64,000 nucleotides of DNA from a bacterium (GTDB lineage Bacteria > UBA8248), in the NCBI GenBank assembly GCA_965203325.1, contig OZ241875.1:2056812-2120811 (forward strand), in the 5' to 3' direction. Both the position numbers and the translations under genes were made by a program. The notes beneath the pieces are model-generated. The model was not told the origin of the DNA, did no database searches, and saw only the letters and a program-made list of their open reading frames with translations. This document shows positions 1-64,000 of this stretch, piece by piece (within the stretch, counting starts at the first letter, position 1; each line of letters opens with the position of its first letter).

Positions 1-2
1 TC

Positions 3-596
3 CGCGACGCCCTGTCGCTCGCGGAAGGGATCGGCGATGCCGACCGGCGTGCTCGTTTGTTCAGCAAAATCGCAGGCGCGCAGGCGAGAGCGGGGAACGT
101 CCGCGACGCCCTGTCGCTCGCGGAAGGGATCGGCGATGACCGTTGGCGTTCCGGCGCGCTCATCGATATCGCGGAGATGCAGACGAAATCGGGAAACGTC
201 CGCCACGCGGCGCAGACCCTCTCCAGGGCCCTGTCGATTGCGGAAAGAATCGGCGATGCCGACCGGCGTGCTCGTTTGTTCAGCGAAATCGCAGGTGCGC
301 AGGCGAGAACGGGAAACGTCCGCGACGCCCTGTCGCTCGCGGAAAGGATCGAAGATGACCACTGGCGTGCCGTCGTGCTCAGCGAAATCGCGGAGATGCA
401 GGCGAAATCGGGGAACGTCCGCGAGGCGACGCAAACCCTCTCCAGGGCACTGTCGATTGCGGAAAGGATCGGAGATGACTCCTCTCGCGCCGGCGTGCTC
501 ACCGCCATCGCAGAGATGCAGGCGAAAGCCGGGAGTATTGCCCAGACAAACCGTCCGGCCGTGGCCGGAAAGGAGAAGGCGGGCCAGCGGAAGTGA
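3..596 (+). CDS. helical tandem-repeat protein (TPR/HEAT-like), 5' end outside window
   Basis: Frame is open from the window edge to TGA at 594-596. Units of ~33 aa and ~40 aa alternate (GNVRDALSLAEGIGD.. / GNVR.A.QTLSRALSIAERIGD..). The nucleotide unit tccgcgacgccctgtcgctcgcgga recurs at 1, 100 and 319. Confidence 0.55.
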   Translation, partial: RDALSLAEGIGDADRRARLFSKIAGAQARAGNVRDALSLAEGIGDDRWRSGALIDIAEMQTKSGNVRHAAQTLSRALSIAERIGDADRRARLFSEIAGAQARTGNVRDALSLAERIEDDHWRAVVLSEIAEMQAKSGNVREATQTLSRALSIAERIGDDSSRAGVLTAIAEMQAKAGSIAQTNRPAVAGKEKAGQRK

Positions 597-919
597 TGGC
601 GGAAGAGAGTGGAGGCGGCATGCCGGAAAGAAGCCGGGAAACGGCCAAACCTTTCGATTCGCGCGGGTAGCGATCATGGTCCTCGTGGCGACGCAGGAGG
701 CAGGCACGAGGGCTAGGTTCGACACCCGCAACCTCTTTCCGCTCGGCCATTTTCATGCCTAACGCCGCGCATAGCGACCGAAAACGACCAGATGGTCATG
801 AACGAGGACGAACCGCCAAGGTTGGACTACCTGCGTTTCGACATCGAACCCGCTCCTTCCTCCGTCAGTTACGGCAACCTTCCGGCTCGTCGAGGAAGGC
901 CCGGCGAAGCATATCGTAA

Positions 920-3517
920 TTACTTCTTTCCGCCGTGGCGACGCAACAGCGCGGCTAATTTGTGCTTGTTAAGCCGTTCCGCTAAATATAGCGGCGTCCG
1001 ACTGTTCTCGTCCTTCGCATTCACGTCCGCGCCCCGATCAATCAGCAGTAGCGCAGCTTCGGTAGCGTTAGCGTTCGTTATCGCTGCAGCGTGCAGCGGC
1101 GTCAAGCCCCTCTCACTCTTCGCGTTGACATTGGCGCCGTGATCGATCAGCAGCCGCGCAACCTTCGCGGCGTTGAACGATGCCGCGCGGTGCAGCGGCG
1201 TCCACGCGATTATGTTCTTCGCGTTGACATTGGCGCCGCGAGCGATCAACAGTCGCGCAGCCCCGACGGAGCGGTGCTCCACCGCTGCGGTGTACAGCGG
1301 CGTATCACCGGCCTTGTTCTTCGCGTTGACGTCCGCGCCCCGGTCGATCAGCAGGGCCACCACGTTGCTGTAGTCGGAGAGATGCAGCGGCGTATCACCG
1401 TCCTTGTCCTTCACGTTGACGTCCGCGCCCTCGCTGATCAGCAGGGCCGCCGTGTCGCGGTTGTTTATCAACGCCGCATAATGCAGCGGTGTCCTGCCGT
1501 CCTTGTCCTCCACGTTGACGTCCGCGCCCCCGTTGATCAGCAGGGCCGCCGTGTCGCGGGCGTTTCTCAACGCCGCATTATGCAGCGGTGTCCAGCCGTC
1601 CTTGTACTCCACGTTGACGTCCGCGCCCCCGTTGATCAGCAGTCGCGCAACACCGACGGCGTTCTTCTTCGCTGCGGCGTGCAGCGGTGTCCAGCCGTCC
1701 TCGTCCTCCACGTTGACGTCCGCGCCCCCGTTGATCAGCAGTCGCGCAATCCCGACGGCGTTCTTCTTCGCTGCGGCGTGCAGCGGCGTAAACCCATACT
1801 TGTCTTGCGCCCGGATATCGGCTCCGAAGTCAATCAACAACTTCACCAGCTTGTGGTCATTGTTAAGCACAGCATTATGCAGGGGTGTTCGACCATTTTC
1901 TTTATCTATTACATTATTGACAAGAAGCTTTGCGGCGTTGCGGGCGTTTTTCCCTATCGCGTATACCAGTGGCATATTGCCCCGGCCACTTTTGGCCCAC
2001 ACGTCGGCGCCGCGGTCGATCAGCAACTGCACCATTTCATGCGCATCGTTCTCCGCCGCACCATGCAGCGGCGTCCAGCCGTACTTGTTCTTCGCGTTGA
2101 CATCGGCGCCGCGGTCGATCAGCAGGGCCGCCGCGTCTCGGGCGTTGTGAAACGCCGCAATATGCAGTGGTGTCGAGCCGTGCTTGTTCTTAGCGTTGAC
2201 GCCGGCACCGTGATCGATGAGCAGTCGCGCAACACCGACGGCGTTCTTACTAGCTACCTCGTGCAACGGCGTCCAAGCGTTCTTGTTCTTCGCTTTGACA
2301 TCGGCGCCGCGGCCGATCAGCAGTCGCGCAGCTTCGGCGGCATTCTTCTCCGCTACGTAGTACAGCGGCGTTTCTCTATCCTTGTCTCTCGCGTTGACAT
2401 CGGCGCCCCGCTCGATCAGCAGGGCCGCTGTGTCTCGGGCGTTGTGCGACGCCGCAATATGCAGTGGCGTCGAGCCGTTCTCGTTCTTCGCGTTGACGCC
2501 GGCGCCGCGATCGATGAGCAGTCGCGCAACCCCGGCAGCGTTCTTCCCCGCTGCGGCGTGCAACGGCGTCCAAGCGTTCTTGTTCTTCGCTTTGACATCG
2601 GCGCCGCGGCCGATCAGCAGTCGCGCAGCTTCGGCGGCATTCTTCTCCGCTACGTAGTGCAGCGGCGTCGAGGCGTTCTTGTCCTTCGCGTTGACGTCCG
2701 CGCCACGGTCGAGCAGCATTTGCGCAACCTTCGGGGCATTGAACCATGCCGCGTAGTGCAGCGGCGTCCAGTCGTCTTTCCCACCCTGTTTGTCCCTTTG
2801 GTTGGCATCGGCGCCATGGTCCATCAGGAGCCTCGCGACGGCGGGGGCATTTTGCCTCGCCGCGAGGTGCAGCGGCGTCTGGCCAATCCTCTTTGTTTTA
2901 GCGAACGTATCGTGTCCGAACGCCCGCAGGATTTTCTTCAATCTGTCGCTGAATGGCTCGTTGTCGCTCTTGAGGGCGGCGCCGGCGCGCATTCCGTCGG
3001 AGAGCAAGGCCGCGGCCAGCTCCGGCAGTTTCAGGAGCGCCGAATGGTGCAGGTCGGTCCAGCCGTTCTCGTCCACGGCAGCCGTGGAGAAATCGCGCCC
3101 CAGCAGACTGGAGAGCTTTCGCGCGGTGGGGGAGTACCCTTTCCCAGCCGGCGCGCGCTTGCGTTTCCTTCCCGTGGGCGCAGCCGAGCCGGATCGTTCT
3201 CCCGCCGCCAGCAGCGTCTTCGCCGTGTCGGCGTCCAGATAGCCCGTCGCCGCCTCCCCGCGCGAGGCCTGCCACTTGCGGATCGCCTCCCGCGTGGCCC
3301 GGCCGAACAGGCCGTCCGCAGGACCCGGCTTGAAGCCAGCCGCTGCGAGGCCCGTCTGGATCCGTCGCCGCTCCGAGCGGCTGAGCTCCAGTGACGCCTC
3401 CGCCGCCTCGAGGGTTCGCGTCCCGCCCGGCCGGACGCGCGTCTCCTGCGCCGCCCCGGCGAACGTCCAGAGCAAGACCATCGCTATCAGCAAAGCCGCG
3501 ATTCCGGAAATTCTCAT
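920..3517 (-). CDS. secreted ankyrin-repeat protein with N-terminal peptidoglycan-binding-like domain
   Basis: 865-aa ORF with an AAGGAGAG RBS upstream. Signal-like N-terminus MRISGIAALLIAMVLLWTFAGAAQ. PG_binding_1-like stretch GLFGRATREAIRKWQASRGEAATGYLD. Then roughly twenty 33-aa ANK units (TPLH.AA..NA..VARLLI..GADVNAK). Confidence 0.9.
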   Translation of the reverse strand: MRISGIAALLIAMVLLWTFAGAAQETRVRPGGTRTLEAAEASLELSRSERRRIQTGLAAAGFKPGPADGLFGRATREAIRKWQASRGEAATGYLDADTAKTLLAAGERSGSAAPTGRKRKRAPAGKGYSPTARKLSSLLGRDFSTAAVDENGWTDLHHSALLKLPELAAALLSDGMRAGAALKSDNEPFSDRLKKILRAFGHDTFAKTKRIGQTPLHLAARQNAPAVARLLMDHGADANQRDKQGGKDDWTPLHYAAWFNAPKVAQMLLDRGADVNAKDKNASTPLHYVAEKNAAEAARLLIGRGADVKAKNKNAWTPLHAAAGKNAAGVARLLIDRGAGVNAKNENGSTPLHIAASHNARDTAALLIERGADVNARDKDRETPLYYVAEKNAAEAARLLIGRGADVKAKNKNAWTPLHEVASKNAVGVARLLIDHGAGVNAKNKHGSTPLHIAAFHNARDAAALLIDRGADVNAKNKYGWTPLHGAAENDAHEMVQLLIDRGADVWAKSGRGNMPLVYAIGKNARNAAKLLVNNVIDKENGRTPLHNAVLNNDHKLVKLLIDFGADIRAQDKYGFTPLHAAAKKNAVGIARLLINGGADVNVEDEDGWTPLHAAAKKNAVGVARLLINGGADVNVEYKDGWTPLHNAALRNARDTAALLINGGADVNVEDKDGRTPLHYAALINNRDTAALLISEGADVNVKDKDGDTPLHLSDYSNVVALLIDRGADVNAKNKAGDTPLYTAAVEHRSVGAARLLIARGANVNAKNIIAWTPLHRAASFNAAKVARLLIDHGANVNAKSERGLTPLHAAAITNANATEAALLLIDRGADVNAKDENSRTPLYLAERLNKHKLAALLRRHGGKK

Positions 3518-3708
3518 GGGGCTCTCTCCTTATTAGAGTATTAGAGTGGGAGAGAAAGAATGTCGGCATTTTAAGGTGCGCGATCCGATCGGGTCAACTT
3601 CGCGGTGCCGGGCCTTCGGGCGGTGAATCCGCTCCGCCCCGCTTCACGAACGGAACGCCCTCGCTCAGGAAGCCCGAAACATCCCGAATGCTCGCGTGAT
3701 TCCGCTGA

Positions 3709-3850
3709 GGGGCGATCCTGCGGGCGAGCTCGGGAATCTTCAAAGTCCGCGCGGGTTTCCCGTCGGGAGCGGAAAACGAGCGCGCGGGGCGCATCGTCAA
3801 CCTGCGGGTGCCCGTCAACCACCACCGGACCGTACGCACGACGAACAACT
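3709..3850 (+). pseudogene. IS256-family transposase C-terminal fragment
   Basis: Frame-1 peptide ..RIVNLRVPVNHHRTVRTTNN parallels ..CIAHLRAPVNHRRAVRTTNLLERLF of the IS256 transposase at 5590-5660. Nucleotide similarity is visible. Stops lie on both sides. Confidence 0.5.
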
Positions 3851-4503
3851 GTTACAGAAAGTGCTGGTGTGCACGGCTCAGGGGTGTTGGGCGAGGCTCG
3901 CAAGTGCGTGATAGATGCTTCGAAATCACCGCAACAGCAAAGCTAAGATGCTGGGCAATTTCGACTCTTAATTCCTGGCAAGCCCCTCAACTGGCTCCCG
4001 GGCGGTGGCGCGAGAGGGGGCTTGACAGGCCGCCTCTCAGATTTCATTGTCCGCTTTCAGGAATACGAAGGTCGGCCCAGCTAGTCAGCGTGTTTCCGCG
4101 TGGTTAGAGACGCTGGGGGGTTTCCAGCAAGTGGGGAATCCTTGCAGTTTGCTGAAACTGTTGCAGATAGTTTGTTTTTGCGAACTTCGTTCGGGGTTTG
4201 CTTATCTGCAATAAGTAATCAAATCGGTAGCGAGGGAATTCTAACTCCTGTGTATCATGGATCATTCCTGTCGGACAGGCCTCCAATTCTGGCTCGCAAC
4301 TGCTTGCTTTTGGTCTTCCTCTGGAGCCTCGCAATCTGCATTCAGGAATCACTTTCTAGCGTTCCCCAAAACAGTACCATGCTGAACCATTGCCCATAAA
4401 TCTTCTGCGGTGATCTACTTTTCAGTAATCTAGAGGTACTAAATAACTAGTTGCAATAATGGTCCTTGCGTAGCATCTCTGTTGGTAGGTGAGGCAAGCT
4501 AAC

Positions 4504-5915
4504 GGTTAAGTCCTAAACTTGCTGGAAACTTTGGAGGGGTGCATCCTCGGCGGAGGAACCATGAACCCGTGCCGGTGAGCGCCGGCGTCCCACCGAGGAG
4601 GCAACCCCATGAAGAAGAGAATACAGGCATCGATGCATACCCGCCAATCCCTGTCCGACCTGATCGAAGGCCGTCTGTCGAGTCCCGATGCGCGAGCCGA
4701 CCTGGTGAAGCTCGCCACGCGGCTCATCGTGGAAGAGGCGCTGGAGGCGGAGAGCCGCGACGCCCTGGGCCGGGGATATTACGAACATGGCGCGAAGCCC
4801 GGCCAAGGTTAACGCAACGGCCACCGCCGGAGTCGTTTGAAGACGGCCGAAGGGTTCATCGAGTACGCGGCGCCTCAGATTGCCGGGCGCGAGGAAGGGT
4901 TCCGCTCGGAGATCCGTGAGGGTTTCAAGGGGCGCACCGAGGCGCTCGAGGGGCTGGCGGTGGAACTGTTGGCGCGCGGCCTGTCGGTGCGCGACATCGA
5001 GGACGTCTTCACCGACGAGAGCGGTCGCCTTCTGCTCTCGCGCACGGCGGTCTCCGAACTCGGGGAACGTTTCTGGGAAGACTACCAGGAGTTCGCGTCG
5101 CGGGACCTGGGCGAGCACGAGGTCGTCTATCTGTTCATCGACGGGATTGCGGAGCGGATTCGCCCGGGGAGCAGGCGCGAGCCGGTTCTGGCGGCCTGGG
5201 GATTCACGGTGAACGGCGCGAAGGTTCTGCTGCACCTGATGGCGGGTTCGAAGGAGGATACCGAGACGGTGAGCGCGTTCTTCCACGACATGCGCGCCCG
5301 CGGCCTGGGCGACCCTTTCCTGGTGGTCAGCGACGGAGCGCCCGGCATCATCAAGGCGATCGAAACCTGCTTCCCGCGCTCGGAGCGGCAGCGCTGCCTG
5401 GCGCACCGGATGAGGAACCTCGCGGCGAAGGCGCCCGAGGACCTGTGGCCGGAGTTCAAGGCGTGGGCAACGGCGGCCTACCAGGCCCCCTCGCGCGCCA
5501 TCGCCCGGGAACTGGCCGAGGGGCTCGCCAGGGACTACGAGTCCGAACTGCCCGGCGCCGTGGCGTGCTTCCGCGACGACTTCGAAGCCTGCATCGCGCA
5601 CCTGAGGGCGCCCGTCAACCACCGCCGGGCCGTGCGCACGACGAACCTGCTCGAGCGGTTGTTCGTCGAGGAACGGAGGCGGATGAAGATCATTCCCAAC
5701 GCCTTCGGGGAGAAGCCAGTGCTCAAGCTCATGTTCGCCGCCATGATCCGGGCTTCGGAGCGATGGCGGGCGCTCAGGGTCACCGGCTTCGAGCGCCGAC
5801 AGATGGACGCCCTCAGAAGGGAACTGGACCAGAACTACGAGGCGGAAAACGACATCAGGAAGCCCTCGGCCGATATGCGGCCGAAGAAATTATCCAGCAT
5901 CTACAGGACTTGACC
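4504..5915 (+). mobile_element. IS256-family insertion sequence (1412 bp)
   Basis: Terminal inverted repeats GGTTAAGTCCTAAACTTGCTGG (4504-4525) and CCAGCATCTACAGGACTTGACC (5894-5915) match at 17/22 positions and enclose a Mutator/IS256-type transposase frame. No clear target-site duplication. Confidence 0.85.
4609..5913 (+). pseudogene. IS256-family transposase with an in-frame TAA at 4810-4812
   Basis: ORFs 4609-4812 and 4837-5913 are in the same frame, and reading through gives ..GAKPGQG*RNGHRRSRLKTAEGFIEY... The stop sits where IS256 transposases have the G-Y-R-N-G motif, so it is probably a Tyr codon mutated to TAA. The RTTN..ERLF signature is present. Confidence 0.85.
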
Positions 5916-6538
5916 TAAAATATATCGCTCAAGAATGAATAGATCCCCAGCTTCTTTTTCTCAATTTCAAGAGGATTCTTGTGCTATGGCTGTAGCTAAG
6001 GGTATTGTTGAAGCGCTTTTGACCTAGTATTTTTCGAATTTGCACGGTTTACGTCTCCCGAAATTTATAGAAGCTATGCACGGCCCCCTTATTGCTGATA
6101 TCCAGTTTCCATCTTGCAATCGAACCGAAATACACCTCCGCTGCCAATGCACTTCGTTGCTGGTACAGTCCGAACGTGGGAACCACTGAATTTCTCGCCG
6201 TAGTCGAGACTAGGGACCCCAGGAAGCGCTCAGGCTCGGTCTTGGCCCGCTGGCGGGCCCGCTATTCTCCCCGGCGGGTATCCTGACTGCGTGGACGCAA
6301 TGTACGGCTTTGGGCTATGGCTCTTCGTGGAGCGAAAACAGCATATCTACAACAGGATCAGGCAGCATAACTTATTAGGACCTGAAACATAGGAACCATG
6401 GCCTCCGGGTTTCGCTCCGCTTCGCCCTTCATCCATGGTTCCAGAACTCTCATATCTAGTGATAAAATTATTGAGGGGAGATCGTGTGAGCAAAACCCGA
6501 TGATCGCAAGCGCCTATAGATAGTCCAAGGAATTAACC

Positions 6539-8650
6539 ATGTTCTGCGAAGATCAAGAGACGTTCAATGCCCTAAACGCCCTCGATTCGGCGATTCGGAG
6601 TCGCGGCGGTCCTCTAGTTGTCTGGCTGGGTGCTGGCACTAGTGCGTGGATGGGCTACCCATTGTGGCGCGAGCTCGCCGAACAGATGCACAGGCGGTTT
6701 ACAAGAGAGGTGAGCACCTACTCCAAGAACACTACCTCGGCTCTATTGGCGGCGGAAGCATACCCAAAGCTTTTTCAGGAGATGCGGACATGCGATTCAG
6801 AGCTCTATTTCTCTTGTCTCCTTGACGCTTTTTCGTATCGGCAACCAACCCCTGTTTATAGACGAATGCTGCATGCATTGGAGCAGGTCAAGCCGACGGG
6901 CATCGTGACCACCAACGTTGACGAATCCCTTGAGCATCACCTAATCGGACGGGAGACCGTTCAACGGTCCGACGCCGAACGTATGCGGCAACTCCTAGCC
7001 GAAGGCAGGGCGTTCATATGCAAGCTGCATGGTTCGATCAGCGCGGTCGAGACCATGGTGTTCTCCAAACAGGACTACGACGACATTCAAATTGACATCC
7101 CGTTCCTGAATTCTCTTCACTCGGTCCTCTCCAATTCAACGGTTCTGTTTCTAGGCTATGGTTTCCAAGACCAACACGTGATTTCCGCCCTTCAACACAG
7201 TTCGACAACCCATCCGCTATTTGGAACGGGTCCGCATTTCATCGTCACTCCAGAAGGCTCGTCCGAAATTCCTCTAGGTGTGAGACGTATCAGTTATGTC
7301 GCCGACCCGCCGGACCATCGAAGCGCATTGTTGACACTTGAAGCCGTTGCGGACATCAGGCCTCAGCCGGGTCCGACCACATCAACTCCGGGGGATACCG
7401 GGATTGAGGAACGCAACGGTGAGAGCATCTGCTTCATTGGAGAGTTACTACCTCCGGGTAAGTTCACCACGTCGCAAACGGTGACCGCGGAGAACAGTTC
7501 GGGAACGCGGGAACTTATCATCGGTGAAGGCTATGTAGATGGCGAAGTGGTTCTTCACGACTACTCGGCATTGCACGATATCGTCGTCGGTTTGGTCTGT
7601 TTCGATGTGATTTGCCTGTCGATCGGCCACTTGGGAAAGTTGCACAACCTGCTGGGTTCAGCTTGGTTTTGGGAGTTCGTCGAAGCCGGGGCGATACGGC
7701 TGGTCATCCCACCGCCAGAACCCGTCGTGGTCTTTCCGGAACCGGGCGCTCTGGTAGGCCATATAAAGGAAATCAAGTTGGGCTCTAGGGCTAGTTCCAC
7801 AGAGTCGTTCGAGGAGATGACGGTCGCCGAGAGAATTCGTCGGCATCTGACGCCCATACCGGGCAAAGAAGAAATAGCGGAAAGACAGATGGACATGCTT
7901 GAGTCGTCTTCAGTCGATCTGACGCATGCGCTAAAGACAAATCAAGTGTCGGACAGAACTCGCAGTGCCATGATGCATCCCTCCATTCGTCGACTCTTGG
8001 GCATTAGCGGGGGAACACCGCGAGGCGCCGTCCCACGATGGTTGGTCTTTCCCGTATTGCGCTTGGCTGGAGTAGTAGGCAAGGGAGTTATATGTCAACA
8101 AACCAACGCCAGCGCTACGCGGCTACTCTTGGGGTGTGAAAAGCTGGCGAGCGTAGCTTTCTCCGCTTCTGCCGGGACGGAGTGGGCCGACGACGCGGCA
8201 AGCTACGTCTTGACCGGTCGGTTTAATTCGGATCTGGGTGCTTTGATCGAGGAGCAGCCAGAACTGTTACGTGGAGTATTGCACTTTAGGGAATCGGCCA
8301 GTGGGAAGAGTTTTCGTCGCGAGGTAGCAGAGCGCCTTGCGACAAACGAGGGGGGGCAGGTAATTACGGCGGTGAATGCCGGACTGCGTCAAGCGCTATC
8401 GATGTCCGTGCTTGAACAAGCTCGGGATCAACTCTCAGGGCTGTTTATGACGCGAGCCTCTGGCCCGCGTCTTCGACCTGCCGTATGGGGCGACCTTCGT
8501 AACGGGGAAGAACGAGTGGCTAGCTGGCGAAAGCGAAGCCGAGTTCTGCTGGATGATCTATGCAAAGCCAATAACTTAAAACCCTATGAAATGTGCCCCT
8601 GTGGGTCAGGAGAAAAGGTCAAGTTCTGCTGTATTTTGGCACTTCGGTGA
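6539..8650 (+). CDS. SIR2-like (SIR2_2-type) domain protein with unknown central region and C-terminal SEC-C zinc motif
   Basis: 703-aa ORF with an AAGGA RBS 8 nt upstream. Motifs occur in order: VVWLGAGTSAWMGYPLW, GIVTTNVDESLEH, CKLHGSI, VFSKQDYDD, VLFLGYGFQDQHV. The C-terminus is YEMCPCGSGEKVKFCC. The gene is visibly AT-richer than its flanks. Confidence 0.85.
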   Translation: MFCEDQETFNALNALDSAIRSRGGPLVVWLGAGTSAWMGYPLWRELAEQMHRRFTREVSTYSKNTTSALLAAEAYPKLFQEMRTCDSELYFSCLLDAFSYRQPTPVYRRMLHALEQVKPTGIVTTNVDESLEHHLIGRETVQRSDAERMRQLLAEGRAFICKLHGSISAVETMVFSKQDYDDIQIDIPFLNSLHSVLSNSTVLFLGYGFQDQHVISALQHSSTTHPLFGTGPHFIVTPEGSSEIPLGVRRISYVADPPDHRSALLTLEAVADIRPQPGPTTSTPGDTGIEERNGESICFIGELLPPGKFTTSQTVTAENSSGTRELIIGEGYVDGEVVLHDYSALHDIVVGLVCFDVICLSIGHLGKLHNLLGSAWFWEFVEAGAIRLVIPPPEPVVVFPEPGALVGHIKEIKLGSRASSTESFEEMTVAERIRRHLTPIPGKEEIAERQMDMLESSSVDLTHALKTNQVSDRTRSAMMHPSIRRLLGISGGTPRGAVPRWLVFPVLRLAGVVGKGVICQQTNASATRLLLGCEKLASVAFSASAGTEWADDAASYVLTGRFNSDLGALIEEQPELLRGVLHFRESASGKSFRREVAERLATNEGGQVITAVNAGLRQALSMSVLEQARDQLSGLFMTRASGPRLRPAVWGDLRNGEERVASWRKRSRVLLDDLCKANNLKPYEMCPCGSGEKVKFCCILALR

Positions 8651-8794
8651 ACAAGCCACTTGATACAGCGACTATCAGATGCAGCTCCGCGTCCCACTAA
8701 TTCTGCATACAAGTGAGGTCGAAGCATTCCAGCGCCTGAAGTGCCAGTTTGTCTCCTCCCGAATAGTCTTCGGACAATTCCGACAGGAAGAACG

Positions 8795-8920
8795 GCTCAA
8801 TCTGCTCGACTAGCCTACGATGCCGATCAAGGACATTTAGGTGCTCACAATCAATTTCTCGCCACCTGGGAGGCGAAGTATCCCAGGGTCGTTGAGTGCT
8901 TAGCGGAGGACCGACTGCCC
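8795..8920 (+). pseudogene. short IS256-type transposase fragment
   Basis: Peptide ..NQFLATWEAKYPRVVECLAEDRL resembles the F...W..KYP.....L block of IS256 transposases. No downstream RTTN motif, so this is only a remnant. Confidence 0.35.
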
Positions 8921-9077
8921 GGCCTCCATCTAGTGGCTGACATGCTCGCCGATGTGAAGTTCATAGATGCGGTGGTTGAAGGAAAGATGGACAGGAAGGC
9001 CGATGGATTCACGACAGCCATCCAGCAAATTTGACAGTAACTCCACTCTATCTTGAGAAACCGTTGCTCTAATATGA

Positions 9078-9593
9078 CTAGAACAGACCTCCTCCGTACC
9101 CTCCACGTTGTAGTGGAAAGTAGATGCAGCCCTGCTCATCCAGACTACATCTTCTTGTATTTAGTCCTTCTTTCAATATGCATGTTTCAAACTTGTTTTT
9201 TACTGCCCTTCCTGGTTGTGGTAATTTTTTCCTTGAGCTATTCGCTGTGATCTCTGTTCCATACGCCATCGCATCTGTTTTGCATATCTTCGCCCTCAGG
9301 ATTTCTTCTTCTGCACATTCGTTGCTTTTGCATATAACCATCACGCCGTTCTGGAGTTGTTCCACTTTGTTATACATGATTGACAGTCCTATCAAGATTC
9401 CTATTAGGATGCCTAGTCCTTTTGTTGTCTCCCATATTCCTTTAGCTCTTTCTCGCCCTTTTTTACTCGTTAATCTCACATAGATTTCTCTCCACTTTAT
9501 TTCTCTTGCAAACCACCCCATAGCTATCAGTATAAGTCCAGCGACTATGTTTGCAGCTACTTGCCACCAGAACTCACGGCCCATTATCTTCAT
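9078..9593 (-). CDS. hypothetical membrane protein (two predicted TM helices)
   Basis: 171-aa ORF in AT-rich DNA. Hydrophobic stretches WWQVAANIVAGLILIAMGWF and GLGILIGILIGLSIM. No recognisable motif, and the 3' part is doubtful. Confidence 0.4.
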   Translation of the reverse strand: MKIMGREFWWQVAANIVAGLILIAMGWFAREIKWREIYVRLTSKKGRERAKGIWETTKGLGILIGILIGLSIMYNKVEQLQNGVMVICKSNECAEEEILRAKICKTDAMAYGTEITANSSRKKLPQPGRAVKNKFETCILKEGLNTRRCSLDEQGCIYFPLQRGGYGGGLF

Positions 9594-10365
9594 CCTTTTT
9601 GGCTTGTGTTGAGAGCATTGGGAGCCCTTCGGGATTCAATTGGTTTCAAAACTACCCCGACCCGCGCAACATTCTAGGCATAATTTACGGAGACGACCCT
9701 CGCTACCTACGCGTTCGTTGATGTTTGCGTGTGCGCGACCCGTTTTACTTGAGTGCGAACTGCACCCCGTATCACACGGTCGCAGGGAGATATCGTGCCG
9801 AGCGGCATGCATCGGAACACTAACATGCCTGAACCATTAGCAGAACATTTCAGCATGGAACCTCTGCCAGCTACTACTTGATTGTATAACTCGTGAATCT
9901 CGCATATTCCATTGTTAAAAGGGCAAAGAATTCTTGAACAAGATACTCCTTAACCCGAGATAGACAGACTACTATTGAGCATTTTGCCCGATTTCCGCCT
10001 GATGCCAAAACTTTCCAAAAGGACTTCAATCGAACAGTTCTAGGCCAAGTGTTAGTTGAGTAAATGTTTCGATTCTTATCAAAAAAGCATCACTCGATCA
10101 TTTCGTATCAACTTAATACAAATCTATTCACCGGTCTTGGTAAATGCATAGTGAGCAGGATGAGGTGTCAGTCTGAACATATCTGTAGCGATATTTTCGC
10201 TGATGTCGCCGATTCGATGGCTATTCGGCGCGAATTTCTCATAGAGGAAAATTCTTTCCAGATGATCCACGTTTCCTAGCTGGTGTTTGTCCTTGCCGAC
10301 ATCGGAAGTTTTACCTACGCATCTTCACTTGCCAAATCTGCCCAATCACACGGGCCCTTCTCCGA

Positions 10366-10656
10366 TTAGCCTAGCAATTCAGGCGCAACTTCAGAGATAT
10401 TCCGGCTGATTTGCTTGATTTCTTCGTCTCGTCCCGCCTTCTCCATGTCGCGGATGATGGCCTGCGTGGTGAACATGGCGGAGCGAAGCAGGTGGATTTC
10501 CGCTTCTGTGTGGGGCCATTCGCGGCGCTCCAGGGCTTCCATCACGAACTCTACTACCAGCCGGTTGGGCGACATTTCGCGCTTTTCGGCCTCATTTTCA
10601 ATTCGTTTCCACTGTTCGGGCGTGACTCTGATGTTCTTCTGTATTGTCTGAACCAT
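10366..10656 (-). CDS. ribbon-helix-helix (CopG/MobC-like) DNA-binding protein
   Basis: Start chosen at MVQTIQKNIRVTPEQWKRIENEAEKREMSPNRLVVEFVMEAL, with GGAG about 10 nt upstream. The beta-strand then helix-helix pattern is typical of RHH proteins. Confidence 0.7.
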   Translation of the reverse strand: MVQTIQKNIRVTPEQWKRIENEAEKREMSPNRLVVEFVMEALERREWPHTEAEIHLLRSAMFTTQAIIRDMEKAGRDEEIKQISRNISEVAPELLG

Positions 10657-10786
10657 TCGTTTCGCCGCTCCTATCAACAAGATTTTCATCCGTTCTAGTC
10701 GCAAAACGGCCGCAAAAATTCTCATTTCTTGCACCAAACGCATCCGCCGAGCTCCCAAAATCATACCCGCGACGCCGTTTCATGAA

Positions 10787-10940
10787 CTACCAAAATGGTA
10801 GCCATCATAGCGCAACGCACCTCCGGGTACTACCAATCTGGTATCTTGCAGAAAACCCCCGTATTACATCGTATTACAATGAGCATACGCCATTTTTAAG
10901 CGCAGGGATTTCAAAGAGATAGCGTGATACCAGATTGGTA
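10787..10940. promoter_or_regulatory. three TACCA-N3-TGGTA palindromic sites upstream of the RHH gene
   Basis: ctaccaaaatggtag (10787-10801), taccaatctggta (10831-10843) and taccagattggta (10928-10940). All lie 5' of the minus-strand RHH gene. Confidence 0.5.
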
Positions 10941-11334
10941 TTACTTGTTTCGGCACGACGGGGGTGCGCGGGGGGATGAACCGTAAAAGCCAGGTGTTGG
11001 AGATCGCAGTCATTCGCAGCCCACGCGACACGAGCATCAGCGATGCGTCCGGTGTGAAACCCGAAGCGCCGAAGGGCGTCAGATTGCCGGATTCGTGAGA
11101 ACGAACGACGGGGGAACTTGCGCCGGAGAGAATGGCGAGCGGGAGCCGCCGCGGCGATTGAGTGGACAGAGCGAGGGGCAAGAGGGGTGAGGGTGCTGAA
11201 CCTTGCGCCTGGATTCACAAGCGGCAGGCGAACAGGGCGCTGTAGTTTGCGCTTTTAATCACAAGCAGACGAACGACACGGGAAGAGACGGGCCGCGCCG
11301 CCGGGGTGGCGACGCGACCCGAGGAGTGTTCACA

Positions 11335-12294
11335 TCAGGCGGCCACGCGTTGCACGGGGATGCCGAGGGTGCGGGCCTTGTCGACGAGGTTGTCCGTGAT
11401 GCCCGAGCCGGGGAACGCGATCACGCCCTTGGGGAGGAGACTGAGCAGCTCGTCGTTGCGCCGGAAGGGAGCGGCCCTGCCGTGGGCGTCCCAGTCGGGC
11501 TTGCAGACGATCTGGTGGACGCCGTTCCGCTCGGCCCAGCCGGCTGCAATCTTCTCGGCGCCGGGGCCGCCGCCGTGGACGAGGACGACGTCGGCGTACT
11601 TGGCTTTCAGCTTGTCGAGCTGGCCGATGATTTTACCCGCGTCGGTGGCTTCCTTGCCGCCCGCGACGGCGACGAGGGTTCCCTGGGGGAGGTGGGCCGT
11701 GTTCTCGCGGTCCTTTTTCGCGCGCTGGAAGTCACGCGCCTCGATCACCGCCGACGTGAGCTTGCCGGTCTGGCTGACGTGCGATCCTCGCCGTGGCCGC
11801 CAGACCTCGCCGGTCTCGACGCGGTAGGCCTCGGCGGCCGTGTCGCGCAGCACCTCGAAGGCGTCGCGGCGGGCCGTGAGGTTCTCGGCGCGGTCGGTAG
11901 CGAGTTCGAGTTCACGGGACCTGATCTCGGAGCCGTCCTGCTCGCGCTGCAGTTCCCGGATGCCGGGGATGAGCTTGTCGGCGGCGCGGTCGAGGCGCTG
12001 TGTCTGCGCGTCGAGGGTGTTGACGAAGCCCCACAGGAGACTCGCCCGCTCGTCGGCGAGTTGCGTTCCGTCGGGTGCGGCCTCGGCGAGCAGGTGGAAT
12101 GCCTTGAGGACGGCGGCGGTGGCCTCCGCCTCGCCCCATACGGGCCGGTTGTCGAACTCGTCCGGTCCGGGAGTCGCGCCGAACAGCGCGGCTTGTTCGC
12201 AGACCATGGCGGTGAAGGATTCGTTCTGCGCTTCGATGTTGTCGACCTCGTGCATGATGTTCTCCTTGTGGTCGTGAGTCGCTGTGGCAGTCAT
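11335..12294 (-). CDS. DUF2493 (SLOG/DprA-like) domain protein of ICE/plasmid type
   Basis: AAAGGAG RBS 7 nt upstream. C-terminal block VVLVHGGGPGAEKIAAGWAERNGVHQIVCKPDWDAHGRAAPFRRNDELL..GVIAFPGSGITDNLVDKARTLGIPV. Confidence 0.85.
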   Translation of the reverse strand: MTATATHDHKENIMHEVDNIEAQNESFTAMVCEQAALFGATPGPDEFDNRPVWGEAEATAAVLKAFHLLAEAAPDGTQLADERASLLWGFVNTLDAQTQRLDRAADKLIPGIRELQREQDGSEIRSRELELATDRAENLTARRDAFEVLRDTAAEAYRVETGEVWRPRRGSHVSQTGKLTSAVIEARDFQRAKKDRENTAHLPQGTLVAVAGGKEATDAGKIIGQLDKLKAKYADVVLVHGGGPGAEKIAAGWAERNGVHQIVCKPDWDAHGRAAPFRRNDELLSLLPKGVIAFPGSGITDNLVDKARTLGIPVQRVAA

Positions 12295-12315
12295 CGTTCA
12301 CTCCTTTCGTTGTCC

Positions 12316-12690
12316 TCAAGCGAGGGGATGGTTGAATTCGGGAAGAGCGTAGCCACGCTCGTTGCGCCCCACTTCTTTCGGCATCTCGTCGAGATACCTG
12401 GCGGCCCACTCGGCGGCGCGTGCGAGTACGTCGCCGTGGCACGGAAGGGGATGGCAGTGGCAGCCGAGCTCGCAGCCTTGCAGGTCGGCGAGTTCGTAGA
12501 GGTCCTGCTCCTCGCGCCGGATTCTTTCCCACAGCCATCGCCGGTACTTCTCGATGACCTCGGCGCGCTCGCCGTCTTTGCCGACCCGGAAGGGGTTTCC
12601 CCACTTGGTCATGCGGTCGATCCTGACCAGCAATCCGCCGCCGAATTGAGGCGCAACATAGTCGTTCAGATTCACCACGGTGGTTTCCAT
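12316..12690 (-). CDS. DUF4326 domain protein
   Basis: AAGGAGAAAGG RBS. Motifs KWGNPF, YRRWLW, L.GCELGCHCHPLPCHGDVL. Confidence 0.8.
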   Translation of the reverse strand: METTVVNLNDYVAPQFGGGLLVRIDRMTKWGNPFRVGKDGERAEVIEKYRRWLWERIRREEQDLYELADLQGCELGCHCHPLPCHGDVLARAAEWAARYLDEMPKEVGRNERGYALPEFNHPLA

Positions 12691-13212
12691 GCCTTTCTCC
12701 TTTCCAGAGAGTTAACGGATGCGCTTCTTAGCGCCCCATTTTCAGCACGTGGTAGGCGTGGGCGTCAGGGGCGGTTTTCCGTCTTTTTTCACCCGGAGGG
12801 CGCGCAGCGGAAAAAATCCACGCTTCACCGATTTTTTCTGAAAAAAGATGCTTTTGCGTCTTTTGCAAAAGCACCCTTGACCCCGCGCCGTGCGTGCTAA
12901 AATGGGAGCGCTAAGAGAGAGAGGGTAGTACCGCCACCGGGACACAAGAGCCTTTGGTGTTTCACGATGAAGGCGAAGCTCATCGGGAAACAGTCTCTCA
13001 TGCTGCGGAAAGGGTCATTTCGGGCCGTCTTTTCCGGCCCGAAATTCCCGCAGCGGGGGGTGGACCGAGCCACTATCCAGAATATGGGATGATTGCAGGT
13101 GCAGGCGGATCTTCCGTGAACACGGTTCATCGTTCACGGAGCCGGAGATTTACCGGGTGTTTCCTGTAGATGTGAGAGCCGACAGGGCGGACCTTCTCTG
13201 GATAGCGAGCAT

Positions 13213-13244
13213 AAAAAAAGGGCTGACGCCGAAGCGCCAGCCCC
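13213..13244 (-). terminator. Rho-independent terminator after ssb
   Basis: On the minus strand, a GGGCTG..CAGCCC hairpin (13220-13243) is followed by T7 (13213-19). It starts 10 nt after the ssb stop. Confidence 0.6.
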
Positions 13245-13253
13245 TTGAAGCGC

Positions 13254-13694
13254 TCAAAACGGAATTTCTTCGCCCACTACGCCGGCGGTCGCCGCCACAG
13301 CCGTCGTCTCGGCGTGCGCGCCGTTGCCATTGCCGTTCCCGTTCACCTTCTCGAGGAACTGCACGCGCCCGCCCGGCGCGATGAGGATCTCGGTCGAGAA
13401 GCGATCCGAGTCTTCCCCGTCCTTCTTCCAGCGGCGGGTCTGCAGCTTGCCCGCCACGTAGACCAGGCGGCCCTTCTTCGCGTGCTTCTCGAACATGTCC
13501 ACCAGGCCGGGCTGGAAGGTCACGACCCGGTGCCACTCGGTTTTGTCCACCCGCTCGCCGGACTGCTTGTCGACGTAGCCCTCGTCGGTGGCGATCGAGA
13601 GGTTGGCGACGCGCCCCCCGCTCGTGAGGTGGTTGATGTCGGCGTCGGCGCCGAGACGCCCGATCAGTTCCGCTCTGTTGAGTCCGAATGCCAT
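13254..13694 (-). CDS. ssb: single-stranded DNA-binding protein
   Basis: N-terminus MAFGLNRAELIGRLGADADI. OB-fold motifs TEWHRVV and VYVAGKLQTRRW. Gly/Asn-rich linker and acidic tail EEIPF. AAGGAG RBS. Confidence 0.95.
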   Translation of the reverse strand: MAFGLNRAELIGRLGADADINHLTSGGRVANLSIATDEGYVDKQSGERVDKTEWHRVVTFQPGLVDMFEKHAKKGRLVYVAGKLQTRRWKKDGEDSDRFSTEILIAPGGRVQFLEKVNGNGNGNGAHAETTAVAATAGVVGEEIPF

Positions 13695-13774
13695 TGTAAT
13701 ACTCCTTCATGGTGTGGTGTGGATGATGAAGTGGAAGGGCCGGGAAGCCTCTCTCCCCGATCCCCCGATCTGCC

Positions 13775-13906
13775 CTATTCCCTCCTGAACTCCTCCTCGC
13801 CCCCCGCCTCGTCGCGGATCTTGCGGATCGTGTACGCGTCGAGTCCGAGTTCTGCGAGCAGTTCGTCCGTGGTGGGAACATCGACGTCGAAGTCGTTCTC
13901 GTACAT
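13775..13906 (-). CDS. hypothetical 43-aa acidic protein
   Basis: AGGAGG sits 8 nt before the ATG. Peptide MYENDFDVDVPTTDELLAELGLDAYTIRKIRDEAGGEEEFRRE. Confidence 0.45.
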   Translation of the reverse strand: MYENDFDVDVPTTDELLAELGLDAYTIRKIRDEAGGEEEFRRE

Positions 13907-14098
13907 GGCCAAGCCTCCTATCGGTTGTCGCACCCGGCAGCGGGAGCTGGAGACCGTCTCCCTCTCCCCTGCCGGGCCTTTGCCCGGCTCCCCGCTTCGC
14001 TCTTCCTCTGCGGGGAGGGGCGCGACCGGTGAAAACCCCCCGCATACCGCGCCCGGGCCCGGCCTTGCGCCCGCTACGGAATTCGGGTCAGATGGGAC

Positions 14099-14458
14099 AT
14101 GGACAACAGCAGAGGCATCAGGCGGTGCGGCTTCTGGGCGCCGGCGCTCCTGTGGCTGCCGCTCGGGGTGTTCGTGACCGCCGCCGTGCTCTTCTGGACG
14201 GCGCCCGAGGCCTGGACGCCGATGTTCCCGGAATCGGCGGCTTCCCTGGCGCCGTGCGGGTTGCCCCTCGCCCTGGCTTGCCGGCAGATATGGCGGCTGG
14301 GTTGGCGCCGAGCCGCCTGGGCGACGTGGGCGGTGCTCGGAGCGGTAACGGCGCCCATGGTGACGGGACTCCCTGGCCCGCTCGCGATAGCCGCCTGGGC
14401 GGTCGTTCTCAGCCTCCCGGCCTGGCTGTTGTGGTGGTGGCTCCCCGTGCCGGACTGA
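14099..14458 (+). CDS. small integral membrane protein (4 TM), paralog of 43766-44128
   Basis: Shares FWA.ALLWLP.G, APCGLPLAL.CR..WRLG.RR.AW, GP.AIA..AV.LSLP.W with the second copy. Confidence 0.65.
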   Translation: MDNSRGIRRCGFWAPALLWLPLGVFVTAAVLFWTAPEAWTPMFPESAASLAPCGLPLALACRQIWRLGWRRAAWATWAVLGAVTAPMVTGLPGPLAIAAWAVVLSLPAWLLWWWLPVPD

Positions 14459-14549
14459 AACCGGCCGGCTGCGCAGCAGGGCGGCGCTATCCCTACCCCC
14501 CGCCAGATGTATAAAGGCCGGCTGCAAGTGCAGGCGCGGCCGCCGACGC

Positions 14550-15359
14550 TCACGCCCAAGCAGTGATGGTTGCCATCACCGATGCGTCCTCGATGATTTC
14601 CACTTCCTCGCGGGAGAGCTTCTCGAAGGCGAGGTACATCGCCACCTCCTCCCAGGAGTCCCAGGGTCCGTGCTCCTCGCCCGTGGCGAGCTCTATTATG
14701 GTGAAGCGCGGCGGATAGACGGGCATCCCCTTGTGCTCTGCCGAGGAGTGATACGATCGGCTCGCGCAGGGAGCGCATCTCACCCCTGCGTCCGCATGGG
14801 CGCCGCAGTCGACGCAAACCGACCGTGCCCGCCTGTCGCGATAGCGCTTCCTGCTCGCGGCGTTCTTGCGCGGACGGCGCTTTACGTCCCTTGCGGCGCA
14901 CGAAGCGCACGTCGAAGCCTCATCGACGACTTCCGCACCGCACCGTCCGCAAAGCCCTTTCGCTCTCCTGGCGGCGTAGAGCTTACGCTCTTCAGCCCGC
15001 CTCGCCTCCTGGCAGGGTTCGCAGACGGCGCCGGCCTCGACGGGCTCGCGCCCGCAGCGCGGGCACAAGCCGGCCTCCACCCGCTCGCGCCTGCGCTTCC
15101 TCGCCCTCTCGCGCGCCATGCGGCGGCGGCTCTCGGGGCAGCGGCCGCCATATGGGGCTCCCCTCGCTCGGGCTTCGGCGTATCGGGCGCGTCGGGTTTC
15201 CCGGTCCCTCTCTCCGCAGGGCTCGCACAGACTGCGCCCGGGCGCGGGAGGAATCTTTCCGCACCGGGGACACATGCCCCGCGCGCGTCGGTCGGCGGTG
15301 CGTTTGCGGTGGCGTTCGCGCTCATACTCGCGGGCCTTTTCCAGGTCCTTGTAGGGCAT
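14550..15359 (-). CDS. hypothetical protein with four CxxC..CxxC zinc-ribbon repeats
   Basis: Start at MPYKDLEKAREYE with a GGAGGGAGG RBS. Repeats such as CPRCG..CEPC, CPRCG..CEPC, CGRCG..CASC, CVDCG..CAPC are separated by Arg-rich helices. Confidence 0.7.
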   Translation of the reverse strand: MPYKDLEKAREYERERHRKRTADRRARGMCPRCGKIPPAPGRSLCEPCGERDRETRRARYAEARARGAPYGGRCPESRRRMARERARKRRRERVEAGLCPRCGREPVEAGAVCEPCQEARRAEERKLYAARRAKGLCGRCGAEVVDEASTCASCAARDVKRRPRKNAASRKRYRDRRARSVCVDCGAHADAGVRCAPCASRSYHSSAEHKGMPVYPPRFTIIELATGEEHGPWDSWEEVAMYLAFEKLSREEVEIIEDASVMATITAWA

Positions 15360-15453
15360 CCCGCCTCCCTCCCCGGGGTGGATGGAATCCGTGCGGCCGG
15401 CGCCTGGCCGGCGAGACGTCTTGCGGGCGGAAGTCCTCCCGGGGGGGACTCCC

Positions 15454-15750
15454 TCACCGGGTGAGCATCCGGGCCCAGACGAGGTGCTCGCCCCACAGCT
15501 GCAGCCCGCTGCCGGGGACCCTGATCCCCGTGCAGACGATGAGCTCGTCCCGCGCGGGCCGCATCTCGCGTACGGCTTTCCGCGAGGCCGTCGCTCTCTT
15601 CTTCTTGCGCCTCCCGCTCTCCCTGTCGGGCACGGGCCTGATGTCACCATCGGCGGACTTGTAGCGTTTCACTTCGTAGCGTTCGTCCGCCAGGCCTCGG
15701 CCGAACAGGTGGGTGAGGAAAGTACTCGCTTCGGGTCCGGGTTTTCGCAT
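15454..15750 (-). CDS. hypothetical protein (98 aa)
   Basis: AAGGAGG RBS before the ATG. No recognisable motif. Confidence 0.5.
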   Translation of the reverse strand: MRKPGPEASTFLTHLFGRGLADERYEVKRYKSADGDIRPVPDRESGRRKKKRATASRKAVREMRPARDELIVCTGIRVPGSGLQLWGEHLVWARMLTR

Positions 15751-15939
15751 CGCGCGCCTCCTTGGGTGGGTGGATGATGGCGGCGGAGGCGAGCCACGAA
15801 CGCGAGAAGACTCCCTCCCGGCTCCCCTCCGCCGCCCCCTCCCGGCCGGCCTCCGCCTCCCGGTGGCGCAGAGCCGCCGCCGGCGGGAAAGACGGCGGTC
15901 CGTTCGTTCAGGGGGGGTCTTCGTTCGGCCCGGGGCCTT

Positions 15940-16281
15940 CTACGGGAAGGGTGCGTCCGGGTCCTGGCCGAACAGCTCTTCCTCCTCGGCATCGCGGCGC
16001 CAGGCGTAGCGTCCCGTCCGGGCGGACCACTCGAAGTCCTCCTCCCGCCCGTCGGGGAGTTCATGGCGATGAAAGGCCGTCCAGTCCCCGCGGCGGAACC
16101 CCCGCCACAGGACGCACGAGAAGGCAGTGAGGAGGCACCAGAGGGCCGAACAGGCCCAGGCGGCCCCCAGGTGGCGGAGGCCGCTGCCTGCCGCGAGAGA
16201 GAGGATTGTGGCGAGGAGTGCGAGGATGGGTCCCGCCAGGACGAGGACCCGGGTGGATCGGAATGGATTCCAGTTCGTCAT
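15940..16281 (-). CDS. hypothetical membrane protein (113 aa, 2 TM)
   Basis: Start at MTNWNPF with GGAGG 8 nt upstream. Hydrophobic stretches VLVLAGPILALLATILSLAA and AWACSALWCLLTAFSCVLW. Confidence 0.55.
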   Translation of the reverse strand: MTNWNPFRSTRVLVLAGPILALLATILSLAAGSGLRHLGAAWACSALWCLLTAFSCVLWRGFRRGDWTAFHRHELPDGREEDFEWSARTGRYAWRRDAEEEELFGQDPDAPFP

Positions 16282-16939
16282 GGGTCGCGCCTCCGGTGTT
16301 GCGGGTGAGGGGATCGCGGGCGCCGCCCGGCCTCTCAGGCCCGGCTCCCGCGCCCCATCACGGCCAGGCTCGGCCTCTCGCCGGCGCGGGGCCCGGGGGA
16401 GGCGCGCGATGAACGCCCCGGCGCCCGGGCGCTGGAATGCGGATATCGAAACCCCTTGCAAGCGGGCGGTTTTTCAGTTTATTTCCGTGCGGTGCGGACT
16501 ACCGTATGCACCCGGGATGAGCGAACGGGACGAAAGGAGAGACGCGCATGGACAAGAACGCCGGAAGTGGTGCGATCACGCCCCGGGCGGAGCGCCGGAG
16601 TATTGCCGCGATCAGGCTGTCCGGGCCGGCCGGAAGAGGGGGATGGCGCAATGATCCGGCAGGCACGCCCCGGGATGCGCAGACGCTTGATTCCCCTCGT
16701 TTGCGTTTTGATTGCTTGCTGCGGAAGGTGGGTTCCGGACGAGACCCGGGGGAAATGAATGCTTCTCGATGATATGAACGGGATCAGGAGATTTTACAGC
16801 CGCCGGAATCCCCCACCCTCTCTAACCACGCGGGAGAGCGGGATGCGCGCCCCCTCCCGCCGGGCGTCGGCGAGCGCGAGGAGGGGGATCGCGGTGAAGC
16901 GGGCCGGGAGGGACGGCCTGCGCTACCCCCGGTCCGCCC

Positions 16940-19900
16940 CTACCAGCGCTTCGAGCCGCGCAGCAGGAGGCCGCCTTCGGGTCTCCCGCCGCCGGCCTGT
17001 TCGGTGAGGCTCGCCTCGAGGCTCACCTCCGTGGCCGCCCCGGGCTTCCACCGCGCGCCCGCGCGCCAGGTCTCCCCGTTCCCCGAGACCGCCACGCCCG
17101 TATAGGGCGTCAGCAGCCCCCGGGGGGCGTCCAGGCCCCAGGCCGCCTCGGCCTCGAAGCCCGCACCGCCCGGCTCGAACGCACCGCCCGTCGAGAGGCC
17201 CGCCGCCTGCGACCAGAGCCGCTCCGCACCGCCGGCGGAGGCGCCCCACGAGGAGCCCGCCCGAAGCGTGAGGCCCCGTCCCCCGGAGCCGGGGGCGTAC
17301 GCCACCGAGGCGCTCACGCCCCATTCCTCATAACCGCTCTCGCCGTGGGAGAGCAGGCCGCGCGCGCGCACCTCCGTCGTCAGGGCGCCCGAGGTCCAGC
17401 GCAGGCCGCCGCCGGCCTCCACCCCGCCGCCCGTCTCCGCGTCGCCCGAATCGTTCCGGAACCCTATCTCCAGCGAGGGCGTCAGCACCGCATCGCCGAA
17501 CCTGAGCGAGCGCGAACCCTCCAGCACGAGGCGCACGCGGCTCGTCTCCGCCTCCGTCTCCGCCAGGCCCGCCGCGGCGTCCGAGCGCGTGTTCGTCACC
17601 AGGACGTCCGCGCGGAGCGCGAGCTCGAACCCGCCCGCCTCGCGCGCGGGCAGAACGACCCCGCGCGCCCCCGCCGCCGCCATGCCCATCGCCACGTCGG
17701 CCTCCAGCGGGGACGACCCCCCGGGCGTGAGCGTCATCTCCCCCTGCCCGTGGCCCACAGCGCCCCAGAGCGAGAACGTCCCGCTCACACGGTAGCGCGC
17801 GTAGGGGTAGACACCCGTAAGCGTGCTCTCCACCTCGCCCGCGCAGCCCGCGTCGCACGCGCCGCCCGCCTTGTACGAGCCGTCGCCCGCGCTTCGCGAG
17901 AGCGCCACGCCCACCAGCCAGCGCGCCCGCTCGTAGTCGAAGCCCACGGTCGCCGTCGTCACGTCGCCATCCAGCGAGAGATCGCCCTCGGCGCCCTCGA
18001 ACGAGGAGCGCGCGCCCCGGCCCCACAGCGACCAGCGCGAGCCGGCGTCCACCTTCTCCGCCGAGGCCATATGAAACGAACTCGCGAGGAGGAGATCGGA
18101 CATCGCGACCTCGCGCACCGAAGGCGCCTGCGCCTCTTCGCCGCGCCCGAGCCGGGCCTCCCTCTCCTTGAGGAGAGCCTCGGCGAGGCGCGACTCGATG
18201 GCCTCGCGCTCCGGCCCGCCCGTGAGGCTGTGGCCGCCCAGCACGACGCCCGCGGCGCCGCCGCCCGAAAGGCGTCCGTCAATCGCCCCGGCGACGTGGC
18301 CCGCCGCCGTGCGCCCGAAGCGCGACAGCCACATCCTTTGCAGCGGGTCGTCGTTGCGGATGACGCCCTTCGCCTTGCTGTGGACGCCCCGGAGATACGC
18401 CCCCTGCGGGTTCGAGAGCAGAAGCCGCATCGTCTCCTTGCCCTCGTCGATGGCGTCGTCGAGCACCGGCACCGAGACCGTCTTCGCCGTTTCGCCGGCC
18501 GCGAAGACGAGCGTGCCCGACGTGGCCGTGTAGTCCGCACCCGCCGCCGCCGTGCCGTCCTCGGTCGCGTAGTCCACCGAGACCGCGTGCGCCGCCGCGC
18601 GGTTGAGCGTCACCGCGAAGTCCAGGCTCGCGTCCTTGCCTTCCTTCGCCCTGGCGCCCTCGATGCGGATGCGCACCGGGCCGCCCACGGTCGCGGTCGT
18701 CGTGTTCGTGAGCGCCCGTCCGTCGGCCGTGCAGATCGCGCCCGCAACGGCGCAGTCCACCGGCTGGAGCAGCGTGATCGTCACGTCCTTCCAGGCGTTG
18801 GCCGCCTTCGGCGTCACGGTCACGGTGTACCGCGTGCCGGACCCGCTGACGCTGGCTTTCCCCGGCGCCACCTTGAAGGAGGCCGCCACCGGCAGATTGC
18901 CGGCGCCCGGCGCCTCGCTCAGCGTCAGGTCGAAGGTGAACGCCGTGCCGTCGTGCTCCGAGGGGACATTCTCGAACGCCGCCGTCAGCGGCTCCGTGCG
19001 CTGCTGCTGCTGTTGCTGCGCTTGCTGTTGCTGCTGCGCCGCCTGCCGCGTCACCGTGACCTCGTAGGTCTTCTCCACGCCCGTCCCCGCCGTGGTCTTC
19101 ACCACCAGAACGTTGGCGCCGACCGCGAGCGCGACCGCAGGACCGGACTGGCCGCTCCGCACACGGGTCAGCTCCGTTCCGCTGCCCGCCCTGAGCGTCA
19201 GGTCCTCGTCCGCCGTCGCCGGCACAAGCCGCGCATGCGTCGTCCCGTGCGGCACCGTCACCGCATACGCCGTCGTCTCCGCCGCGAACGCGCCGAGGTC
19301 CAGCTTCGCCCACGGCCCGCCGGCGCTCGCCGCGCCCTCGACCGACAGCCCGTCCAGATGCGCCTCGTCGTTCAGGATCTGGACCCGAGCCCGGCCGTAA
19401 CCCGGCGCGATGGTGGCGCCGGCCGGCAAACTCAGCTGGAACCAGAAGAACTCTCCGCTGTCCTCCACGCTGTCGTCGAGGATCGGAATGTTCACCGTCT
19501 TGCGCGTCTCGCCCACTTCAATTCGAACTTCCCGGAGGAGAACTCCCGTATAGTCCGATCCCGCCGTCGCCGTGCCGTCGGCTGTTCCGTAGAACACCGC
19601 CACGGCCTCCGTTGCCGCGCGGCTGAGCCACACCGTGACGGGCACATTGCTTGCCTGGCCGTTGCCCGCCTCGCGCCCGATTGCGGGCCACGCGCCCACC
19701 TGCACCGCGCCGCCGTCGTCGGTCACGGTGACGAACACGCCCTCGGCCGCGTCCGGACTCGCGTAGTCGGTGTCCGTGCTCGAGAACAGCGGCAGGATCA
19801 TCAGGTGCTCCTGGTCGCCGTCGTCGTCCTGCACCCCGGTGACCGTCACCGTCTGGGCCTGACTCCAGTTGGTCGACGTGAAGGTCAGCGTCGCCGGGCT

Positions 19901-21109
19901 CACCGTGGCGGCGTTCGCGTCGCCGTGCACTCCCTGCAGGCCGGATTTCACCAGGTTCACGGTCACGTTCGCCGTGGGCTGTTTGGTCAGCTTTACCCCG
20001 ATGGTGGCGGAGCCGCCCTCCGGGACGATCAGATCGTTCCGTCCCGTTTCGGAACTGGGCACGAAGCTGGCGCTCTCGATTTCCACGCCGGTCCACGGCC
20101 TCGCGGTCAGGCGGAGCTGGACCCGCTGGCCGGCGGTCCAGGTGAGACCTGTATTGGTCCACTCCGTTGCTAGATTAGTGAGGTAGTTCCCCTTCGCGAG
20201 AGGAAACGACTTCCCGTCGACATACAGCGTCAGCCTTCGCCAATGCCCGGTGGCCTGTCTTATCGCTGTCCCATATTCCAGACTCAGTTCCACGTTTGCG
20301 TCAGAAGCATCAATGTAGAGCCGTTCGACCGTATTCGCAGTTCCCTCATGCGTAAAGCTGTTGGTCGTCAGCGCAGCACTGCAGTTGGGCACAGGAGCGT
20401 ACGTGTCATCGCAACCGAAGTAAGGCGCGGTTCCGCCCACCGTCAGCGTGGCGGTCCAGATGGTCTGCTCGTTTTTCGATGCGACATCCGACGTCTTATC
20501 GAGGGGCCTCCACGTCGGTTCGGCCGTTGTCTCCGGCGCGGGCTTCGTGCCCTGTGTCGTGATCTGTGATATGTCCGACCATGGGCTGGCGACGCCGCCG
20601 ATCGTGGCGCGCAGCCGCACGTCGTACGAGGTGCCGGGCTTCAGGCCCGTTATGCTCGCGGTTTTCTCCGTCATGTCCAGCACGCGTTGGTTGTGCCCGA
20701 GCCGCACATGTTCCACCCAGCCCAGCGCCGGGTCGGCGCCGTTGAAGGACGCCCGGTCGGGGGCGCCCGTTTCCTTGTACTGCAGCTCGAAGGTGTCGCC
20801 GGACGCACCGTACCACCATACGTCCAGACCTTCGGGGGTCGCAAACAACGTCGGTGCCTGCGGGGTCGGGGTCTGCGCCTCGGCGGGCGCGGGGGCGAAC
20901 AGCGAGAGCGCGCCGAGCAGCAGGGCGAGGACGGGAAGAAGGGAGAGGCGGCGGGCGCGGGCGCGCCCGGTGCGGGCGTCAGGCCGTCGGGAGCACGCCG
21001 AGGTCGGGGAAGCAGGCGTGCGCGCCCCGGCCGGGCGCACTTCACGCCGCCGGCCCGCGCTGCAGAACGCCGCCGCGAGCAGCATCGAAATCCGTGCAAT
21101 GTTCTTCAT
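16940..21109 (-). CDS. autotransporter outer-membrane protein with Calx-beta passenger domains
   Basis: Start taken at MKNIARISMLL. Cleavable-looking region LLPVLALLLGALSLFAPAPAEAQ. Calx-beta blocks (GTADGTATAGSDYTGV..ILDDSVEDSGEFF; ATEDGTAAAGADYTATSGTLVFAAGETAKTVSVPVLDDAIDEGKETM). Poly-Q linker. C-terminal beta-barrel-like ~280 aa ending ..LLLRGSKRW. Confidence 0.9.
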   Translation of the reverse strand: MKNIARISMLLAAAFCSAGRRREVRPAGARTPASPTSACSRRPDARTGRARARRLSLLPVLALLLGALSLFAPAPAEAQTPTPQAPTLFATPEGLDVWWYGASGDTFELQYKETGAPDRASFNGADPALGWVEHVRLGHNQRVLDMTEKTASITGLKPGTSYDVRLRATIGGVASPWSDISQITTQGTKPAPETTAEPTWRPLDKTSDVASKNEQTIWTATLTVGGTAPYFGCDDTYAPVPNCSAALTTNSFTHEGTANTVERLYIDASDANVELSLEYGTAIRQATGHWRRLTLYVDGKSFPLAKGNYLTNLATEWTNTGLTWTAGQRVQLRLTARPWTGVEIESASFVPSSETGRNDLIVPEGGSATIGVKLTKQPTANVTVNLVKSGLQGVHGDANAATVSPATLTFTSTNWSQAQTVTVTGVQDDDGDQEHLMILPLFSSTDTDYASPDAAEGVFVTVTDDGGAVQVGAWPAIGREAGNGQASNVPVTVWLSRAATEAVAVFYGTADGTATAGSDYTGVLLREVRIEVGETRKTVNIPILDDSVEDSGEFFWFQLSLPAGATIAPGYGRARVQILNDEAHLDGLSVEGAASAGGPWAKLDLGAFAAETTAYAVTVPHGTTHARLVPATADEDLTLRAGSGTELTRVRSGQSGPAVALAVGANVLVVKTTAGTGVEKTYEVTVTRQAAQQQQQAQQQQQQRTEPLTAAFENVPSEHDGTAFTFDLTLSEAPGAGNLPVAASFKVAPGKASVSGSGTRYTVTVTPKAANAWKDVTITLLQPVDCAVAGAICTADGRALTNTTTATVGGPVRIRIEGARAKEGKDASLDFAVTLNRAAAHAVSVDYATEDGTAAAGADYTATSGTLVFAAGETAKTVSVPVLDDAIDEGKETMRLLLSNPQGAYLRGVHSKAKGVIRNDDPLQRMWLSRFGRTAAGHVAGAIDGRLSGGGAAGVVLGGHSLTGGPEREAIESRLAEALLKEREARLGRGEEAQAPSVREVAMSDLLLASSFHMASAEKVDAGSRWSLWGRGARSSFEGAEGDLSLDGDVTTATVGFDYERARWLVGVALSRSAGDGSYKAGGACDAGCAGEVESTLTGVYPYARYRVSGTFSLWGAVGHGQGEMTLTPGGSSPLEADVAMGMAAAGARGVVLPAREAGGFELALRADVLVTNTRSDAAAGLAETEAETSRVRLVLEGSRSLRFGDAVLTPSLEIGFRNDSGDAETGGGVEAGGGLRWTSGALTTEVRARGLLSHGESGYEEWGVSASVAYAPGSGGRGLTLRAGSSWGASAGGAERLWSQAAGLSTGGAFEPGGAGFEAEAAWGLDAPRGLLTPYTGVAVSGNGETWRAGARWKPGAATEVSLEASLTEQAGGGRPEGGLLLRGSKRW

Positions 21110-21213
21110 TTGAAATGCCCCCTGTTCCGTGATTTCGGGTTCAAGCTGACGCAGCCGGTCTTTCCGCGAGAGGCGGATTCCTGCGGTATGCGCCACCTCG
21201 AACCCGGGCTGGT

Positions 21214-21416
21214 GTCCGCTAATTGACGTTATCGGAAAGTTAAACACCTCTCACGGCCATGTCAAGCGCAATTCCGGGGTCCCCGGAGGGGTTTCGGGCG
21301 CCGTTTTGCGTCTTTTTTCGCTCATGTTTCGCTCATTTGCGGCCCGAATGCGCCCCAAATCGGGTTTTTCGGCGGAAAACGGGGTTTCTGGGGGCCGATA
21401 ACGTCAATTATCGGAC
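21214..21416. other. candidate invertible DNA segment (159 bp core flanked by 22-bp inverted repeats)
   Basis: IRL gtccgctaattgacgttatcgg (21214-21235). IRR ccgataacgtcaattatcggac (21395-21416). Its reverse complement matches IRL at 21/22 positions. Each repeat is itself CCGATAA-N6-TTATCGG. Confidence 0.6.
21238..21265 (-). promoter_or_regulatory. sigma70-like promoter inside the invertible segment, currently facing the autotransporter gene
   Basis: On the minus strand: TTGACA (21265-21260), a 16-nt spacer ending in TGt, then TTAACT (21243-21238). It directly abuts IRL. Confidence 0.45.
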
Positions 21417-21530
21417 TTCAGAAACCCGCCGTTTCGCCGGTATTAGCCTGCGAAACGGCTTTTTTTTGTGGAAATTCCCCGTCGTCGTCTATACTTGGTA
21501 ATCGAGGAGGCCCTGAAGCGGCCTCAGGGA

Positions 21531-22403
21531 ATGGAAACGGCCGCCGACCTGGCGAAGGCGTCGATGTCTGAGAACACGTGGCGGGCGTACGAGGCGGCGC
21601 TCAGGGGGTTCGAGCGCTCGGGAAACCCCGAGACCGACGCCGGGATAGCGGCGTACCTGGGGGATCTCTACGAGGGGGGGCACTCGGCGGCCGTGGCCGC
21701 GATGGCGGTCGCGGCGCTTCGCTTCCGGGCGAAGCTGAACGACCGGCCCTCCCCGGTGGGGGCGGCCTCGGAGCGGGTGCTGGCCGGCTTCAGGCGCCTG
21801 GCCGCAGAGCGCGGCCGGGGCCAGGTGGTGGGGGTGCGCTGGGAGCAGGCGGACCGGGCGGCGGCGCTGGCCGAGGGGACGGGGACCCTGGCCGGTCTGC
21901 GCGACGCGGCGATCGTTGCGGTGGCGAGCGACGCCCTGCTCCGGGTGTCGGAGGTCGAGGCGCTCGACATCGCCGACGTGGACCTGGACGAGCAGACGGT
22001 GCTGATCCGCCGCTCGAAGACGGACCAGGAGGCCGAGGGCGTCGTGCAGTTTCTGGGCGAGCCGACGGTGGCGCGCGTCGGGGCCTGGCTGGCGCGCGCG
22101 GGTCTCGAGGAGGGAGCGCTCTTCCGGGGCGTGTACAAGGGGGGACGGCTTCGGCCCGGGCGCCTGACGGAGAGGAGCATCCGGAGCATCATCGCGCGGT
22201 GGGGGAAGGCCGCGGGCGTGGAGGGGCGCGTGAGCGGGCACAGCCTGCGCGTGGGGGGCGCGCAGAGCCTGGCCACGGCGGGGGCGTCCCTGGTCGAGAT
22301 GCAGATTGCCGGGCGCTGGCAGTCGCCGGTCATGCCGGGGCGCTACGCGCAGGGCCAGCTCGCGAAACAGGGCGCGATGGCGAGGCTGCGCTACGGCCTG
22401 TGA
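21531..22403 (+). CDS. tyrosine recombinase (Cre/XerD-like)
   Basis: N-terminal SENTWRAYEAALRGFERS. Catalytic landmarks ..LLRVSEVEAL..D, GHSLRVGGAQSLA, GRWQSPVMPGRY. Start at METAADL is uncertain. Confidence 0.9.
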   Translation: METAADLAKASMSENTWRAYEAALRGFERSGNPETDAGIAAYLGDLYEGGHSAAVAAMAVAALRFRAKLNDRPSPVGAASERVLAGFRRLAAERGRGQVVGVRWEQADRAAALAEGTGTLAGLRDAAIVAVASDALLRVSEVEALDIADVDLDEQTVLIRRSKTDQEAEGVVQFLGEPTVARVGAWLARAGLEEGALFRGVYKGGRLRPGRLTERSIRSIIARWGKAAGVEGRVSGHSLRVGGAQSLATAGASLVEMQIAGRWQSPVMPGRYAQGQLAKQGAMARLRYGL

Positions 22404-22491
22404 GGTCCGCCCGGCGTTTCGTCGTGAGCATGTCCTTCGCTGCGGGCAGGTCCGCCGCGTGCGGGACGCCCGTTTTCTCCCGGAAATCTCC

Positions 22492-23211
22492 CTACCGCCT
22501 CTTCCTCCTCCGGGCGGCTCTCTCCTCGGACGTGGAAGTCCACCTCCGGGCGGAGGCCCACTTCTCGAGGTCTTCGAGCAGGTAGCGCACCCGGTATCCG
22601 GTGCGAAGAAAATCCGGCCCCTCTCCGCTCACGCGGTAGCGCTCGAGCGTCTTGGGCGAGAGGCCGAGCCAGGCGGCCGCCTCCCGCGTGTCCAGATGGT
22701 TCTCCTCAGCGAGTTCATCGGCGTCTCCCGCGGCCCCGGGTTCCACGGCGGCGTCCCACGTCCCGTCGAACGGATCGGGCAAGTCCGCGAGCCTCTCTCG
22801 TATGGCGCGGATCTCCTCTCGGGTCGCGTTGGCCGCCATCCAGGCGCGCACCCGGTCGAAGGTCTTGAGATACGGCGAGGCGCCCCGGCGCAGCCTCCCC
22901 ACGAAGGAGGGATTCCCCACGGTCTCCTCGCCCAGGATCGAGACCTTGGTCCCGCTCACCGCCAGGAACGCCTCGACCTCGGCCCGCAGGAGCGGTCCCA
23001 GGGGCGGATACCCCATGAACGCCAGCACCCGGTCCGCCGTGTCGACCCGCAGGGGCCGCCCCCGGGCCTGCAGTCCCACGAAGCCGGGAATGCCCAGCGC
23101 GCCCACCCCGAAGCGCCTCGCGCTCATCCCGCGGCGCGCGCGCCAGAGCGCAATGCTCCGGCGCAGCCGCTCGTCCAGCGGGGTGCCGGTATCGTCGTCG
23201 AACGCGGTCAT
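22492..23211 (-). CDS. regulator with C-terminal MerR/excisionase-type HTH
   Basis: HLDTREAAAWLGLSPKTLERYRVSGEGPDFLRTGYRVRYLLEDLEKWA. The N-terminal half has no motif I recognise. Confidence 0.75.
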   Translation of the reverse strand: MTAFDDDTGTPLDERLRRSIALWRARRGMSARRFGVGALGIPGFVGLQARGRPLRVDTADRVLAFMGYPPLGPLLRAEVEAFLAVSGTKVSILGEETVGNPSFVGRLRRGASPYLKTFDRVRAWMAANATREEIRAIRERLADLPDPFDGTWDAAVEPGAAGDADELAEENHLDTREAAAWLGLSPKTLERYRVSGEGPDFLRTGYRVRYLLEDLEKWASARRWTSTSEERAARRRKRR

Positions 23212-23967
23212 GGCGCGCGAACATAAGGAAAGTGCGAGCGCCCGTTCAATCGTTGTTTCTAGCGCGGAAGGTACACCCGGGAAGAGTCCGTGACCGCGTC
23301 CGTGCGCGGATCGCTCACCGGTTCAGCTTGAAATCAAGAGGGTTTCCCGGAAAACGAGGGTCGCCGGAGAACGTGCAGCGGGGCGCTACGGAAAAAACCG
23401 GGAACGATGCTGCCCCCCGGCGCGCGCTCGAAAGCCTCTCTCGTTCACGCCGCGGTGGGCTGTTTCGCGAGTCGTCCCTGCGCATGACCGCGATTGGCGG
23501 TGAACGGTATCTCGAACTGCCGCTGTTCGGGAACTGCTGTTACGGCCTGGCTGAATGATTGGCGAGCGCTCACGGACGATCGCCCGCCGTGATGCGCAGG
23601 GGTTATAATGAATCCGCTTTCGTTATGATTACGGGCCTGCCAGGGAAGATTCATGGCAACCTGTTAACTAACCTTATTACAGCACCTTATAGGATAATCG
23701 AAAATGCCCGAAACTGCTCTTGTCTCTAAGACGAACAAAACCGCATTCGCCGTAGGGGCGGTTCGCGAACTGCCCCTACAAAACCCGCAAATCCTACCGA
23801 TTGCCGAAACGAGCGCGGCGTAGGGACAACCCCCTGTGGTTATCCCCCGTCGGACAGGCACGGGGGCCTGTCCCTACGCCGCCGCAATTGTTCCCTACCC
23901 GGAGCCGTTGAAAAAGCCCCCCTTGACAGGGGTTGTTGAAAAAGCCTCCATCGGGCGGAGCTCTTGT

Positions 23968-23999
23968 GTGTAGGGGCCGCATATATGCGGCCCCTACAC
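23968..23999. repeat. perfect 32-bp palindrome gtgtaggggccgcata|tatgcggcccctacac
   Basis: Read directly. Relatives at 48556-48581 and 48596-48631. Confidence 0.9.
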
Positions 24000-24123
24000 T
24001 CCCTTCGGCAAGGCGGAATCCCATTGCCGTCATTCCGGCATTGCAGGGCTTTTTCAACAACCCCTGCCCGGTGGCGATTGACCCCCCACCGGCGCAGTTG
24101 CGGACTTAGGCCCCTTGCCTTGA

Positions 24124-24252
24124 CGTATCCCATGGGATACGATTGGATTCCTGCAGCAAAAGCAGTCCCTGGTGATCCTGCTCGCCGGAGGAGATAAAAG
24201 CACTCAGGCTCGGGATATCTTTAGAGCGCGGAATCTGGCACTAGAGTTATAG
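24124..24252 (+). pseudogene. 3' remnant of an addiction-module killer (RelE/ParE-like, TIGR02683-type) gene
   Basis: Frame gives ..GFLQQKQSLVILLAGGDKSTQARDIFRARNLALEL*. This is the conserved LL.GGDK..Q..DI..A C-terminus, but only ~40 codons remain after a stop, and repeat DNA lies upstream. Confidence 0.6.
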
Positions 24253-24261
24253 GAGTTCGTG

Positions 24262-24546
24262 ATGGCGAAGACGAAAACCAGACCGTGGGATGCGGCGGAT
24301 CATCTCGAAACGAAAGAGGATATCGCTCTCTACCTCGAAGCGGCTTTCGAGGACGGCGACCCGGCGCTCATTGCGGCGGCATTGGGCGACGCCGCGCGGG
24401 CCAGGGGGATGACGAAGGTCGCCGCCGAGACCGGTCTGGGCAGGGAGAGCCTCTACAAGGCGCTCTCGCCCGAGGGGAACCCTGAGTTCGCCACCGTTCT
24501 CAAGGTCATGCGCGCCCTGGGCCTTCGGCTTCGCCCAACCGCCTGA
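24262..24546 (+). CDS. addiction-module antidote protein (HTH, TIGR02684-type)
   Basis: AGGAG sits 6 nt before the ATG. Peptide PWDAADHLETKEDIALYLEAAFEDGDPALIAAALGDAARARGMTKVAAETGLGRESLYKALSPEGNPEFATVLKVMRALGLRL. Confidence 0.85.
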   Translation: MAKTKTRPWDAADHLETKEDIALYLEAAFEDGDPALIAAALGDAARARGMTKVAAETGLGRESLYKALSPEGNPEFATVLKVMRALGLRLRPTA

Positions 24547-24779
24547 TCGCCCGCGTTCACTATCCCTGCCCGAGAAGTTCCGCCACCCTGCTCCTCCCCG
24601 TCATATGTCCCCGCCGTCTCTGAAGTCCCTGCCACCCCGCCGATCCGTAGAATCCGAAAAAAATGGTTGTATATAGCATCTTCATCATGTTATTTTTTCC
24701 CTTCTACACTAGACGCATGCCGGAGGACCTATCTTTATTTCCTGATGCCCGTGAGGGCCCACGAGGAAGGAGAATTGCG

Positions 24780-25805
24780 ATGAAAAAGCAATTGTTCACC
24801 GTACTTTGCGCGTTTGCCGCTGTGGCGGTAATCGCAAGCGCTGCGTTCGCCGCCAGCCCGACGCTGGATACGGTGAAAAAGCGCGGCAATCTCATCTGCG
24901 GCGTCAACACCGGCCTCACAGGCTTCTCGGCCCCCGACGACAAGGGCGTCTGGAGAGGGTTCGACGTCGATTACTGCCGCGGCATCAGCGCAGCGATTTT
25001 CGGGGATCCCGACAAGGTGACCTACAAGCCGCTGACGGGCAAGACGCGCTTCCCGGCGCTTCAATCGGGCGAGATCGACGTCCTCTCGCGCAACACGACC
25101 TGGACCTTCAAGCGCGACGTGAACCTCGGCTTCGAGTTCGTGGGCGTGCTGTACTACGACGGGCAGGGCTTCATCGCCCGCAAGTCCCTGAACGTCAAGA
25201 GCGCCAAGGAGCTCGGCGGCGCTTCGATCTGCATCCAGACGGGCACCACGACCGAGCTCAACCTGGCGGACTTCTTCCGCAGCAACAAGATGAAGTTCAA
25301 ATCGGTCGTCGTCGAGGACGCGGCCGAGGCGCGCCAGAACTACGCGGCCAACCGCTGCGACGCCTACACGACGGACCGCTCCGGCCTCGCCGCCCAGCGC
25401 TCCGTGCTCAAGAACCCGGCCGACCACGTGATTCTGCCCGAAATCATCTCGAAAGAGCCCCTGGGTCCCGTCGTTCGCCACGGCGACAACGTGTGGGGCG
25501 ACATCGCCCGCTGGGTGCGCAACGCGTTCATCGTGGCCGAGGAGCTCGGCATCACGTCCAAGAACGTCGACGCCATGAAGAAATCGAGCAATCCCGAGAT
25601 CAAGCGCATGCTCGGCCAGGAGGGCGACTTCGGCAGCATGCTCGGCCTCTCGAAGGACTGGGCCTACAACGTCATCAAGAGCGTGGGCAACTACTCGGAG
25701 ATCTACGAGCGCCACATCGGCCCCAAGACGGCCATCGGCCTCGCGCGCGGCTACAACCAGCTCTGGACGAAGGGCGGCATTCTCTACTCGCCTCCGTTCC
25801 GCTAA
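24780..25805 (+). CDS. aapJ: general L-amino acid ABC transporter substrate-binding protein
   Basis: Signal peptide followed by CGVNTGLTGFSAPD, RFPALQSGEIDVLSRNTTWT, YYDGQGF, ICIQTGTTTELNLADFF, ILPEIISKEPLGPVVR. Close to rhizobial AapJ / Rhodobacter BztA as I recall them. Confidence 0.9.
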   Translation: MKKQLFTVLCAFAAVAVIASAAFAASPTLDTVKKRGNLICGVNTGLTGFSAPDDKGVWRGFDVDYCRGISAAIFGDPDKVTYKPLTGKTRFPALQSGEIDVLSRNTTWTFKRDVNLGFEFVGVLYYDGQGFIARKSLNVKSAKELGGASICIQTGTTTELNLADFFRSNKMKFKSVVVEDAAEARQNYAANRCDAYTTDRSGLAAQRSVLKNPADHVILPEIISKEPLGPVVRHGDNVWGDIARWVRNAFIVAEELGITSKNVDAMKKSSNPEIKRMLGQEGDFGSMLGLSKDWAYNVIKSVGNYSEIYERHIGPKTAIGLARGYNQLWTKGGILYSPPFR

Positions 25806-25923
25806 GCCGACAGAAGATGTAAAGTAGTACCGCAACCGGCTCCGGGGAAATTCCCCGGGGCCGGGCGGCGCGTTATCAAGACATAGATACCGCACAAGAG
25901 AAGTCGCACCCCGGGAGCTCGAT

Positions 25924-27123
25924 ATGGCGGTAGACTCTCAAGCAAGCGGCGGACGGCCAAGCGCCGCCAGTTGGTGGTACGACCCGAAAGTCCGGTCGAT
26001 CGCATTCCAGGTCGCCTTCGTGCTGGCGCTCGTCGGTCTTGCCGTCTACCTCGTCCACAACACGCTCATCAACCTCGAAAAACGCAACATCAAAACGGGA
26101 TTCGATTTCCTCTTCAACCCGGCGGGCTTCGAGATTCCGCTCACGCTCATTCCCTATTCCGTCGAGGCGGGTTCGACCCACGGCGCCGTCTTCATCGTCG
26201 GCCTGCTCAATACGTTCCTCATCTCGGCCCTGGGGATCGTGCTGGCGACGATTCTCGGCTTCATTCTCGGCGTGCTCAGGCTCTCGAACAACTGGCTGGT
26301 CTCGCGCCTGGTGGGGGTCTACATCGAGTCGGTGCGCAACGTGCCGCTGCTGCTGCAATTCCTGTTCTGGCACTTCGCCGTCTTTCAGTCGCTCCCCTTG
26401 GTCCGCCAGGCGATACCGATTTTCGATACGGTCTATATCCACAACCGCGGACTCACGATTCCCAGGCCCATCCCGCAGCCGGGCTTCATGTTGGTCGTGG
26501 TATCGGTTCTCGCCGCGGTCGCGGGGATCGTCTGGCTCAGGAAATGGGCGCGCAGGCGCCAGGACGCGACCGGCGAGCAGTTCCCCGTCTTCTGGACGTC
26601 GCTGGGCATCTTCATCGGCGCGCCGCTGCTCGCCTCCATAGCGGCCGGTTTCCCCCTCACCTGGGAATACGCGGAACTCGGCCGGTTCCGCTTCACGGGC
26701 GGCCTGGGAATCCAGATAGAGCTGTTCTCCGCGTTGGCCGCGCTCACGGTCTACACCTCCTCGTTCATCGCCGAAATCGTGCGCGCGGGCATCCTCGCCG
26801 TCTCGAAGGGCCAGCAGGAGGCCTCCTATTCACTCGGTGTGCGGCCGGCGCCGACTTTGAGGCTCGTCATCATCCCCCAGGCGCTCCGGGTCATCGTGCC
26901 GCCGCTGGTGAGCCAGTACCTGAACCTGACGAAAAACTCCTCGCTCGGCATCGCCATCGGCTACCCCGATCTGTTCAACGTCTTCGGCGGCATCTCGCTG
27001 AACCAGAGCGGCCAGGCCATCGAGATCGTCGCCATGTGCATGGTGGTGTATCTCACCTTCAGTCTGCTGATATCGCTCTACATGAACTGGTACAACCGGC
27101 GCATATCGCTGGTGGAGAGGTGA
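25924..27123 (+). CDS. aapQ: general L-amino acid ABC transporter permease
   Basis: 399-aa polytopic protein in the aap gene order. Has the ALR.IVPPLVSQYLNLTKNSSLGIAIGYPDL permease loop. Confidence 0.88.
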   Translation: MAVDSQASGGRPSAASWWYDPKVRSIAFQVAFVLALVGLAVYLVHNTLINLEKRNIKTGFDFLFNPAGFEIPLTLIPYSVEAGSTHGAVFIVGLLNTFLISALGIVLATILGFILGVLRLSNNWLVSRLVGVYIESVRNVPLLLQFLFWHFAVFQSLPLVRQAIPIFDTVYIHNRGLTIPRPIPQPGFMLVVVSVLAAVAGIVWLRKWARRRQDATGEQFPVFWTSLGIFIGAPLLASIAAGFPLTWEYAELGRFRFTGGLGIQIELFSALAALTVYTSSFIAEIVRAGILAVSKGQQEASYSLGVRPAPTLRLVIIPQALRVIVPPLVSQYLNLTKNSSLGIAIGYPDLFNVFGGISLNQSGQAIEIVAMCMVVYLTFSLLISLYMNWYNRRISLVER

Positions 27124-27127
27124 TGCC

Positions 27128-28258
27128 ATGAGCGATATCGCCAATAACCCGGACAGGAGCTTTTACCGCACCGAGAATATCCCGCAGTCGCCGCCGCCGG
27201 TCTCGACGGTGGGAATCGTCGGCTGGATGCGGCAGAACCTCTTCTCCTCGCCGCTCAGCACGGCGCTCACGCTGCTGACGCTCTATCTCCTCTATTCGGT
27301 CGTGCCGCCGCTGTTCCAGTGGGCCTTCATCGACTCGCTCTGGCAGGGGGAGTCGAACAAGGACTGCCGGGGCATCGAGGGCGCCTGCTGGGTCCTGGTG
27401 CCGAAGCGATTCGCGCAGTACATCTACGGCTTCTATCCCGAAGCCGAGCGCTGGCGGGTGAACCTGACCTTCATCCTGTTCTGCATCAATCTCTTCCCGG
27501 TGCTCTCCGACAGGGTGCCGGGCCGCACCTTCGCGGCGCTCTTCCTGGTATTCGGCTTTCCCGTCATCGCCTTCGTTCTGCTCCACGGCGCTTTCGGCCT
27601 GGAGAGCGTGCCCACGAACAAGTGGGGCGGCCTGACGCTCACCCTCGTGTTCGCCTCGGTCGCCATCCTGTTCTCCCTGCCGATAGGGATTCTGCTGGCG
27701 CTCGGGCGGCGCTCCGAGATGCCCGTCATCCGCACGATCTGCATCGCCTTCATCGAACTGTGGCGCGCGGTGCCGCTCATCACCGTGCTCTTCATGGCGT
27801 CCTTCGTACTGCCGCTGTTCACGCCCGAAGGGGTGAACGCCAACGAACTGCTGCGCGCCCTGATCGGCTTCACCATGTTCTCATCCGCCTATATGGCCGA
27901 GGTCGTGCGCGGGGGTCTTCAGGCCCTGCCCAAGGGCCAGACCGAAGCCGCCCAGGCGCTGGGGCTCAACTACTGGAAGTCGATGCAGTTGATCATCCTG
28001 CCCCAGGCGCTCAAAATCGTGATCCCGGGCATCGTCAACACCTTCATCGCGCTTTTCAAGGATACGGCGCTGGTATCGATCATCGGGCTGTTCGATCTCT
28101 TGCTCGTGGCCCGCTCGGCGGTGACGGACCCCAAATGGCTGGGTCTCGAGCATGAGTCCTACATATTCGCGGCCGTCATCTATTTCGTCTTTTGTTTTAG
28201 CATGTCGCGCTACAGCCTGTGGCTCGAGCGCAAGCTCGACACGGGCCACAGAACCTGA
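27128..28258 (+). CDS. aapM: general L-amino acid ABC transporter permease
   Basis: 376-aa polytopic protein. Motifs [48 protein letters not shown]. Confidence 0.88.
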
Positions 28259-28275
28259 GGGGGGAGAACGCACCC

Positions 28276-29016
28276 ATGAGTGAGCCGATTATCCGCATCG
28301 AGGGCATGAACAAGTGGTTCGGCGAGTTCCACGTCCTGCGCGACATCGACCTGACGGTGAACCGGGCCGAGCGCATCGTCATCTGCGGGCCTTCGGGTTC
28401 GGGGAAATCGACGCTCATCCGCTGCATCAACCGCTTAGAAGAACACCAGAAGGGCGCCATCGTGGTAGAGGGCATCGAACTGACCGGCGACTTAAAGCAA
28501 ATCGACAACGTGCGCCGCGAAGTCGGCATGGTGTTCCAGCAGTTCAACCTTTTCCCGCACCTCACGGTGCTGGAGAACTGCACCCTCGCCCCCATCTGGG
28601 TGCGCAAGACGCCGAGGGCCGAGGCGGAAGAACTCGCGATGGAATACCTGACGCGCGTCAAGATTCCCGAACAGGCACTGAAATACCCCGGCCAGCTCTC
28701 AGGCGGGCAGCAGCAGCGCGTGGCGATTGCGCGCTCGCTCTGCATGCGGCCCAAGATCATGCTGTTCGACGAGCCGACCTCCGCGCTGGATCCCGAGATG
28801 ATCAAGGAGGTGCTCGACGTGATGGTCGAACTCGCCGAGACCGAGATGACGATGCTGGTAGTGACGCACGAGATGGGCTTCGCGCGCCAGGTCGCCCACC
28901 GGGTCATCTTCATGGACGAGGGCCAGATCGTCGAGCAGAACGAACCCGAGGAATTCTTCTACAACCCCAAATCCGACCGCACGAAACTCTTCCTGAGCCA
29001 GATATTGTCGCATTAG
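28276..29016 (+). CDS. aapP: general L-amino acid ABC transporter ATP-binding protein
   Basis: Walker [10 protein letters not shown], signature [13 protein letters not shown], Walker [13 protein letters not shown]. Start at [16 protein letters not shown] with a G-rich RBS. Confidence 0.92.
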
Positions 29017-29133
29017 GGTCAAACGCGATTGATGAATGAGTGTTTGACACGACTGATGAGGGAGCGATCGCTAGCGAGCGAGATTAGAATCGGCTCGCAA
29101 TTTCTTCCTCATCGCCCGGAATTGACCACTGCC

Positions 29134-29269
29134 GTCATTCCGGCGAAAGCCGGAATCCATTTGCGGATGTGAATGAATGAACGGCGGCGTTTCATACCCC
29201 GGCCGATGCGCGAGGACCCTGACGAAAGGAAAAAGGCGAAAAATGGATTCCGGCTTTCGCCGGAATGAC
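29134..29269. repeat. 136-bp MITE-like element, copy 1
   Basis: Terminal inverted repeats GTCATTCCGGCGAAAGCCGGAATCCAT / ATGGATTCCGGCTTTCGCCGGAATGAC. The internal sequence is shared with copies 2 and 3. Confidence 0.85.
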
Positions 29270-29709
29270 GATTTTGTGGATTAAGCCTGAGCGAGAATAG
29301 AGGGTTCACTCCCCCCTTGAGGGGGAGTCAGTGAGCTAAGGGCGCAAGCCCGCAAGCGAACTGGTGGGGGGAGCTTTTCTGTGGCATGTCCCCCCACCAC
29401 ATCGGCCTTCGCACAAACCGCTCGGCCTCTGTGACTCCCCCTCAAGGGGGGAGTTGATACCTCCTCTTCCCTGGATGGCAAAACTCTCAAGGGGTTGTTG
29501 AAAAACCTTGTTCCGTGATTCGGCGAATGGAACCAACCGGGGAAAGGGTCCGTAGGGACAGGTCGCGACCTGTCCCTACAAAACCAACTCCTCTGGCCCC
29601 CTTGTCAGGGGGTAAAGGCGATGCGGTTTTGTTCGTCATTCCGGCGGTGGATAATTCCGAGCGAGGGGGAGTTTTTCAACAAGCCCATTAGGGGGGCTGT
29701 TCTATTCCC

Positions 29710-31395
29710 CTACCCCTCCGGCCCATAAGCCCCCGGCGCGAGGGCCTCGATGTCCGTCACGACGTCGAGGACCACGGGGCCTCCCTTCATGCTGAAGGCC
29801 TGATCGAGCGCGCTTCCGAGTTCGCCCGGTTTTTCCACGCGGATGCTCTGGGCGCCCATCGATTTGGCGATTTCGGTGAAATTCGTCTCGTTGAAGTGCC
29901 AGAGCTCGTGCGCCTTTCCGTGTTGTTTCCCGCCGTAGGCGTCGTCGAAAATCTTGGTCTCCTGGTTCTGTGAGCCGTTGTTGTTCACGAGGATGACGGC
30001 GTGGATGCCCCAGCGCACGGCGGTCTCGACTTCGCCGATGTGGTACCAGAAACCCGCATCGCCCGTGAAAAGAATGACGGGCCGCTCGGGCGCGCCGCAC
30101 TTGGCGCCGAGGGCCGCGGGGAACCCCCAGCCCAGGTGGCCCGCCGCGCGCATGAAGCTGATGCCGGGGCTTTTTAAGTCCAGATAGCCGCCCGTCCACA
30201 TGCCCGAATGCCCGGTGTCGGCGAGGACGATGGCGTCTGAGGGCAGGTGTTCGCCCAGCGTCTTGCAGACCCGCTCGGGCCGCATGGGAGCGGCGTCCGA
30301 ATTCAGGAGCGGCGCGAATTCCGCCCGCCACGCGGCGCCCACTTGCTCCACGCGCGAGAGCCAGGCCCCGCGTTCTGTAACTTCTTCCGCCGCTTCCGTC
30401 AGCTTCCCGAGGGCGATCTTCGCGTCCCCGATTATGGAGGCTTTGAGCGGGTAGTTGCGCCCGAGTTCTTCGGGGTCGATGTCGAGCTGCACCGCCGTGA
30501 CGCCGATTTTCGGCACGCGCCAGAAGTGGGTGGTCATGCCGCCCGTCTGGGTGCCAATGAAGAATACGAGGTCGGCTTCCGATACCAGTTCGTTCGCGCT
30601 CCTCCTCGAATACGACCCCACCACGCCGACAGACAGGGGATGATCGCCCGGGATCGATTCCTTGCCGTTCATGGAAGTGGCGACGGGGATTTGCAGCTTC
30701 TCGGCGAAGGCGACCAATTCCGCGTTGGCGCCCGAGGTCCGCACGCCGCCGCCCGCGACGATGATGGGCCGCTCCGCTTTCGCGATGACTTCCAGCACAC
30801 GGGCGATGCTCGCGGGCTCAGGCTCGGGCCGATAGGCGGGGACCTGTTTGAAATTCTCCTCCACGATGAGTTCCAGATCGGCCACGTCCTGCTCCACCTG
30901 GCCCAGGTTCCCGCCGAAGCGCAGGTGCACCGGGCCGGGCGTGCCCGAGGTGGCGACGCGGAAGGCCTGGCGCAGCAGATCGGGAAAACGCGAGACGTCG
31001 TCCACCGTGGCGTTGAACTTGGTGACCGGGTCGAACGCGCTGATGTCTTCGGTTTCCTGGTAGGCGTTCCGGTAGCGTATCTGCGGCGTGGTGCCGCCCG
31101 TGAAGGCGATCATGGGCGCGCAGGCCAGGTGAGCGTCGCGCAAACCCGCCGCCAGGTTTACGCCGCCCACGATCTGCGCCATGCAGACGCCGGGGCGGCC
31201 CGAGGCGCGCGCGTAGCCGTCCGCCATGTAGGCCGCGGCCTTCTCCCCGTGGGTCAGGACGCGGGCGATGCCCGTGCCGCGCTCATCCATCTGTGCGAGT
31301 GAGTGGCTCAATATCGTCGGCACGAAGAAAATGTGGGTGACACCGTAGGCGTGGAGGGCGTCAGCCATGAACTGCGCCCCGCTCATCTTGGGCAT
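29710..31395 (-). CDS. thiamine-diphosphate-dependent enzyme (acetolactate-synthase-like family)
   Basis: Motifs GVTHIFFVPT, HGEKAAAYMADGYAR, and the ThDP-binding GDAGFWYH..VILVNNNG. Start taken at MPKMSGAQF because the longer ORF runs into a MITE. Confidence 0.85.
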   Translation of the reverse strand: MPKMSGAQFMADALHAYGVTHIFFVPTILSHSLAQMDERGTGIARVLTHGEKAAAYMADGYARASGRPGVCMAQIVGGVNLAAGLRDAHLACAPMIAFTGGTTPQIRYRNAYQETEDISAFDPVTKFNATVDDVSRFPDLLRQAFRVATSGTPGPVHLRFGGNLGQVEQDVADLELIVEENFKQVPAYRPEPEPASIARVLEVIAKAERPIIVAGGGVRTSGANAELVAFAEKLQIPVATSMNGKESIPGDHPLSVGVVGSYSRRSANELVSEADLVFFIGTQTGGMTTHFWRVPKIGVTAVQLDIDPEELGRNYPLKASIIGDAKIALGKLTEAAEEVTERGAWLSRVEQVGAAWRAEFAPLLNSDAAPMRPERVCKTLGEHLPSDAIVLADTGHSGMWTGGYLDLKSPGISFMRAAGHLGWGFPAALGAKCGAPERPVILFTGDAGFWYHIGEVETAVRWGIHAVILVNNNGSQNQETKIFDDAYGGKQHGKAHELWHFNETNFTEIAKSMGAQSIRVEKPGELGSALDQAFSMKGGPVVLDVVTDIEALAPGAYGPEG

Positions 31396-31426
31396 GTTGT
31401 TATCCTTGAAAGAGTGGGTGTTCACC

Positions 31427-31562
31427 GTCATTCCGGCGAAAGCCGGAATCCATTTTTACGCCTTTTGCCTTTCGTCATGGTTCCCGCACATCGGCGGGGA
31501 ATAAAAAGCCGCCGTTCATTCGCCCGCATCCGCAAATGGATTCCGGCTTTCGCCGGAATGAC
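31427..31562. repeat. 136-bp MITE-like element, copy 2 (inverted relative to copy 1)
   Basis: Same terminal inverted repeats. The interior is the reverse complement of copy 1. Lies 32 bp upstream of the ThDP-enzyme start. Confidence 0.85.
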
Positions 31563-31703
31563 GAACGAAAACCAAATTCGTCATCAGCCCCGAGAAGAGA
31601 GCACCACATACCGTAGCGACAGGTCGCGCTATAATAAACGCAAAGCCTCCCGCAAAGGGTTTTCGAACCACCCTCTCCAGGCTGGAGTGGTTACACCATT
31701 CTA

Positions 31704-32501
31704 TTACGCGACGCCTATCATCGCTTTCGCCTCGTCCACGCTCGCGATCTCGCGGCCCATCTCGCCCGCGACCCGCGCGATGCGCGCGACGTGATCGGCG
31801 TTATCGCCCAGTTCGCCGGGGTGGAGATAGGGCTCGTCCTCCGTACCCACGCGCACGTGGCCGCCGTGCATCACGGCCATCGTCTGCATGTGGATGTGGG
31901 TGGGGCCGGTGGCGCTCGTGATGTAGACCGAATCCGCGGGCAGGTTCGAGACGCGGTGCAGGAACTCGCTTAGGGAAGGCGGCGACCACGCGCCGCCCGG
32001 ACGCCCGAAGAAGCACGTCATGAGAATCGGCGGCTCCACCAGCCCTTTCTGGAGCAGGTCGTCGATCATCCAGGTCTCGCCCAGCGTGAAGACCTCGAAC
32101 TCGGGCTTGACGTTGTAATCCTTGCAGAGCCGCATCATCTCGGCCAATTCCTCGCGGGGGTGGAGCATCATCACGTCGCGCGCGATGAAGGCCATGTTGT
32201 GCGCCCCCACGGCGACGGACATCATCTCGGGATGGTTCTTCACCACCTCTTTTCGCTGCTCGACCGTCTGGGTGGAGATGCCGTACTGGAGCATGATTCC
32301 GCACCTGTCGCGTATGGCCTTCGAGTGCGACGCCCAGGCCTCGTAGTTCGTGGGCGGGGCGTGGATGTGGGCGGTGGAAGCGCCCGCCTCGTAGGCTTTT
32401 TCGACCGAGTCGGCGAGGACTTCCGAATCCGCGAAGCGCTGCGGCACGCCCTCGTGCATCGAGGTGTCCGCCGCGCAGTTGATGATCATCATCTTTTCCA
32501 T
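31704..32501 (-). CDS. BKACE family enzyme (3-keto-5-aminohexanoate cleavage-like, DUF849)
   Basis: Start MEKMMIINCAAD. Motifs AHIHAPP and GGHVRVGTEDEPY, typical of DUF849/BKACE. Confidence 0.85.
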   Translation of the reverse strand: MEKMMIINCAADTSMHEGVPQRFADSEVLADSVEKAYEAGASTAHIHAPPTNYEAWASHSKAIRDRCGIMLQYGISTQTVEQRKEVVKNHPEMMSVAVGAHNMAFIARDVMMLHPREELAEMMRLCKDYNVKPEFEVFTLGETWMIDDLLQKGLVEPPILMTCFFGRPGGAWSPPSLSEFLHRVSNLPADSVYITSATGPTHIHMQTMAVMHGGHVRVGTEDEPYLHPGELGDNADHVARIARVAGEMGREIASVDEAKAMIGVA

Positions 32502-32605
32502 TTGGTGTTCCTCTCTCGATGCCGCGTTAATGTTCGGGAAGTGTGCGCCAACCCTCATAGGAGGAGGAGTTCGTTTCAGCTTTGAACCCCCCAACCCCCC
32601 TTGTC

Positions 32606-34121
32606 GGGCCTGTTGAAAAACCCCGTTTTGAAGCGGGAGGTATGGCGTCTCACGCGGCTTGGGAGAGGGAGCCCAATCGGCGCGTGAGGCCGCGGGGAAC
32701 GCTCATTCGGCGTCTCCGGGCGGCCCAGGCCCTCCACAGAGCGAATATACCCGCCGCAAAAGCGGCGGCGAGCCGCTTGAGGTTCACCGCAGCCGCCGTC
32801 AAGTAGGCCTGGATCCTTATGTTCGCAAGGCCCCGGCGCACCGCCCGCCCCAGTCCGTGCCAACTCTTCGCCTCGCCGTGATAGCCTTCGGAGCGACCCA
32901 TGTGCCGGCGCCACAGCCGACCCTCCTCCTCCCCACGGCGCGCGTGGCGACGGCGCGCGCGCAACAGCGCCGGATACTCATGCGGAACCAGCACCGTCCG
33001 GCTCGTGCGGGACTTCGACAGACAATCGGCCCTGAGCGCGCAGCCCGCGCAATCGCGCGTCCTCGATACATAGTAGCGACCCCGCTCCGTCTCCTTCCGG
33101 GGGCGCAGCGTCTTGCCCCCTGGACACTTCACCACCTTGTGACGCTCATCGTAGCGGAACAGCTGCAACGGCACCCGGCTCTGGGAAGGCTCCTTCTTCG
33201 CCGGTATCACCGCGTCCACCCCCCGACGCTCCAATGCGCCGTACACCTTCGAGTACGCATAGCCCGAATCCGCCGTCACCACCCCGGGCGCGCGCCCCGT
33301 CAGTTCGCAAACCGCATCCAACTGCCGCTCCATCATCTCCCGCTCGTTCAACGTCCCCTCCGTCACCTCTACGTCGAGGACAACGCCCCGCTCATCGTCC
33401 ACCACCGCGTGGTGCTTGTAGCTCGGCTCGAACCCCGCCCGAGCGCTCTTGCGCGCCAGGCGAGCGTCGGGGTCCGTTCGGCTCACAGGACCCGAACCCC
33501 CGCCGCCGCCCTTCTTCCCGCCCTCATCCTCCGAGTCGTTCTCCCGCACCACCTTCTCCGCGTGGCGCTCCGCCAGACTCTCCCAGCTCACGTCCGCACG
33601 TATCAAAGACGCGTCCATGTGAACCACCTCTCCCGTCGCCACCTTCGCCTCCACGCAAGCCTGAACCGTGCGGCGCAATATCTCCTTGAAGCGCTCCTCC
33701 CCCCAGCGCTGACGGATACGCGTCAGGCTCGAATGGTCCGGCAACTCCTCGTCCAGCCTGTACCCGATGAACCACCGGATCGCCAGGTGCGCCTGCGCCT
33801 CGCGCAACAGACGCCGGTCGTGGGCGTAGCCCAGCAGCAGGCCCGCCAGCATCAACCGAACCACCACCTCGGGGTCCAGGCCCGGACGGCCATTGTCCGC
33901 GCAATAGCACTCCGCCACCTCCTCGCGCAGCCAGCTCAAATCCAGGACGCGGTCCACCTGGCGCAATATGTGATCTTCGGGAATCAACTTCTCCAGCGGG
34001 CCGGCCACGAACAAGTCCATCTGCTCGCGCCTCTTGCGGTCCAACATCGAGGGAACTCCCATCTCGGGCGAGGGGGGATAACTCCATACGATCACAAAAC
34101 CAAGGGTTTTTCAACAGGCCC
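32606..34121 (-). mobile_element. IS5/IS1182-type insertion sequence (1516 bp)
   Basis: Perfect 18-bp terminal inverted repeats GGGCCTGTTGAAAAACCC (32606-32623) / GGGTTTTTCAACAGGCCC (34104-34121). Flanked by direct TTGTC (32601-05, 34122-26). Confidence 0.85.
32650..34095 (-). CDS. DDE transposase, IS5/IS1182 family (DUF772-type N-terminus)
   Basis: N-terminus MLDRKRREQMDLFVAGPLEKLIPEDHILRQVDRVLDLSWLR. Also GRPGLDPEVVVRLMLAGLLLGY and a C-terminal ..GLGRAVRRGLANIRIQAYLTAAAVNLKRL. The true start is probably at 34062 or 34047. Confidence 0.88.
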   Translation of the reverse strand: MIVWSYPPSPEMGVPSMLDRKRREQMDLFVAGPLEKLIPEDHILRQVDRVLDLSWLREEVAECYCADNGRPGLDPEVVVRLMLAGLLLGYAHDRRLLREAQAHLAIRWFIGYRLDEELPDHSSLTRIRQRWGEERFKEILRRTVQACVEAKVATGEVVHMDASLIRADVSWESLAERHAEKVVRENDSEDEGGKKGGGGGSGPVSRTDPDARLARKSARAGFEPSYKHHAVVDDERGVVLDVEVTEGTLNEREMMERQLDAVCELTGRAPGVVTADSGYAYSKVYGALERRGVDAVIPAKKEPSQSRVPLQLFRYDERHKVVKCPGGKTLRPRKETERGRYYVSRTRDCAGCALRADCLSKSRTSRTVLVPHEYPALLRARRRHARRGEEEGRLWRRHMGRSEGYHGEAKSWHGLGRAVRRGLANIRIQAYLTAAAVNLKRLAAAFAAGIFALWRAWAARRRRMSVPRGLTRRLGSLSQAA

Positions 34122-34302
34122 TTGTCAGGGGGGCTTTTCTTACACCTCCTTGTCGGGGAACATCGCCTTTACCCCCCTGTCAAGGGGGGTAGCGGGGGTT
34201 GCTTTTCCAGTGGAGAGGGGCATCCCCTCTGTCCCCTGAAAAAAGGTCTTTTTCAACAACCCCGACAAGGGGAAGCCAGTCAGGTCATGCCTCCCCTCAA
34301 GT

Positions 34303-35106
34303 CTAGCCCATGCCGAGTATTTGCTTCGCCTCATCCACCGTGGCCGGGTCGCGCCCGAGTTCGTGGCCGATGCGCGCGATGCGCGCCACCAATTGCGCGT
34401 TGTTCTCGCACAGCACGCCCTCGGTGTAGTAGGGCTCGTCCTCGGTGCCCACGCGCACGTGGCCGCCCTCGATGATGGTGACGGTCTCGAGCGCGTTGGA
34501 AGTGGGACCCGCCGAACTGCATGAGAATACGCACCCCTCGGGCAGGTGGTCGATGCGGTGCAAGAGTTCCTTGAGCGTAGCGGGGGCGTAGAAGCCGCCC
34601 GGCCAGCCGAAGAAGATGGTGATGACCACCGGGTCTTCCACCAGACCCTTGTCCAGCAGCCACTCCAGGTTCCACAGGTGGCCCAGGTTGAAGCATTCGA
34701 ACTCGGGCTTCACGCCGTGGTCGTTGAACAGGCGCACCTGGTCTTCTATCTCCTGGCGGGAGTGTTCGACGAGCAGATCGGCGTCCACGAAGGCGAAATC
34801 GTGCGAGCCGAGGGCGATGGAGGCCATGTCGGGCTTCAAATGAATGATCTTCTGCCTGCCCGGCAGGCCCATCGCGGCGATTCCGAACTGGATCAGCACC
34901 TCGGGGCAGGCCTCGCGGATAGCGTTCGTGAGCGGCTCCCAGCTTTCGAGCTTCATCGGGATGCCGTGGATGTGGGCGATGGCGGCGCCCGCCTCGTAGC
35001 TTTCCTTCACTTCTTTGGCGACGGCGTCGGGCGTCTGGAGCCGCTTGGGGACGCCGGCGTGCTTCCGGCTGTCCGCCGCGCAGTTGGTGATGATGAGTTT
35101 CTCCAT
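34303..35106 (-). CDS. BKACE family enzyme (DUF849), second paralog
   Basis: Start MEKLIITNCAAD. Motifs AHIHGIP and GGHVRVGTEDEPYY. Confidence 0.85.
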   Translation of the reverse strand: MEKLIITNCAADSRKHAGVPKRLQTPDAVAKEVKESYEAGAAIAHIHGIPMKLESWEPLTNAIREACPEVLIQFGIAAMGLPGRQKIIHLKPDMASIALGSHDFAFVDADLLVEHSRQEIEDQVRLFNDHGVKPEFECFNLGHLWNLEWLLDKGLVEDPVVITIFFGWPGGFYAPATLKELLHRIDHLPEGCVFSCSSAGPTSNALETVTIIEGGHVRVGTEDEPYYTEGVLCENNAQLVARIARIGHELGRDPATVDEAKQILGMG

Positions 35107-35143
35107 TCGGTGTACTCCCGAGTCTGTTCTTGCGGTGGTTTCG

Positions 35144-35917
35144 CTAATCCAGGGAACCTTCCACGTAGAGGAGGTTTCGGATTCTCTGCGTGAGTTCGAC
35201 GAACATCTCGTCCCCCATGGTGGAGAGCGAGCGCGGGCGCGGGATGTCGACGGTGATGATCTCCGATATCCGGCCCGGCCTCGGCGTCATGACGATCACC
35301 CTGTCGCCCAGGAACACGGCTTCGGGGATCGAGTGGGTGATGAAGAAGACGGTCTTCTTGCTCTCCAGCCAGATTCTCTGGAGTTCGAGGTTCATCTGCT
35401 CGCGCGTCATGGCGTCGAGCGCGCCGAAGGGCTCGTCCATCAGAAGCACGTTCGGGTCGTGGATGAGGGCGCGGATGATGGCGTTTCGCTGGCGCATGCC
35501 GCCCGATAGTTCGTGGGGGTATTTGTCCTCGAAACCATCGAGACCCACGAGCTTGATGAGGTCGTGCGCGCGCGGGAGGGTTTTCTTCGTGTCGAGTCCC
35601 AGGATCTCGGCGGGCAGCATGGTGTTCTGGAGCACGTTCCGCCACAGGAGCAGAACCGGGTCCTGGAACACGATGCCGACGTCGTTTCGCGGGCCGTCGA
35701 TGGGCGTGTTCTTGAGCGAACAGGTTCCGGACGTCTTGGCGAGCAGGCCGCCCAGGATTTTCAGCAGCGTGCTCTTGCCGCACCCACTCGGGCCGACGAC
35801 GGAGACGAACTCGCCCTCGGCGATCTCGAAGTTGATCTCCGTCAGCGCGTGCACGATCTCGCGGCTCGCGGTGACGTATTCCTTCTCCAGGTTCGATACC
35901 GAAATATATCCGTTCAT
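35144..35917 (-). CDS. ABC transporter ATP-binding protein (NitT/TauT family)
   Basis: Walker A GPSGCGKST, signature LSGGMRQRNAIIRAL, Walker B LLMDEPFGALD. Confidence 0.9.
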   Translation of the reverse strand: MNGYISVSNLEKEYVTASREIVHALTEINFEIAEGEFVSVVGPSGCGKSTLLKILGGLLAKTSGTCSLKNTPIDGPRNDVGIVFQDPVLLLWRNVLQNTMLPAEILGLDTKKTLPRAHDLIKLVGLDGFEDKYPHELSGGMRQRNAIIRALIHDPNVLLMDEPFGALDAMTREQMNLELQRIWLESKKTVFFITHSIPEAVFLGDRVIVMTPRPGRISEIITVDIPRPRSLSTMGDEMFVELTQRIRNLLYVEGSLD

Positions 35918-35984
35918 CTTTCCCCGAAACCCCCGGAGGAGCGAGTTACTCCCCCGGGGGTCGTATCCCTGAAAATTTTCGACT

Positions 35985-36905
35985 CTAGGCGCCCATTGTC
36001 TTGTCCGTCTCGGGCGCCCAGAAGAGCACTTTTTTCTTCACGAAGCGCACCACCTGGTGCATCCCCAGACCCATGCACGAGAGGATCACCAAAATGGCGA
36101 ACGTGCCCGTGGTGTCGCTGCTGAAGCTCATCTGCATGAGCAGAATGCCGAGGCCGCACTGGCCGCGGCCGCCCCACATGCACTGGCCCGCGCCCACGAA
36201 CTCGCCGAGAATCGCGCCCAGCAGGCTGAACACCACCGCTATCTCGAAACCCGCGAAGATGAAGGGCAGGGCGTTGGGGAACTGCATCTTCCAGAACATC
36301 TGCCAGCGCGAGGCCGATAGCGAGCGCATGAGGTCTATCTGGTCCGTCGCCGCGGACTTGAGCCCCACCATGGTGTTCACCAGAAGCGGGAAGAACGCCA
36401 CGAGGCCGGCGAGGAAAATCTTCGACTTCACCTCGTAGCCGAACCAGATGATGAACAGGGGCGCGATGGCGAGCTTGGGCAGGGTCTGGAACGCCACCAC
36501 GTAGGGCATGATGATCGCCTCGACCCATTTCGACTGCATGAAGACCAACCCTAAGCCCAGCCCGATGAGGCTGCCCATGAAAAAGCCCATGACGGCCTCG
36601 AACAGCGTGTGGCTGATGTGGTTGTAGAAGCTCGTCTTCATGAGTCCCATGAAGTCCGCAGCCCCTCCCACGCCGCTGCCCACGTCGTAGAAGAACAGCC
36701 CGCGCATCAGCGCCATCGCCACGCCCGAGGGCGCCGGGAAGATGAAGTCGTCCACCTCGAAGTAGTTCACCGTCCATTCCCAGACGACGAGCAGCACCAC
36801 GAAGGATACGCCGAACAGGAGATACGGCCTCTGGAGCAGCGTCTCCGAGAGCGAGGGGCCGCCCGCGCTCTTCGGGGCTTCGTTGTTCCGGTCGGTAGTC
36901 GCCAT
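35985..36905 (-). CDS. ABC transporter permease (NitT/TauT family)
   Basis: 306-aa polytopic ORF located between the ATPase and binding-protein genes. Has the ..DLMRSLSASRWQMFWKMQFPNALPFIFAG loop. Confidence 0.85.
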   Translation of the reverse strand: MATTDRNNEAPKSAGGPSLSETLLQRPYLLFGVSFVVLLVVWEWTVNYFEVDDFIFPAPSGVAMALMRGLFFYDVGSGVGGAADFMGLMKTSFYNHISHTLFEAVMGFFMGSLIGLGLGLVFMQSKWVEAIIMPYVVAFQTLPKLAIAPLFIIWFGYEVKSKIFLAGLVAFFPLLVNTMVGLKSAATDQIDLMRSLSASRWQMFWKMQFPNALPFIFAGFEIAVVFSLLGAILGEFVGAGQCMWGGRGQCGLGILLMQMSFSSDTTGTFAILVILSCMGLGMHQVVRFVKKKVLFWAPETDKTMGA

Positions 36906-36917
36906 TTCGCCTGCCTC

Positions 36918-38060
36918 TTACTTTTGCATCTTCATCATCGCCTTGAATTTCTTCAATTCCTTGGCGAAGTCGAAGTTCTTGGCGCGGTTGATGACCTCGT
37001 TGCGGTCGAAGTTGTTGACCTCATCGATCAACTCGTTCGTGTACAGCGATTTCACCTGCGCGTCCGTGAGCGTCTTGTCGAGGCCTACGAACTTCACGTA
37101 CTCGGCCCACTCACCGTCGTGGTGCGCGCCGAACTTCTTGATCTTCTCGTCATCGAGCTTCAGCTTCGGCGCGCGCGCCTTGAGCACCTTGATCATCAGG
37201 GCGGTGGCCTTCTCGTCGCTCATGCCCTTGGGCTTCGATTCGGGGTAGAGCACCCAGTGCACCTGGAGCGCGGCCACCGGGTTCGTGTAGAAGAAGAGGC
37301 TCCCCTTGGCCAGGCCGCGCAAAAAGCCCACCACGGTGTCGCGGTTGTCCGCCAGGAACTTCTTGTTGATCCACACGACGTTGCCGAAGAGGTTCTGCGT
37401 CCAGCCCTTCTGGTAGGGGATGATGTCGAACTTGAATCCGCGCGCCTTCGCGAGCGTGTACTGGATGTCCACGTTGGCCCAGGCGTCCACGCGGCCGAGC
37501 TTCATCGCCGTGGCCGCCTTCGAGACCGGCCCGACGGGCAGATAGGTCACTTCCTGCTTGTCGGCGGGAATGCCGCAGGTCTCGAGCGCCTTTCTCACGA
37601 AGATGGGGCCCGAGTCGCGCTGGCTCATGACGCCGACCTTCTTGCCCTGCAAATCGCAGACCGACTTGATCTTGCTGCCCGGCGGCACGGCCACGCCGTC
37701 GGCGTAGATGGCGTCGCGGTTCAGGATGTAGACGCCCTTGACGGGAGGCATCTTCTTGCCGCGCGCGGCGCGGAAGAGGATCGGGATGGGCCTCGGCAGG
37801 CCGACGTGCGTGCGGCCCGAGAGCACCCAGCCCATCGCCTGCGCGCCGCCCTGTGCGGCGACGAACTGCGCGTCCACGCCGTTTTCCTGGTAGTAGCCCA
37901 GGAAATTTCCGATCCAAAGGAACGATATGCCCGGATTGAACAGCGGGTTCGCCATCGTCACCTTGATGTTCTTGAGCTTCATGGCGTCGGACGGCGCCGG
38001 CGCCGCGGCCAGCAGCGCGAACAGGGCCGCGACGGCGATTACGAGTCTGAATTTCTTCAT
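36918..38060 (-). CDS. ABC transporter substrate-binding protein (NMT1/SsuA-like)
   Basis: Signal peptide MKKFRLVIAVAALFALLAAAPAPSDA. Positioned in the transporter operon. Confidence 0.8.
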   Translation of the reverse strand: MKKFRLVIAVAALFALLAAAPAPSDAMKLKNIKVTMANPLFNPGISFLWIGNFLGYYQENGVDAQFVAAQGGAQAMGWVLSGRTHVGLPRPIPILFRAARGKKMPPVKGVYILNRDAIYADGVAVPPGSKIKSVCDLQGKKVGVMSQRDSGPIFVRKALETCGIPADKQEVTYLPVGPVSKAATAMKLGRVDAWANVDIQYTLAKARGFKFDIIPYQKGWTQNLFGNVVWINKKFLADNRDTVVGFLRGLAKGSLFFYTNPVAALQVHWVLYPESKPKGMSDEKATALMIKVLKARAPKLKLDDEKIKKFGAHHDGEWAEYVKFVGLDKTLTDAQVKSLYTNELIDEVNNFDRNEVINRAKNFDFAKELKKFKAMMKMQK

Positions 38061-38105
38061 GATGGTTCTCCTTCCTGGGAGTTATGAGTCAGCAAGATTC
38101 TCTTT

Positions 38106-38879
38106 CTAATCCTCCACTATCGCGACCGGGCGCACCCACGCGCCGCTCGCGTCTTTCACGTTGATCGGAAAACAGCATATCTTGAAGCCGTGCGGCTTCG
38201 GGATCGCCCCGATATTGGTGATCTGCTCGATCTGGAAATACTCGCGCTGCCTGCCGAGGATGTGGTGACACGGCATGAGCGATTCGCGCTTGCCCGCCTT
38301 GAACTCGGGCACCTGGAAGCTGAATGGCCTGTCGAAGCCGAAGGCGTCGATGCCGATGACGCGCACGCCGCGATCGAGCAGATACTCCGTCGCCGGGATG
38401 CTCATGCCCGGGTGGAGTTCTGGATAATCGGGGCTGTCACGGTGCTCGTCGGTGCCCGTCCACAGGAGCACGATGTCGCCCGCCTTGACCTCGTAGTCGA
38501 TTTTGGCGAGGCACTCGATGATGTCTTCTTCGCTAATCCAGTCGCCCGTCCTCTTGTGCCGCAAATCGAGCACCACGCCGTCGCCGTAGCACCACTCCAG
38601 CGGCACCTTGTCGATCTTGCGCGAGGGCTCGCCCGCCACGGTGGGGCCGTAGTGCCAGGGGGCGTCCATGTGGGTGGCCGAGTGGGTGGAGACGGTAACG
38701 AACTCCGCCGCCCCGCCCACGCCGTCGTGAAGCTCCTCGATCGGGATATCCCAGGTCTTGGCCGAGCGCGCGCCGAACTCCGCATGGTCGAGGTAGGTGA
38801 CCTCGGGCGGGCGCGGCTCGTTCGAGCCGTTCATGATGGGGGTGCTCAAGTCGATGAACCTGGTAGCGCACATGGTCAA
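38106..38879 (-). CDS. cyclase family protein (kynurenine-formamidase-like)
   Basis: HSATHMDAPWHY fits the H.GTH.D.P.H cyclase motif. Confidence 0.8.
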   Translation of the reverse strand: MTMCATRFIDLSTPIMNGSNEPRPPEVTYLDHAEFGARSAKTWDIPIEELHDGVGGAAEFVTVSTHSATHMDAPWHYGPTVAGEPSRKIDKVPLEWCYGDGVVLDLRHKRTGDWISEEDIIECLAKIDYEVKAGDIVLLWTGTDEHRDSPDYPELHPGMSIPATEYLLDRGVRVIGIDAFGFDRPFSFQVPEFKAGKRESLMPCHHILGRQREYFQIEQITNIGAIPKPHGFKICCFPINVKDASGAWVRPVAIVED

Positions 38880-38915
38880 TCCTTTGCTGGTTGAAAATCT
38901 ATTGGGCCTAATCGC

Positions 38916-40151
38916 CTAGACGACCCAGAGTTTTCTCTCCTGCGGGTAGACGGGCTCATACCCGGTTTCGGTGACGATGACGGTCTTCTCTATCTGGGTT
39001 CCGCCCATGCCGAATATCTGGCAGGGGTTCTCGACACAGATCGTGGTTCCGACTTCGAGCGGGAAATCGCTCGATTCCGGCAGGAAGGGGCTGCCCTGGG
39101 GCGCGGGTTCCGCGAGGACGTAGGGCACCTCGCGCTGCTCCAGCCCGATGGCGTGGCCGGCGAAGTTGCCGTTGTGCTCGGGAAGCCCCGCCGCGCGCGT
39201 GGCCGCGAGCATGGTGCGGTGAATGGTGGAGCCGAGCACGCCCGCCTTGACCTTCGACATCGCGGCCTCGAAGCCCTCTTCGGTCGCTTTCCACAAATCG
39301 AGCTGCGCCTGCGTCGGCTCGCCGAGCACGCCGCCCCAGCCGGTGTCGCCCTGGTAGTTGTTCAGGACGACGCCGGCGTCGAACTTCCACATCTCGCCTT
39401 TGGCGATCTTCTTGTCGGTGGGCGGGAAGATGCCCGTCGCCCGGCGGCCCGAGCAGAAGTGGAACCACTGCCATTTGCCGCCCATGCGGCCGACTTCCGC
39501 CGCGAAGACCGAAGCCACCTCGCGCTCGGTCGCGCCCTCGGCCACCGCGTTCGATGCGGCGGTCGCCGCCTTCTCGTTCACCTCGGCGGCGGCGGCGAGC
39601 GCTGCTATCTCATCGGGCGTCTTGACCATCCGGATCAGGCGGAAGAAATCCGCCGCGTCGACGATCTCGGCATCCGGCAGGGCCGCTTCTATCTGGGCGC
39701 GGACGTTCGGCATCACGCGCTCCTGATCGAGTGCAAGCCTCGCCTTCGTGAGGCCGCGGTTTTTGAGCGCGAGCGCAAGGGCCTCGCCGGGGTTCTTGCC
39801 GCGTTTTCCGTCGTCGTTGTAGAGGCCCAGGTAGGTTTCTTCTTCTGCCGTCTGCGCCTGCTCTCCGGGCGGCTGGATGAGCGCGCTCTTGCCGCCGAAG
39901 GTGTAGAGGTCCTTGATCCAGGACTGCTGGGCCGAGACGTAGGTGACCTCCTGGCCCGGCACGATGAGGGCGGGCGCCGTCCCCTCGTCGCGCGCGAAGA
40001 CGGCGAGCATGTGGACGGAATAGGCGTAGACCTTGTTCGACCAGCCCACGGTGCCGGCGAGATAGGTGACGTTCTCGGGCGTGGAGGCGATGATGGCGTC
40101 GAAGCCGAAGTCGGCCATCAGCCCGCGCGCGCGCTCTGCGTTCAGATACAT
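38916..40151 (-). CDS. M24 family metallopeptidase (creatinase/Xaa-Pro peptidase-like)
   Basis: Creatinase-type N-domain (AIIASTPENVTYLAG) followed by a pita-bread C-domain (..FAGHAIGLEQREVPY.., ..ICVENP..GGTQIEKTVIVTETG). Confidence 0.8.
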   Translation of the reverse strand: MYLNAERARGLMADFGFDAIIASTPENVTYLAGTVGWSNKVYAYSVHMLAVFARDEGTAPALIVPGQEVTYVSAQQSWIKDLYTFGGKSALIQPPGEQAQTAEEETYLGLYNDDGKRGKNPGEALALALKNRGLTKARLALDQERVMPNVRAQIEAALPDAEIVDAADFFRLIRMVKTPDEIAALAAAAEVNEKAATAASNAVAEGATEREVASVFAAEVGRMGGKWQWFHFCSGRRATGIFPPTDKKIAKGEMWKFDAGVVLNNYQGDTGWGGVLGEPTQAQLDLWKATEEGFEAAMSKVKAGVLGSTIHRTMLAATRAAGLPEHNGNFAGHAIGLEQREVPYVLAEPAPQGSPFLPESSDFPLEVGTTICVENPCQIFGMGGTQIEKTVIVTETGYEPVYPQERKLWVV

Positions 40152-40535
40152 GGTGCGTTCCTCAAAGCTGGGGGATCCGGATAGGGCCGAAATGCCCCAT
40201 CCGGCCTCGGCGCTCCTGAGCGATCCGCGTTATGTCGATTGCGGGAAGCGTATCAAATCGGCCAGAGCCTGAAAAGCGAAGCAGGGGTCTGAACGGCGGG
40301 AGTTTGATCCGCGCGGCGGGGTGTCTCCATGCGCGGACTCCTGTTGTGCGTTTCAAATCCGCTCCCCCTCGAGGGGGTTGCTGAACAACCCCTGCAATGA
40401 CGGGTCGGGCGCGCTTCGCTGCGCCTTGGGCGGCCCTTGACACCTCCCGCCCGCGGCCATAGAAACCTTGATCGAACAGACTTAAACCTGGCCGAAAAAA
40501 GAAAACCGAATCCCCCCGCACAGGAAACCGGAACC

Positions 40536-41270
40536 ATGGCCCGACTGACCGATTACCGCGTACTCACGTTCGACTGCTACGGCACCCTCATCGACTGGGA
40601 GACCGGCATCTGGGATGCGCTGCAGCCGCTCATCATGGAGGGCGGCGACTCAGACGTGACGCGCGAGGCCGCACTCGCCGCCTTTGCGAAGTGGGAGGCC
40701 CACCACGAGCACGCCTCGCCCGGGCTTCGCTACCCCGATCTCCTCGCAAAAGTCCACCGGAGCATGGCGGAGAGTCTGGGCCTTCCGACGAGCGACGCGC
40801 TCGATGAGGGGTTCGGCGCATCGGTGCCGCTCTGGCCCGCGTTCGCAGATACCGCGGACGCGCTGCGCGTCCTGAAACGCCGCTACAGGCTCGTCATCCT
40901 CTCGAACGTCCACCGCGAGGGCTTCGCCGCCTCGAACAGGAAGCTGGGCGTCGCGTTCGACGCGGTCTACACCGCAGAAGACATCGGCTCCTACAAGCCC
41001 GCAGACGCCAACTTCGAATATCTCCTCTCGCACCTGAAATCCGATTTCGGACTCGATCGCGCAGACGTCCTCCACACCGCGCAGAGCCTGCGCCACGACC
41101 ACGCGCCCGCGAACCGTTTCGGCCTCTCCAACGCCTGGATCGACCGCCAGAGGCTCTCCGAGGGGGGAAGCTGGGGAGCGACGGAAAAAGTCGAGAACAT
41201 GCCGACGACCGACTTCATCTTCTTCTCGATGGGCGAGATGGCCGCAGCCGTCGAGGCGGAGGGGGGTTAG
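40536..41270 (+). CDS. HAD-superfamily hydrolase (haloacid dehalogenase type II-like)
   Basis: N-terminal FDCYGTLIDWE (DxYGT nucleophile motif), ..ILSN.., ..YKP.. motifs. Confidence 0.8.
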   Translation: MARLTDYRVLTFDCYGTLIDWETGIWDALQPLIMEGGDSDVTREAALAAFAKWEAHHEHASPGLRYPDLLAKVHRSMAESLGLPTSDALDEGFGASVPLWPAFADTADALRVLKRRYRLVILSNVHREGFAASNRKLGVAFDAVYTAEDIGSYKPADANFEYLLSHLKSDFGLDRADVLHTAQSLRHDHAPANRFGLSNAWIDRQRLSEGGSWGATEKVENMPTTDFIFFSMGEMAAAVEAEGG

Positions 41271-41348
41271 GGCAATTCACCAGTTAGCAGGCTAGGTAAT
41301 GGAAAACGGCTTTGGTGAGAATATCCGGCGGCGTAGTCTACAAATTTC

Positions 41349-41969
41349 CTAATGATTCGCTATCTGTATGCTCAGGAGTTTTCTTATAAGTTCGCATAAA
41401 GGCTCAAGAATTTCTTCATACGGCTCATCCGGTGCTTTTTGCTTTGCTATATTATCCGCGTGTTGAAGAGTTGAAACGTATTGATCCCTGTGCTGGCGTA
41501 AAAGTTCCGGCAATATCGTTTTTCCACTTATCCATCCCCCGGATTTGATGCAAAGTACAAAATAACAGCAAGCGCGCGCCGTTCTCCCGTTTCCATTGAT
41601 GAATGGATGAATTTGATTAAGTTTCCACAGAACATAAGCAGAGATAACGAAAGGATCCGCATTCTCCCAGTGCTGATTTACAAGATTCACGAAATCATCC
41701 ATCAGGGCTTGCACGCGATAATGCGCCGGTGGGTGATAGCTGCCAACCGTAACCTCGCAAGGACGATACTCTCCTGCATTCACATGAAGGCAAGCAATGG
41801 CGTGGTAATTCAGCGCCTTGATCAAGGCTTGAGAAAGGAAAGGACGTTGCGTCCTTAGTGCAACCGAAACCATAGACTCCAGGAAATGAAGCTGCCTATC
41901 CGTATTGAGGTATTCCAGCGTTCTGTAAATTTCATCATCTTCCGTTCCTGTCAGTTCGTACAAAATCAT
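41349..41969 (-). CDS. Fic family protein (Fido domain)
   Basis: Canonical active-site motif HPFINGNGRTAR. AT-rich gene. ATGA overlap with the upstream small ORF. Confidence 0.9.
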   Translation of the reverse strand: MILYELTGTEDDEIYRTLEYLNTDRQLHFLESMVSVALRTQRPFLSQALIKALNYHAIACLHVNAGEYRPCEVTVGSYHPPAHYRVQALMDDFVNLVNQHWENADPFVISAYVLWKLNQIHPFINGNGRTARACCYFVLCIKSGGWISGKTILPELLRQHRDQYVSTLQHADNIAKQKAPDEPYEEILEPLCELIRKLLSIQIANH

Positions 41970-42157
41970 TCATGCATGTTTCCGTAACGCTCATCAATAT
42001 AATCCTCAACCTCCTTCTTGGTCGAATCATCATCCCTGCCGACCACGGAGAGAATGTAAGATATCCTTTGCGCTCTTTTTTCCTCGGGGGTCATCGATCG
42101 CTGGGCCGCTTTCTTCATACGTGCGATAAGTTCATCATTTTCAGCAACTTGACTCAT
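41966..42157 (-). CDS. small protein translationally coupled to Fic (candidate antitoxin)
   Basis: GAGGGAG sits 7-8 nt before the ATG at 42157. 63 aa: MSQVAENDELIARMKKAAQRSMTPEEKRAQRISYILSVVGRDDDSTKKEVEDYIDERYGNMHE. Its stop overlaps the Fic start. Confidence 0.6.
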   Translation of the reverse strand: MSQVAENDELIARMKKAAQRSMTPEEKRAQRISYILSVVGRDDDSTKKEVEDYIDERYGNMHE

Positions 42158-42267
42158 TGCTTTCTCCCTCTTCGGCATCAAGTCGACTTTATTGTATATT
42201 AGGTCAAATATAATAGAAAACCGACTTCCAGGAAACCGCCTGCTCCCTCATCCCAAATACCATTTTT

Positions 42268-42327
42268 AGAAAAGCAGGGGCCTCGTGAGAGGCCCCGCAC
42301 CCGGCGGGCGAAACCACCGGGGGAGTG
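42268..42327 (-). ncRNA. candidate ~60-nt structured RNA / terminator-containing leader, copy A
   Basis: Hairpin 1 CCCGGTGG-tttcgc-CCGCCGGG (42300-42321). Hairpin 2 GGGGCCTC-tcac-GAGGCCCC (42277-42296) followed by a U-tract. A homologous copy lies at 44855-44916. Confidence 0.4.
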
Positions 42328-42333
42328 AGAATC

Positions 42334-42362
42334 AGGATGCCGCTATCCGGAGCATCCGTCAA
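42334..42362 (-). promoter_or_regulatory. promoter-like element of module copy A
   Basis: On the minus strand: TTGACG (42362-42357), exactly 17 nt, then CATCCT (42339-42334). The same architecture occurs in copy B. Confidence 0.4.
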
Positions 42363-42410
42363 ACAGAGAAAAAGAAGCCTCCCGTTCCACATCGCCTCTG
42401 TAACGTCGGC

Positions 42411-42719
42411 TCATAGTGAACCTACATCGGCCAGCCGTTTCTCCCGGTCACGCTCCCTGCGAACCTGCGCCAGTTCGTAGCTCGCCTGCATGCGCATCCA
42501 GTGGTCGGCCGTCCCCCAGCCGATGCCCTCCAGCGCAAGCGCCATGTTGGCGGACACCCCCGCCTTTCCGTTCAGCAGGCGAGAAAGCGTCCCGCGCTCA
42601 CATCCCAGATGAGCCGAGGTCTCGGTGACGCTCCAGCCGACCTCTTCTATGCTCTCGCGGATCAGTTCGCCCAGATGCGGCGGGTTCAGCATCGGGCCGA
42701 CACGTTCACTCTCGCTCAT
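42411..42719 (-). CDS. higA: HigA-family antitoxin (XRE HTH)
   Basis: MLNPPHLGELIRESIEE.GWSVTETSAHLGCERGTLSRLLNGKAGVSANMALAL. AAAGGAGGA RBS. Confidence 0.88.
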   Translation of the reverse strand: MSESERVGPMLNPPHLGELIRESIEEVGWSVTETSAHLGCERGTLSRLLNGKAGVSANMALALEGIGWGTADHWMRMQASYELAQVRRERDREKRLADVGSL

Positions 42720-42737
42720 CGCTCATCCTCCTTTGCA

Positions 42738-42815
42738 TCAGTGGTAGTCAATCAGGTCTACGTCGACGGCTTCGCCGTCCTCGAAGCGGAACACCACGCG
42801 CCAGTTGCCGGAGAC
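42738..42815 (-). pseudogene. higB: 3' remnant of higB (plasmid-maintenance killer) gene
   Basis: Frame gives *VSGNWRVVFRFEDGEAVDVDLIDYH*. Only the last 25 codons survive, and the stop lies 18 nt before the higA start. Confidence 0.65.
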
Positions 42816-42879
42816 TCATACGCTACCAGCACCACGACGAATTCATTAACGACCTTGACGATGTAGCACACCCTGCAGG

Positions 42880-43740
42880 TCAGTCGGAACCTTTATTGAT
42901 GGCAACTTCGATCAGCAGTCGGCAATGGTCACTGGAGCCCCACTCATCCACCTCGTTGAGCGCGCGAACGTTCACCCCCTCGTGGAAACCTCGCGAGGCG
43001 AAAGCGTAGTCGAGCTGGCGGTCGGCATCCGCCGGAGATTGCCCGGTAATGTGGAATGTCGGGATATTCTTCGTCTCGGCCGGCACATCGGGCTGGGGCG
43101 TCGCCGACTGCCTGCCGTCCGGCGTTTGCGGCCCGAGAAACTCCAGCCCGAGGGCGGTCATCCTTTCCCAGACCGTGCGCTCGCGCTCGGGCAGCGACAA
43201 GCTGTGACCCGTCGCGCCGTAGAACATGTTCAGGTCGCCCGCGGCCAGGATGCGGTGTTTGGACGGGTCGGTGTGACCGATGAAGGCCGAGAGGTCCGAG
43301 ATGATCCGGTGCGCCGAAACGTCGGAAGCCCCGATCCACGAACTTCCGGTCGATGGGTGGGGCTTCATCCAGCGCGCGTACATGGATACGGCCACGAAAG
43401 CCCCTTCTTCATTCTCACGCGGGATCACCCTCGCGGCGGCGATGGTGCCGATGCCGCTCACGCCGATGTCGCCCTCACCGAGATAGCTTGTCGGCGGAAC
43501 CTGCCGGAACCGCTCGACCCGGACCCGGTCGGACAACCCCACGACCAGGCACCAGCGGTCATACAGATGACGGTCCCAGAATACGTCGTCCTTGTTTGGA
43601 AGTAGATGCACCAGATCGCCGGGCGGGCTTCCGGCTTCCTGAAGCAGCGCAACATCCGCCTCGCCCCGGCTCGCCATATCCGCGAGTTCGCGCCACGGCT
43701 CCATGCGCTTGCCGATGTTCCAGCTCACGACCCTGATCAC
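42880..43740 (-). CDS. endonuclease/exonuclease/phosphatase (EEP) family protein
   Basis: Motifs VVSWNIG, ALLQEAG, AAGDLN, DYAF, SSDHCRL. GTG start with a GAGAGGAGG RBS. Confidence 0.85.
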   Translation of the reverse strand: MIRVVSWNIGKRMEPWRELADMASRGEADVALLQEAGSPPGDLVHLLPNKDDVFWDRHLYDRWCLVVGLSDRVRVERFRQVPPTSYLGEGDIGVSGIGTIAAARVIPRENEEGAFVAVSMYARWMKPHPSTGSSWIGASDVSAHRIISDLSAFIGHTDPSKHRILAAGDLNMFYGATGHSLSLPERERTVWERMTALGLEFLGPQTPDGRQSATPQPDVPAETKNIPTFHITGQSPADADRQLDYAFASRGFHEGVNVRALNEVDEWGSSDHCRLLIEVAINKGSD

Positions 43741-43765
43741 GCCCCAATGCCTCCTCTCTCCGCCC

Positions 43766-44128
43766 TCACCCCCGCCGCGCGAGCCACCACGACGCCGCCC
43801 AGACCGGCAGGCTTAAAATCACCGCGTAGAGGGCGATGGCTATCGGGCCGAGCAGTCCCGCCACCAGCGATGTCGCCACCGTGACCGTGCCCAGTATGAC
43901 CCCCGCCGTCCAGGCATCCCGGCGGTAGCCCAGCCGCCACAGCCACCGGCACCCCAGCGCCAGCGGCAGGCCGCAGGGCGCGACAGGGACCAGCGACAAC
44001 ATCGCCATCGGTATCGACATCCAGAACCCGGGCTGTGCGCCAAATCGCACGACTGCGGTTGTTATCAGCCCGACCGGCAGCCACAGGAGCGCCAGCGCCC
44101 AGAAACCGATGAGTTCTTTTTTGTCCAT
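43766..44128 (-). CDS. small integral membrane protein (4 TM), paralog of 14099-14458
   Basis: Conserved blocks shared with the first copy (see that feature). Lies 25 nt upstream of the EEP gene on the same strand. Confidence 0.65.
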   Translation of the reverse strand: MDKKELIGFWALALLWLPVGLITTAVVRFGAQPGFWMSIPMAMLSLVPVAPCGLPLALGCRWLWRLGYRRDAWTAGVILGTVTVATSLVAGLLGPIAIALYAVILSLPVWAASWWLARRG

Positions 44129-44131
44129 GCC

Positions 44132-44195
44132 TCACGCCCCCATGACGAGCGCGAGTTCGCGCACCAGCTTCGCGGCGGCGGCGCTCAGGGCGGGC
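44132..44195 (-). pseudogene. orphan diverged copy of the last ~20 codons of speB
   Basis: Encodes ..ALSAAAAAKLVRELALVMGA*, compared with ..GASAIAASKIVRELALVMGA* at the real speB end. About 58 aligned nt carry ~10 mismatches. Confidence 0.7.
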
Positions 44196-44221
44196 GTTCT
44201 AGCAACGGAAGTCAACCGGAT

Positions 44222-44845
44222 TCACCAGTTGGACGGCTTGGTGATGTTGGTGCCCGGAATCGGGGACGGAAGCTGATTCTTTCGCAGCGCTCTCTTTTGA
44301 ATTCGGCGGGAGAAATCGGCATGGGCCATTAACTCTCGAGACGGATGACTCGCTCCGGGTGTTACCAGTCCAATCCATTTTCTTTTGTGCTTTTTCACAA
44401 GACGCATGCCCTCGGTGATATCGCTGTCGTTCGTAACTACTACCGCACAGTCGTAGTCATCCAGCCATGCATCGTTCAAGAGATGTACGGCGAGATTGAC
44501 ATCCGATCCCTTTTCCTCGGTCCTGACGACATTCACCAGCCTTCGCCTGTTGCCGGTATCAGCAAGCGGTGCTTGAATCTTATGCGTCAGAAAATGCCCG
44601 AAATAAACTTCGACCTCCGGGCAATGATGTCGCAATGCGCGCAGATAGGCATTTTGGCGCCGTGGCTCGGATGGGTCGTTCGGGCGCGCCGAAACGCGCG
44701 CCGTGAAGTATTTGATTTTGAGGATATCGTGGTGCGGCTTCAATACGTCACGGAACAGACCAGAGAGATCGAGCCATTTGAACGGCGTTTGCTTCAGCGA
44801 GCGGTAGTAGAGGTTGAATCCATCGACGTAGATATAAGTCCGCAT
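44222..44845 (-). CDS. NYN domain (LabA/DUF88-like, PIN-fold) protein
   Basis: Motifs YIYVDGFNLYY, EEKGSDVNLAVHLL, AVVVTNDSD. AT-richer than its neighbours. Confidence 0.88.
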   Translation of the reverse strand: MRTYIYVDGFNLYYRSLKQTPFKWLDLSGLFRDVLKPHHDILKIKYFTARVSARPNDPSEPRRQNAYLRALRHHCPEVEVYFGHFLTHKIQAPLADTGNRRRLVNVVRTEEKGSDVNLAVHLLNDAWLDDYDCAVVVTNDSDITEGMRLVKKHKRKWIGLVTPGASHPSRELMAHADFSRRIQKRALRKNQLPSPIPGTNITKPSNW

Positions 44846-44854
44846 GTCTTACCT

Positions 44855-44916
44855 AAAAAAAGCAGGGCCTCATGAGAGGCCCCGCACCCAGCGGTCGAAG
44901 CCACTGGGGGAGTAGT
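44855..44916 (-). ncRNA. candidate ~60-nt structured RNA / terminator-containing leader, copy B
   Basis: Hairpin 1 CCCAGTGG-cttcga-CCGCTGGG (44887-44908). Hairpin 2 GGGCCTC-tcat-GAGGCCC (44865-44882) followed by U7. The NYN ATG lies 9 nt after the U-tract. Confidence 0.4.
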
Positions 44917-44922
44917 GAAAAA

Positions 44923-44951
44923 ACTATGCCACTGTTCCGAGTCTTCGTCAA
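44923..44951 (-). promoter_or_regulatory. promoter-like element of module copy B
   Basis: On the minus strand: TTGACG (44951-44946), 17 nt, then CATAGT (44928-44923). Confidence 0.4.
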
Positions 44952-44969
44952 CAGGAAAAATTTACCCCC

Positions 44970-45827
44970 TCACGCCCCCATCACCAGCGCGAGTTCGCGG
45001 ACTATCTTCGAGGCGGCGATGGCGCTTGCACCAGAGGAGTCCCACTCGGGGGCCAGTTCCACCACGTCGGCGCCGACGATGCGCGCGCCCGAATCGTTCA
45101 GGACCGATATGCAATCGATGAGCGCATCGAAGCCGGGGCCGCCCGGTTCGGGGCTGCCGGTTCCGGGCATCTCGCCGGGGTTCACGACATCCACGTCGAC
45201 TGTGAGGTATATGGCGCGATCACCCGTTTCCTTGAGCGCTGCCGATACGGCCTCGGGACGCAAAGGCCTCAGCGTATCGTTCGCCCGCATCCATTCGAAT
45301 TCCTCTCTAGTGCCGGAGCGGACGCCGAACTGATGGAGCGGCCCGACGCCCGCAAGTGCCAGAACCCGCCGCATCACGCAGGCGTGCGAGAGTCGCTCTC
45401 CCAAGTAGTCCTGTCTCAAATCCGCGTGGGCGTCCCACTGGAACACGGCCAGACCGGGGTAGACGCCGAGCGCCGCCGCCACGGCGGGCAGGCTCACCAG
45501 ATGCTCCCCGCCCAGGAATATGGGACGCTTGCCCGCCCGAAATATCCGCGAAGCTTCGGCCTTGATGGAATCGAGCACGGCTGCGGTATCGTCGGACGCA
45601 AAATCAACGTCTCCCAGATCGCACAGGGCGTCGTCGCTCAAGTCTTTATCCAGTTCCGGGCTGTAGGTTTCGAGACAATCCGACGCTTCCCGGATGGCGT
45701 CGGGCCCAAAACGCGCGCCGCGCCTGAAACTCGCCGTCTCATCGAAGGGGCATCCCAGCAGAGCGACGCGCGCAGATTCGAAGGGGTTTTGAGCGCAGAG
45801 AAATCGCGGGCGGGCCTCCCCGCCCAT
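44970..45827 (-). CDS. speB: agmatinase (ureohydrolase family)
   Basis: Arginase-fold metal motifs: ..FLGGEHLVS.., ..DAHADLR.., ..YLTVDVDVVNPG... Located in a polyamine operon. Confidence 0.88.
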   Translation of the reverse strand: MGGEARPRFLCAQNPFESARVALLGCPFDETASFRRGARFGPDAIREASDCLETYSPELDKDLSDDALCDLGDVDFASDDTAAVLDSIKAEASRIFRAGKRPIFLGGEHLVSLPAVAAALGVYPGLAVFQWDAHADLRQDYLGERLSHACVMRRVLALAGVGPLHQFGVRSGTREEFEWMRANDTLRPLRPEAVSAALKETGDRAIYLTVDVDVVNPGEMPGTGSPEPGGPGFDALIDCISVLNDSGARIVGADVVELAPEWDSSGASAIAASKIVRELALVMGA

Positions 45828-46708
45828 CAGGCGAGGATCTCCGCCACGTAGGGGGGATGCGTGAAGGCGGCCTCATGGACTTCCGGGGAGTAGTAGTGGG
45901 TCTTCTCACCGGGAGGGAGCGGTCTCGGCTTCGCGCGGACGTCCGTTCTCTTCGATTTGGGCGCCAGCGCGAACGACCATATCCCGCCCGGATAGGTCGG
46001 CACGTTCGCGAGATATGTCGCCGCGCCGGGGAACACCCGCCGGATGCGCCTCGATATTCGCCGCATCCTGCGGCCCTCGAACACGGGGCCTTGCGTCTGC
46101 GCCGCGTAGAGGCCGCCGGGCCTGAGGGCGCGCTTGGCTTTGCGGAAAAAGGAGACCTGCGTGAGCGGATTCGCCATGGCGACGGGGTCGGTGGAATCGA
46201 CCAGGATGACGTCGAACGCTGCTTCTTTGCCCGCAATGAACTTCACCCCGTCCTCGATCCGCACATCAACGCGGGGGTCGTCCAAGTCGCCCGCGATGGA
46301 CGGCAAAAACTCGCGGCAGCAATCCACCACCATCTCGTCAATCTCGACGAGCGTCACTTGCTCGACCGTCTCGTGGCGCAGCGCCTCTCTCACGCAGCCG
46401 CCGTCGCCGCCACCGATGATGAGGACGTTCCTGGGCTCAGGGTGCGTACAAAAGGGCACGTGGACCAGCATCTCGTGGTAGACGAACTCGTCTCGCTCGG
46501 TGGTCTGGATGATCCCGTCGAGCAGGAGGACGCGCCCGAAATCCTCGGTCTCGACCAGGGTGATCTCCTGAAACGCGCTCTTTGCGGAATAGAGCGTGCG
46601 CAGCACCTTCATGGTGAGGCCGGTTCCGGGGCCGTGAAATTCAGTGAACCATGTCGCCGGCTTGGCCGGAGGGTTTTCGGGCATGAAGGGGGCGCGCGTC
46701 AGTTCCAA
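45827..46708 (-). CDS. speE: spermidine synthase
   Basis: Motifs ..LDGIIQTTERDEFVYHEML.., VLIIGGGDGG, ..DVILVDSTDP... TTG start with GGAG upstream; an alternative ATG lies at 46684. Confidence 0.88.
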   Translation of the reverse strand: MELTRAPFMPENPPAKPATWFTEFHGPGTGLTMKVLRTLYSAKSAFQEITLVETEDFGRVLLLDGIIQTTERDEFVYHEMLVHVPFCTHPEPRNVLIIGGGDGGCVREALRHETVEQVTLVEIDEMVVDCCREFLPSIAGDLDDPRVDVRIEDGVKFIAGKEAAFDVILVDSTDPVAMANPLTQVSFFRKAKRALRPGGLYAAQTQGPVFEGRRMRRISRRIRRVFPGAATYLANVPTYPGGIWSFALAPKSKRTDVRAKPRPLPPGEKTHYYSPEVHEAAFTHPPYVAEILA

Positions 46709-47166
46709 AGGATGACTCCCGCGAAGGCGGCGCCCGTATTCACGACGACATGCTCGGCGGCGACGCTCCTGATCTCGCGTATCTCCTTTCCGCGAACCTC
46801 CATGCCCGCCGCCGCCATGCGCCGGGCCTCCTCTTCCACCTGCTCGCCGGGGGCGTGGCCGTGATACTCCATGATGAGGCCCGGATGCGCCTCGTCCTCG
46901 GGCAGGGCGACCGCCACCGCCGCCGTGATTACCTCGCCCGGCTTATCGGAACTCACGCACGCATAGGCGGTCGGCACCAATGCGCCCGGCGGCAGATCAA
47001 TGGACGCTACCTCCACGCAGCGCGGCGGGAGGATGCTGCTCACGCGCACGAGGTTCGTGTCGCCCACCCCTGCGCTCAAGAGCGCCGCGTCGAAGGCGTT
47101 CAGTTCCGTCACGCCCTCCGCGCACCCGCATGCCATGAAATACCTGGTGGGCGTCGCGGCGATCAT
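46699..47166 (-). CDS. pdaD: pyruvoyl-dependent arginine decarboxylase
   Basis: Has the self-processing context TNLVRVSSILPP typical of PdaD. About 155 aa. Confidence 0.8.
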   Translation of the reverse strand: MIAATPTRYFMACGCAEGVTELNAFDAALLSAGVGDTNLVRVSSILPPRCVEVASIDLPPGALVPTAYACVSSDKPGEVITAAVAVALPEDEAHPGLIMEYHGHAPGEQVEEEARRMAAAGMEVRGKEIREIRSVAAEHVVVNTGAAFAGVILWN

Positions 47167-47621
47167 CGCTCGATTCCCTCCCCGTTCTTGAGGGAAAAGG
47201 AGGCCTCCCCTTCCCCGTTTGAAGCTTCTCCTTCTCCACTGGAGGCGGAGGGCGCGTCAAGCGGCGCCTCGCTCCCCTCGATGACCCCGCGCGGGACCTC
47301 TTTCGTCTCCATGCGCACGGGCCGGAGGTGTTCCGCGAGATAGCGCACCGCCGCGTCGCAGTCCACCTCGCCGCAGGAGAAATAATCCACCGCCGCGTAG
47401 CGGTATTCGGGCCAGGTGTGCACCGCCAGGTGGCTTTCCTCCACCACGACCACCCCGCTCACCCCGTGGGGGCTGAACATATGAAACACGCTCCGGACGA
47501 CGGTGGCTCCGCTTAAGCGCGCGGCCTCGTTCATCAACTCCTCGACACGCGCGGGCGAGTTCAGCGCGCCGGATTCGCAGTCATGGAATTCCGCCAGCAG
47601 GTGGCGGCCCAGAGCATTCAA
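47163..47621 (-). CDS. speH: S-adenosylmethionine decarboxylase proenzyme (small, SpeH-type)
   Basis: Cleavage motif VVVVEESHLAVHTWPE. Low-complexity GEGEAS tail. Confidence 0.85.
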   Translation of the reverse strand: MNALGRHLLAEFHDCESGALNSPARVEELMNEAARLSGATVVRSVFHMFSPHGVSGVVVVEESHLAVHTWPEYRYAAVDYFSCGEVDCDAAVRYLAEHLRPVRMETKEVPRGVIEGSEAPLDAPSASSGEGEASNGEGEASFSLKNGEGIER

Positions 47622-47672
47622 CTCAGGCTTCCTCCAAAGGTGAATCGATGTGCCATTCCGTCATCCCCGGCG

Positions 47673-48272
47673 TCAGAAACTCGGCGGCGTGGACACCCAA
47701 AGGAGCTTCGCGGGCTTCTTGTAGGGGTTCGCCACCCGGTGGTTTCTGTCCGAGGCGAAATAAAACCACTCGCCCCGCTTCGCCTTGGCGCGCCTCTCCC
47801 CGCACGTGATCTGCACCTTGCCCTTGAGCACGTAGCCGAACTCTTCCCCCGCGTGCGCGTCCTCATAAATCGACTCGCCCGGCTCCATCGTCACGAGGGC
47901 GGGCTCCATGTTGCGGTTCGCCGTTCCGGGCACCATGAGTTCGAAGGCGCTGACTTCCTCGTATGTCGTCGCGTTGCGCGAATCGATGGGGCCGAAGGCG
48001 ATTCTTCCTCCCTCGAAGCCCTGGAAGAACTCGACGATGTCCGTATCGAGCGCTTCGAGAATCTCCAGCAAGCTCTCCAGAGAGGGCGAGGTCAGGTCGC
48101 GCTCGAGCTGTGAGATGAACCCCTTGGTCAGGTTCGAGCGATGGGCGAGTTCTTCCTGCGTCAGGCCGTGGGACCGGCGAATGCCCCGGATGCGCGCGCC
48201 CACGCGCAGCATGCTCTCCACGGAGCGGCTCATGCCGGTCCTGTTCGGTTTTTCCGGGAGTTCGTTCGCCAT
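47673..48272 (-). CDS. XRE-family HTH plus cupin domain transcriptional regulator
   Basis: HTH is GLTQEELAHRSNLTKGFISQLERD. C-terminal cupin is ..GEEFGYVLKGKVQI.... Confidence 0.85.
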   Translation of the reverse strand: MANELPEKPNRTGMSRSVESMLRVGARIRGIRRSHGLTQEELAHRSNLTKGFISQLERDLTSPSLESLLEILEALDTDIVEFFQGFEGGRIAFGPIDSRNATTYEEVSAFELMVPGTANRNMEPALVTMEPGESIYEDAHAGEEFGYVLKGKVQITCGERRAKAKRGEWFYFASDRNHRVANPYKKPAKLLWVSTPPSF

Positions 48273-48698
48273 TATCTCACCCGCTCGAAGTCCGGCCGCT
48301 CAAGAGCCTCCGTGAACCGGCACGGCTGCCAGTCCGGTGGATTCGGCCGCACGATTCCGCAGGCTGTGAGGGGGTCGGGCGGTCGAACCGGCTGTTTAGC
48401 AAACAATGATTGCAAAAATTTGTTTCCTAAACAACAGGGTGAAACATATATAGTTTTTGGGCGGCCGTGTCAACGATTTCACGGGGCGGAAAAGGCCTCC
48501 GCACGCCTTCGCCGTCATTTCGAAGTTCAACGATCTATGAAGGGCCATCATCCGCGTGTAGGGGCCGCATACATGCGGCCCTGCCTTTTCGCCTTCACAC
48601 CGCGGGTCGCATATATGCGACCCCTACACTCGAATTGACATCCCGACCAAGGTGAAGGTCAAACACGACCCGACACATGCGTCCCTTTGCTTTTGAGC

Positions 48699-48834
48699 GT
48701 CATTCCGGCGAAAGCCGGAATCCATTTGCGGGTGCGGGTGAATGAACGGTGGCGTTTCATTTCCCGCCGATGCGCAAAAACCCTGACGAAAGGCAAAAGG
48801 CGTAAAAATGGATTCCGGCTTTCGCCGGAATGAC
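48699..48834. repeat. 136-bp MITE-like element, copy 3
   Basis: Same terminal inverted repeats and interior as copy 1. Confidence 0.85.
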
Positions 48835-49062
48835 GGCCAATAACGGACCACGTGCGGCCACTAGGGCAGGGCGGCCACGGGGGGCCGCCCCTACGGATCG
48901 TATTGTTACGTTCGGTTTTTGTAGGGACAGTCCCCTGTGCCTGTCCGAGGTCGCCGACAAGGGCTTTTCAACAACCCCGCCCGGATGACGATTGCGCGGC
49001 GTTTTGCTATTTTATGGACGAGTCGGCTATCACCCATCCATACCGTCTTCATGGAGATAGAA

Positions 49063-49320
49063 ATGGCGGCAAACATCGAGGTCTACACCACCGAGCCCTG
49101 CACCTTCTGCCTAGCCGCGAAGAACCTCTTGAAAAAGCGCGGTCTCGAATGGACCGAGCATCTCGTCTTCGGCGGCACGCCCGAATGGGACGCCATGATC
49201 GCGCGCACCGGCGGAAAGTCGGTCCCCCAAATCGTCATCGACGATGAGGTCATCGGCGGCTTCCCGCAGCTTCAGGCCTACGACAAGGAAGGCAAGCTGA
49301 GCGAACTCAGCGCAGGCTGA
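49063..49320 (+). CDS. glutaredoxin (Grx3-like, CTFC active site)
   Basis: MAANIEVYTTEPCTFCLAAKNLLKKRG..SVPQIVIDDEVIGGF. GGAGA sits 5 nt before the ATG. Confidence 0.85.
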   Translation: MAANIEVYTTEPCTFCLAAKNLLKKRGLEWTEHLVFGGTPEWDAMIARTGGKSVPQIVIDDEVIGGFPQLQAYDKEGKLSELSAG

Positions 49321-49371
49321 CCCTCACGGGGCTTTTGAAAAAGCCGTCCTTGGCCAGAATTGACCACCGCC

Positions 49372-49512
49372 GTCATTCCGGCGAAAGCCGGAATCCATTT
49401 TCAAGCAGAATGACAATACGCCGGCTTTTCATCTCCTCGTCATCGGCACGAATCGATCAGAAAAGAAAAAACAAAGACAAAGCAAATGGATTCCGGCTTT
49501 CGCCGGAATGAC
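49372..49512. repeat. MITE-like element, copy 4 (same termini, divergent interior)
   Basis: The terminal inverted repeats are identical to the other copies. The interior is A-rich and unrelated. Confidence 0.75.
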
Positions 49513-49751
49513 GAACAAAACCCCACTGTCCCGTAGGGACAGGCCTCCGTGCCTGTCCTGAAGAGGGACAACCACAGGGGGGTTGTCCCTACGCAGCCCC
49601 CGCGTTTCGAAACGAACACGTAGCAGGGCGGCCCTTTTTTCGCCTGATTCCGGCGTGGCGGCGTTTCACCGAATCGCGAAAGAAGATACCCTCTCTAAAA
49701 TCACATTTCGCCGCACCCGAGGGCGCGGCTTTGAGCCGGGAGGAAAGCGCC

Positions 49752-51185
49752 ATGCCGCTCATGAGTCCGAGTGAATACAAACAAAGCCTGAATGACGGCC
49801 GCGTCGTCTACTACCGGGGCGAGCGGGTGGAGGACGTGGCCGCCCACCCCGTCATCGGCATTGCGGTCGATCACGCCGCCATCGACTACGAGATGGCCGA
49901 AGATGCGGCCGACAGGGAACTCGCGCTCGTCGAAGGCCCGGACGGCCCCTACTCGCGCTACTACCACATCCCCGAGAACGCGGACGACCTCTTAAAGAGA
50001 AGCGCCCTCATCGAGCGCGCCACGGCCCTGGGAGGCACCCTGGTCGTGCTCATCAAGGAGATTGGAACCGACGCGCTCTTCGCCCTGCGCCTGCTCGCCT
50101 CCTACATGGACAAGAACATGGGCACGAGCTACCTAGAGCGCGTCCGGAAATTCCACGAGCACTGCCGCGATAACGACCTCGCCGTCGCCGTCGCCCAGAC
50201 GGACGTGAAAGGAGACAGGGGCAAGGGACCTGCCGATCAGGCGCATCCCGATTACTACGTCCGCGTGGCGGCCGAGGATGACGAGGGCATCACCCTGCGC
50301 GGGGCGAAGGTGCACACCTCGGTCTCCACGAACGCGCACGAGATCATCGTGCTGCCCACGCGGAACATGCGCGCGGGCGATGAGGCCTACGCGGTGGCCT
50401 GCGCCGTGCCAGCCAACGCGCCGGGCCTCACCATGCTGGCGAGCGGGTACGGCGGCCGGAAGGGAACGCAGTTCGAAAACCCGATTTCGAGCAAGCACAA
50501 GATGATGGAGACGCTCACTGTCTTCGACGACGTGAAGGTCCCCTGGGAGCGCGTTTTCCTAAACGGCGAGGTGGAGATGGCCGGGCCGCTGGCCAAGACG
50601 TTCGTCGAGTTCCACCGCTTCACCGCCGTGAGCTACAAGCTGCCGCTCGTGGACCTGTTCGTGGGCGCGTCGCACCTGATGGCGGAGTACAACGGCATCC
50701 TGCGCGCGGGCCACGTGCGCGACAAGCTCGCCAAGCTCATCTCCTACGCGCAGATATGCCGGGGCATGACGCGCGAGGCCGCGCGGGAGTGCAAGGTGGT
50801 GGACGGCGTCGCCGTGCCGAATGCCGAGATCATCAACATCGCGAAACTGCATTTCGCCACCGGCTACCACCAGGCGCTCGCCTGGGTGCAGGACATCGCG
50901 GGGGGGCTGCTCGTCACCGGCCCGAGTGCGGAGGACATGGACGACCCCAGGCTCGCCGAGCTCATCGACAAATACCTGGGCGCCTCGCCCGCCTCGTCGA
51001 CGGAAGAGCGCCTCAGGCTCATGAACCTGATCGCCGAGATCACGGCGTCCGACTTCGCGGGCTATCAGGCCGTGCTGGCGATTCACGCCGAAGGCAGCAT
51101 CGAGGCGGAGAAGATGACCATCTGGCGCGAGCACGAGGTCGCCCCCGCCATCGACTACGCGAAACGCCTCGCGGGCATCGAATAA
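49752..51185 (+). CDS. HpaB / 4-hydroxybutyryl-CoA dehydratase family protein
   Basis: About 477 aa. Family-like blocks ..VAVAQTDVKGDR.., ..RGAKVHTSVS.., ..VPWERVFL... The Cys ligands expected for the Fe-S dehydratase are not obvious. GGGAGGAAAG RBS. Confidence 0.7.
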   Translation: MPLMSPSEYKQSLNDGRVVYYRGERVEDVAAHPVIGIAVDHAAIDYEMAEDAADRELALVEGPDGPYSRYYHIPENADDLLKRSALIERATALGGTLVVLIKEIGTDALFALRLLASYMDKNMGTSYLERVRKFHEHCRDNDLAVAVAQTDVKGDRGKGPADQAHPDYYVRVAAEDDEGITLRGAKVHTSVSTNAHEIIVLPTRNMRAGDEAYAVACAVPANAPGLTMLASGYGGRKGTQFENPISSKHKMMETLTVFDDVKVPWERVFLNGEVEMAGPLAKTFVEFHRFTAVSYKLPLVDLFVGASHLMAEYNGILRAGHVRDKLAKLISYAQICRGMTREAARECKVVDGVAVPNAEIINIAKLHFATGYHQALAWVQDIAGGLLVTGPSAEDMDDPRLAELIDKYLGASPASSTEERLRLMNLIAEITASDFAGYQAVLAIHAEGSIEAEKMTIWREHEVAPAIDYAKRLAGIE

Positions 51186-51198
51186 GGAGATTTCACGG

Positions 51199-51903
51199 AT
51201 GAACCCGACCCAGGCGCTCGTCGCCATCTGGCTGAACGTCGCTACCGAGAACACCGAGGAATTCAGGAAGTGGCACAACTGCGAGCATTCCACGGACAGG
51301 ATGGACGGCCCCGGTTTCCGCGTGGGCTACCGCTACAACGCGGTGGGCGATAACGCGCATCACAACATCCTCTGCACCTTCGAGGGGGATACACTCGCGG
51401 CTTTCGAGAGCGATTACTACCGCGAATCGAGGGACAACCCCTCCCCCTGGACGCGCCAGTGCATGGCCTTCATCCGAAATGCGGAGCGCGCGGTGTATAG
51501 CCTGCAAACTTCCATCGGCGCGCCGCACCGCTATGACGCTCCTTATCTCTACATGGTGAGCCCCAACCCGGACACCGAGGAGATGAAGGAGGAGATGATC
51601 GCCTGGTACCGGGAAGAACACCTGGAGCGCCTCTATGCGGTGGAAGGCATGACGCGGGGTCGCGTGTATCAACTCGAATCCGCCGCCACCGGCGGCGCGA
51701 CGGCGGAGGCGGAGATTCAGGAGACCAAAACGGGCGCGCGCCGCATCATCGCAATCTACGACATGGAAGACCCGACCATTCCGCTGTCGGACGCCTGGGA
51801 GGAAGCCGCCTACGGCACACCCCGAAGCGCCGCCATGCGGCCGAATCTGGGGAACGCGGTGCGGGAGACCTGGTGGCTGGATTTCGTGAAGTGGAAGAGG
51901 TAG
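51199..51903 (+). CDS. hypothetical protein (tandem EthD/dimeric alpha-beta-barrel-like halves)
   Basis: 234-aa ORF 13 nt after the preceding gene. Two similar halves (..LVAIWLNV..EEFRKWHNCEH.. and ..YLYMVSPNP..EEMIAWYREEH..). Confidence 0.6.
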   Translation: MNPTQALVAIWLNVATENTEEFRKWHNCEHSTDRMDGPGFRVGYRYNAVGDNAHHNILCTFEGDTLAAFESDYYRESRDNPSPWTRQCMAFIRNAERAVYSLQTSIGAPHRYDAPYLYMVSPNPDTEEMKEEMIAWYREEHLERLYAVEGMTRGRVYQLESAATGGATAEAEIQETKTGARRIIAIYDMEDPTIPLSDAWEEAAYGTPRSAAMRPNLGNAVRETWWLDFVKWKR

Positions 51904-52019
51904 GGGGGGAACAAAACCACACCTAGGGGAAATCTTTTTTAGAGACACTCGATCTCACCATCAGGATAAGAGACAACGTAATTATCAAGGATGTATCAAA
52001 CAGATAGTGAGACAGACAT

Positions 52020-52397
52020 ATGCTTTATTCAATTGATAGCAACTCATTCATTGAAAGGATCCCTCATAGAGCAGACTATGATCGCTGGCGATTAAAAATA
52101 AGTGACGAAGACTATCAGGCAATTTGTGATGAGTTGAGCTCGCGTATATCTGGATCAGAAATACACATTTCAAGTTGGCTCCCAGGAAAAGATTGGACGG
52201 GCACCGTGTTTCAGCCAATTTACGAAGATGCGTGCGGCTATGATTGGGATGCTTCAAGGAAATTCTTCGGCTTGATAGTTTGGGAAGTATTCATGGAGCA
52301 TGAAAAAACCTGGAGTTTTGGTCGTTATAAACCTAACAATGTGCCCGTTGAGGGCCTCACATATTTCCGCATAGACGATCCTTTGGAGATACTATGA
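52020..52397 (+). CDS. hypothetical protein (125 aa), AT-rich islet
   Basis: Clean ORF with an ATGA overlap to the next gene. No motif recognised. Confidence 0.55.
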   Translation: MLYSIDSNSFIERIPHRADYDRWRLKISDEDYQAICDELSSRISGSEIHISSWLPGKDWTGTVFQPIYEDACGYDWDASRKFFGLIVWEVFMEHEKTWSFGRYKPNNVPVEGLTYFRIDDPLEIL

Positions 52398-52864
52398 AGA
52401 ATATATGGGCATTGGTGTTTCTGCTATCTCTGGCAGTTCCGCTCACTGCGGTTGCCGATGAGATCGACAAGAGATGTCGAACTGAATGGGGCAATAATTC
52501 TAGGATGGTGCGCTATTGCACCAAGAAGCAACGCCAAGCCAAGCAGGAAATCTCTGCCTATTCTGGATTGATACGAACCAACTGTGAGAACGAATGGGGA
52601 TCGAACTACAGAATGGTTCTGTACTGCATTAACAATCAATCTGAAGCCCTATCAAGTCTGGAACGTAGACCGAATGACCACATCGCTCAAAGTTGCAAGA
52701 ATAAATGGGGTAATAATTTCAGGATGGTCGAGTATTGCATCAAACAACAGCGTTCATCGAAACGAACTATCGAACAATCATATAGCAATAGCAATAAACG
52801 GGGCCTGTGCGAACGCGAGTGGGGCACCAACTATAGAATGGTATTGCACTGTATCAGAAGATAA
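52394..52864 (+). CDS. secreted protein with four Cys-pair repeats (C..EWG.NYRMV.YC)
   Basis: Signal peptide MKNIWALVFLLSLAVPLTAVA. Four ~38-aa repeats. GGAGAT RBS. Confidence 0.7.
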   Translation: MKNIWALVFLLSLAVPLTAVADEIDKRCRTEWGNNSRMVRYCTKKQRQAKQEISAYSGLIRTNCENEWGSNYRMVLYCINNQSEALSSLERRPNDHIAQSCKNKWGNNFRMVEYCIKQQRSSKRTIEQSYSNSNKRGLCEREWGTNYRMVLHCIRR

Positions 52865-53222
52865 GCGGTAAGCCGCTGAGCAAAAAGAATAATTGAAGCA
52901 CTTCTCATTTATGTCAAAAATACTCGCTACTCTCACCGAATTGCTTGTCCGAAAACCAACCGCTCAACCCGTGAATCGGAAGCCTTACCTCTTCTTCGGC
53001 GGGGGAGGCGGAGGAGGCGGAGGCTTCACGACCGGGCCTTTTCCGGATCTGCTCGGGGGCGGGTTTTGTTCTCTAACCATGGGCTGCTCCTCAAATTCCG
53101 CAAGCTGGAACAGGGAAAACGCATCGCGCGTATCCGGCATTTTTCTAATCGTGTATTCTATCATCCATCATCGCAACCGCAATGATCACGTCGATGCGCC
53201 GCCGATACAGGAAGAACCAACC

Positions 53223-53408
53223 ATGCCGCTCACGCGGGATTTCAGGGAAACGATTCAGGCAAGGGTCGTGCGCGATCCGGCCTTCCGGGAGGAGTTGTTG
53301 AAAGAAGGCGTCGAATGCCTCCTCTCGGGCGAGGTGGAAGTCGGCAAGGCGGCCCTGCGCGATTTCATCAACGAGACGGGCGGCTTCGAGAAGTGGAAGC
53401 GAGGGTGA
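53223..53408 (+). pseudogene. 3'-truncated HTH antitoxin-like gene
   Basis: MPLTRDFRETIQARVVRDPAFREELLKEGVECLLSGEVEVGKAALRDFINETGGFEKWKRG*. Full-length relatives, as I recall them, continue with an HTH for about 40 more residues. Confidence 0.5.
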
Positions 53409-53410
53409 GG

Positions 53411-53995
53411 ATGAGGCCGCTCCTGATGATGCTGTGCTTGTGGCTCATGGCGTGGACAGGTGCTGCGCCCGCGATGGCGGCGGGCGTTTCGTGCGACGAC
53501 TGGAACACGCAAGCCTTCTTCGAGCGCGCCGATGGAGCGGACATCGCCCGCTGCATCAAGGCCGGGGAGGACCCGGTCTCGCGGAGCGTATTCAGCGGAG
53601 ACACCCCTCTCCACAACGCTGCGGCTTACGGCAAGAATCCGGCGGTCATCGAGGCGCTGGTGAAAGCGGGGGCGAATCCCAACGCGCGGAATCTCTACAG
53701 GAGAACGACGCCCCTGCACGCGGCCGCGGCGTTCGGCGAAACGCCTGTGATAGTGGAGGCGCTCGTGAAGGCGGGCGCCAAGGTGAACATTCGGGATAAA
53801 TTCAAACAGACGCCCCTGCACACCGCTGCCAGAGAGAGCAGGACGCCTGCGGTCGTTCAGGCCCTGCTGGATGCGGGGGCGGACCCGGCGGCGAGAAACA
53901 AATCCGGCAAGACGCCGCGCGATTACGCGAAAGAAAACGCAGCGCTCAGGAGCACGGAAGTTTATGAGCGGCTGAAACAGGCGCGGTTCAGGTAG
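53411..53995 (+). CDS. secreted ankyrin-repeat protein (194 aa)
   Basis: Signal peptide MRPLLMMLCLWLMAWTGAAPAMA. Four to five ANK units (TPLH.AA.....VIEALVKAGANPNA). GAGGGTGAGG RBS. Confidence 0.85.
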   Translation: MRPLLMMLCLWLMAWTGAAPAMAAGVSCDDWNTQAFFERADGADIARCIKAGEDPVSRSVFSGDTPLHNAAAYGKNPAVIEALVKAGANPNARNLYRRTTPLHAAAAFGETPVIVEALVKAGAKVNIRDKFKQTPLHTAARESRTPAVVQALLDAGADPAARNKSGKTPRDYAKENAALRSTEVYERLKQARFR

Positions 53996-54193
53996 GGACC
54001 ATGTATGGACCACGGGACCGCCCCTCTCGACGATAAAACCACCCCCCCCTACCCCCTCCTCACTCGCGCCCGACCCCGGCTACCCTTTCCCCGGATTCCC
54101 TGCTAAAAGACGCAGGCGATGAAAGCCTGCGGGGATGCCTCCCGGGCAAGGAATTCGAACTTCTCATCATCAGTCATAAAAGGAGCGCAGGAA

Positions 54194-54664
54194 ATGGCGA
54201 TTCGGCCGAAGGAACTACCCGAAACCACGGAGAACTGGGCGGAAGCGGACTTCAAGGGCCATTCGAAGAGCATCGTCACCCTGATGCGCGGATACACCCT
54301 GGTGATGGACGAACCCAAGCACCTGGGCGGCTCCGGCGAGGGCCCCTCGCCCATGGACTATCAGGCGACCTCGCTCGCCGGCTGCACCGCGGTGATGCTC
54401 GAGAGATGCGCCAAGGACGCGAAGCTGGAAATCGCCTCCCTCAAGGTGAAATCGGCCATCGTCTACAGCCCCAGAGGCATCGCGGGCCGGGAGGGCTACC
54501 AATCGCACCCCACCGAGGCGCACAGCGAGATATGGATCGAGATCGACGCAGACCATGAGCAGATAGAAGCGCTCAAGGCGGAGTATTCCCGCAGATGCCC
54601 GGTGTACAACCTCTACAAGGCAAGCGGCTGTACGATGCGCGACACCTGGCACGTGAACCAATAG
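54194..54664 (+). CDS. OsmC family protein
   Basis: Motifs ..GGSGEGPSPMDYQATSLAGCTAVM.. and ..RCPVYN... AGGAG RBS. Confidence 0.8.
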   Translation: MAIRPKELPETTENWAEADFKGHSKSIVTLMRGYTLVMDEPKHLGGSGEGPSPMDYQATSLAGCTAVMLERCAKDAKLEIASLKVKSAIVYSPRGIAGREGYQSHPTEAHSEIWIEIDADHEQIEALKAEYSRRCPVYNLYKASGCTMRDTWHVNQ

Positions 54665-54941
54665 GACGGGGGACAAACGAGACGAGGACGCAAGCCCGCA
54701 AGCGATCCGCCGGGGCGGATCTTCCGGGGGCCGCTCCGCGGACGGTGGCCTGCCTCCCGCCCGTCATCCTAGGGTTTTTCAACGGCCCCTCATCCGCTGG
54801 AATCGACCCGCGCATTTGACGGCACGGCAGGGAAATCCAGGCGCAACAGGATATCCCCGCGGATCGGCTCCTCATGTAATCAAAGCGATAGGGGGTGAAT
54901 TAAAACTCGTGCGCTACCCCCTCACCGAGCTGAGCCAGTCC

Positions 54942-56768
54942 CTAGTCCTCGACCATGTAGGCCAGGCACCAGGCGCCCAGCCCCAGGTGGGTGGCGAAGA
55001 CCGGGGCCGTGGGGGCGCCGAGGATGTCCACGTCGCCGTAGCGCGCGTGCAGGGCGGACGAGACCTCCTCCACGATCTCCGGGCACCCGACGTGCACCAC
55101 GCCGAAGCGGAGTTTCCTTGCACTGGCCGGGATGCGGTCCTCCAGAAGACCCAGAACCGCCGGAAGCACCTTTTTGCGGCCGATCACCTTGCCGACCGGA
55201 ACGACCTTCCCCTCCCCGGTCAGCGACAGGATGGGCTTCACCCCCAGCATGCCACCGAACCAGGCCTGGCCCTTCCCCACCCTCCCCGAGTGCAGCAGGC
55301 GGTCGAAAGTGTCCACGGTGGCGAAAATGCCGGACTGCTCGCGCACGCGGGAGAGTTCGGCCAGGATATCGTCGGCGTTCATCCCGCTTTCCGCCAGTTC
55401 CGCCGCCTTCAGCACGAGCAGCCCCTCGAGAATCGACACGCCGCAGGAGTCGAACAGGTGTACCGGCACCTTGTCGAAGGTTCGCGCCGCCGCTTCCGCA
55501 GAACCGAAGGTGCCGGACACGCCGCTTCCCAGCACGACGCCCAGGATCTGGTCGCCGTCCTCGGCGGCCCGCGCGAAGCCGTCCACGAAGGCCTGCGGCG
55601 GAGGCTGCGAGGTTGTGGGCAGTTCTCCGCTGGCGTCGTGCATCTTCTCGTGGAATTCCTCCGCGGTGATGTCGATGCCGTCACGCAGGGGGCGGCCCCC
55701 GTCCACCAGCACGGCCGGGACAACGTGGATGCCGTGGGCGCGGATGGTGTCTTCGGGGAGATCGTTGCCGCTGTCGGTCACGATCGCGATGGGACGCCGC
55801 ACCAAGGACTGAAGGCCGCCCCCGCCGTGGCGCGCCGCCGCGTGCTGGGCGCGCATGTCCTCGGCTTTCTTCGTGGCGAGCCTGCCCAGCGTGCGCAGGT
55901 AGGAAAAGACTTCGTCAGGACCGTCCGTATGCACGTGCACCTTGAGCAGGGTATCGGAGCTGACCACGATTATGGAATCGCCATGGCGCCGCAGTTCCTC
56001 GCGCACGACCGCGGCCGCCGGCAGCCCCTCGCCGCGCACCAGCGCCTCGGTGCAGTAGCGGTACTGCTCCTCATCCTCGGGATACTCGAACCCGGCGACG
56101 CTCGCCGGGACCTGCGCGTAATCCGTCTCGTCTCCGGAGGCGACGAGCGGGTCCCCGTTGATGAGCAGGAGCACGCCCTCCAGCATGTGCACGAAACCGC
56201 GGCCGCCGGCGTCCACCACCCCCGCCGACTTGAGCACCGGCAGCAGCGTGGGCGTGCGATCGAGCGACTCGCGCGCGGCGTCCACCAGCCGGTCGACGCA
56301 GGGGACGAAGTCCGTGGCGGAACTCTCCTTCGCGGCGTTCGCGGTGTCCCGTATGACGGTCAGAATGGTGCCCTCGACCGGGTTGTCGAGCGCGTTGTAG
56401 AGGTTGTCGATGCCCCCGCCCAGCGCCTCCGCGAACCCGCGCGGACCCACGCGCTCGCGTCCTTTCAGGTGGGTCGCGAAGCCCAGCAGGAAGTGCGACA
56501 GCATCATCCCGCTGTTGCCGCGCGCTCCCAGCAGCGCCGCTTCGGCTGCATCGTCCGCGACGGCGGAAACTGCCCTGTCGCGGTTGCGCCGCAGGCGGTC
56601 CGCGATGGCCTCCACGGTGAGGCCCATGTTGGTGCCGGTGTCTCCGTCAGGCACCGGAAAGACGTTAATGCGGTTCAATTCCTGCCGCTGCTGGCGGGTA
56701 TACTCGCAGGCGGCGACCAGAGACCGGCGCAGGCGCGGTCCATCCAGGTAGGCGATGTGAGCACTCAT
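54942..56768 (-). CDS. DAK2 (DhaL-like) domain fused to DegV fatty-acid-binding domain
   Basis: N-terminal half: INVFPVPDGDTGTNM, ARGNSGMMLS. C-terminal half: IAIVTDSGNDLP..TTSQPPPQAF.. (DegV). GGGAGG RBS at the chosen start. Confidence 0.85.
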   Translation of the reverse strand: MSAHIAYLDGPRLRRSLVAACEYTRQQRQELNRINVFPVPDGDTGTNMGLTVEAIADRLRRNRDRAVSAVADDAAEAALLGARGNSGMMLSHFLLGFATHLKGRERVGPRGFAEALGGGIDNLYNALDNPVEGTILTVIRDTANAAKESSATDFVPCVDRLVDAARESLDRTPTLLPVLKSAGVVDAGGRGFVHMLEGVLLLINGDPLVASGDETDYAQVPASVAGFEYPEDEEQYRYCTEALVRGEGLPAAAVVREELRRHGDSIIVVSSDTLLKVHVHTDGPDEVFSYLRTLGRLATKKAEDMRAQHAAARHGGGGLQSLVRRPIAIVTDSGNDLPEDTIRAHGIHVVPAVLVDGGRPLRDGIDITAEEFHEKMHDASGELPTTSQPPPQAFVDGFARAAEDGDQILGVVLGSGVSGTFGSAEAAARTFDKVPVHLFDSCGVSILEGLLVLKAAELAESGMNADDILAELSRVREQSGIFATVDTFDRLLHSGRVGKGQAWFGGMLGVKPILSLTGEGKVVPVGKVIGRKKVLPAVLGLLEDRIPASARKLRFGVVHVGCPEIVEEVSSALHARYGDVDILGAPTAPVFATHLGLGAWCLAYMVED

Positions 56769-57081
56769 CGGCGCCTCCCGGTCGGCGCACCGGAGGACAG
56801 CCGGGACCACGAACCCTCGGCAGCGCCCGCGAGTCCGTTCCCTGCCCGGCAGGACCTCCAGGCTGGTGGTACACCACCCGGCGCGAATCGTCGTGACAAA
56901 CTTCTCACTGATGCCCCCTCTCGCCATTTCGCGAGCCAGCGCCTCGTGATCGCAGCGGTCCGGAACATGCTCCGCTCCCAGCCGGTCCGCGTCCGTGGAT
57001 AACGCAACATACCAGACGCAGGTTCGCCCGTATATGGCCGTACGCCCCATGCCCCGGCATGCGCGTACCAAATCGCGCCAC

Positions 57082-57309
57082 CTAAGGACCGGGATAGGCC
57101 TCGGGCGGTCTGGCGTCGTCCGGCGATCTCTTTGATTTTACTCGCTTTCTGGTGACGATGGAATCGTCCTTGAGCCGCGCGATGGGGTCTTCCTCATCGT
57201 CCCCGCGCCCGTAGGCGTTGCCCTTCTCGAACGCGAGCCTGCCGAAGAGACGGTTCAGGTTGTTGCGCGCGACCTCCTCGTCTTCGGCCTCATTCCTGCG
57301 TTTCTTCAT
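57082..57309 (-). CDS. hypothetical charged 75-aa protein
   Basis: G-rich RBS. Lies directly downstream of the MBL gene on the same strand. Confidence 0.45.
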   Translation of the reverse strand: MKKRRNEAEDEEVARNNLNRLFGRLAFEKGNAYGRGDDEEDPIARLKDDSIVTRKRVKSKRSPDDARPPEAYPGP

Positions 57310-57349
57310 GTCTGCCCTCTCCCCTGTTTCGCCGAGTAAAGTCAATAGT

Positions 57350-58456
57350 TTACAGGAATCGCCACCGCTCGCCCACCGCCATGATCCTGATGCGCGAGGC
57401 GTCCGCGCCCGTCTCGGCCATGTGCTGCTTGAGCACCCTGGGCGGATGGTCGAGCGGTTCATCCGTGAGGTCGAACGTACCCCAGTGCATGGGGATCATC
57501 CGGCGCGCGCCCAGATCGTGAAACGCCCGAAGCCCCTCGGCGGGGTTCATGTGGGAATAGCGCATCATCCAGCGGGGCTCGTACGCGCCGATGGGGAGCA
57601 TCGCCACGTCGATGGGGCCGAATTTGCGGCCGAACTCCCGAAACCCTTGAAAATAACCGCTGTCGCCGCCGTGATAATACTTCCGCCCGCCGGTCTCGAC
57701 CAACCACGAACACCAAAGCGTGGAGTCCCGCGCCATCCCGAAACGGTTCGACCAATGCTGCGCGGGCAGGCAGGTCAAGCGGGCGCCGCCGTGCTCGGCA
57801 CTCCGCCACCAGTCGAGTTCCACGGCGCGCCGGCCGAGCGATTCCACGAACCCGCCCAGCCCCATCGGCACGTACCACGTGACGTCTTCGGGGAGGTTCT
57901 CAATCGTCCACGAATCGAGGTGGTCGTAATGGTTGTGGGAGATCAGCGCCGCGGCGCCTTTCGGAATCGAGGCCGCAGGCACGCCCGGCGGCTGACGGCG
58001 CCCATGCCAAAAAGCGCCCGCGCCGAAATGCGGGTCCGTCAGGATGACGTTCGGGCCGTCCTGGATGATGAAGCCGCAATGGCCGATTGAGGTGATCGAG
58101 GGTTCGCTCTGCGGTTTCGACAGATACGCGCCGTCGTTGGAAACGACTGGAACTTCCGGCGTTTTGGCGTTTTTGATCTCTGCGAACTCGTTGCGGTACA
58201 GGAACTTCCATTTGTACAGATTGACCCGCGAGCCCGGATTCGGCCACCAGGGGTTGAACCACTTGCCCGGCCCCCCGTGCGGCAAATACAGGGAAGCCGC
58301 CTCGCGCGAGACGAGGCCTTGCGCTTCGGGAGGCGGCGCCGCCGGCCCCTTGATGCCCAGACCCATCTTCGCGCACCCTCCCGCCAGCCCCAGGGCGCCG
58401 AGACCTGCGAGACCGGCGCGCTTGAGAAATTTCCGTCTGCCGATTTTCGGTTTCAT
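57350..58456 (-). CDS. MBL-fold metallo-hydrolase with Tat signal (NAPE-PLD-like)
   Basis: Tat signal RRKFLKRAGLAGLGALGLAG. Metal motif ISHNHYDHLD. Confidence 0.85.
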   Translation of the reverse strand: MKPKIGRRKFLKRAGLAGLGALGLAGGCAKMGLGIKGPAAPPPEAQGLVSREAASLYLPHGGPGKWFNPWWPNPGSRVNLYKWKFLYRNEFAEIKNAKTPEVPVVSNDGAYLSKPQSEPSITSIGHCGFIIQDGPNVILTDPHFGAGAFWHGRRQPPGVPAASIPKGAAALISHNHYDHLDSWTIENLPEDVTWYVPMGLGGFVESLGRRAVELDWWRSAEHGGARLTCLPAQHWSNRFGMARDSTLWCSWLVETGGRKYYHGGDSGYFQGFREFGRKFGPIDVAMLPIGAYEPRWMMRYSHMNPAEGLRAFHDLGARRMIPMHWGTFDLTDEPLDHPPRVLKQHMAETGADASRIRIMAVGERWRFL

Positions 58457-58510
58457 CGCAATCCACGCGGCGGCGGTTTCAGACTGCCTCCAGACTCAAC
58501 GAAAAGTATA

Positions 58511-59383
58511 TCAGCCCAAAGACGTATACCACCCCGCAATCGCCCGGCCCATATCATCGGGCGAGTCCTCATGGCAGTAGTGCAGCCCGGCCACCGTCAC
58601 CTCCTTCACGTTCGGCCAACTGCGAATCATCCTGCGGTGTTCCCCCACGAGCACGGCGCCGGGGTCTGAATTGATGAACAGTTTCGGCACGGGGTGTTGC
58701 TCCAGCCAGGCGTTGTTGCGCTCGATGATTTCGAGCACGTCCGCGGGTTCACCCTCGATGGGAATCTCGCGCGGCCAGGTGAGGGTGGGCCTTCGATCCT
58801 CGCCGGGATTGCGATATGGCCTCCGGTATTCGTCGTGAATTTCCCGAGATACCTCGCGGATGACCATGGCGGGCAGAATCTTCTCCACAAAGAAGTTCTG
58901 CTCCAGAACGAGCTTCTCGCCCTCTCCGCTCCTGAACCTCTTGAAAAGCGCCTGTACTTCGGGCGGCCAATGGCTCCACTCGAAATCGCCTACGACGCCC
59001 TGACATATCACGACGCCCTTGAGCGCATCCTGTCGCTCCGACGCCCACGTGAAGCCCAGTTGCGCGCCCCAGTCGTGCGTCACGATGGTGACGTTCTCCG
59101 TGACCCCCAACGCATCCATGAGCGCGTTCGTGAAAGGCTGGTGATCCCTCAAGCGGTACATGGAGCCGGGGAGCTTTTCGGAATCGCCCTGGCCGATGTT
59201 GTCTATCGCGATGCAGCGGCCCAGCCCCTCGACGTGGGGAATCACGTTGCGCCACATGTAGGAGGAAGTGATGTTGCCGTGAAAAAAGACTATCGGGTCC
59301 CCCTCGCCCGCCTCGACGTAGGCCATCTTCCGGCCCAGGACTTCCGCGAATTTTTTCTCATACCTCATTCGAGGCTCTATCAT
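58511..59383 (-). CDS. haloalkane dehalogenase-like alpha/beta hydrolase
   Basis: Motifs HGNITSSYMWRNVIP and THDWGAQLG. Start taken at MIEPRMRYEKKF (GAGG RBS); a longer GTG start exists at 59413. Confidence 0.85.
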   Translation of the reverse strand: MIEPRMRYEKKFAEVLGRKMAYVEAGEGDPIVFFHGNITSSYMWRNVIPHVEGLGRCIAIDNIGQGDSEKLPGSMYRLRDHQPFTNALMDALGVTENVTIVTHDWGAQLGFTWASERQDALKGVVICQGVVGDFEWSHWPPEVQALFKRFRSGEGEKLVLEQNFFVEKILPAMVIREVSREIHDEYRRPYRNPGEDRRPTLTWPREIPIEGEPADVLEIIERNNAWLEQHPVPKLFINSDPGAVLVGEHRRMIRSWPNVKEVTVAGLHYCHEDSPDDMGRAIAGWYTSLG

Positions 59384-59405
59384 CGCCACCTCATTTGAAT
59401 CTGTT

Positions 59406-60452
59406 CTATTCACCTACCCGCAAGACCAGCTTGCCGCGCACGTGGCCCTCTTCCAGGAGCGTGTGGGCGGCGGCGATGTTCTGCGCGTTCATGACGCCCA
59501 TGTCGGTGGTCTGCGGCGCCTTGATCTCCCCCGCCTCCACCCAGTCGCGGATTTCTTCGAGCGCTTTCTTGTAGACGCCGTAATAGGCGGGGCCGCCCCC
59601 GCGCACGGGGGCGCGCAGGAAGGTGCCGTGAAACGAAGCCGACTTGGTGAACAGAGGGCCCTCCTGGGATGAGAAAAACTCGTCGATGGGCGCGCCCGGC
59701 TCGGGCGCAATGGAGGAGATTCGCCCCCAGTAGTCCACCACCTCGCAGCAGAGTTTCTTCATCTCGCGGCCCACGAAATCGAACGTGGCCGGATATAGAC
59801 GGCCTCCGTTCATCTCCACCGCCTTATCAGCCAACTCATCGAGCGAGAGCCCGGCATACCTGAGCACGCCGACGGGGACGGGTGCGAGCAAATCCTCGAT
59901 GTATCCGGCACTCTCATCGCTTCCCGCCGTCACGACGATGGGAGAAGCCCCGATGCGCGCGAGCATCTGGAGCCCCATGGTCCCGACGCCGCCCGAACCG
60001 CCCGCCACGAATACCGCTTCTCCCGCCTCCACCCTCGCCTTCATGATCACCGCCTCATGCGCGGTCAACGAGACGAGCGGCAGCGCGGCCGCCTGCTCGA
60101 AAGTGGCATTCCCGGGCTTTTTCACGACGAACGCCTGGTGGATGCACACGAACTGCGCGTATCCATCCCCGCCGCTGTCGCCGAACCTCGGGAGATAGGC
60201 CATCACCTCATCGCCGGGGGAGAACTCCGCCACATTTTCGCCCACCGATTCGACCACGCCCGCGGTATCCCGGCCCAGGATGATGGGCACCGCGCCCTGG
60301 TTGCCGCCTCGCCTGGCCTTGAAATCGGTCGGGTTCACGGAGACCGCCTTCGCCCGGATTTTCACCTGGTCGGCATCGGGTTCTCTCTCGGGCCATTCGG
60401 CGTCCTCGAAATTCTCCACACCTCCGAACTCCGTCAATACGACTGCTTGCAT
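59406..60452 (-). CDS. zinc-type alcohol dehydrogenase / quinone oxidoreductase (MDR family)
   Basis: Motifs ..VSVNPTDFKAR.. and ..VFVAGGSGGVG... AAGGAG RBS. Confidence 0.85.
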   Translation of the reverse strand: MQAVVLTEFGGVENFEDAEWPEREPDADQVKIRAKAVSVNPTDFKARRGGNQGAVPIILGRDTAGVVESVGENVAEFSPGDEVMAYLPRFGDSGGDGYAQFVCIHQAFVVKKPGNATFEQAAALPLVSLTAHEAVIMKARVEAGEAVFVAGGSGGVGTMGLQMLARIGASPIVVTAGSDESAGYIEDLLAPVPVGVLRYAGLSLDELADKAVEMNGGRLYPATFDFVGREMKKLCCEVVDYWGRISSIAPEPGAPIDEFFSSQEGPLFTKSASFHGTFLRAPVRGGGPAYYGVYKKALEEIRDWVEAGEIKAPQTTDMGVMNAQNIAAAHTLLEEGHVRGKLVLRVGE

Positions 60453-60465
60453 TTTCGCTCCTTTG

Positions 60466-61251
60466 CTAAACCATCCAGGCCCCGCCTGCGACGACCATTC
60501 CCTGTCCGGTGACGTTTCTGCTCTCATCGCTCGCAAGATAGACCGCCATGTGGCCCACGTCGTCCGGCGTCTGTTCGCGCCCCAGGGGAACCGTCGCCTC
60601 GACATACTCGTCGAAAACCCGTCTCGCGGACCTGTCCGTATCCGCGCCGATGATGACGCCGTGGCCCTTCTCCCAGATGTTCGTCCACAAAAGACCCGGG
60701 TTGATCGCGTTTACGTTCACGTTGTAGGGAGCCATCTCCCTGGCGAAGCTCATGGTGAAGTTCATGCACGCCGCCTTGGACGCGGAATAATGCGGCACGT
60801 CCGCGTTCGCGCGCCTCGCGGCGAGCGAGGCCAGATTGATGATTTTCCCGTACCCCCGCTCGCGCATGTGGGGAGCAATCGCCCGGCACATCAGAAAAAC
60901 GCCCGCCGCGTTGACTGCGAACACGGCGTTCCATTCATCCAGCGTTATCCGGTCGATGGGCCTTCCCACGAGCGCGGCCCCCCTGCCGTGGCAGTTCACC
61001 AGAATGTCGACATGCCCCATCCGCTCGACCGCCGTCCGGGCGATGCTCTCGGCGTCCGCCTCGCTCGACACGTCCGCCGCTAGGGCGAAATGCGCCCCTT
61101 CGCCCGCGTCGTCGAGTCCTCCTTGAGTCGCCTCGTCACTCAAGTCGACCACGCAAATTTGCGCGCCCTCCCGGGAGAAAGCGCGGACGATGGCCCGGCC
61201 GATTCCACCGCCGCCGCCCGTGACGACCGCCTTCTTCCCTTCCAGGCGCAT
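60466..61251 (-). CDS. SDR family oxidoreductase (copy 1)
   Basis: TGGGGGIG cofactor loop and YSASK catalytic motif. Confidence 0.88.
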   Translation of the reverse strand: MRLEGKKAVVTGGGGGIGRAIVRAFSREGAQICVVDLSDEATQGGLDDAGEGAHFALAADVSSEADAESIARTAVERMGHVDILVNCHGRGAALVGRPIDRITLDEWNAVFAVNAAGVFLMCRAIAPHMRERGYGKIINLASLAARRANADVPHYSASKAACMNFTMSFAREMAPYNVNVNAINPGLLWTNIWEKGHGVIIGADTDRSARRVFDEYVEATVPLGREQTPDDVGHMAVYLASDESRNVTGQGMVVAGGAWMV

Positions 61252-61312
61252 TCGCATTCCTCCCTGCAGGAAACCTGGACTCATGACACCGGGGTTGTTT
61301 CGTTCGACCTGC

Positions 61313-62098
61313 CTAGGCCATCCAGGCCCCGCCTGCGAGGAGCAGGCCCTGCCCCGTGACGTTTTTGCTCTCATCGCTCGCGAGATAAACCGCCATGTGG
61401 CCCACGTCGTCGGGCGTCTGTTCGCGGCCCAGGGGAACCGCCGCCTGGACGAACTCGTCGAACACCTGTCTCGCGGGCCGGTCCGTCTCCGCCCCGATGA
61501 TGACGCCGTGGCCCTTTTCCCAGAGATTCGTCCACAACAGACCCGGGTTGATCGCGTTCACGTTCACGCTGTAGGGGGCCATCTCCTTGGCGAGACTCAT
61601 GGTGAAGTTCATGCACGCCGCCTTGGAGGCGCAGTAATGCGGCACGTTTTCGTTCGCGCGCCTCGAGGCGAGCGAGGCCAGGTTGATGATTTTCCCGTAT
61701 CTGCGTTCGCGCATGTGGAAGGCGATGGCGCGGCACATCAGGAACACGCCCGTCGCGTTCACGCTGAAAACGGCGTTCCATTCCTCGAGCGTTATGTTAT
61801 CGATGGGGTTTCCCATGAGCGCCGACGCCCTGCCGTGGCAGTTCACGAGTATGTCGATATGCCCCATCCGCCCGATGGCGGTGCCTATGATGTTCTCCAC
61901 TTCTGACTCGCTCGTCACGTCCGCCGCCAGGGCGAAGTGCTCCCCCTCGCCGGCGTCGTCGAGCCCCTGCCCAGCTACTTCGTCACTGACGTCGACCACG
62001 CAAATCCGCGCGCCCTCGCGGGCGAACGCCCGGATGATGCCCCGACCGATTCCGCCGCCGCCGCCCGTGACGACCGCTGTTTTTCCCTCCAAACGCAT
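61313..62098 (-). CDS. SDR family oxidoreductase (copy 2, tandem paralog)
   Basis: TGGGGGIG and YCASK motifs. Collinear with copy 1 at the protein and nucleotide level, with an 847-bp period. Confidence 0.88.
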   Translation of the reverse strand: MRLEGKTAVVTGGGGGIGRGIIRAFAREGARICVVDVSDEVAGQGLDDAGEGEHFALAADVTSESEVENIIGTAIGRMGHIDILVNCHGRASALMGNPIDNITLEEWNAVFSVNATGVFLMCRAIAFHMRERRYGKIINLASLASRRANENVPHYCASKAACMNFTMSLAKEMAPYSVNVNAINPGLLWTNLWEKGHGVIIGAETDRPARQVFDEFVQAAVPLGREQTPDDVGHMAVYLASDESKNVTGQGLLLAGGAWMA

Positions 62099-62374
62099 TC
62101 GCATCCCTCCTTGATGAAACGCCACTTATTGAACGGAGAAAACCGCTCACACACCCTTCGAGACTGAAACGAGATATTCCTTCCTGAAACACGATGTCCG
62201 CCGATTCTAGCAAGATTCGAACGGGGTGAGTATCTCCTGACCCCAACGCCTGAAACTCAACCTCGGGGAGTTTCCCCCGCACGGGGAGAATGGTATTCTC
62301 CCCCCGTTTCGAAACCCTTTACACAACGACCGCAGACGTCGTCAGGACGTCCCTCAAAACGACAGGAGCATGAA

Positions 62375-62809
62375 ATGTCTCTGATCAAAATGGCGAAAGA
62401 ATCCATCGACATCGGCATCGTGGTGAAAGACCTCGACGTCGCCGAGAAATTCTATGGCGGCGTGCTGGGCCTTCCGATCGTGCGCGAAGTCGAGATTACT
62501 GCGGATAAGGCCTCACAAGCCGGCTGCGCCTCGGGCAGGTTCGAGTTCAAGGCGTTTCAGGCCGGCGAGGTGCAACTCAAGGTCGTCCAGGCGGATTCGG
62601 ACCCGCCAGCAGGCGGCGGAATCGTGGACGCCTCGACGGGATACCGGTACCTCACGTTCACCGTGGAGAGCGTCCAGGATGCGCACGACGCACTCGTGGC
62701 GGCGGGCGTGAAGATGATGGGCGAAATCACCGAGGTCGTGCCGGGCCGATTTATCATCTTCTTCCAGGACCCCGACGGAAATATGCTGGAGTGCGTCGGC
62801 CCCAGATAG
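62375..62809 (+). CDS. VOC (glyoxalase/bleomycin-resistance/dioxygenase) family protein
   Basis: Motifs ..IDIGIVVKDLDVAEKFYGGVLGL.. and ..FFQDPDGNMLE... Confidence 0.8.
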   Translation: MSLIKMAKESIDIGIVVKDLDVAEKFYGGVLGLPIVREVEITADKASQAGCASGRFEFKAFQAGEVQLKVVQADSDPPAGGGIVDASTGYRYLTFTVESVQDAHDALVAAGVKMMGEITEVVPGRFIIFFQDPDGNMLECVGPR

Positions 62810-62899
62810 GTCTTGTACGCGCGGGTATCCCGCCCATTTTGAAACAAGACGCAGGCGCGCCCCCGGGCAATCGCCTTGCTGCCCAGCCGGAGTATCGAG

Positions 62900-63520
62900 A
62901 TGTCCGGGTTTCTCCAGGAGTATCTGGTGGAATTCGCTTATGGCGGGGTGTTTCTCGTCCTGTTGCTCTGCGGCCTCGGCCTCCCCGTTCCTGAAGACAT
63001 CCCCATCGTCACCTCGGGCTATCTCGTGCATCTGGGCGCCATGAGTTTCTGGCCCGCGCTCGGCGTGAACCTGCTGGGCATCATGCTGGGCGACCTGATG
63101 ATCTACGGCTTCGGCTACTGGATGGGCCCGAAAGCGCTCGATCACCGCATGCTCCGCCCCATCTTCACGCCAAACCGGATGGAGAAAGTGAACCGCTTTT
63201 TCGATCGTCACGGAAAAAAGGCCATCTTCTTCGGCCGCTTCGTTGCGGGATTGCGCGCGCCGCTTTTTCTCGCGGCGGGAATCACCCGGCTTCCGCTTCG
63301 CGTATTCTTCGGCATGGATCTGGCTGCGGCGCTCCTGAGCGTGCCGTTGCTGCTCGCGGCGGCCTGGTATTTCGGGGATCACATCGACGAATTTCGACAG
63401 ATGGTCGGAACGGGCAAGGCCGTCTTCATCCTACTCCTGGGAGCCGCGACCCTCTTGTGGGGTGGAAAATATCTGTGGCGAAAGTGGTGGTCGAAAGACT
63501 CCCGCCCCGCTTCAAGCTGA
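62900..63520 (+). CDS. DedA family membrane protein
   Basis: Motifs ..GLPVPEDIPIVTSGY.. and ..FFGRFVAGLRAPLFLAAG... Confidence 0.85.
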   Translation: MSGFLQEYLVEFAYGGVFLVLLLCGLGLPVPEDIPIVTSGYLVHLGAMSFWPALGVNLLGIMLGDLMIYGFGYWMGPKALDHRMLRPIFTPNRMEKVNRFFDRHGKKAIFFGRFVAGLRAPLFLAAGITRLPLRVFFGMDLAAALLSVPLLLAAAWYFGDHIDEFRQMVGTGKAVFILLLGAATLLWGGKYLWRKWWSKDSRPASS

Positions 63521-64000
63521 GGCGCCGGCGATCGAGGAGGCCTCCGGCCCGAACACGGAGTTCGAATCGACCGCATGCGCGCCGCGCAGGTCGATTCTGA
63601 GCACATGCATCCGACACCCGATTCCGTGCGATCGATATACTTCGCGCATCGCGTTGCCCACCCTGCCGGGGTGGTTCCGGCATATCGCCAAAATACAAGG
63701 GCCCGCGCCGCTGATGCACGCTCCCAGCGCGCCTGCTTCGTAGGCGGCTCCAAATACCTCCTCCAGCGGACCCATCAACTCCGCCCGGTAGGGCTGGTGC
63801 AGCCTGTCCTGCATGGCTTCGCGGAACAACTCGTCGCGGCCGGTGGCGAACGCCGCCATGAGGACGCCGACCCTCTGGACATTGAAGATCGCATCGCCCA
63901 AAGAAACCTCCCCGGGCAGTTTCTGTCTCGCCGCTTGGGTGCTCACTTCGAAGTCGGGGATCGCGATCACCCAGCGGTAATCCTCCACCACGGGTATGCG
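63512..64000 (-). CDS. thrB: homoserine kinase, 5' end outside window
   Basis: Motifs ..IPDFEVSTQAARQKLP.., ..MQDRLHQPYR.., ..ISGAGPCILA... The frame is open to the window edge. Confidence 0.8.
   Translation of the reverse strand, partial: RIPVVEDYRWVIAIPDFEVSTQAARQKLPGEVSLGDAIFNVQRVGVLMAAFATGRDELFREAMQDRLHQPYRAELMGPLEEVFGAAYEAGALGACISGAGPCILAICRNHPGRVGNAMREVYRSHGIGCRMHVLRIDLRGAHAVDSNSVFGPEASSIAGASA

Follow-up and report, generated by a model that had tools for sequence, protein, structure and literature searches.

The region between positions 21209 and 21421 of the window (the whole 64,000-nucleotide stretch of DNA that was analysed) is, with a probability of about 0.85 as judged from its sequence and that of its relatives, a site-specific DNA inversion switch (inverton) that flips the promoter of a gene coding for a large surface protein. 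An inverton operating by the logic of fimS had been proposed in the initial annotation of this DNA, and the proposal is supported by the pairing of the sites, the covariation of their cores, the conservation of the promoter, the occurrence of both orientations and the Cre-like catalytic set of the neighbouring recombinase. The locus comprises the following features:

16940-21109, minus strand: cargo gene, 1389 aa, secreted/surface adhesin-like (Pfam: fn3, Cadherin-like and two Calx-beta domains)
21110-21215, minus strand: predicted 5' leader of the cargo mRNA, of which 21154-21213 is common to the leaders of paralogous switches
21216-21235, no strand: putative recombination site IRL, with outer arm CCGCTAA, core TTGACG (21223-21228) and inner arm TTATCGG; conservation extends outward to CTG at 21209-21211
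21236-21394, no strand: putative invertible segment, 159 bp, with the promoter pointing left to the cargo gene; homology to segments at 22 further loci
21238-21265, minus strand: predicted switch promoter, with -35 TTGACA (21265-21260), a 16-nt spacer ending in TGT and -10 TTAACT (21243-21238); predicted start inside IRL
21274-21286, no strand: perfect palindrome CCGGGGTCCCCGG, just upstream of the -35 and conserved in close copies
21316-21337, no strand: tandem 11-bp duplication, TTTCGCTCATG then TTTCGCTCATT; the 11-bp indel that separates the 148-bp from the 159-bp versions of the segment
21395-21414, no strand: putative recombination site IRR, with inner arm CCGATAA, core CGTCAA (21402-21407) and outer arm TTATCGG; conservation extends outward to CAG at 21419-21421
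21428-21467, plus strand: predicted intrinsic terminator, hairpin GCCGTTTCGC...GCGAAACGGC followed by T8 (fold -27.1 kcal/mol, z = -5.6)
21468-21495, plus strand: candidate promoter of the recombinase gene itself, GTGGAA (family consensus TTGGAA), 16-nt spacer, TATACT; conserved in the alignment
21531-22403, plus strand: Cre-like tyrosine recombinase, 290 aa (PF00589), with catalytic residues R138, K163, H237, R240, W263 and Y272
22492-23211, minus strand: convergent gene, 239 aa, with a C-terminal HTH_17 (excisionase/MerR-type) DNA-binding domain (Pfam)

In the proposed mechanism, the recombinase encoded at 21531-22403 would bind the arms of the two inverted, lox-like sites IRL and IRR, and strand exchange within their identical 6-bp cores (TTGACG) would flip the 159-bp segment, which carries one outward-reading promoter of the sigma-70 type at one of its ends. 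In the orientation present in the window, transcription would start inside IRL, cover some 105-120 nt of leader and enter the 1389-aa adhesin-like gene, corresponding to the ON state. In the flipped orientation the promoter would read via IRR into the hairpin and T8 in front of the recombinase gene, by which the cargo gene would be OFF, and the recombinase would be transcribed from its own promoter behind the terminator. It is probably the local recombinase rather than a paralogue that does the flipping, and cargo expression is presumably set by the orientation of the segment, with the OFF state likely to be insulated by the terminator. The earlier suggestion that the switch is currently ON fits the orientation, as the promoter faces the cargo gene, whereas the opposite orientation would fire into a strong terminator.

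Paired sites and their cores

A repeat search of the window detects inverted-repeat arms at 21209-21235 and 21395-21421, which are 27 nt long, 89% complementary and 159 nt apart. The 22-mers at 21214-21235 and 21395-21416, which had been described as inverted copies of each other, match on re-check at 21 of 22 positions, and the lox/FRT-like layout ascribed to them, CCG(C/A)TAA followed by a 6-bp core and TTATCGG, is found in each site; the cores (TTGACG at 21223-21228, CGTCAA at 21402-21407) further show that the sites are mutually inverted. With respect to the arms, for which a length of 7 bp had been given, the seven strongly conserved positions are borne out but the limit is not: in three arms out of four, conservation spans some 13-14 nt (CTGnnnnCCGnTAA), with a conserved CTG located 4 nt beyond the seven core-proximal positions.

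Forty dinucleotide-preserving shuffles of the window produced no inverted repeat of 22 nt with at most one mismatch and a gap of 30-1000 bp. The real window contains nine by the same criterion, those besides the switch pair being REP/MITE-like palindromes. A reading of the switch repeats themselves as MITE or transposon ends was rejected on the grounds that there is no target duplication, that their placement relative to the recombinase gene is fixed and that the cores vary among copies.

The same layout, consisting of a site, a segment of 138-159 bp, a second site and then the recombinase gene, recurs in 23 related loci. Paired inverted sites lie upstream of the recombinase gene in 23/23 close relatives, the distance from site start to site start is 158-179 bp in all 23 close loci, and the linkage of the recombinase to a site pair is kept in all related loci. 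While the arm sequences are kept across loci, the cores vary, with 14 distinct 6-bp cores amongst them, and the core is nevertheless a perfect reverse complement within every pair. Counted over 19 loci, mismatches within pairs amount to 0/114 in the cores, as compared to 53/266 in the arms and 145/228 in the flanks. Such a pattern, variable between loci and perfectly matched within pairs, is the signature of a crossover region, in which strand exchange would take place. In one organism, from which seven copies are available, the cores are all different.

As a side observation, the sites of the close family are spaced at 158, 168 or 179 bp, corresponding to 15, 16 and 17 helical turns, a regularity absent in distant relatives; a helical phasing of the sites in the close family is suggestive only.

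Orientation of the segment in related loci

Among the 23 close loci, the promoter points away from the recombinase gene in three (the window, L016 and L085) and toward it in 20. Accordingly, the window segment aligns colinearly to L016 and L085 only and as the reverse complement to the 20 other loci. Four relatives from Latescibacteria also point away from the recombinase, at genes for TonB-dependent receptors. Within the lineage with the TTGACG core, which carries the same kind of cargo, both states are found, the window and L085 being cargo-facing and L084 and L087 recombinase-facing, a contrast that holds between lineages differing by about 4-12% in their DNA. In L087, the flanks are colinear with those of the window (90.7% and 91.1%), the segment is reversed and 96.6% identical, and the rare -10 TTAACT is shared; in L084, the cargo is colinear at 87.5% across 6.8 kb and the segment again reversed; L085 is colinear throughout (93.3%). 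Flipping the window segment in silico raises the identity to the syntenic locus L081 from 73% to 86%. The predicted flipped junction of the window locus itself had 0 matches in the metagenome scan.

Since orientation differences are observed between lineages only, the inverted repeat might be regarded as a fossil, left by one ancient inversion or by RecA-mediated exchange between short repeats, in a switch that is now inactive, and the degenerate -10 of the window copy as well as the loss of the recombinase gene in some copies (L059, L071) would be in line with this. However, that the cores match perfectly in 23/23 pairs despite there being 14 of them requires a continuing constraint, and the TTAACT allele of the segment occurs either way round, at 96.6% identity, between flanks of only about 91%. 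Moreover, orientation does not track relatedness, as is evident from L016 when compared to L014 and L019, and from the window and L085 when compared to L084 and L087, and the recombinase ORF of the window is intact with all catalytic residues. A fossil is therefore extremely improbable, and a functional inversion switch is the reading followed below.

Most assembled copies are recombinase-facing, which is a poor fit to a simple model in which that state makes more recombinase and thus flips away fast.

The segment has further constituents. The tandem repeat that had been pointed out earlier is present in it, and the palindrome at 21274-21286 might be a candidate site for the binding of a regulator. 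An ORF of 80 aa (21259-21501) was rejected as a gene because it spans IRR, so that its conservation across orientations would be impossible.

The predicted switch promoter

The minus-strand candidate promoter reported in the initial annotation, with TTGACA, a spacer of 16 nt containing TGt, and TTAACT, was found in its place, abutting the inner arm of IRL. Family-wide, the segment promoter has the form TTGACA-16-TATATT, with an invariant -35 and a -10 that ends 0-2 nt from a site; most copies have the -10 TATATT in its extended form (TGT-TATATT), and the TTAACT allele of the window is also present in L085 and L087. This allele matches TATAAT at 3/6 positions and has no A at position 2. The sigma-70 consensus rules possibly do not apply in the host as expected. 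Due to the missing A, the switch promoter escaped a sigma-70 consensus scan of 20900-21700, in which no promoter was called and sigma-70 rules were assumed for the host; an alternative register, with -10 TAACTT and a 17-nt spacer, does have an A at position 2. As a consequence of the weak -10, the ON state of the window copy may itself be weak.

A scan of the metagenome with the promoter motif returned L083 as its sole match, which was discarded as a chance match having neither a recombinase gene nor sites. Likewise, a search of 20800-21700 against Rfam yielded nothing credible, and the idea of a riboswitch or an sRNA in the segment and leader was dropped.

The recombinase gene, the predicted terminator and a candidate promoter of its own

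The product of the recombinase gene matches PF00589 with 65.9 bits (cut-off 27.1, E = 5e-18), and its residues R138, K163, H237, R240, W263 and Y272 align with R173, K201, H289, R292, W315 and Y324 of Cre. In a search of the PDB the top 17 matches are all Cre or the Cre-derived Tre (best E = 1.5e-12), XerA coming next (E = 2.5e-5), and by tblastn the protein is about 30% identical to Dre and Cre, which are among the best-named phage matches. By these comparisons the recombinase is Cre-like, with Cre and Dre as the closest of the characterised enzymes at an identity of just about 25-30%. Of the previous designation as Cre/XerD-like, the Cre part agrees with the PDB matches. The XerC and XerD models TIGR02224 and TIGR02225 give 48.5 and 34.3 bits, against cut-offs of 335 and 330. 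The NCBIfam models of the FimB/FimE invertases also remain far below their cut-offs (NF007371, 21.9 bits, cut-off 222; NF007370, 18 bits, cut-off 221). The gene start, earlier put at 115 bp past IRR, is corroborated by an ATG at 21531, 115 nt after 21416, and by its conservation among relatives as METAAD. An identical recombinase protein, P0250, is encoded on a contig of 4.39 Mb.

IRR and the recombinase gene are separated by the terminator, which was missed by the scanner owing to a loop of more than 8 nt and is shown by folding instead. Its T-run is invariant in 14 copies, and single folds give a strong hairpin for window-type copies but a weak one for the more divergent copies; RNAalifold was uninformative for this region, the divergent copies being out of register in the alignment. 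At the level of consensus motifs, the recombinase gene appears to have its own promoter behind the terminator.

These observations bear on the question of which gene is controlled. With 20/23 close copies facing the recombinase, and with read-through being plausible where the hairpin before the T-run is weak, the switch could mainly control the recombinase, or the recombinase together with the HTH gene, instead of the cargo on its left, and the 'away' orientation would then be a recombinase-low state. In the divergent copies with a weak hairpin, the recombinase-facing promoter may in fact drive the recombinase rather than be silenced. However, in window-type copies a hairpin of -27 kcal/mol and T8 stand directly in the path of such transcription, the recombinase gene retains a conserved promoter of its own, and the left neighbour of the switch is almost always a divergent gene for a secreted/surface protein, whose conserved leader begins at IRL. 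It is therefore very unlikely that the recombinase is the main target, although control of the recombinase and control of the cargo are compatible and not mutually exclusive.

Cargo genes and the neighbouring HTH gene

In the window the cargo gene had been labelled an autotransporter, a label confirmed by no model. PF03797 (Autotransporter) has no match in the C-terminal 468 aa even at E = 10, sequence and profile searches of the PDB returned nothing relevant, and the AlphaFold model of the C-terminus, showing a helix and then strands, is too poor to be used (pLDDT 37). The C-terminal part of about 400 aa, strand-rich and with RW at the chain end, is possibly a barrel of the outer membrane.

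The first ATG of the cargo gene is at 21109. The start of the gene is uncertain: in L084 the frame from the conserved cargo ATG closes after 22 codons. The true start could be further downstream, near the signal-peptide-like LLPVLALLLGALSLFAPAPAEA. Orthologues and paralogues of the cargo occupy the equivalent position in L084, L085 and L087. Left of about 21150, the leader of the window diverges from that of loci with lipoprotein cargo.

Across the family, the cargo classes include lipobox proteins, RTX proteins, collagen/PKD proteins, Cadherin/Calx-beta proteins and TonB-dependent receptors. For the C-terminal domain of the lipoprotein cargo, marginal matches to TbpB_B_D were obtained in 3/12 members (best E = 0.0011) and to FHBP_C in one; no PDB match was found for it.

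On the other side of the recombinase gene, an HTH_17 gene is present in roughly half of the close copies of the switch. Homologues with 94-96% amino acid identity directly follow the recombinase gene in L001, L002, L005, L059 and L081, and HTH_17 genes of equal size and position are annotated in L085-L088. The encoded protein may be an accessory or regulatory factor.

Distribution of the switch family

On the source contig there are at least four recombinases that share 90% identity or more, and at least seven copies of the switch occur in a related genome. The same design is present in metagenome-assembled genomes (MAGs) labelled Nitrospinota, Binatia, Entotheonella/Tectimicrobiota, Dehalococcoidia, Latescibacteria and Poribacteria, amongst others. 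The family is multi-copy and spread over many bacterial phyla, its hosts being apparently sponge symbionts.

This distribution, with several copies per genome and protein identities of 70-97% across MAGs labelled as different phyla, might also be expected if the sites were attachment or resolution sites of a mobile element, and the recombinase mainly an integrase or resolvase moving the cassette or its cargo, with inversion being incidental. That syntenic loci have different cargo genes (the window as compared to L081, L059 and L086), and that recombinase copies with the same internal deletion recur, resembling non-autonomous derivatives, points in the same direction. However, the two sites are inverted and never flank the recombinase gene but lie together to one side of it, an arrangement leading to inversion and not to excision, and the loci examined show neither a third site nor a target duplication nor an empty site. 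In addition, private cores would block recombination between copies, and the conserved promoter at one end of the segment would have no role in integration. Taken together, a primary function as integrase or resolvase seems very unlikely, and inversion is the preferred function of the sites.

Private cores would, in turn, stop the different inversion switches of one genome from recombining with one another. Tentatively, and at slightly less than even odds, the switch might be a self-contained phase-variation cassette, in which a promoter inverton of the lox type is combined with a Cre-like recombinase, a terminator and the leader of a gene for a surface protein, and which has been horizontally transferred across phyla in sponge microbiomes and has multiplied within genomes by core change alone into orthogonal switches sharing one type of recombinase. 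If true, nature would have its own equivalent of the engineered spacer variants of lox, by which symbionts could change their surface at many loci, each independently of the others. Promoter inversion is a familiar phenomenon in pathogens and in bacteria of the gut, and a search of a full-text library found no report of invertons in sponge symbionts. The present data suggest reversible surface variation as a shared and exchanged trait of uncultured symbionts, which would bear on the evasion of host phagocytosis or of phages. Furthermore, with at least 14 natural core variants, conserved arms and substrates of about 160 bp, the rules of spacer orthogonality and of small-loop synapsis become testable.

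Relation to known inversion systems

In the fimS switch of Escherichia coli type 1 fimbriae, a promoter segment inverts between short inverted repeats with the genes for the tyrosine recombinases FimB and FimE adjacent to it; it controls a surface structure, its OFF state is affected by the region beyond the switch, and the segment measures 314 bp. The locus in the window shares with it a segment with a predicted promoter between inverted repeats, an adjacent tyrosine recombinase and a putative surface-protein target, and its OFF state, too, would be influenced by the region past the switch. In contrast to fimS, it has one recombinase instead of two, which is not of the FimB/FimE type, a segment of 159 bp, lox-like arm-core-arm sites with a 6-bp core and a terminator right behind one site, and it belongs to a multi-copy family with private cores.

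With Cre/loxP of phage P1 and Dre/rox of phage D6 the sites have in common inverted arms and an asymmetric spacer that sets the direction and must match between partners, inverted sites leading to inversion. The geometry of loxP is 13-8-13, whereas the sites described here have a 6-bp core and arms of about 7-14 conserved positions. Unlike the phage systems, in which a single site serves plasmid dimer resolution or circularisation, they are paired and would flip a promoter, and the switch is chromosomal and multi-copy.

Invertons of the Bacteroides or PhaseFinder type are promoters of about 100-300 bp beside genes for surface proteins, SusC-like TonB-dependent receptors or capsules, often with a tyrosine recombinase alongside and with many switches per genome in host-associated bacteria. 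The Latescibacteria relatives of the window switch, pointing at genes for TonB-dependent receptors, resemble these. The family differs from them, however, by its Cre-like recombinase lineage, by its hosts, which are apparently sponge-associated MAGs of many phyla, and by the combination in every copy of common arms with a private core.

Finally, in Clostridioides difficile the tyrosine recombinase RecV acts by inversion on short regulatory segments that precede genes for surface proteins (cwpV and the flagellar switch), one distant recombinase serving several switches with different repeats, and in the case of cwpV a terminator that forms in one of the two orientations decides the outcome. Each switch of the family described here, in contrast, has its own adjacent recombinase gene, and, unlike in cwpV, the terminator lies outside the invertible segment, the moving part being the promoter.

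Recombination sites and invertible segment

The locus described here is, with a probability of roughly 0.85, a recombinase-driven invertible promoter, and its orientation is likely to control the adhesin-like gene to its left (the cargo), as the initial annotation had proposed. Its inverton interpretation is supported by conserved site pairs, by the covariation of their cores and by the occurrence of both orientations between lineages.

Features of the switch and its flanks
16940-21109, minus strand: cargo gene, 1389 aa, with fn3, Cadherin-like and two Calx-beta domains
21209-21235 and 21395-21421: inverted repeat, 27-nt arms, 89% complementary, 159 nt apart
21216-21235: IRL, left 20-nt site, CCGCTAA-TTGACG-TTATCGG
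21265-21238, minus strand: predicted switch promoter, -35 TTGACA (21265-21260), 16-nt spacer ending TGT, TTAACT (21243-21238)
21395-21414: IRR, right 20-nt site, CCGATAA-CGTCAA-TTATCGG
21428-21467: predicted canonical intrinsic terminator, hairpin and T-run
21468-21495: predicted promoter of the recombinase gene itself, GTGGAA in the window for TTGGAA, 16-nt spacer, TATACT
21531-22403, plus strand: tyrosine recombinase gene, 290 aa, PF00589 (E = 5e-18)
22492-23211, minus strand: HTH_17 (excisionase/MerR-type) protein gene, 239 aa, convergent with the recombinase gene

The inverted repeats noted at the segment borders were recovered as 27-nt arms and lie beyond chance: 40 dinucleotide-preserving shuffles of the whole window yielded no 22-nt inverted repeat with at most one mismatch and a gap of 30-1000 bp, and the unshuffled window holds nine, the other eight being members of REP/MITE-like palindrome families. 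Within each site, two inverted 7-nt arms surround an asymmetric 6-nt core, i.e., the lox/FRT-like layout that had been claimed, and the cores run in opposite directions at the two sites. An inverted site pair precedes the recombinase gene in all 23 close loci examined, with start-to-start distances of 158-179 bp. In a tally of 19 loci, partner sites showed no mismatch in the 6-bp core (0/114), of which 14 versions exist among loci, as compared to 53/266 mismatches in the arms, which are nearly invariant among loci (CCG.TAA / TTA.C.G), and 145/228 in the flanks, which lack conservation among loci; in three of the four arms, a conserved CTG lies four bases beyond the nearly invariant positions. 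Outside this tally, the cores of the related loci L085-L088 were likewise perfectly matched within pairs. The cores are thus the most variable part among loci yet never differ within a pair, as the strand-exchange region of a tyrosine recombinase requires, and to judge from their sequences the paired sites are real recombination partners. The sites might also be read as transposon ends or as an RNA stem, but the core covariation is contrary to either. In one organism each of seven copies has a different core (7/7), and differing cores would be a barrier to recombination between separate switches.

All loci share a homologous segment of 138-159 bp between the sites, one end of which carries an invariant TTGACA, then a 16-nt spacer ending TGT and usually TATATT. 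As annotated initially, the minus-strand elements TTGACA and TTAACT are present at 21265-21238; the promoter rules applied are assumed and may not be those of the host phylum. The window's TTAACT is the most degenerate -10 element of the family, yet this allele is kept in three lineages. Across loci, 0-2 nt separate the -10 element from the inner site arm, and transcription is therefore predicted to start inside the site and to run outward. Directly upstream of the -35 element there is a perfect palindrome, CCGGGGTCCCCGG (21274-21286), which is conserved in close copies and could be an operator.

The tandem repeat reported within the segment is an 11-bp duplication (21316-21337); it is the source of one step between the spacing classes into which the close loci fall (158-159, 168-169 and 178-179 bp start-to-start), corresponding to 15, 16 and 17 helical turns at 10.5 bp, a pattern that is absent from more distant relatives. 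At 21370-21439, as in other close loci, the promoter-distal segment end and the outer flank of IRR resemble each other over about 25 further bases, CCAGAAACCC.G.TTT.CGCCG, which take in the 5' half of the terminator stem and form, in the window orientation, a 32-nt, 75% palindrome centred on IRR.

Both orientations occur in nature

The promoter points away from the recombinase gene in the window and in two related loci (L016 and L085) and toward it in 20 other close loci. The recombinase-facing state is that of the majority of assembled copies, a weak point of the switch model. In four Latescibacteria relatives the promoter points away from the recombinase, at a TonB-dependent receptor gene. 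A comparison within one lineage, that with TTGACG as core and cargo of the window's kind, is decisive. In L085, the flanks (93.3% over 20870-23486) and the segment are colinear with the window. In L087, the flanks are colinear (90.7% and 91.1%) and the segment is the reverse complement, at 96.6% identity (7 differences in 208 nt); both loci also have TTAACT as -10. L084 carries the same cargo gene in colinear arrangement (87.5% over 6.8 kb) and a recombinase gene of 92.4% identity, with the segment reversed. As these three loci and the window differ mainly by substitutions and not by indels, they represent distinct lineages and not assembly noise. Furthermore, flipping the window in silico between the cores raised its identity to the syntenic locus L081 from 73% to 86%, with an alignment unbroken through both sites. 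Orientation is independent of relatedness, and inversion has therefore occurred repeatedly.

A Cre-like recombinase and its relatives

The recombinase gene starts where it had been placed, at ATG 21531, 115 nt past the right repeat. Of its initial description as Cre/XerD-like, the first part holds: among solved structures its best relatives are all of Cre (E = 1.5e-12), and Cre R173, K201, H289, R292, W315 and Y324 align with R138, K163, H237, R240, W263 and Y272. Scores for XerC, XerD and the FimB/FimE invertases fell far under the curated model cut-offs, and the protein is therefore filed as a Cre-like tyrosine recombinase, presumably acting as an invertase. Amongst annotated phage records the matches include Dre and Cre at about 30% identity, and the best match in plasmid records reaches 37%.

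More than 1,400 homologues were found at E <= 1e-10, the best 120 of which are 69-97% identical and often occur several per contig. The window recombinase is identical to P0250, located on a 4.39-Mb contig on which at least three other proteins fall into the same 90%-identity cluster, and one MAG holds at least seven switch copies (L001-L005, L017 and, on a second replicon, L059). With one genome scanned per species, 80 loci were recovered; the MAGs that carry them are labelled Nitrospinota, Candidatus Entotheonella, Tectimicrobiota, Binatia, Dehalococcoidia, SAR202, Latescibacteria, Poribacteria, Acidobacteria and others. Sponge microbiomes typically feature such taxa and isolate names, from which we infer a sponge-microbiome origin of the switch-bearing MAGs.

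An identical internal deletion of recombinase codons ~60-280 (window 21707 to 22370), with an overlap of ~13 nt at the junction, is present at three loci (L059:5978-6178, L071:5999-6203 and L001:1-1452). Next to these switches there is no functional recombinase; the switches may be locked, or paralogues recognising the same arms may flip them in trans.

Terminator and HTH gene to the right

Three features past the right site are common to all aligned copies, namely a T-run, a promoter-like TTGGAA-16-TATACT and the start METAAD. A strong hairpin precedes the T-run in the window and the loci nearest to it (21415-21472 folds at -27.1 kcal/mol, z = -5.6), suggesting that a recombinase-facing promoter would be stopped within ~60 nt and that the recombinase gene would be transcribed from a promoter of its own. 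More divergent copies have a weak hairpin, and in these read-through from the switch promoter into the recombinase gene is possible.

Downstream of the recombinase gene, HTH_17 homologues with 94-96% amino acid identity occur in L001 (twice), L002, L005, L059 and L081, while L085-L088 have annotated HTH_17 genes that match in size and position; the switch copies L003, L004 and L017 are without one. The protein might be a directionality or regulatory factor. The conserved flank of the gene reaches ~23740, and past the HTH gene there is an inverted fragment (23460-23500, minus strand) that looks like the 3' end of a second recombinase gene (..RGHAQGRLAKQ..). Together with 22347-22370, it forms a 24-nt, 88% inverted repeat of recombinase 3' ends on both sides of the HTH gene.

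Cargo genes and proposed mechanism

The cargo protein had been termed an autotransporter. The C-terminal ~400 residues are rich in strands, with RW as the final pair, but Pfam (PF03797), PDB sequence and profile searches and an AlphaFold model (pLDDT 37) gave no support, and the label therefore stays a guess. In most copies, the left side of the switch consists of a conserved leader of ~230 nt and a gene encoding a lipobox protein (M.FKEK.INKLYAFALAAVFALTLAGCGGGGG), the middle of which varies whereas the C-terminus (...G.W.G.FYG...GTF...VGAFGA.KQ) is conserved and has just marginal TbpB_B_D and FHBP_C matches; other cargoes have RTX repeats, or collagen and PKD repeats. The window retains ~60 nt of the leader (21154-21213), followed by the Cadherin/Calx-beta gene. 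The cargo of L081 is a 701-aa lipoprotein-type protein, and an 81-aa ORF at this locus still contains the window-type signal peptide as a remnant; in L086, the recombinase gene is followed 3.5 kb to its right by the Cadherin/Calx-beta gene in opposite orientation. With cargo differing between syntenic loci, the cargo position is plastic. L059 has a lipoprotein-type gene at the locus syntenic to the Cadherin/Calx-beta giant (window 16866-21154). A tRNA-Ala (CGC) called by ARAGORN at 17855-17926 (minus strand) is probably a false positive, lying within GC-rich cargo coding sequence.

In the proposed mechanism, the recombinase would bind the arms of IRL and IRR and pair the sites by looping the 159-bp segment, and strand exchange within the identical cores would invert the promoter. 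In the window orientation (ON), the promoter would read through IRL into the leader and then the cargo gene; in the OFF state it would read into the terminator.

In its logic the switch matches fimS/FimBE, the Bacteroides invertons and the C. difficile RecV switches. In enzyme and site architecture it most resembles Cre/lox and Dre/rox, from which the sites differ by a 6-bp core and shorter arms. The invertible-promoter principle is established; as far as we found, multi-copy switches with private cores, a built-in terminator and a spread across phyla are not, and a full-text literature search found no paper linking invertons or phase variation with sponge symbionts.

Other features of the window

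About 8 kb of the window (23740-31714), with an ABC transporter (SBP_bac_3 and two BPD_transp_1 genes) and a TPP-dependent enzyme gene, are missing at the syntenic place in L081, as is an IS with a DDE transposase (DUF772/DDE_Tnp_1_6) at 32608-34119 (ORF 32650-34095, minus strand). A palindromic repeat family, CGTCATTCCGGCGAAAGCCGGAATCCATTT, occurs at 29133-29270, 31426-31563, 48691-48840 and 49369-49520 as inverted pairs 78-83 bp apart with a MITE- or REP-like look, and other short repeats around 23815-24080 are common to many related loci. An 865-aa protein with ~17 ankyrin repeats and a peptidoglycan-binding domain is encoded at 920-3517 (minus strand); eukaryote-like ankyrin-repeat proteins are often reported from sponge symbionts. 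Finally, a gene for a SIR2_2-domain protein (6539-8650, plus strand) lies in a low-GC stretch (GC 0.45-0.55 over ~6-11 kb) that may be a defence island.

What the first reader, a model, noticed from the sequence alone, without database searches (positions are those of the whole stretch)
42268..42385. Conserved promoter-hairpin-terminator module precedes two unrelated toxin-type cassettes (Fic operon and NYN gene): candidate small RNA or conditional-termination leader
About 110 bp at 42268-42385 and 44855-44965 align at roughly three quarters identity by eye, although the flanking genes are unrelated. Both copies lie directly after the stop of an upstream gene (higA, speB) and directly 5' of an AT-rich cassette on the same strand. 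Each has TTGACG, exactly 17 nt, then CAT..T; a single-stranded CUCC(CC); and an 8-bp hairpin with a compensatory change (G:C in copy A, A:T in copy B, with different loops). Each ends with a GC-rich tetraloop hairpin plus U-tract. In copy B the NYN start codon lies only 9 nt after the U-tract, so NYN expression requires terminator read-through. This layout recalls type III toxin-antitoxin loci (RNA gene, then terminator, then toxin) or an attenuator that keeps toxic effectors silent until triggered. I know of no described element matching it.
Basis: partly seen in the sequence, partly recalled or inferred. Interest (0 to 1): 0.8.

Follow-up and report, generated by a model that had tools for sequence, protein, structure and literature searches.

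The report
Small RNA gene partnered with NYN nuclease
The repeated 110-bp module is a real, previously unannotated small-RNA gene (own promoter, two hairpins, terminator) that across many bacterial phyla, plasmids and prophages always travels with one family of NYN ribonuclease genes, in a layout like RNA-antitoxin (type III) toxin-antitoxin systems. The copy in front of the Fic genes is a leftover whose NYN gene was lost.

Summary
Two copies on the minus strand (42266-42362 and 44853-44951) share a TTGACG-17-CATnnT promoter, a C-rich 5' tail, an 8-bp hairpin, and a GC hairpin with a U-tract. There are no other copies in the 64 kb.

The module is not a general leader for toxin cassettes. It is a roughly 60-nt small-RNA gene specifically linked to a 207-aa NYN (PF01936, PADLOC candidate HEC-09) nuclease family.

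A covariance model finds it beside NYN genes in Nitrospinota-like MAGs, Alpha- and Gammaproteobacteria, Leptospira plasmids, a Mycobacterium abscessus prophage and an Actinobacterial plasmid:
- 98.6% of cells are paired.
- 14 of 17 pairs show compensatory changes.

The RNA usually sits 8-15 nt upstream of the NYN start. In Actinobacteria it is convergent or divergent with its own promoter, so it acts as an RNA gene and not merely a leader. E. coli plasmids carry four tandem 33-nt units before one terminator.

Copy A is an orphan: related genomes still show NYN remnants behind it. Fic homologues elsewhere lack the module.

The most likely mechanism, which is inferred, is an RNA antitoxin or inhibitor of the NYN RNase, with the terminator setting the RNA:protein ratio. 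It is not in Rfam 15 and I found no description in the searchable literature.

The parts
44946..44951 (-). -35 hexamer TTGACG of RNA gene copy B
   Evidence: A TTGAC(A/G) at the same distance is present upstream of nearly all family members.
44923..44928 (-). -10 hexamer CATAGT (preceded by TGn) of copy B, 17-nt spacer
   Evidence: (9/12 match, extended -10 TG).
44853..44916 (-). Predicted ~60-nt NYN-associated small RNA, copy B: 5' CUACUCCCCC tail, hairpin 1, linker UGC, hairpin 2, U-tract. The 5' end is inferred from the promoter.
   Evidence: R1 73.9 bits and R2 74.4 bits. Fold z-score -5.2.
44887..44908 (-). Hairpin 1 of copy B (CCCAGUGG / CUUCGA / CCGCUGGG)
   Evidence: All 7 modelled pairs covary across 33 sequences.
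44855..44885 (-). Hairpin 2 (GCGGGGCCUC UCAU GAGGCCCUGC) plus U7: an intrinsic terminator and the conserved base of the RNA
44222..44845 (-). Intact 207-aa NYN nuclease gene. The start codon is 9 nt after the U-tract, with no room for a separate promoter.
   Evidence: PF01936 at 36 bits. PADLOC HEC-09 E=9e-43. At least 7917 homologues. NYN fold.
44969..45026 (-). 3' end of speB: left copy of the ~55-nt direct repeat flanking the RNA+NYN cassette
44130..44184 (-). Right copy of the speB-3'-end repeat. It restores the original speB-stop / next-gene-start junction (TGAGGCATG), which marks the RNA+NYN cassette as an insertion.
42334..42362 (-). Promoter of copy A: TTGACG (42362-42357), 17 nt, CATCCT (42339-42334)
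42266..42329 (-). Orphan NYN-associated small RNA gene, copy A: hairpin 1 at 42300-42321, hairpin 2 at 42277-42296, U-tract at 42268-42273. Its NYN gene has been lost.
   Evidence: R1 78.4 bits. Folds. Orthologous copies in L004 and L005 are followed by NYN remnants.
41349..42181 (-). Fic cassette: small antitoxin-like ORF (likely start ATG 42157) plus a Fic/DOC protein. It is low in GC, is a secondary occupant of the site behind copy A, and is not part of the module.
   Evidence: Homologous cassettes lack the module. The cassette is inverted and decayed in L001 and L003.
42411..42719 (-). HigA antitoxin gene upstream of copy A, with a truncated higB remnant at ~42741-42838. It is a neighbour in the same variable islet, not part of the module.
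   Evidence: TIGR02607 at 68.8 bits. Sequence.

Best explanation
Each copy is a small-RNA gene. A sigma-70-type promoter drives a transcript of about 60 nt. The transcript has a single-stranded C-rich 5' tail, whose last CCC opens hairpin 1. A GYGC linker follows, then a GC-rich hairpin 2 with a U-tract that terminates most transcripts.

The RNA is the obligate genetic partner of a 207-aa NYN (PIN-like) ribonuclease, the PADLOC candidate HEC-09.

In the usual layout (copy B) the NYN ribosome-binding site and ATG start 8-15 nt after the U-tract. NYN is therefore made only from the minority of transcripts that read through, and the RNA is always in excess.

I infer that the RNA binds and neutralises the NYN RNase. 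This resembles the RNA antitoxins of type III systems (ToxI, AvcI, the AbiF RNA). When transcription stops or the RNA is degraded, for example on phage infection or plasmid loss, NYN would be freed to cut RNA.

RNA+NYN is a compact cassette of about 0.8 kb. In the window it was inserted at the 3' end of speB.

Copy A is an orphan RNA gene that once led a second NYN paralogue. That NYN decayed and a Fic cassette now occupies the site.

**Shown:** the RNA family, its structure, its promoter and terminator, its exclusive linkage to NYN, its variable orientation and copy number, and the orphan status of copy A.

**Inferred:** transcription in vivo, binding, inhibition, and toxicity.
For: **Linkage to NYN**
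- All 6 genome hits and the 1 genuine metagenome hit to the core pattern are followed by an NYN start or an NYN remnant.
- Starting instead from NYN proteins, the RNA is found next to homologues at 40-93% identity in every locus of the clade examined.

**Structure**
- On 33 sequences, 98.6% of cells are paired.
- 14 of 17 pairs change on both sides.
- The covariation score is 0.684, against 0.225 when shuffled (0 of 500 shuffles reach it) and at most 0.17 when the partners are slid.

**Promoter**
- 60% of copies match TTGACA-16..18-TATAAT at 9 of 12 positions or better at a fixed distance, against 1.6% of control sites.

**Independent RNA gene**
- It is convergent, ending next to the NYN stop codon (overlapping it in the prophage), in M. 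abscessus prophage prophiGD43A-1 (58 bits) and in a Paenarthrobacter plasmid (51 bits). In the prophage, the divergent L036 and L067 I read an upstream TTGACA-type promoter.
- It is divergent in L036 and L077.

**Type III-like arrays**
- E. coli 4.6-kb plasmids have a promoter, four 33-nt hairpin units, one terminator, an SD and then NYN.
- Two units occur in L021 and L059.

**Decay asymmetry**
- Intact RNA with a decayed NYN is seen at window copy A, L003, L004 (twice), L005, L055/56, L057 and L058.
- No intact NYN of the clade lacks the RNA.

**Protein**
- NYN fold with conserved acidic residues.
- Found on 450 plasmids and in prophage defence-type positions.
Against: - There is no expression, binding or toxicity data.
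- Payne et al. cloned an HEC-09 representative with its native promoter region and saw no phage protection; the passages I read do not mention toxicity either way.
- Most members have a single RNA unit, not tandem repeats.
- There is no pseudoknot and no evident processing site.
- The toxin fold is not ToxN-like.
- The decay asymmetry could also reflect the small mutational target of the RNA, or selection on any two-part system.
- The alignment used for pair counts was fitted to the model.
Confidence: 0.5

Rival explanations
1. A purely cis-acting leader. The promoter-proximal terminator insulates and attenuates NYN transcription. The hairpins are the 5'-UTR target for NYN autoregulation or mRNA stabilisation. 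The terminated short RNA has no function of its own.
For: - In about 85% of loci the RNA is the 5' leader.
- The SD and ATG lie 8-15 nt after the U-tract, with no intervening promoter.
- NYN/PIN-like RNases such as Regnase-1 are known, from general knowledge, to cleave stem-loops in their own mRNA.
Against: - The same RNA is encoded convergently or divergently in Actinobacterial loci, with a TTGACA-type promoter read in L036, L037 and L067. There it cannot be the NYN leader.
- Orphan copies stay intact after NYN is lost.
- Tandem arrays exist.
- No conserved alternative (antiterminator) fold was seen.
- 5'-tail:SD pairing is no better for cognate than for non-cognate pairs (permutation p=0.99).
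Confidence: 0.2
2. The RNA is a positive cofactor of NYN (a guide, scaffold, activator or specificity determinant) or a decoy that mimics the nuclease's natural hairpin substrate. It is not an inhibitor in a toxin-antitoxin pair.
For: - Strict co-occurrence and co-orientation flexibility.
- Conserved sequence at the base of hairpin 2 and in the NUUCGN loop beyond what termination needs.
- No toxicity is mentioned for HEC-09 in the passages read.
Against: - The terminator-before-ORF architecture and the tandem repeats are hallmarks of RNA antitoxins.
- The observed pattern of orphan RNAs but no orphan NYN is better explained if the RNA is protective.
Confidence: 0.17
3. One reading: a generic, portable promoter-hairpin-terminator module that gates diverse toxic cargo (Fic as well as NYN).
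For: In this window copy A does sit 5' of a Fic cassette on the same strand.
Against: - Every other copy found is next to NYN or an NYN remnant.
- Orthologous copy-A sites in L004, L005, L001 and L003 retain NYN 5' remnants. In L001 and L003 the Fic fragment is inverted and disrupts the RNA gene.
- Fic homologues at 50-62% identity keep their small upstream ORF but have no module.
Confidence: 0.05
4. A generic intergenic repeat (REP/MITE, integron attC, or a shared terminator) with no specific function.
For: It is a short, hairpin-rich intergenic repeat found between horizontally acquired cassettes.
Against: - There are only two copies in 64 kb.
- Its position and strand are fixed relative to NYN across phyla.
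- A conserved promoter lies upstream.
- Compensatory changes preserve two separate hairpins.
- No integrase or attC-like R/L boxes were seen in the sequence read (not searched for systematically).
Confidence: 0.03

Closest known systems
Classical type III toxin-antitoxin systems (toxIN, cptIN, tenpIN)
   Same: - The gene order is promoter, antitoxin RNA, Rho-independent terminator, then an endoribonuclease gene, so the RNA outnumbers the toxin.
- They occur on plasmids, prophages and chromosomes.
- Some NYN loci have tandem repeats of about 33 nt, e.g. E. coli plasmids (criteria as quoted in PMC12283969).
   Different: - The protein has an NYN/PIN-like fold, not the ToxN/AbiQ fold.
- Most members, including both window copies, have one non-repeated two-hairpin RNA.
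- The RNA gene can be convergent or divergent.
- No pseudoknot or processing site is evident.
- Toxicity and binding are untested.
Non-repeat RNA-antitoxin systems classed as type III: AvcID (AvcI sRNA + AvcD deaminase) and AbiF (HEPN protein + structured ncRNA)
   Same: A single structured small RNA is encoded next to a protein effector, and the pair functions in phage defence (as summarised in PMC12283969).
   Different: The effector families differ (deaminase, HEPN) and the RNAs are unrelated. There is no experimental link to NYN.
HEC-09, a PADLOC candidate defence gene (Payne et al. 2024, bioRxiv 10.1101/2024.01.29.577857)
   Same: The window NYN matches the HEC-09 model over its full length (E=9.4e-43). 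It has the same MARF1-like NYN fold.
   Different: HEC-09 was described as a single protein gene and no partner RNA is mentioned. It gave no protection against the phages tested. The window copy is not embedded in an Hma system.
Transcription attenuators and riboswitch-type leaders
   Same: A promoter-proximal intrinsic terminator lies immediately upstream of the ORF, so expression requires read-through.
   Different: There is no conserved mutually exclusive fold. The RNA works from other orientations. Orphan copies and arrays exist.
Eukaryotic NYN/PIN-like RNases that recognise stem-loops (MARF1; Regnase-1 from general knowledge)
   Same: The catalytic fold is the same. There is a precedent for hairpin recognition by this fold.
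   Different: They have no dedicated partner RNA gene and a different biology.

Membership tests
Type III toxin-antitoxin (Blower 2012 criteria as quoted in PMC12283969) | Toxin gene immediately preceded by a Rho-independent terminator, with both under one upstream promoter | tested here: met
   In copy B the order is TTGACG-17-CATAGT, a 10-bp GC hairpin, U7, then the NYN ATG 9 nt later. The same layout occurs in about 85% of family loci.
Type III toxin-antitoxin (Blower 2012 criteria as quoted in PMC12283969) | Tandem direct repeats of the antitoxin RNA between promoter and terminator | tested here: not met
   The window copies have a single unit. Repeats exist only in some relatives: E. coli plasmids have about 4 units, of which TRF scores 2.6 as 33-nt repeats, and L021 and L059 have 2.
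Type III toxin-antitoxin (Blower 2012 criteria as quoted in PMC12283969) | Toxin with ToxN/AbiQ-type endoribonuclease fold | tested here: not met
   The AlphaFold model (pLDDT 86.9) matches NYN domains (2qip, MARF1 5yaa/6fdl). No ToxN-like hits were found.
Type III toxin-antitoxin (functional definition) | Protein is toxic and is neutralised by direct binding of the RNA | not testable with these tools
   This needs expression and rescue assays and RNP purification. The only indirect support is the decay asymmetry.
NYN domain family (Pfam PF01936) | HMM match above the gathering score, conserved acidic active-site residues, PIN-like fold | tested here: met
   36 bits against a 24.2 cut-off. D8, E110/E111, D115, D140 and D142 are invariant in 18 sequences. 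Fold.
PADLOC HEC-09 | Full-length match to model PDLC04163 | tested here: met
   E=9.4e-43, covering residues 2-207 against profile positions 3-202 of 203.
PADLOC HEC-09 | Embedded within an Hma or other defence system | tested here: not met
   The window neighbours are speB, a membrane ORF, an EEP-family protein, a HigA/higB remnant and Fic. No Hma genes were seen.
Any Rfam 15 family | Covariance-model match | tested here: not met
   There was no hit at gathering score in the window. Nothing relevant appeared at E<=10 around the copies. Nothing but RNAI and tRNA was found in seven diverse NYN loci.
Transcription attenuator / riboswitch leader | Function depends on being in cis in the 5' leader, with a conserved alternative structure competing with the terminator | tested here: not met
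   Convergent and divergent arrangements exist. Both hairpins covary as independent helices. No cognate 5'-tail/SD pairing was found. Alternative folds were not searched exhaustively.
Dispersed intergenic repeat (REP/MITE/attC) | Many copies per genome, with no fixed gene partner | tested here: not met
   There are two copies in 64 kb, and every copy elsewhere is next to NYN or an NYN remnant.

The most novel reading that the evidence does not exclude
The RNA and NYN together form a new, widespread family of RNA-protein toxin-antitoxin / abortive-infection modules, type III-like but with a PIN-like NYN toxin. A 60-nt two-hairpin sRNA, sometimes arrayed, neutralises the nuclease. The RNA partner has been overlooked, and on E. 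coli plasmids it has even been annotated as coding sequence. This could explain why HEC-09 has no assigned function. The module is present on Klebsiella and E. coli plasmids, Leptospira plasmids and mycobacterial prophages.
Probability: 0.45. Interest if true: 0.8.

Novelty: new variant of a known kind. Interest (0 to 1): 0.68.

Why it matters
- The NYN family is very large: at least 7,900 homologues at E<=1e-10 among the 8,000 candidates scored. It sits on 450 sequenced plasmids, including Klebsiella, E. coli, Xanthomonas and Leptospira, and in prophages. It is still listed only as an unvalidated defence candidate, HEC-09.
- Recognising that it always comes with a dedicated small RNA gives a concrete, testable two-component model: RNA antitoxin plus PIN-like RNase.
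- If validated, it would add a new toxin fold and a new RNA family to the short list of RNA-antitoxin systems (toxIN, cptIN, tenpIN, AvcID, AbiF).
- It corrects gene-start mis-annotations.
- It explains orphan copies such as the one in front of Fic.
- It supplies a covariance model with which the element can be annotated genome-wide.

Tried and rejected
1. **Integron attC or generic intergenic repeat.** Rejected. There are only two copies and a fixed NYN partner, and I saw no integrase or attC-like boxes in the sequence I read.
2. **A small ORF on the opposite strand** (GGGGGAG-N14-ATG, 'MPL...'). It is not conserved in L002 or other loci. This was judged by reading the sequence.
3. **The C-rich 5' tail as an anti-Shine-Dalgarno pairing with the NYN ribosome-binding site.** Cognate pairs are no more stable than non-cognate pairs: -5.3 vs -6.2 kcal/mol, permutation p=0.99.
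4. **Rfam.** No family matched.
5. **Exact-sequence look-ups of the window's speB, NYN and Fic proteins.** None is on record.
6. **Metagenome pattern scan.** It gave 4 loci, of which 3 are chance matches (coding sequence and a CRISPR array) and only L008 is genuine. The same pattern gave nothing in viral contigs.
7. **PDB sequence search with the NYN profile.** No hit. Only the fold search worked.
8. **Literature.** Searches for NYN plus type III TA or RNA antitoxin found nothing relevant. One broad search was uninformative.
9. **Module R1 against the more distant NYN subfamilies** (Xanthomonas, Klebsiella IncR, P. syringae). There was no significant hit, although by eye they have the same promoter-hairpin(s)-terminator-SD layout with different sequences.
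10. **Taxon of the window.** It was not determined. The closest named NYN relative is from Nitrospinota.

Full report
**1. Observation**

All genes around the finding are on the minus strand. Read 5' to 3', the order is:
- the polyamine operon: speH, pyruvoyl arginine decarboxylase, speE, speB
- copy B
- NYN
- a small membrane ORF
- an endonuclease/exonuclease/phosphatase-family gene
- a truncated higB remnant
- higA
- copy A
- a small ORF plus Fic
- a convergent HAD hydrolase gene

The alignment score is more than 10 SD above random window segments. Core strings of 25-29 nt occur only twice in the window, with 0 expected.

- TTGACG, 17 nt, then CATCCT or CATAGT
- a single-stranded CUCCCCC
- an 8-bp hairpin with G:C against A:U at the fourth pair
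- a GC tetraloop hairpin plus U-tract
- the NYN ATG 9 nt after the U-tract

These rest. The promoter/terminator scan independently called the copy B promoter and both terminators.

**2. What the module is attached to**

An exact-pattern scan of one genome per species returned six loci. In all six the module is followed within 10-25 nt by an NYN start (MRTYIYVDGFNLYY...) or by a decayed remnant of one. One of these is an Arenicellales gammaproteobacterium in an unrelated genomic context. The looser metagenome scan gave one genuine hit, again directly before an NYN gene, and three chance matches.

Going the other way, the window NYN has at least 7,917 homologues at E<=1e-10. Upstream regions of homologues at 67-70% identity carry the same module. 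These come from Rhodospirillaceae, an unnamed gammaproteobacterium, Thiotrichales, Defluviicoccus and unnamed MAGs.

Among 39 NYN loci from viral or proviral contigs, at 27-62% identity, most show the same plan by eye and by folding.

The NYN protein:
- matches Pfam PF01936
- matches the PADLOC candidate HEC-09 over its full length
- folds as an NYN domain, with VPA0982 and MARF1 as top structural matches

It also occurs on 450 sequenced plasmids and in a Mycobacterium abscessus prophage.

**3. The RNA family**

A covariance model built from 16 diverse copies gave hits of 36-83 bits next to NYN in nearly all loci. It gave only the two known hits in the window, with the next best at 13 bits. 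A second-generation model gave the same answer.

On 33 aligned copies:
- 98.6% of cells form standard pairs
- 14 of 17 pairs show changes on both sides
- the covariation score is 0.684, against 0.225 +/- 0.015 in shuffles (0 of 500 reach it) and at most 0.17 when partners are slid by 1-3 columns

The caveat is that this alignment was fitted to the model. However, the independent MAFFT/RNAalifold analysis already showed 13 of 17 compensatory pairs.

Upstream, a TTGAC(A/G) -35 and a TAnnnT-like -10 sit at a fixed distance. 60% of copies match at 9 of 12 positions or better, against 1.6% of control positions.

The consensus plan is:
- promoter
- about 7-10 nt
- a C-rich tail whose last CCC opens hairpin 1 (7-9 bp, loop often NUUCGN)
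- a GYGC linker
- hairpin 2, with a sequence-conserved base GCGrGGC...GCCyyUGC
- a U-tract
- a G-rich SD
- the start codon 8-15 nt after the U-tract

No Rfam 15 family matches, either in the window or in seven diverse NYN loci.

**4. It is an RNA gene, not only a leader**

In M. abscessus prophage prophiGD43A-1, the locus lies between the integrase and the immunity repressor. There, and in three related proviral contigs and a Paenarthrobacter plasmid, the same RNA scores 51-58 bits with a model built from same-strand, upstream copies, most of them proteobacterial. In these loci it is encoded on the opposite strand. It converges on NYN, ends next to the NYN stop codon (overlapping it in the prophage) and is preceded by a TTGACA-type promoter, which I read in L037 and, with a weaker -10, in L067.

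In L036, and weakly in a Streptomyces and an M. intracellulare plasmid, it is divergent.

The only feature shared by the tandem, convergent and divergent layouts is the RNA itself. This argues for a trans-acting RNA product.

Copy number also varies. E. coli ColE1-type 4.6-kb plasmids have a promoter, four tandem 33-nt hairpin units, one terminator, GGAG and then the NYN start. PGAP annotates these repeats as part of the NYN ORF. L021 and an E. coli 3.5-kb plasmid have two units.

More distant NYN subfamilies keep the promoter-hairpin(s)-terminator-SD layout with different RNA sequences. These are on Klebsiella IncR and ColE1 plasmids and on P. syringae and Xanthomonas plasmids.

**5. Copy A and the Fic cassette**

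Comparison with five related MAG loci shows that copy A is orthologous to modules next to the same convergent HAD gene in L004 (two copies) and L005. Each of these is still followed by about 60 nt of an NYN 5' end with stops or a lost start.

In L001 and L003 the site holds four things in order:
- the copy-A promoter
- an inverted fragment of the small-ORF/Fic cassette
- hairpin 2
- an NYN remnant of about 40 nt

These observations rest.

Fic homologues at 50-62% identity in viral contigs keep the small upstream ORF but have no module.

So copy A is an orphan RNA gene and the Fic cassette, which is low in GC, arrived later. Orphan RNA genes with decayed NYN also occur in L003 (the copy-B site), L055/56, L057 and L058. 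No intact NYN of the clade was found without the RNA.

**6. The cassette is an insertion**

The last 55 nt or so of speB (45026-44969) are repeated at 44184-44130, directly after NYN. There they recreate a speB-stop/next-gene-start junction. In L005 a HigBA cassette at the same site is likewise followed by a 186-nt copy of the speB end.

The stretch between speB and the HAD gene is therefore a variable islet of toxin-antitoxin-type cassettes.

**7. Mechanism**

Shown:
- a conserved, structured, promoter-equipped and terminator-ended RNA gene
- its exclusive linkage to an NYN nuclease
- in the common layout, NYN translation signals that can only be reached by terminator read-through

Inferred:
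- the RNA accumulates in excess and inhibits NYN by binding, in the manner of type III systems
- release follows loss of RNA synthesis

The architecture matches the operational criteria for type III loci quoted in PMC12283969, namely a promoter, RNA repeats, a terminator and a toxin. That paper lists the known RNA-antitoxin families as toxIN, cptIN, tenpIN, AvcID and AbiF. None of them is NYN-based.

The alternatives are a purely cis leader, a cofactor or decoy RNA, a generic toxin-gating module, and a dispersed repeat. They are weighed in the rival list. The anti-SD pairing idea failed a cognate-versus-non-cognate test.

**8. Novelty and verdict**

HEC-09 was reported as a single-gene candidate with no protection against the phages tested and with no RNA partner mentioned. 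It is still treated as unvalidated in 2026. Searches for NYN together with type III or RNA antitoxin found nothing.

I therefore rate this as a new variant of a known kind: a type III-like RNA-protein module with a new toxin fold and a new RNA family.

Of its interpretation:
- the 'small RNA / type III-like' half is supported for NYN
- the 'shared by unrelated toxin cassettes' half is not supported

My confidence that the element is an NYN-partnered small-RNA gene is about 0.9. My confidence that the RNA is an inhibitor or antitoxin is about 0.45-0.5.

Noticed in passing
window 44969-45026 and 44130-44184 (minus strand): The last ~55 nt of speB are duplicated (about 87% identical) directly after the NYN gene. 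This recreates a speB-stop/next-gene-start junction (TGAGGCATG). The RNA+NYN cassette therefore looks like an insertion flanked by target-derived direct repeats.
   Followed up: partly
L005 858-912 and 1647-1832; L004 1708-1752: In related MAGs other cassettes sit at the same speB 3' end, and each is followed by another copy of the speB terminus (up to 186 nt). One is an intact HigBA and another is a 1.4-kb insert. The site looks like a recurrent insertion hot spot.
   Followed up: partly
L001 (reverse-complemented) 7084-7400; L003 7490-7850: At the copy-A site of two close relatives, a fragment of the small-ORF/Fic cassette lies inverted between the RNA promoter and hairpin 2. It destroys hairpin 1. 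A ~40-nt NYN remnant follows.
   Followed up: partly
L060 (E. coli plasmid NZ_CP122630.1) 1576-1752: RefSeq/PGAP starts the NYN CDS at 1576, so the four 33-nt RNA repeats and the terminator are annotated as coding sequence. The homologous start is the TTG at 1753. The same applies to about 10 E. coli plasmids.
   Followed up: partly
window 42741-42838 (minus strand): Only the C-terminal ~30 codons of a HigB toxin (...VSGNWRVVFRFEDGEAVDVDLIDYH*) remain upstream of an intact HigA. This is another case of a decayed toxin with a retained antitoxin in the same islet.
   Followed up: no
window 29109-29270, 31402-31563, 48674-48835, 49347-49513: There are four copies of a ~160-nt element bounded by inverted repeats (CGTCATTCCGGCGAAAGCCGGAATCCATTT ... 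AAATGGATTCCGGCTTTCGCCGGAATGACG). It looks MITE-like.
   Followed up: no
window 9-534 and 979-2879: These are long arrays of 99-nt (33-codon) periodic repeats, plus a 219-nt repeat. They are consistent with a large ankyrin/TPR-type repeat protein gene.
   Followed up: no
window 60466-62113: Two segments spaced 847 nt apart are 84-89% identical, which suggests a tandem gene or domain duplication.
   Followed up: no
window 24044, 34101, 34243, 48958: The short motif TTTTTCAACAACCCC occurs within four ~37-nt repeats. Its meaning is unknown.
   Followed up: no
L059 (E. coli 3461-bp plasmid NZ_CP091696.1) 1967-2167: This tiny NYN plasmid also encodes a VbhA-family (Fic antitoxin) protein. NYN and Fic-related genes are thus neighbours on an unrelated replicon as well.
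   Followed up: no
L011 3169-3241: A tRNA gene lies about 45 nt downstream of the NYN stop in the TARA Rhodospirillaceae locus. The RNA+NYN cassette there may sit at a tRNA-adjacent integration site.
   Followed up: no
L014-L019: In the gammaproteobacterial loci the NYN gene is followed immediately by a VapB-like/PSK antitoxin-type gene pair and a DDE transposase. This is another toxin-antitoxin islet context.
   Followed up: no
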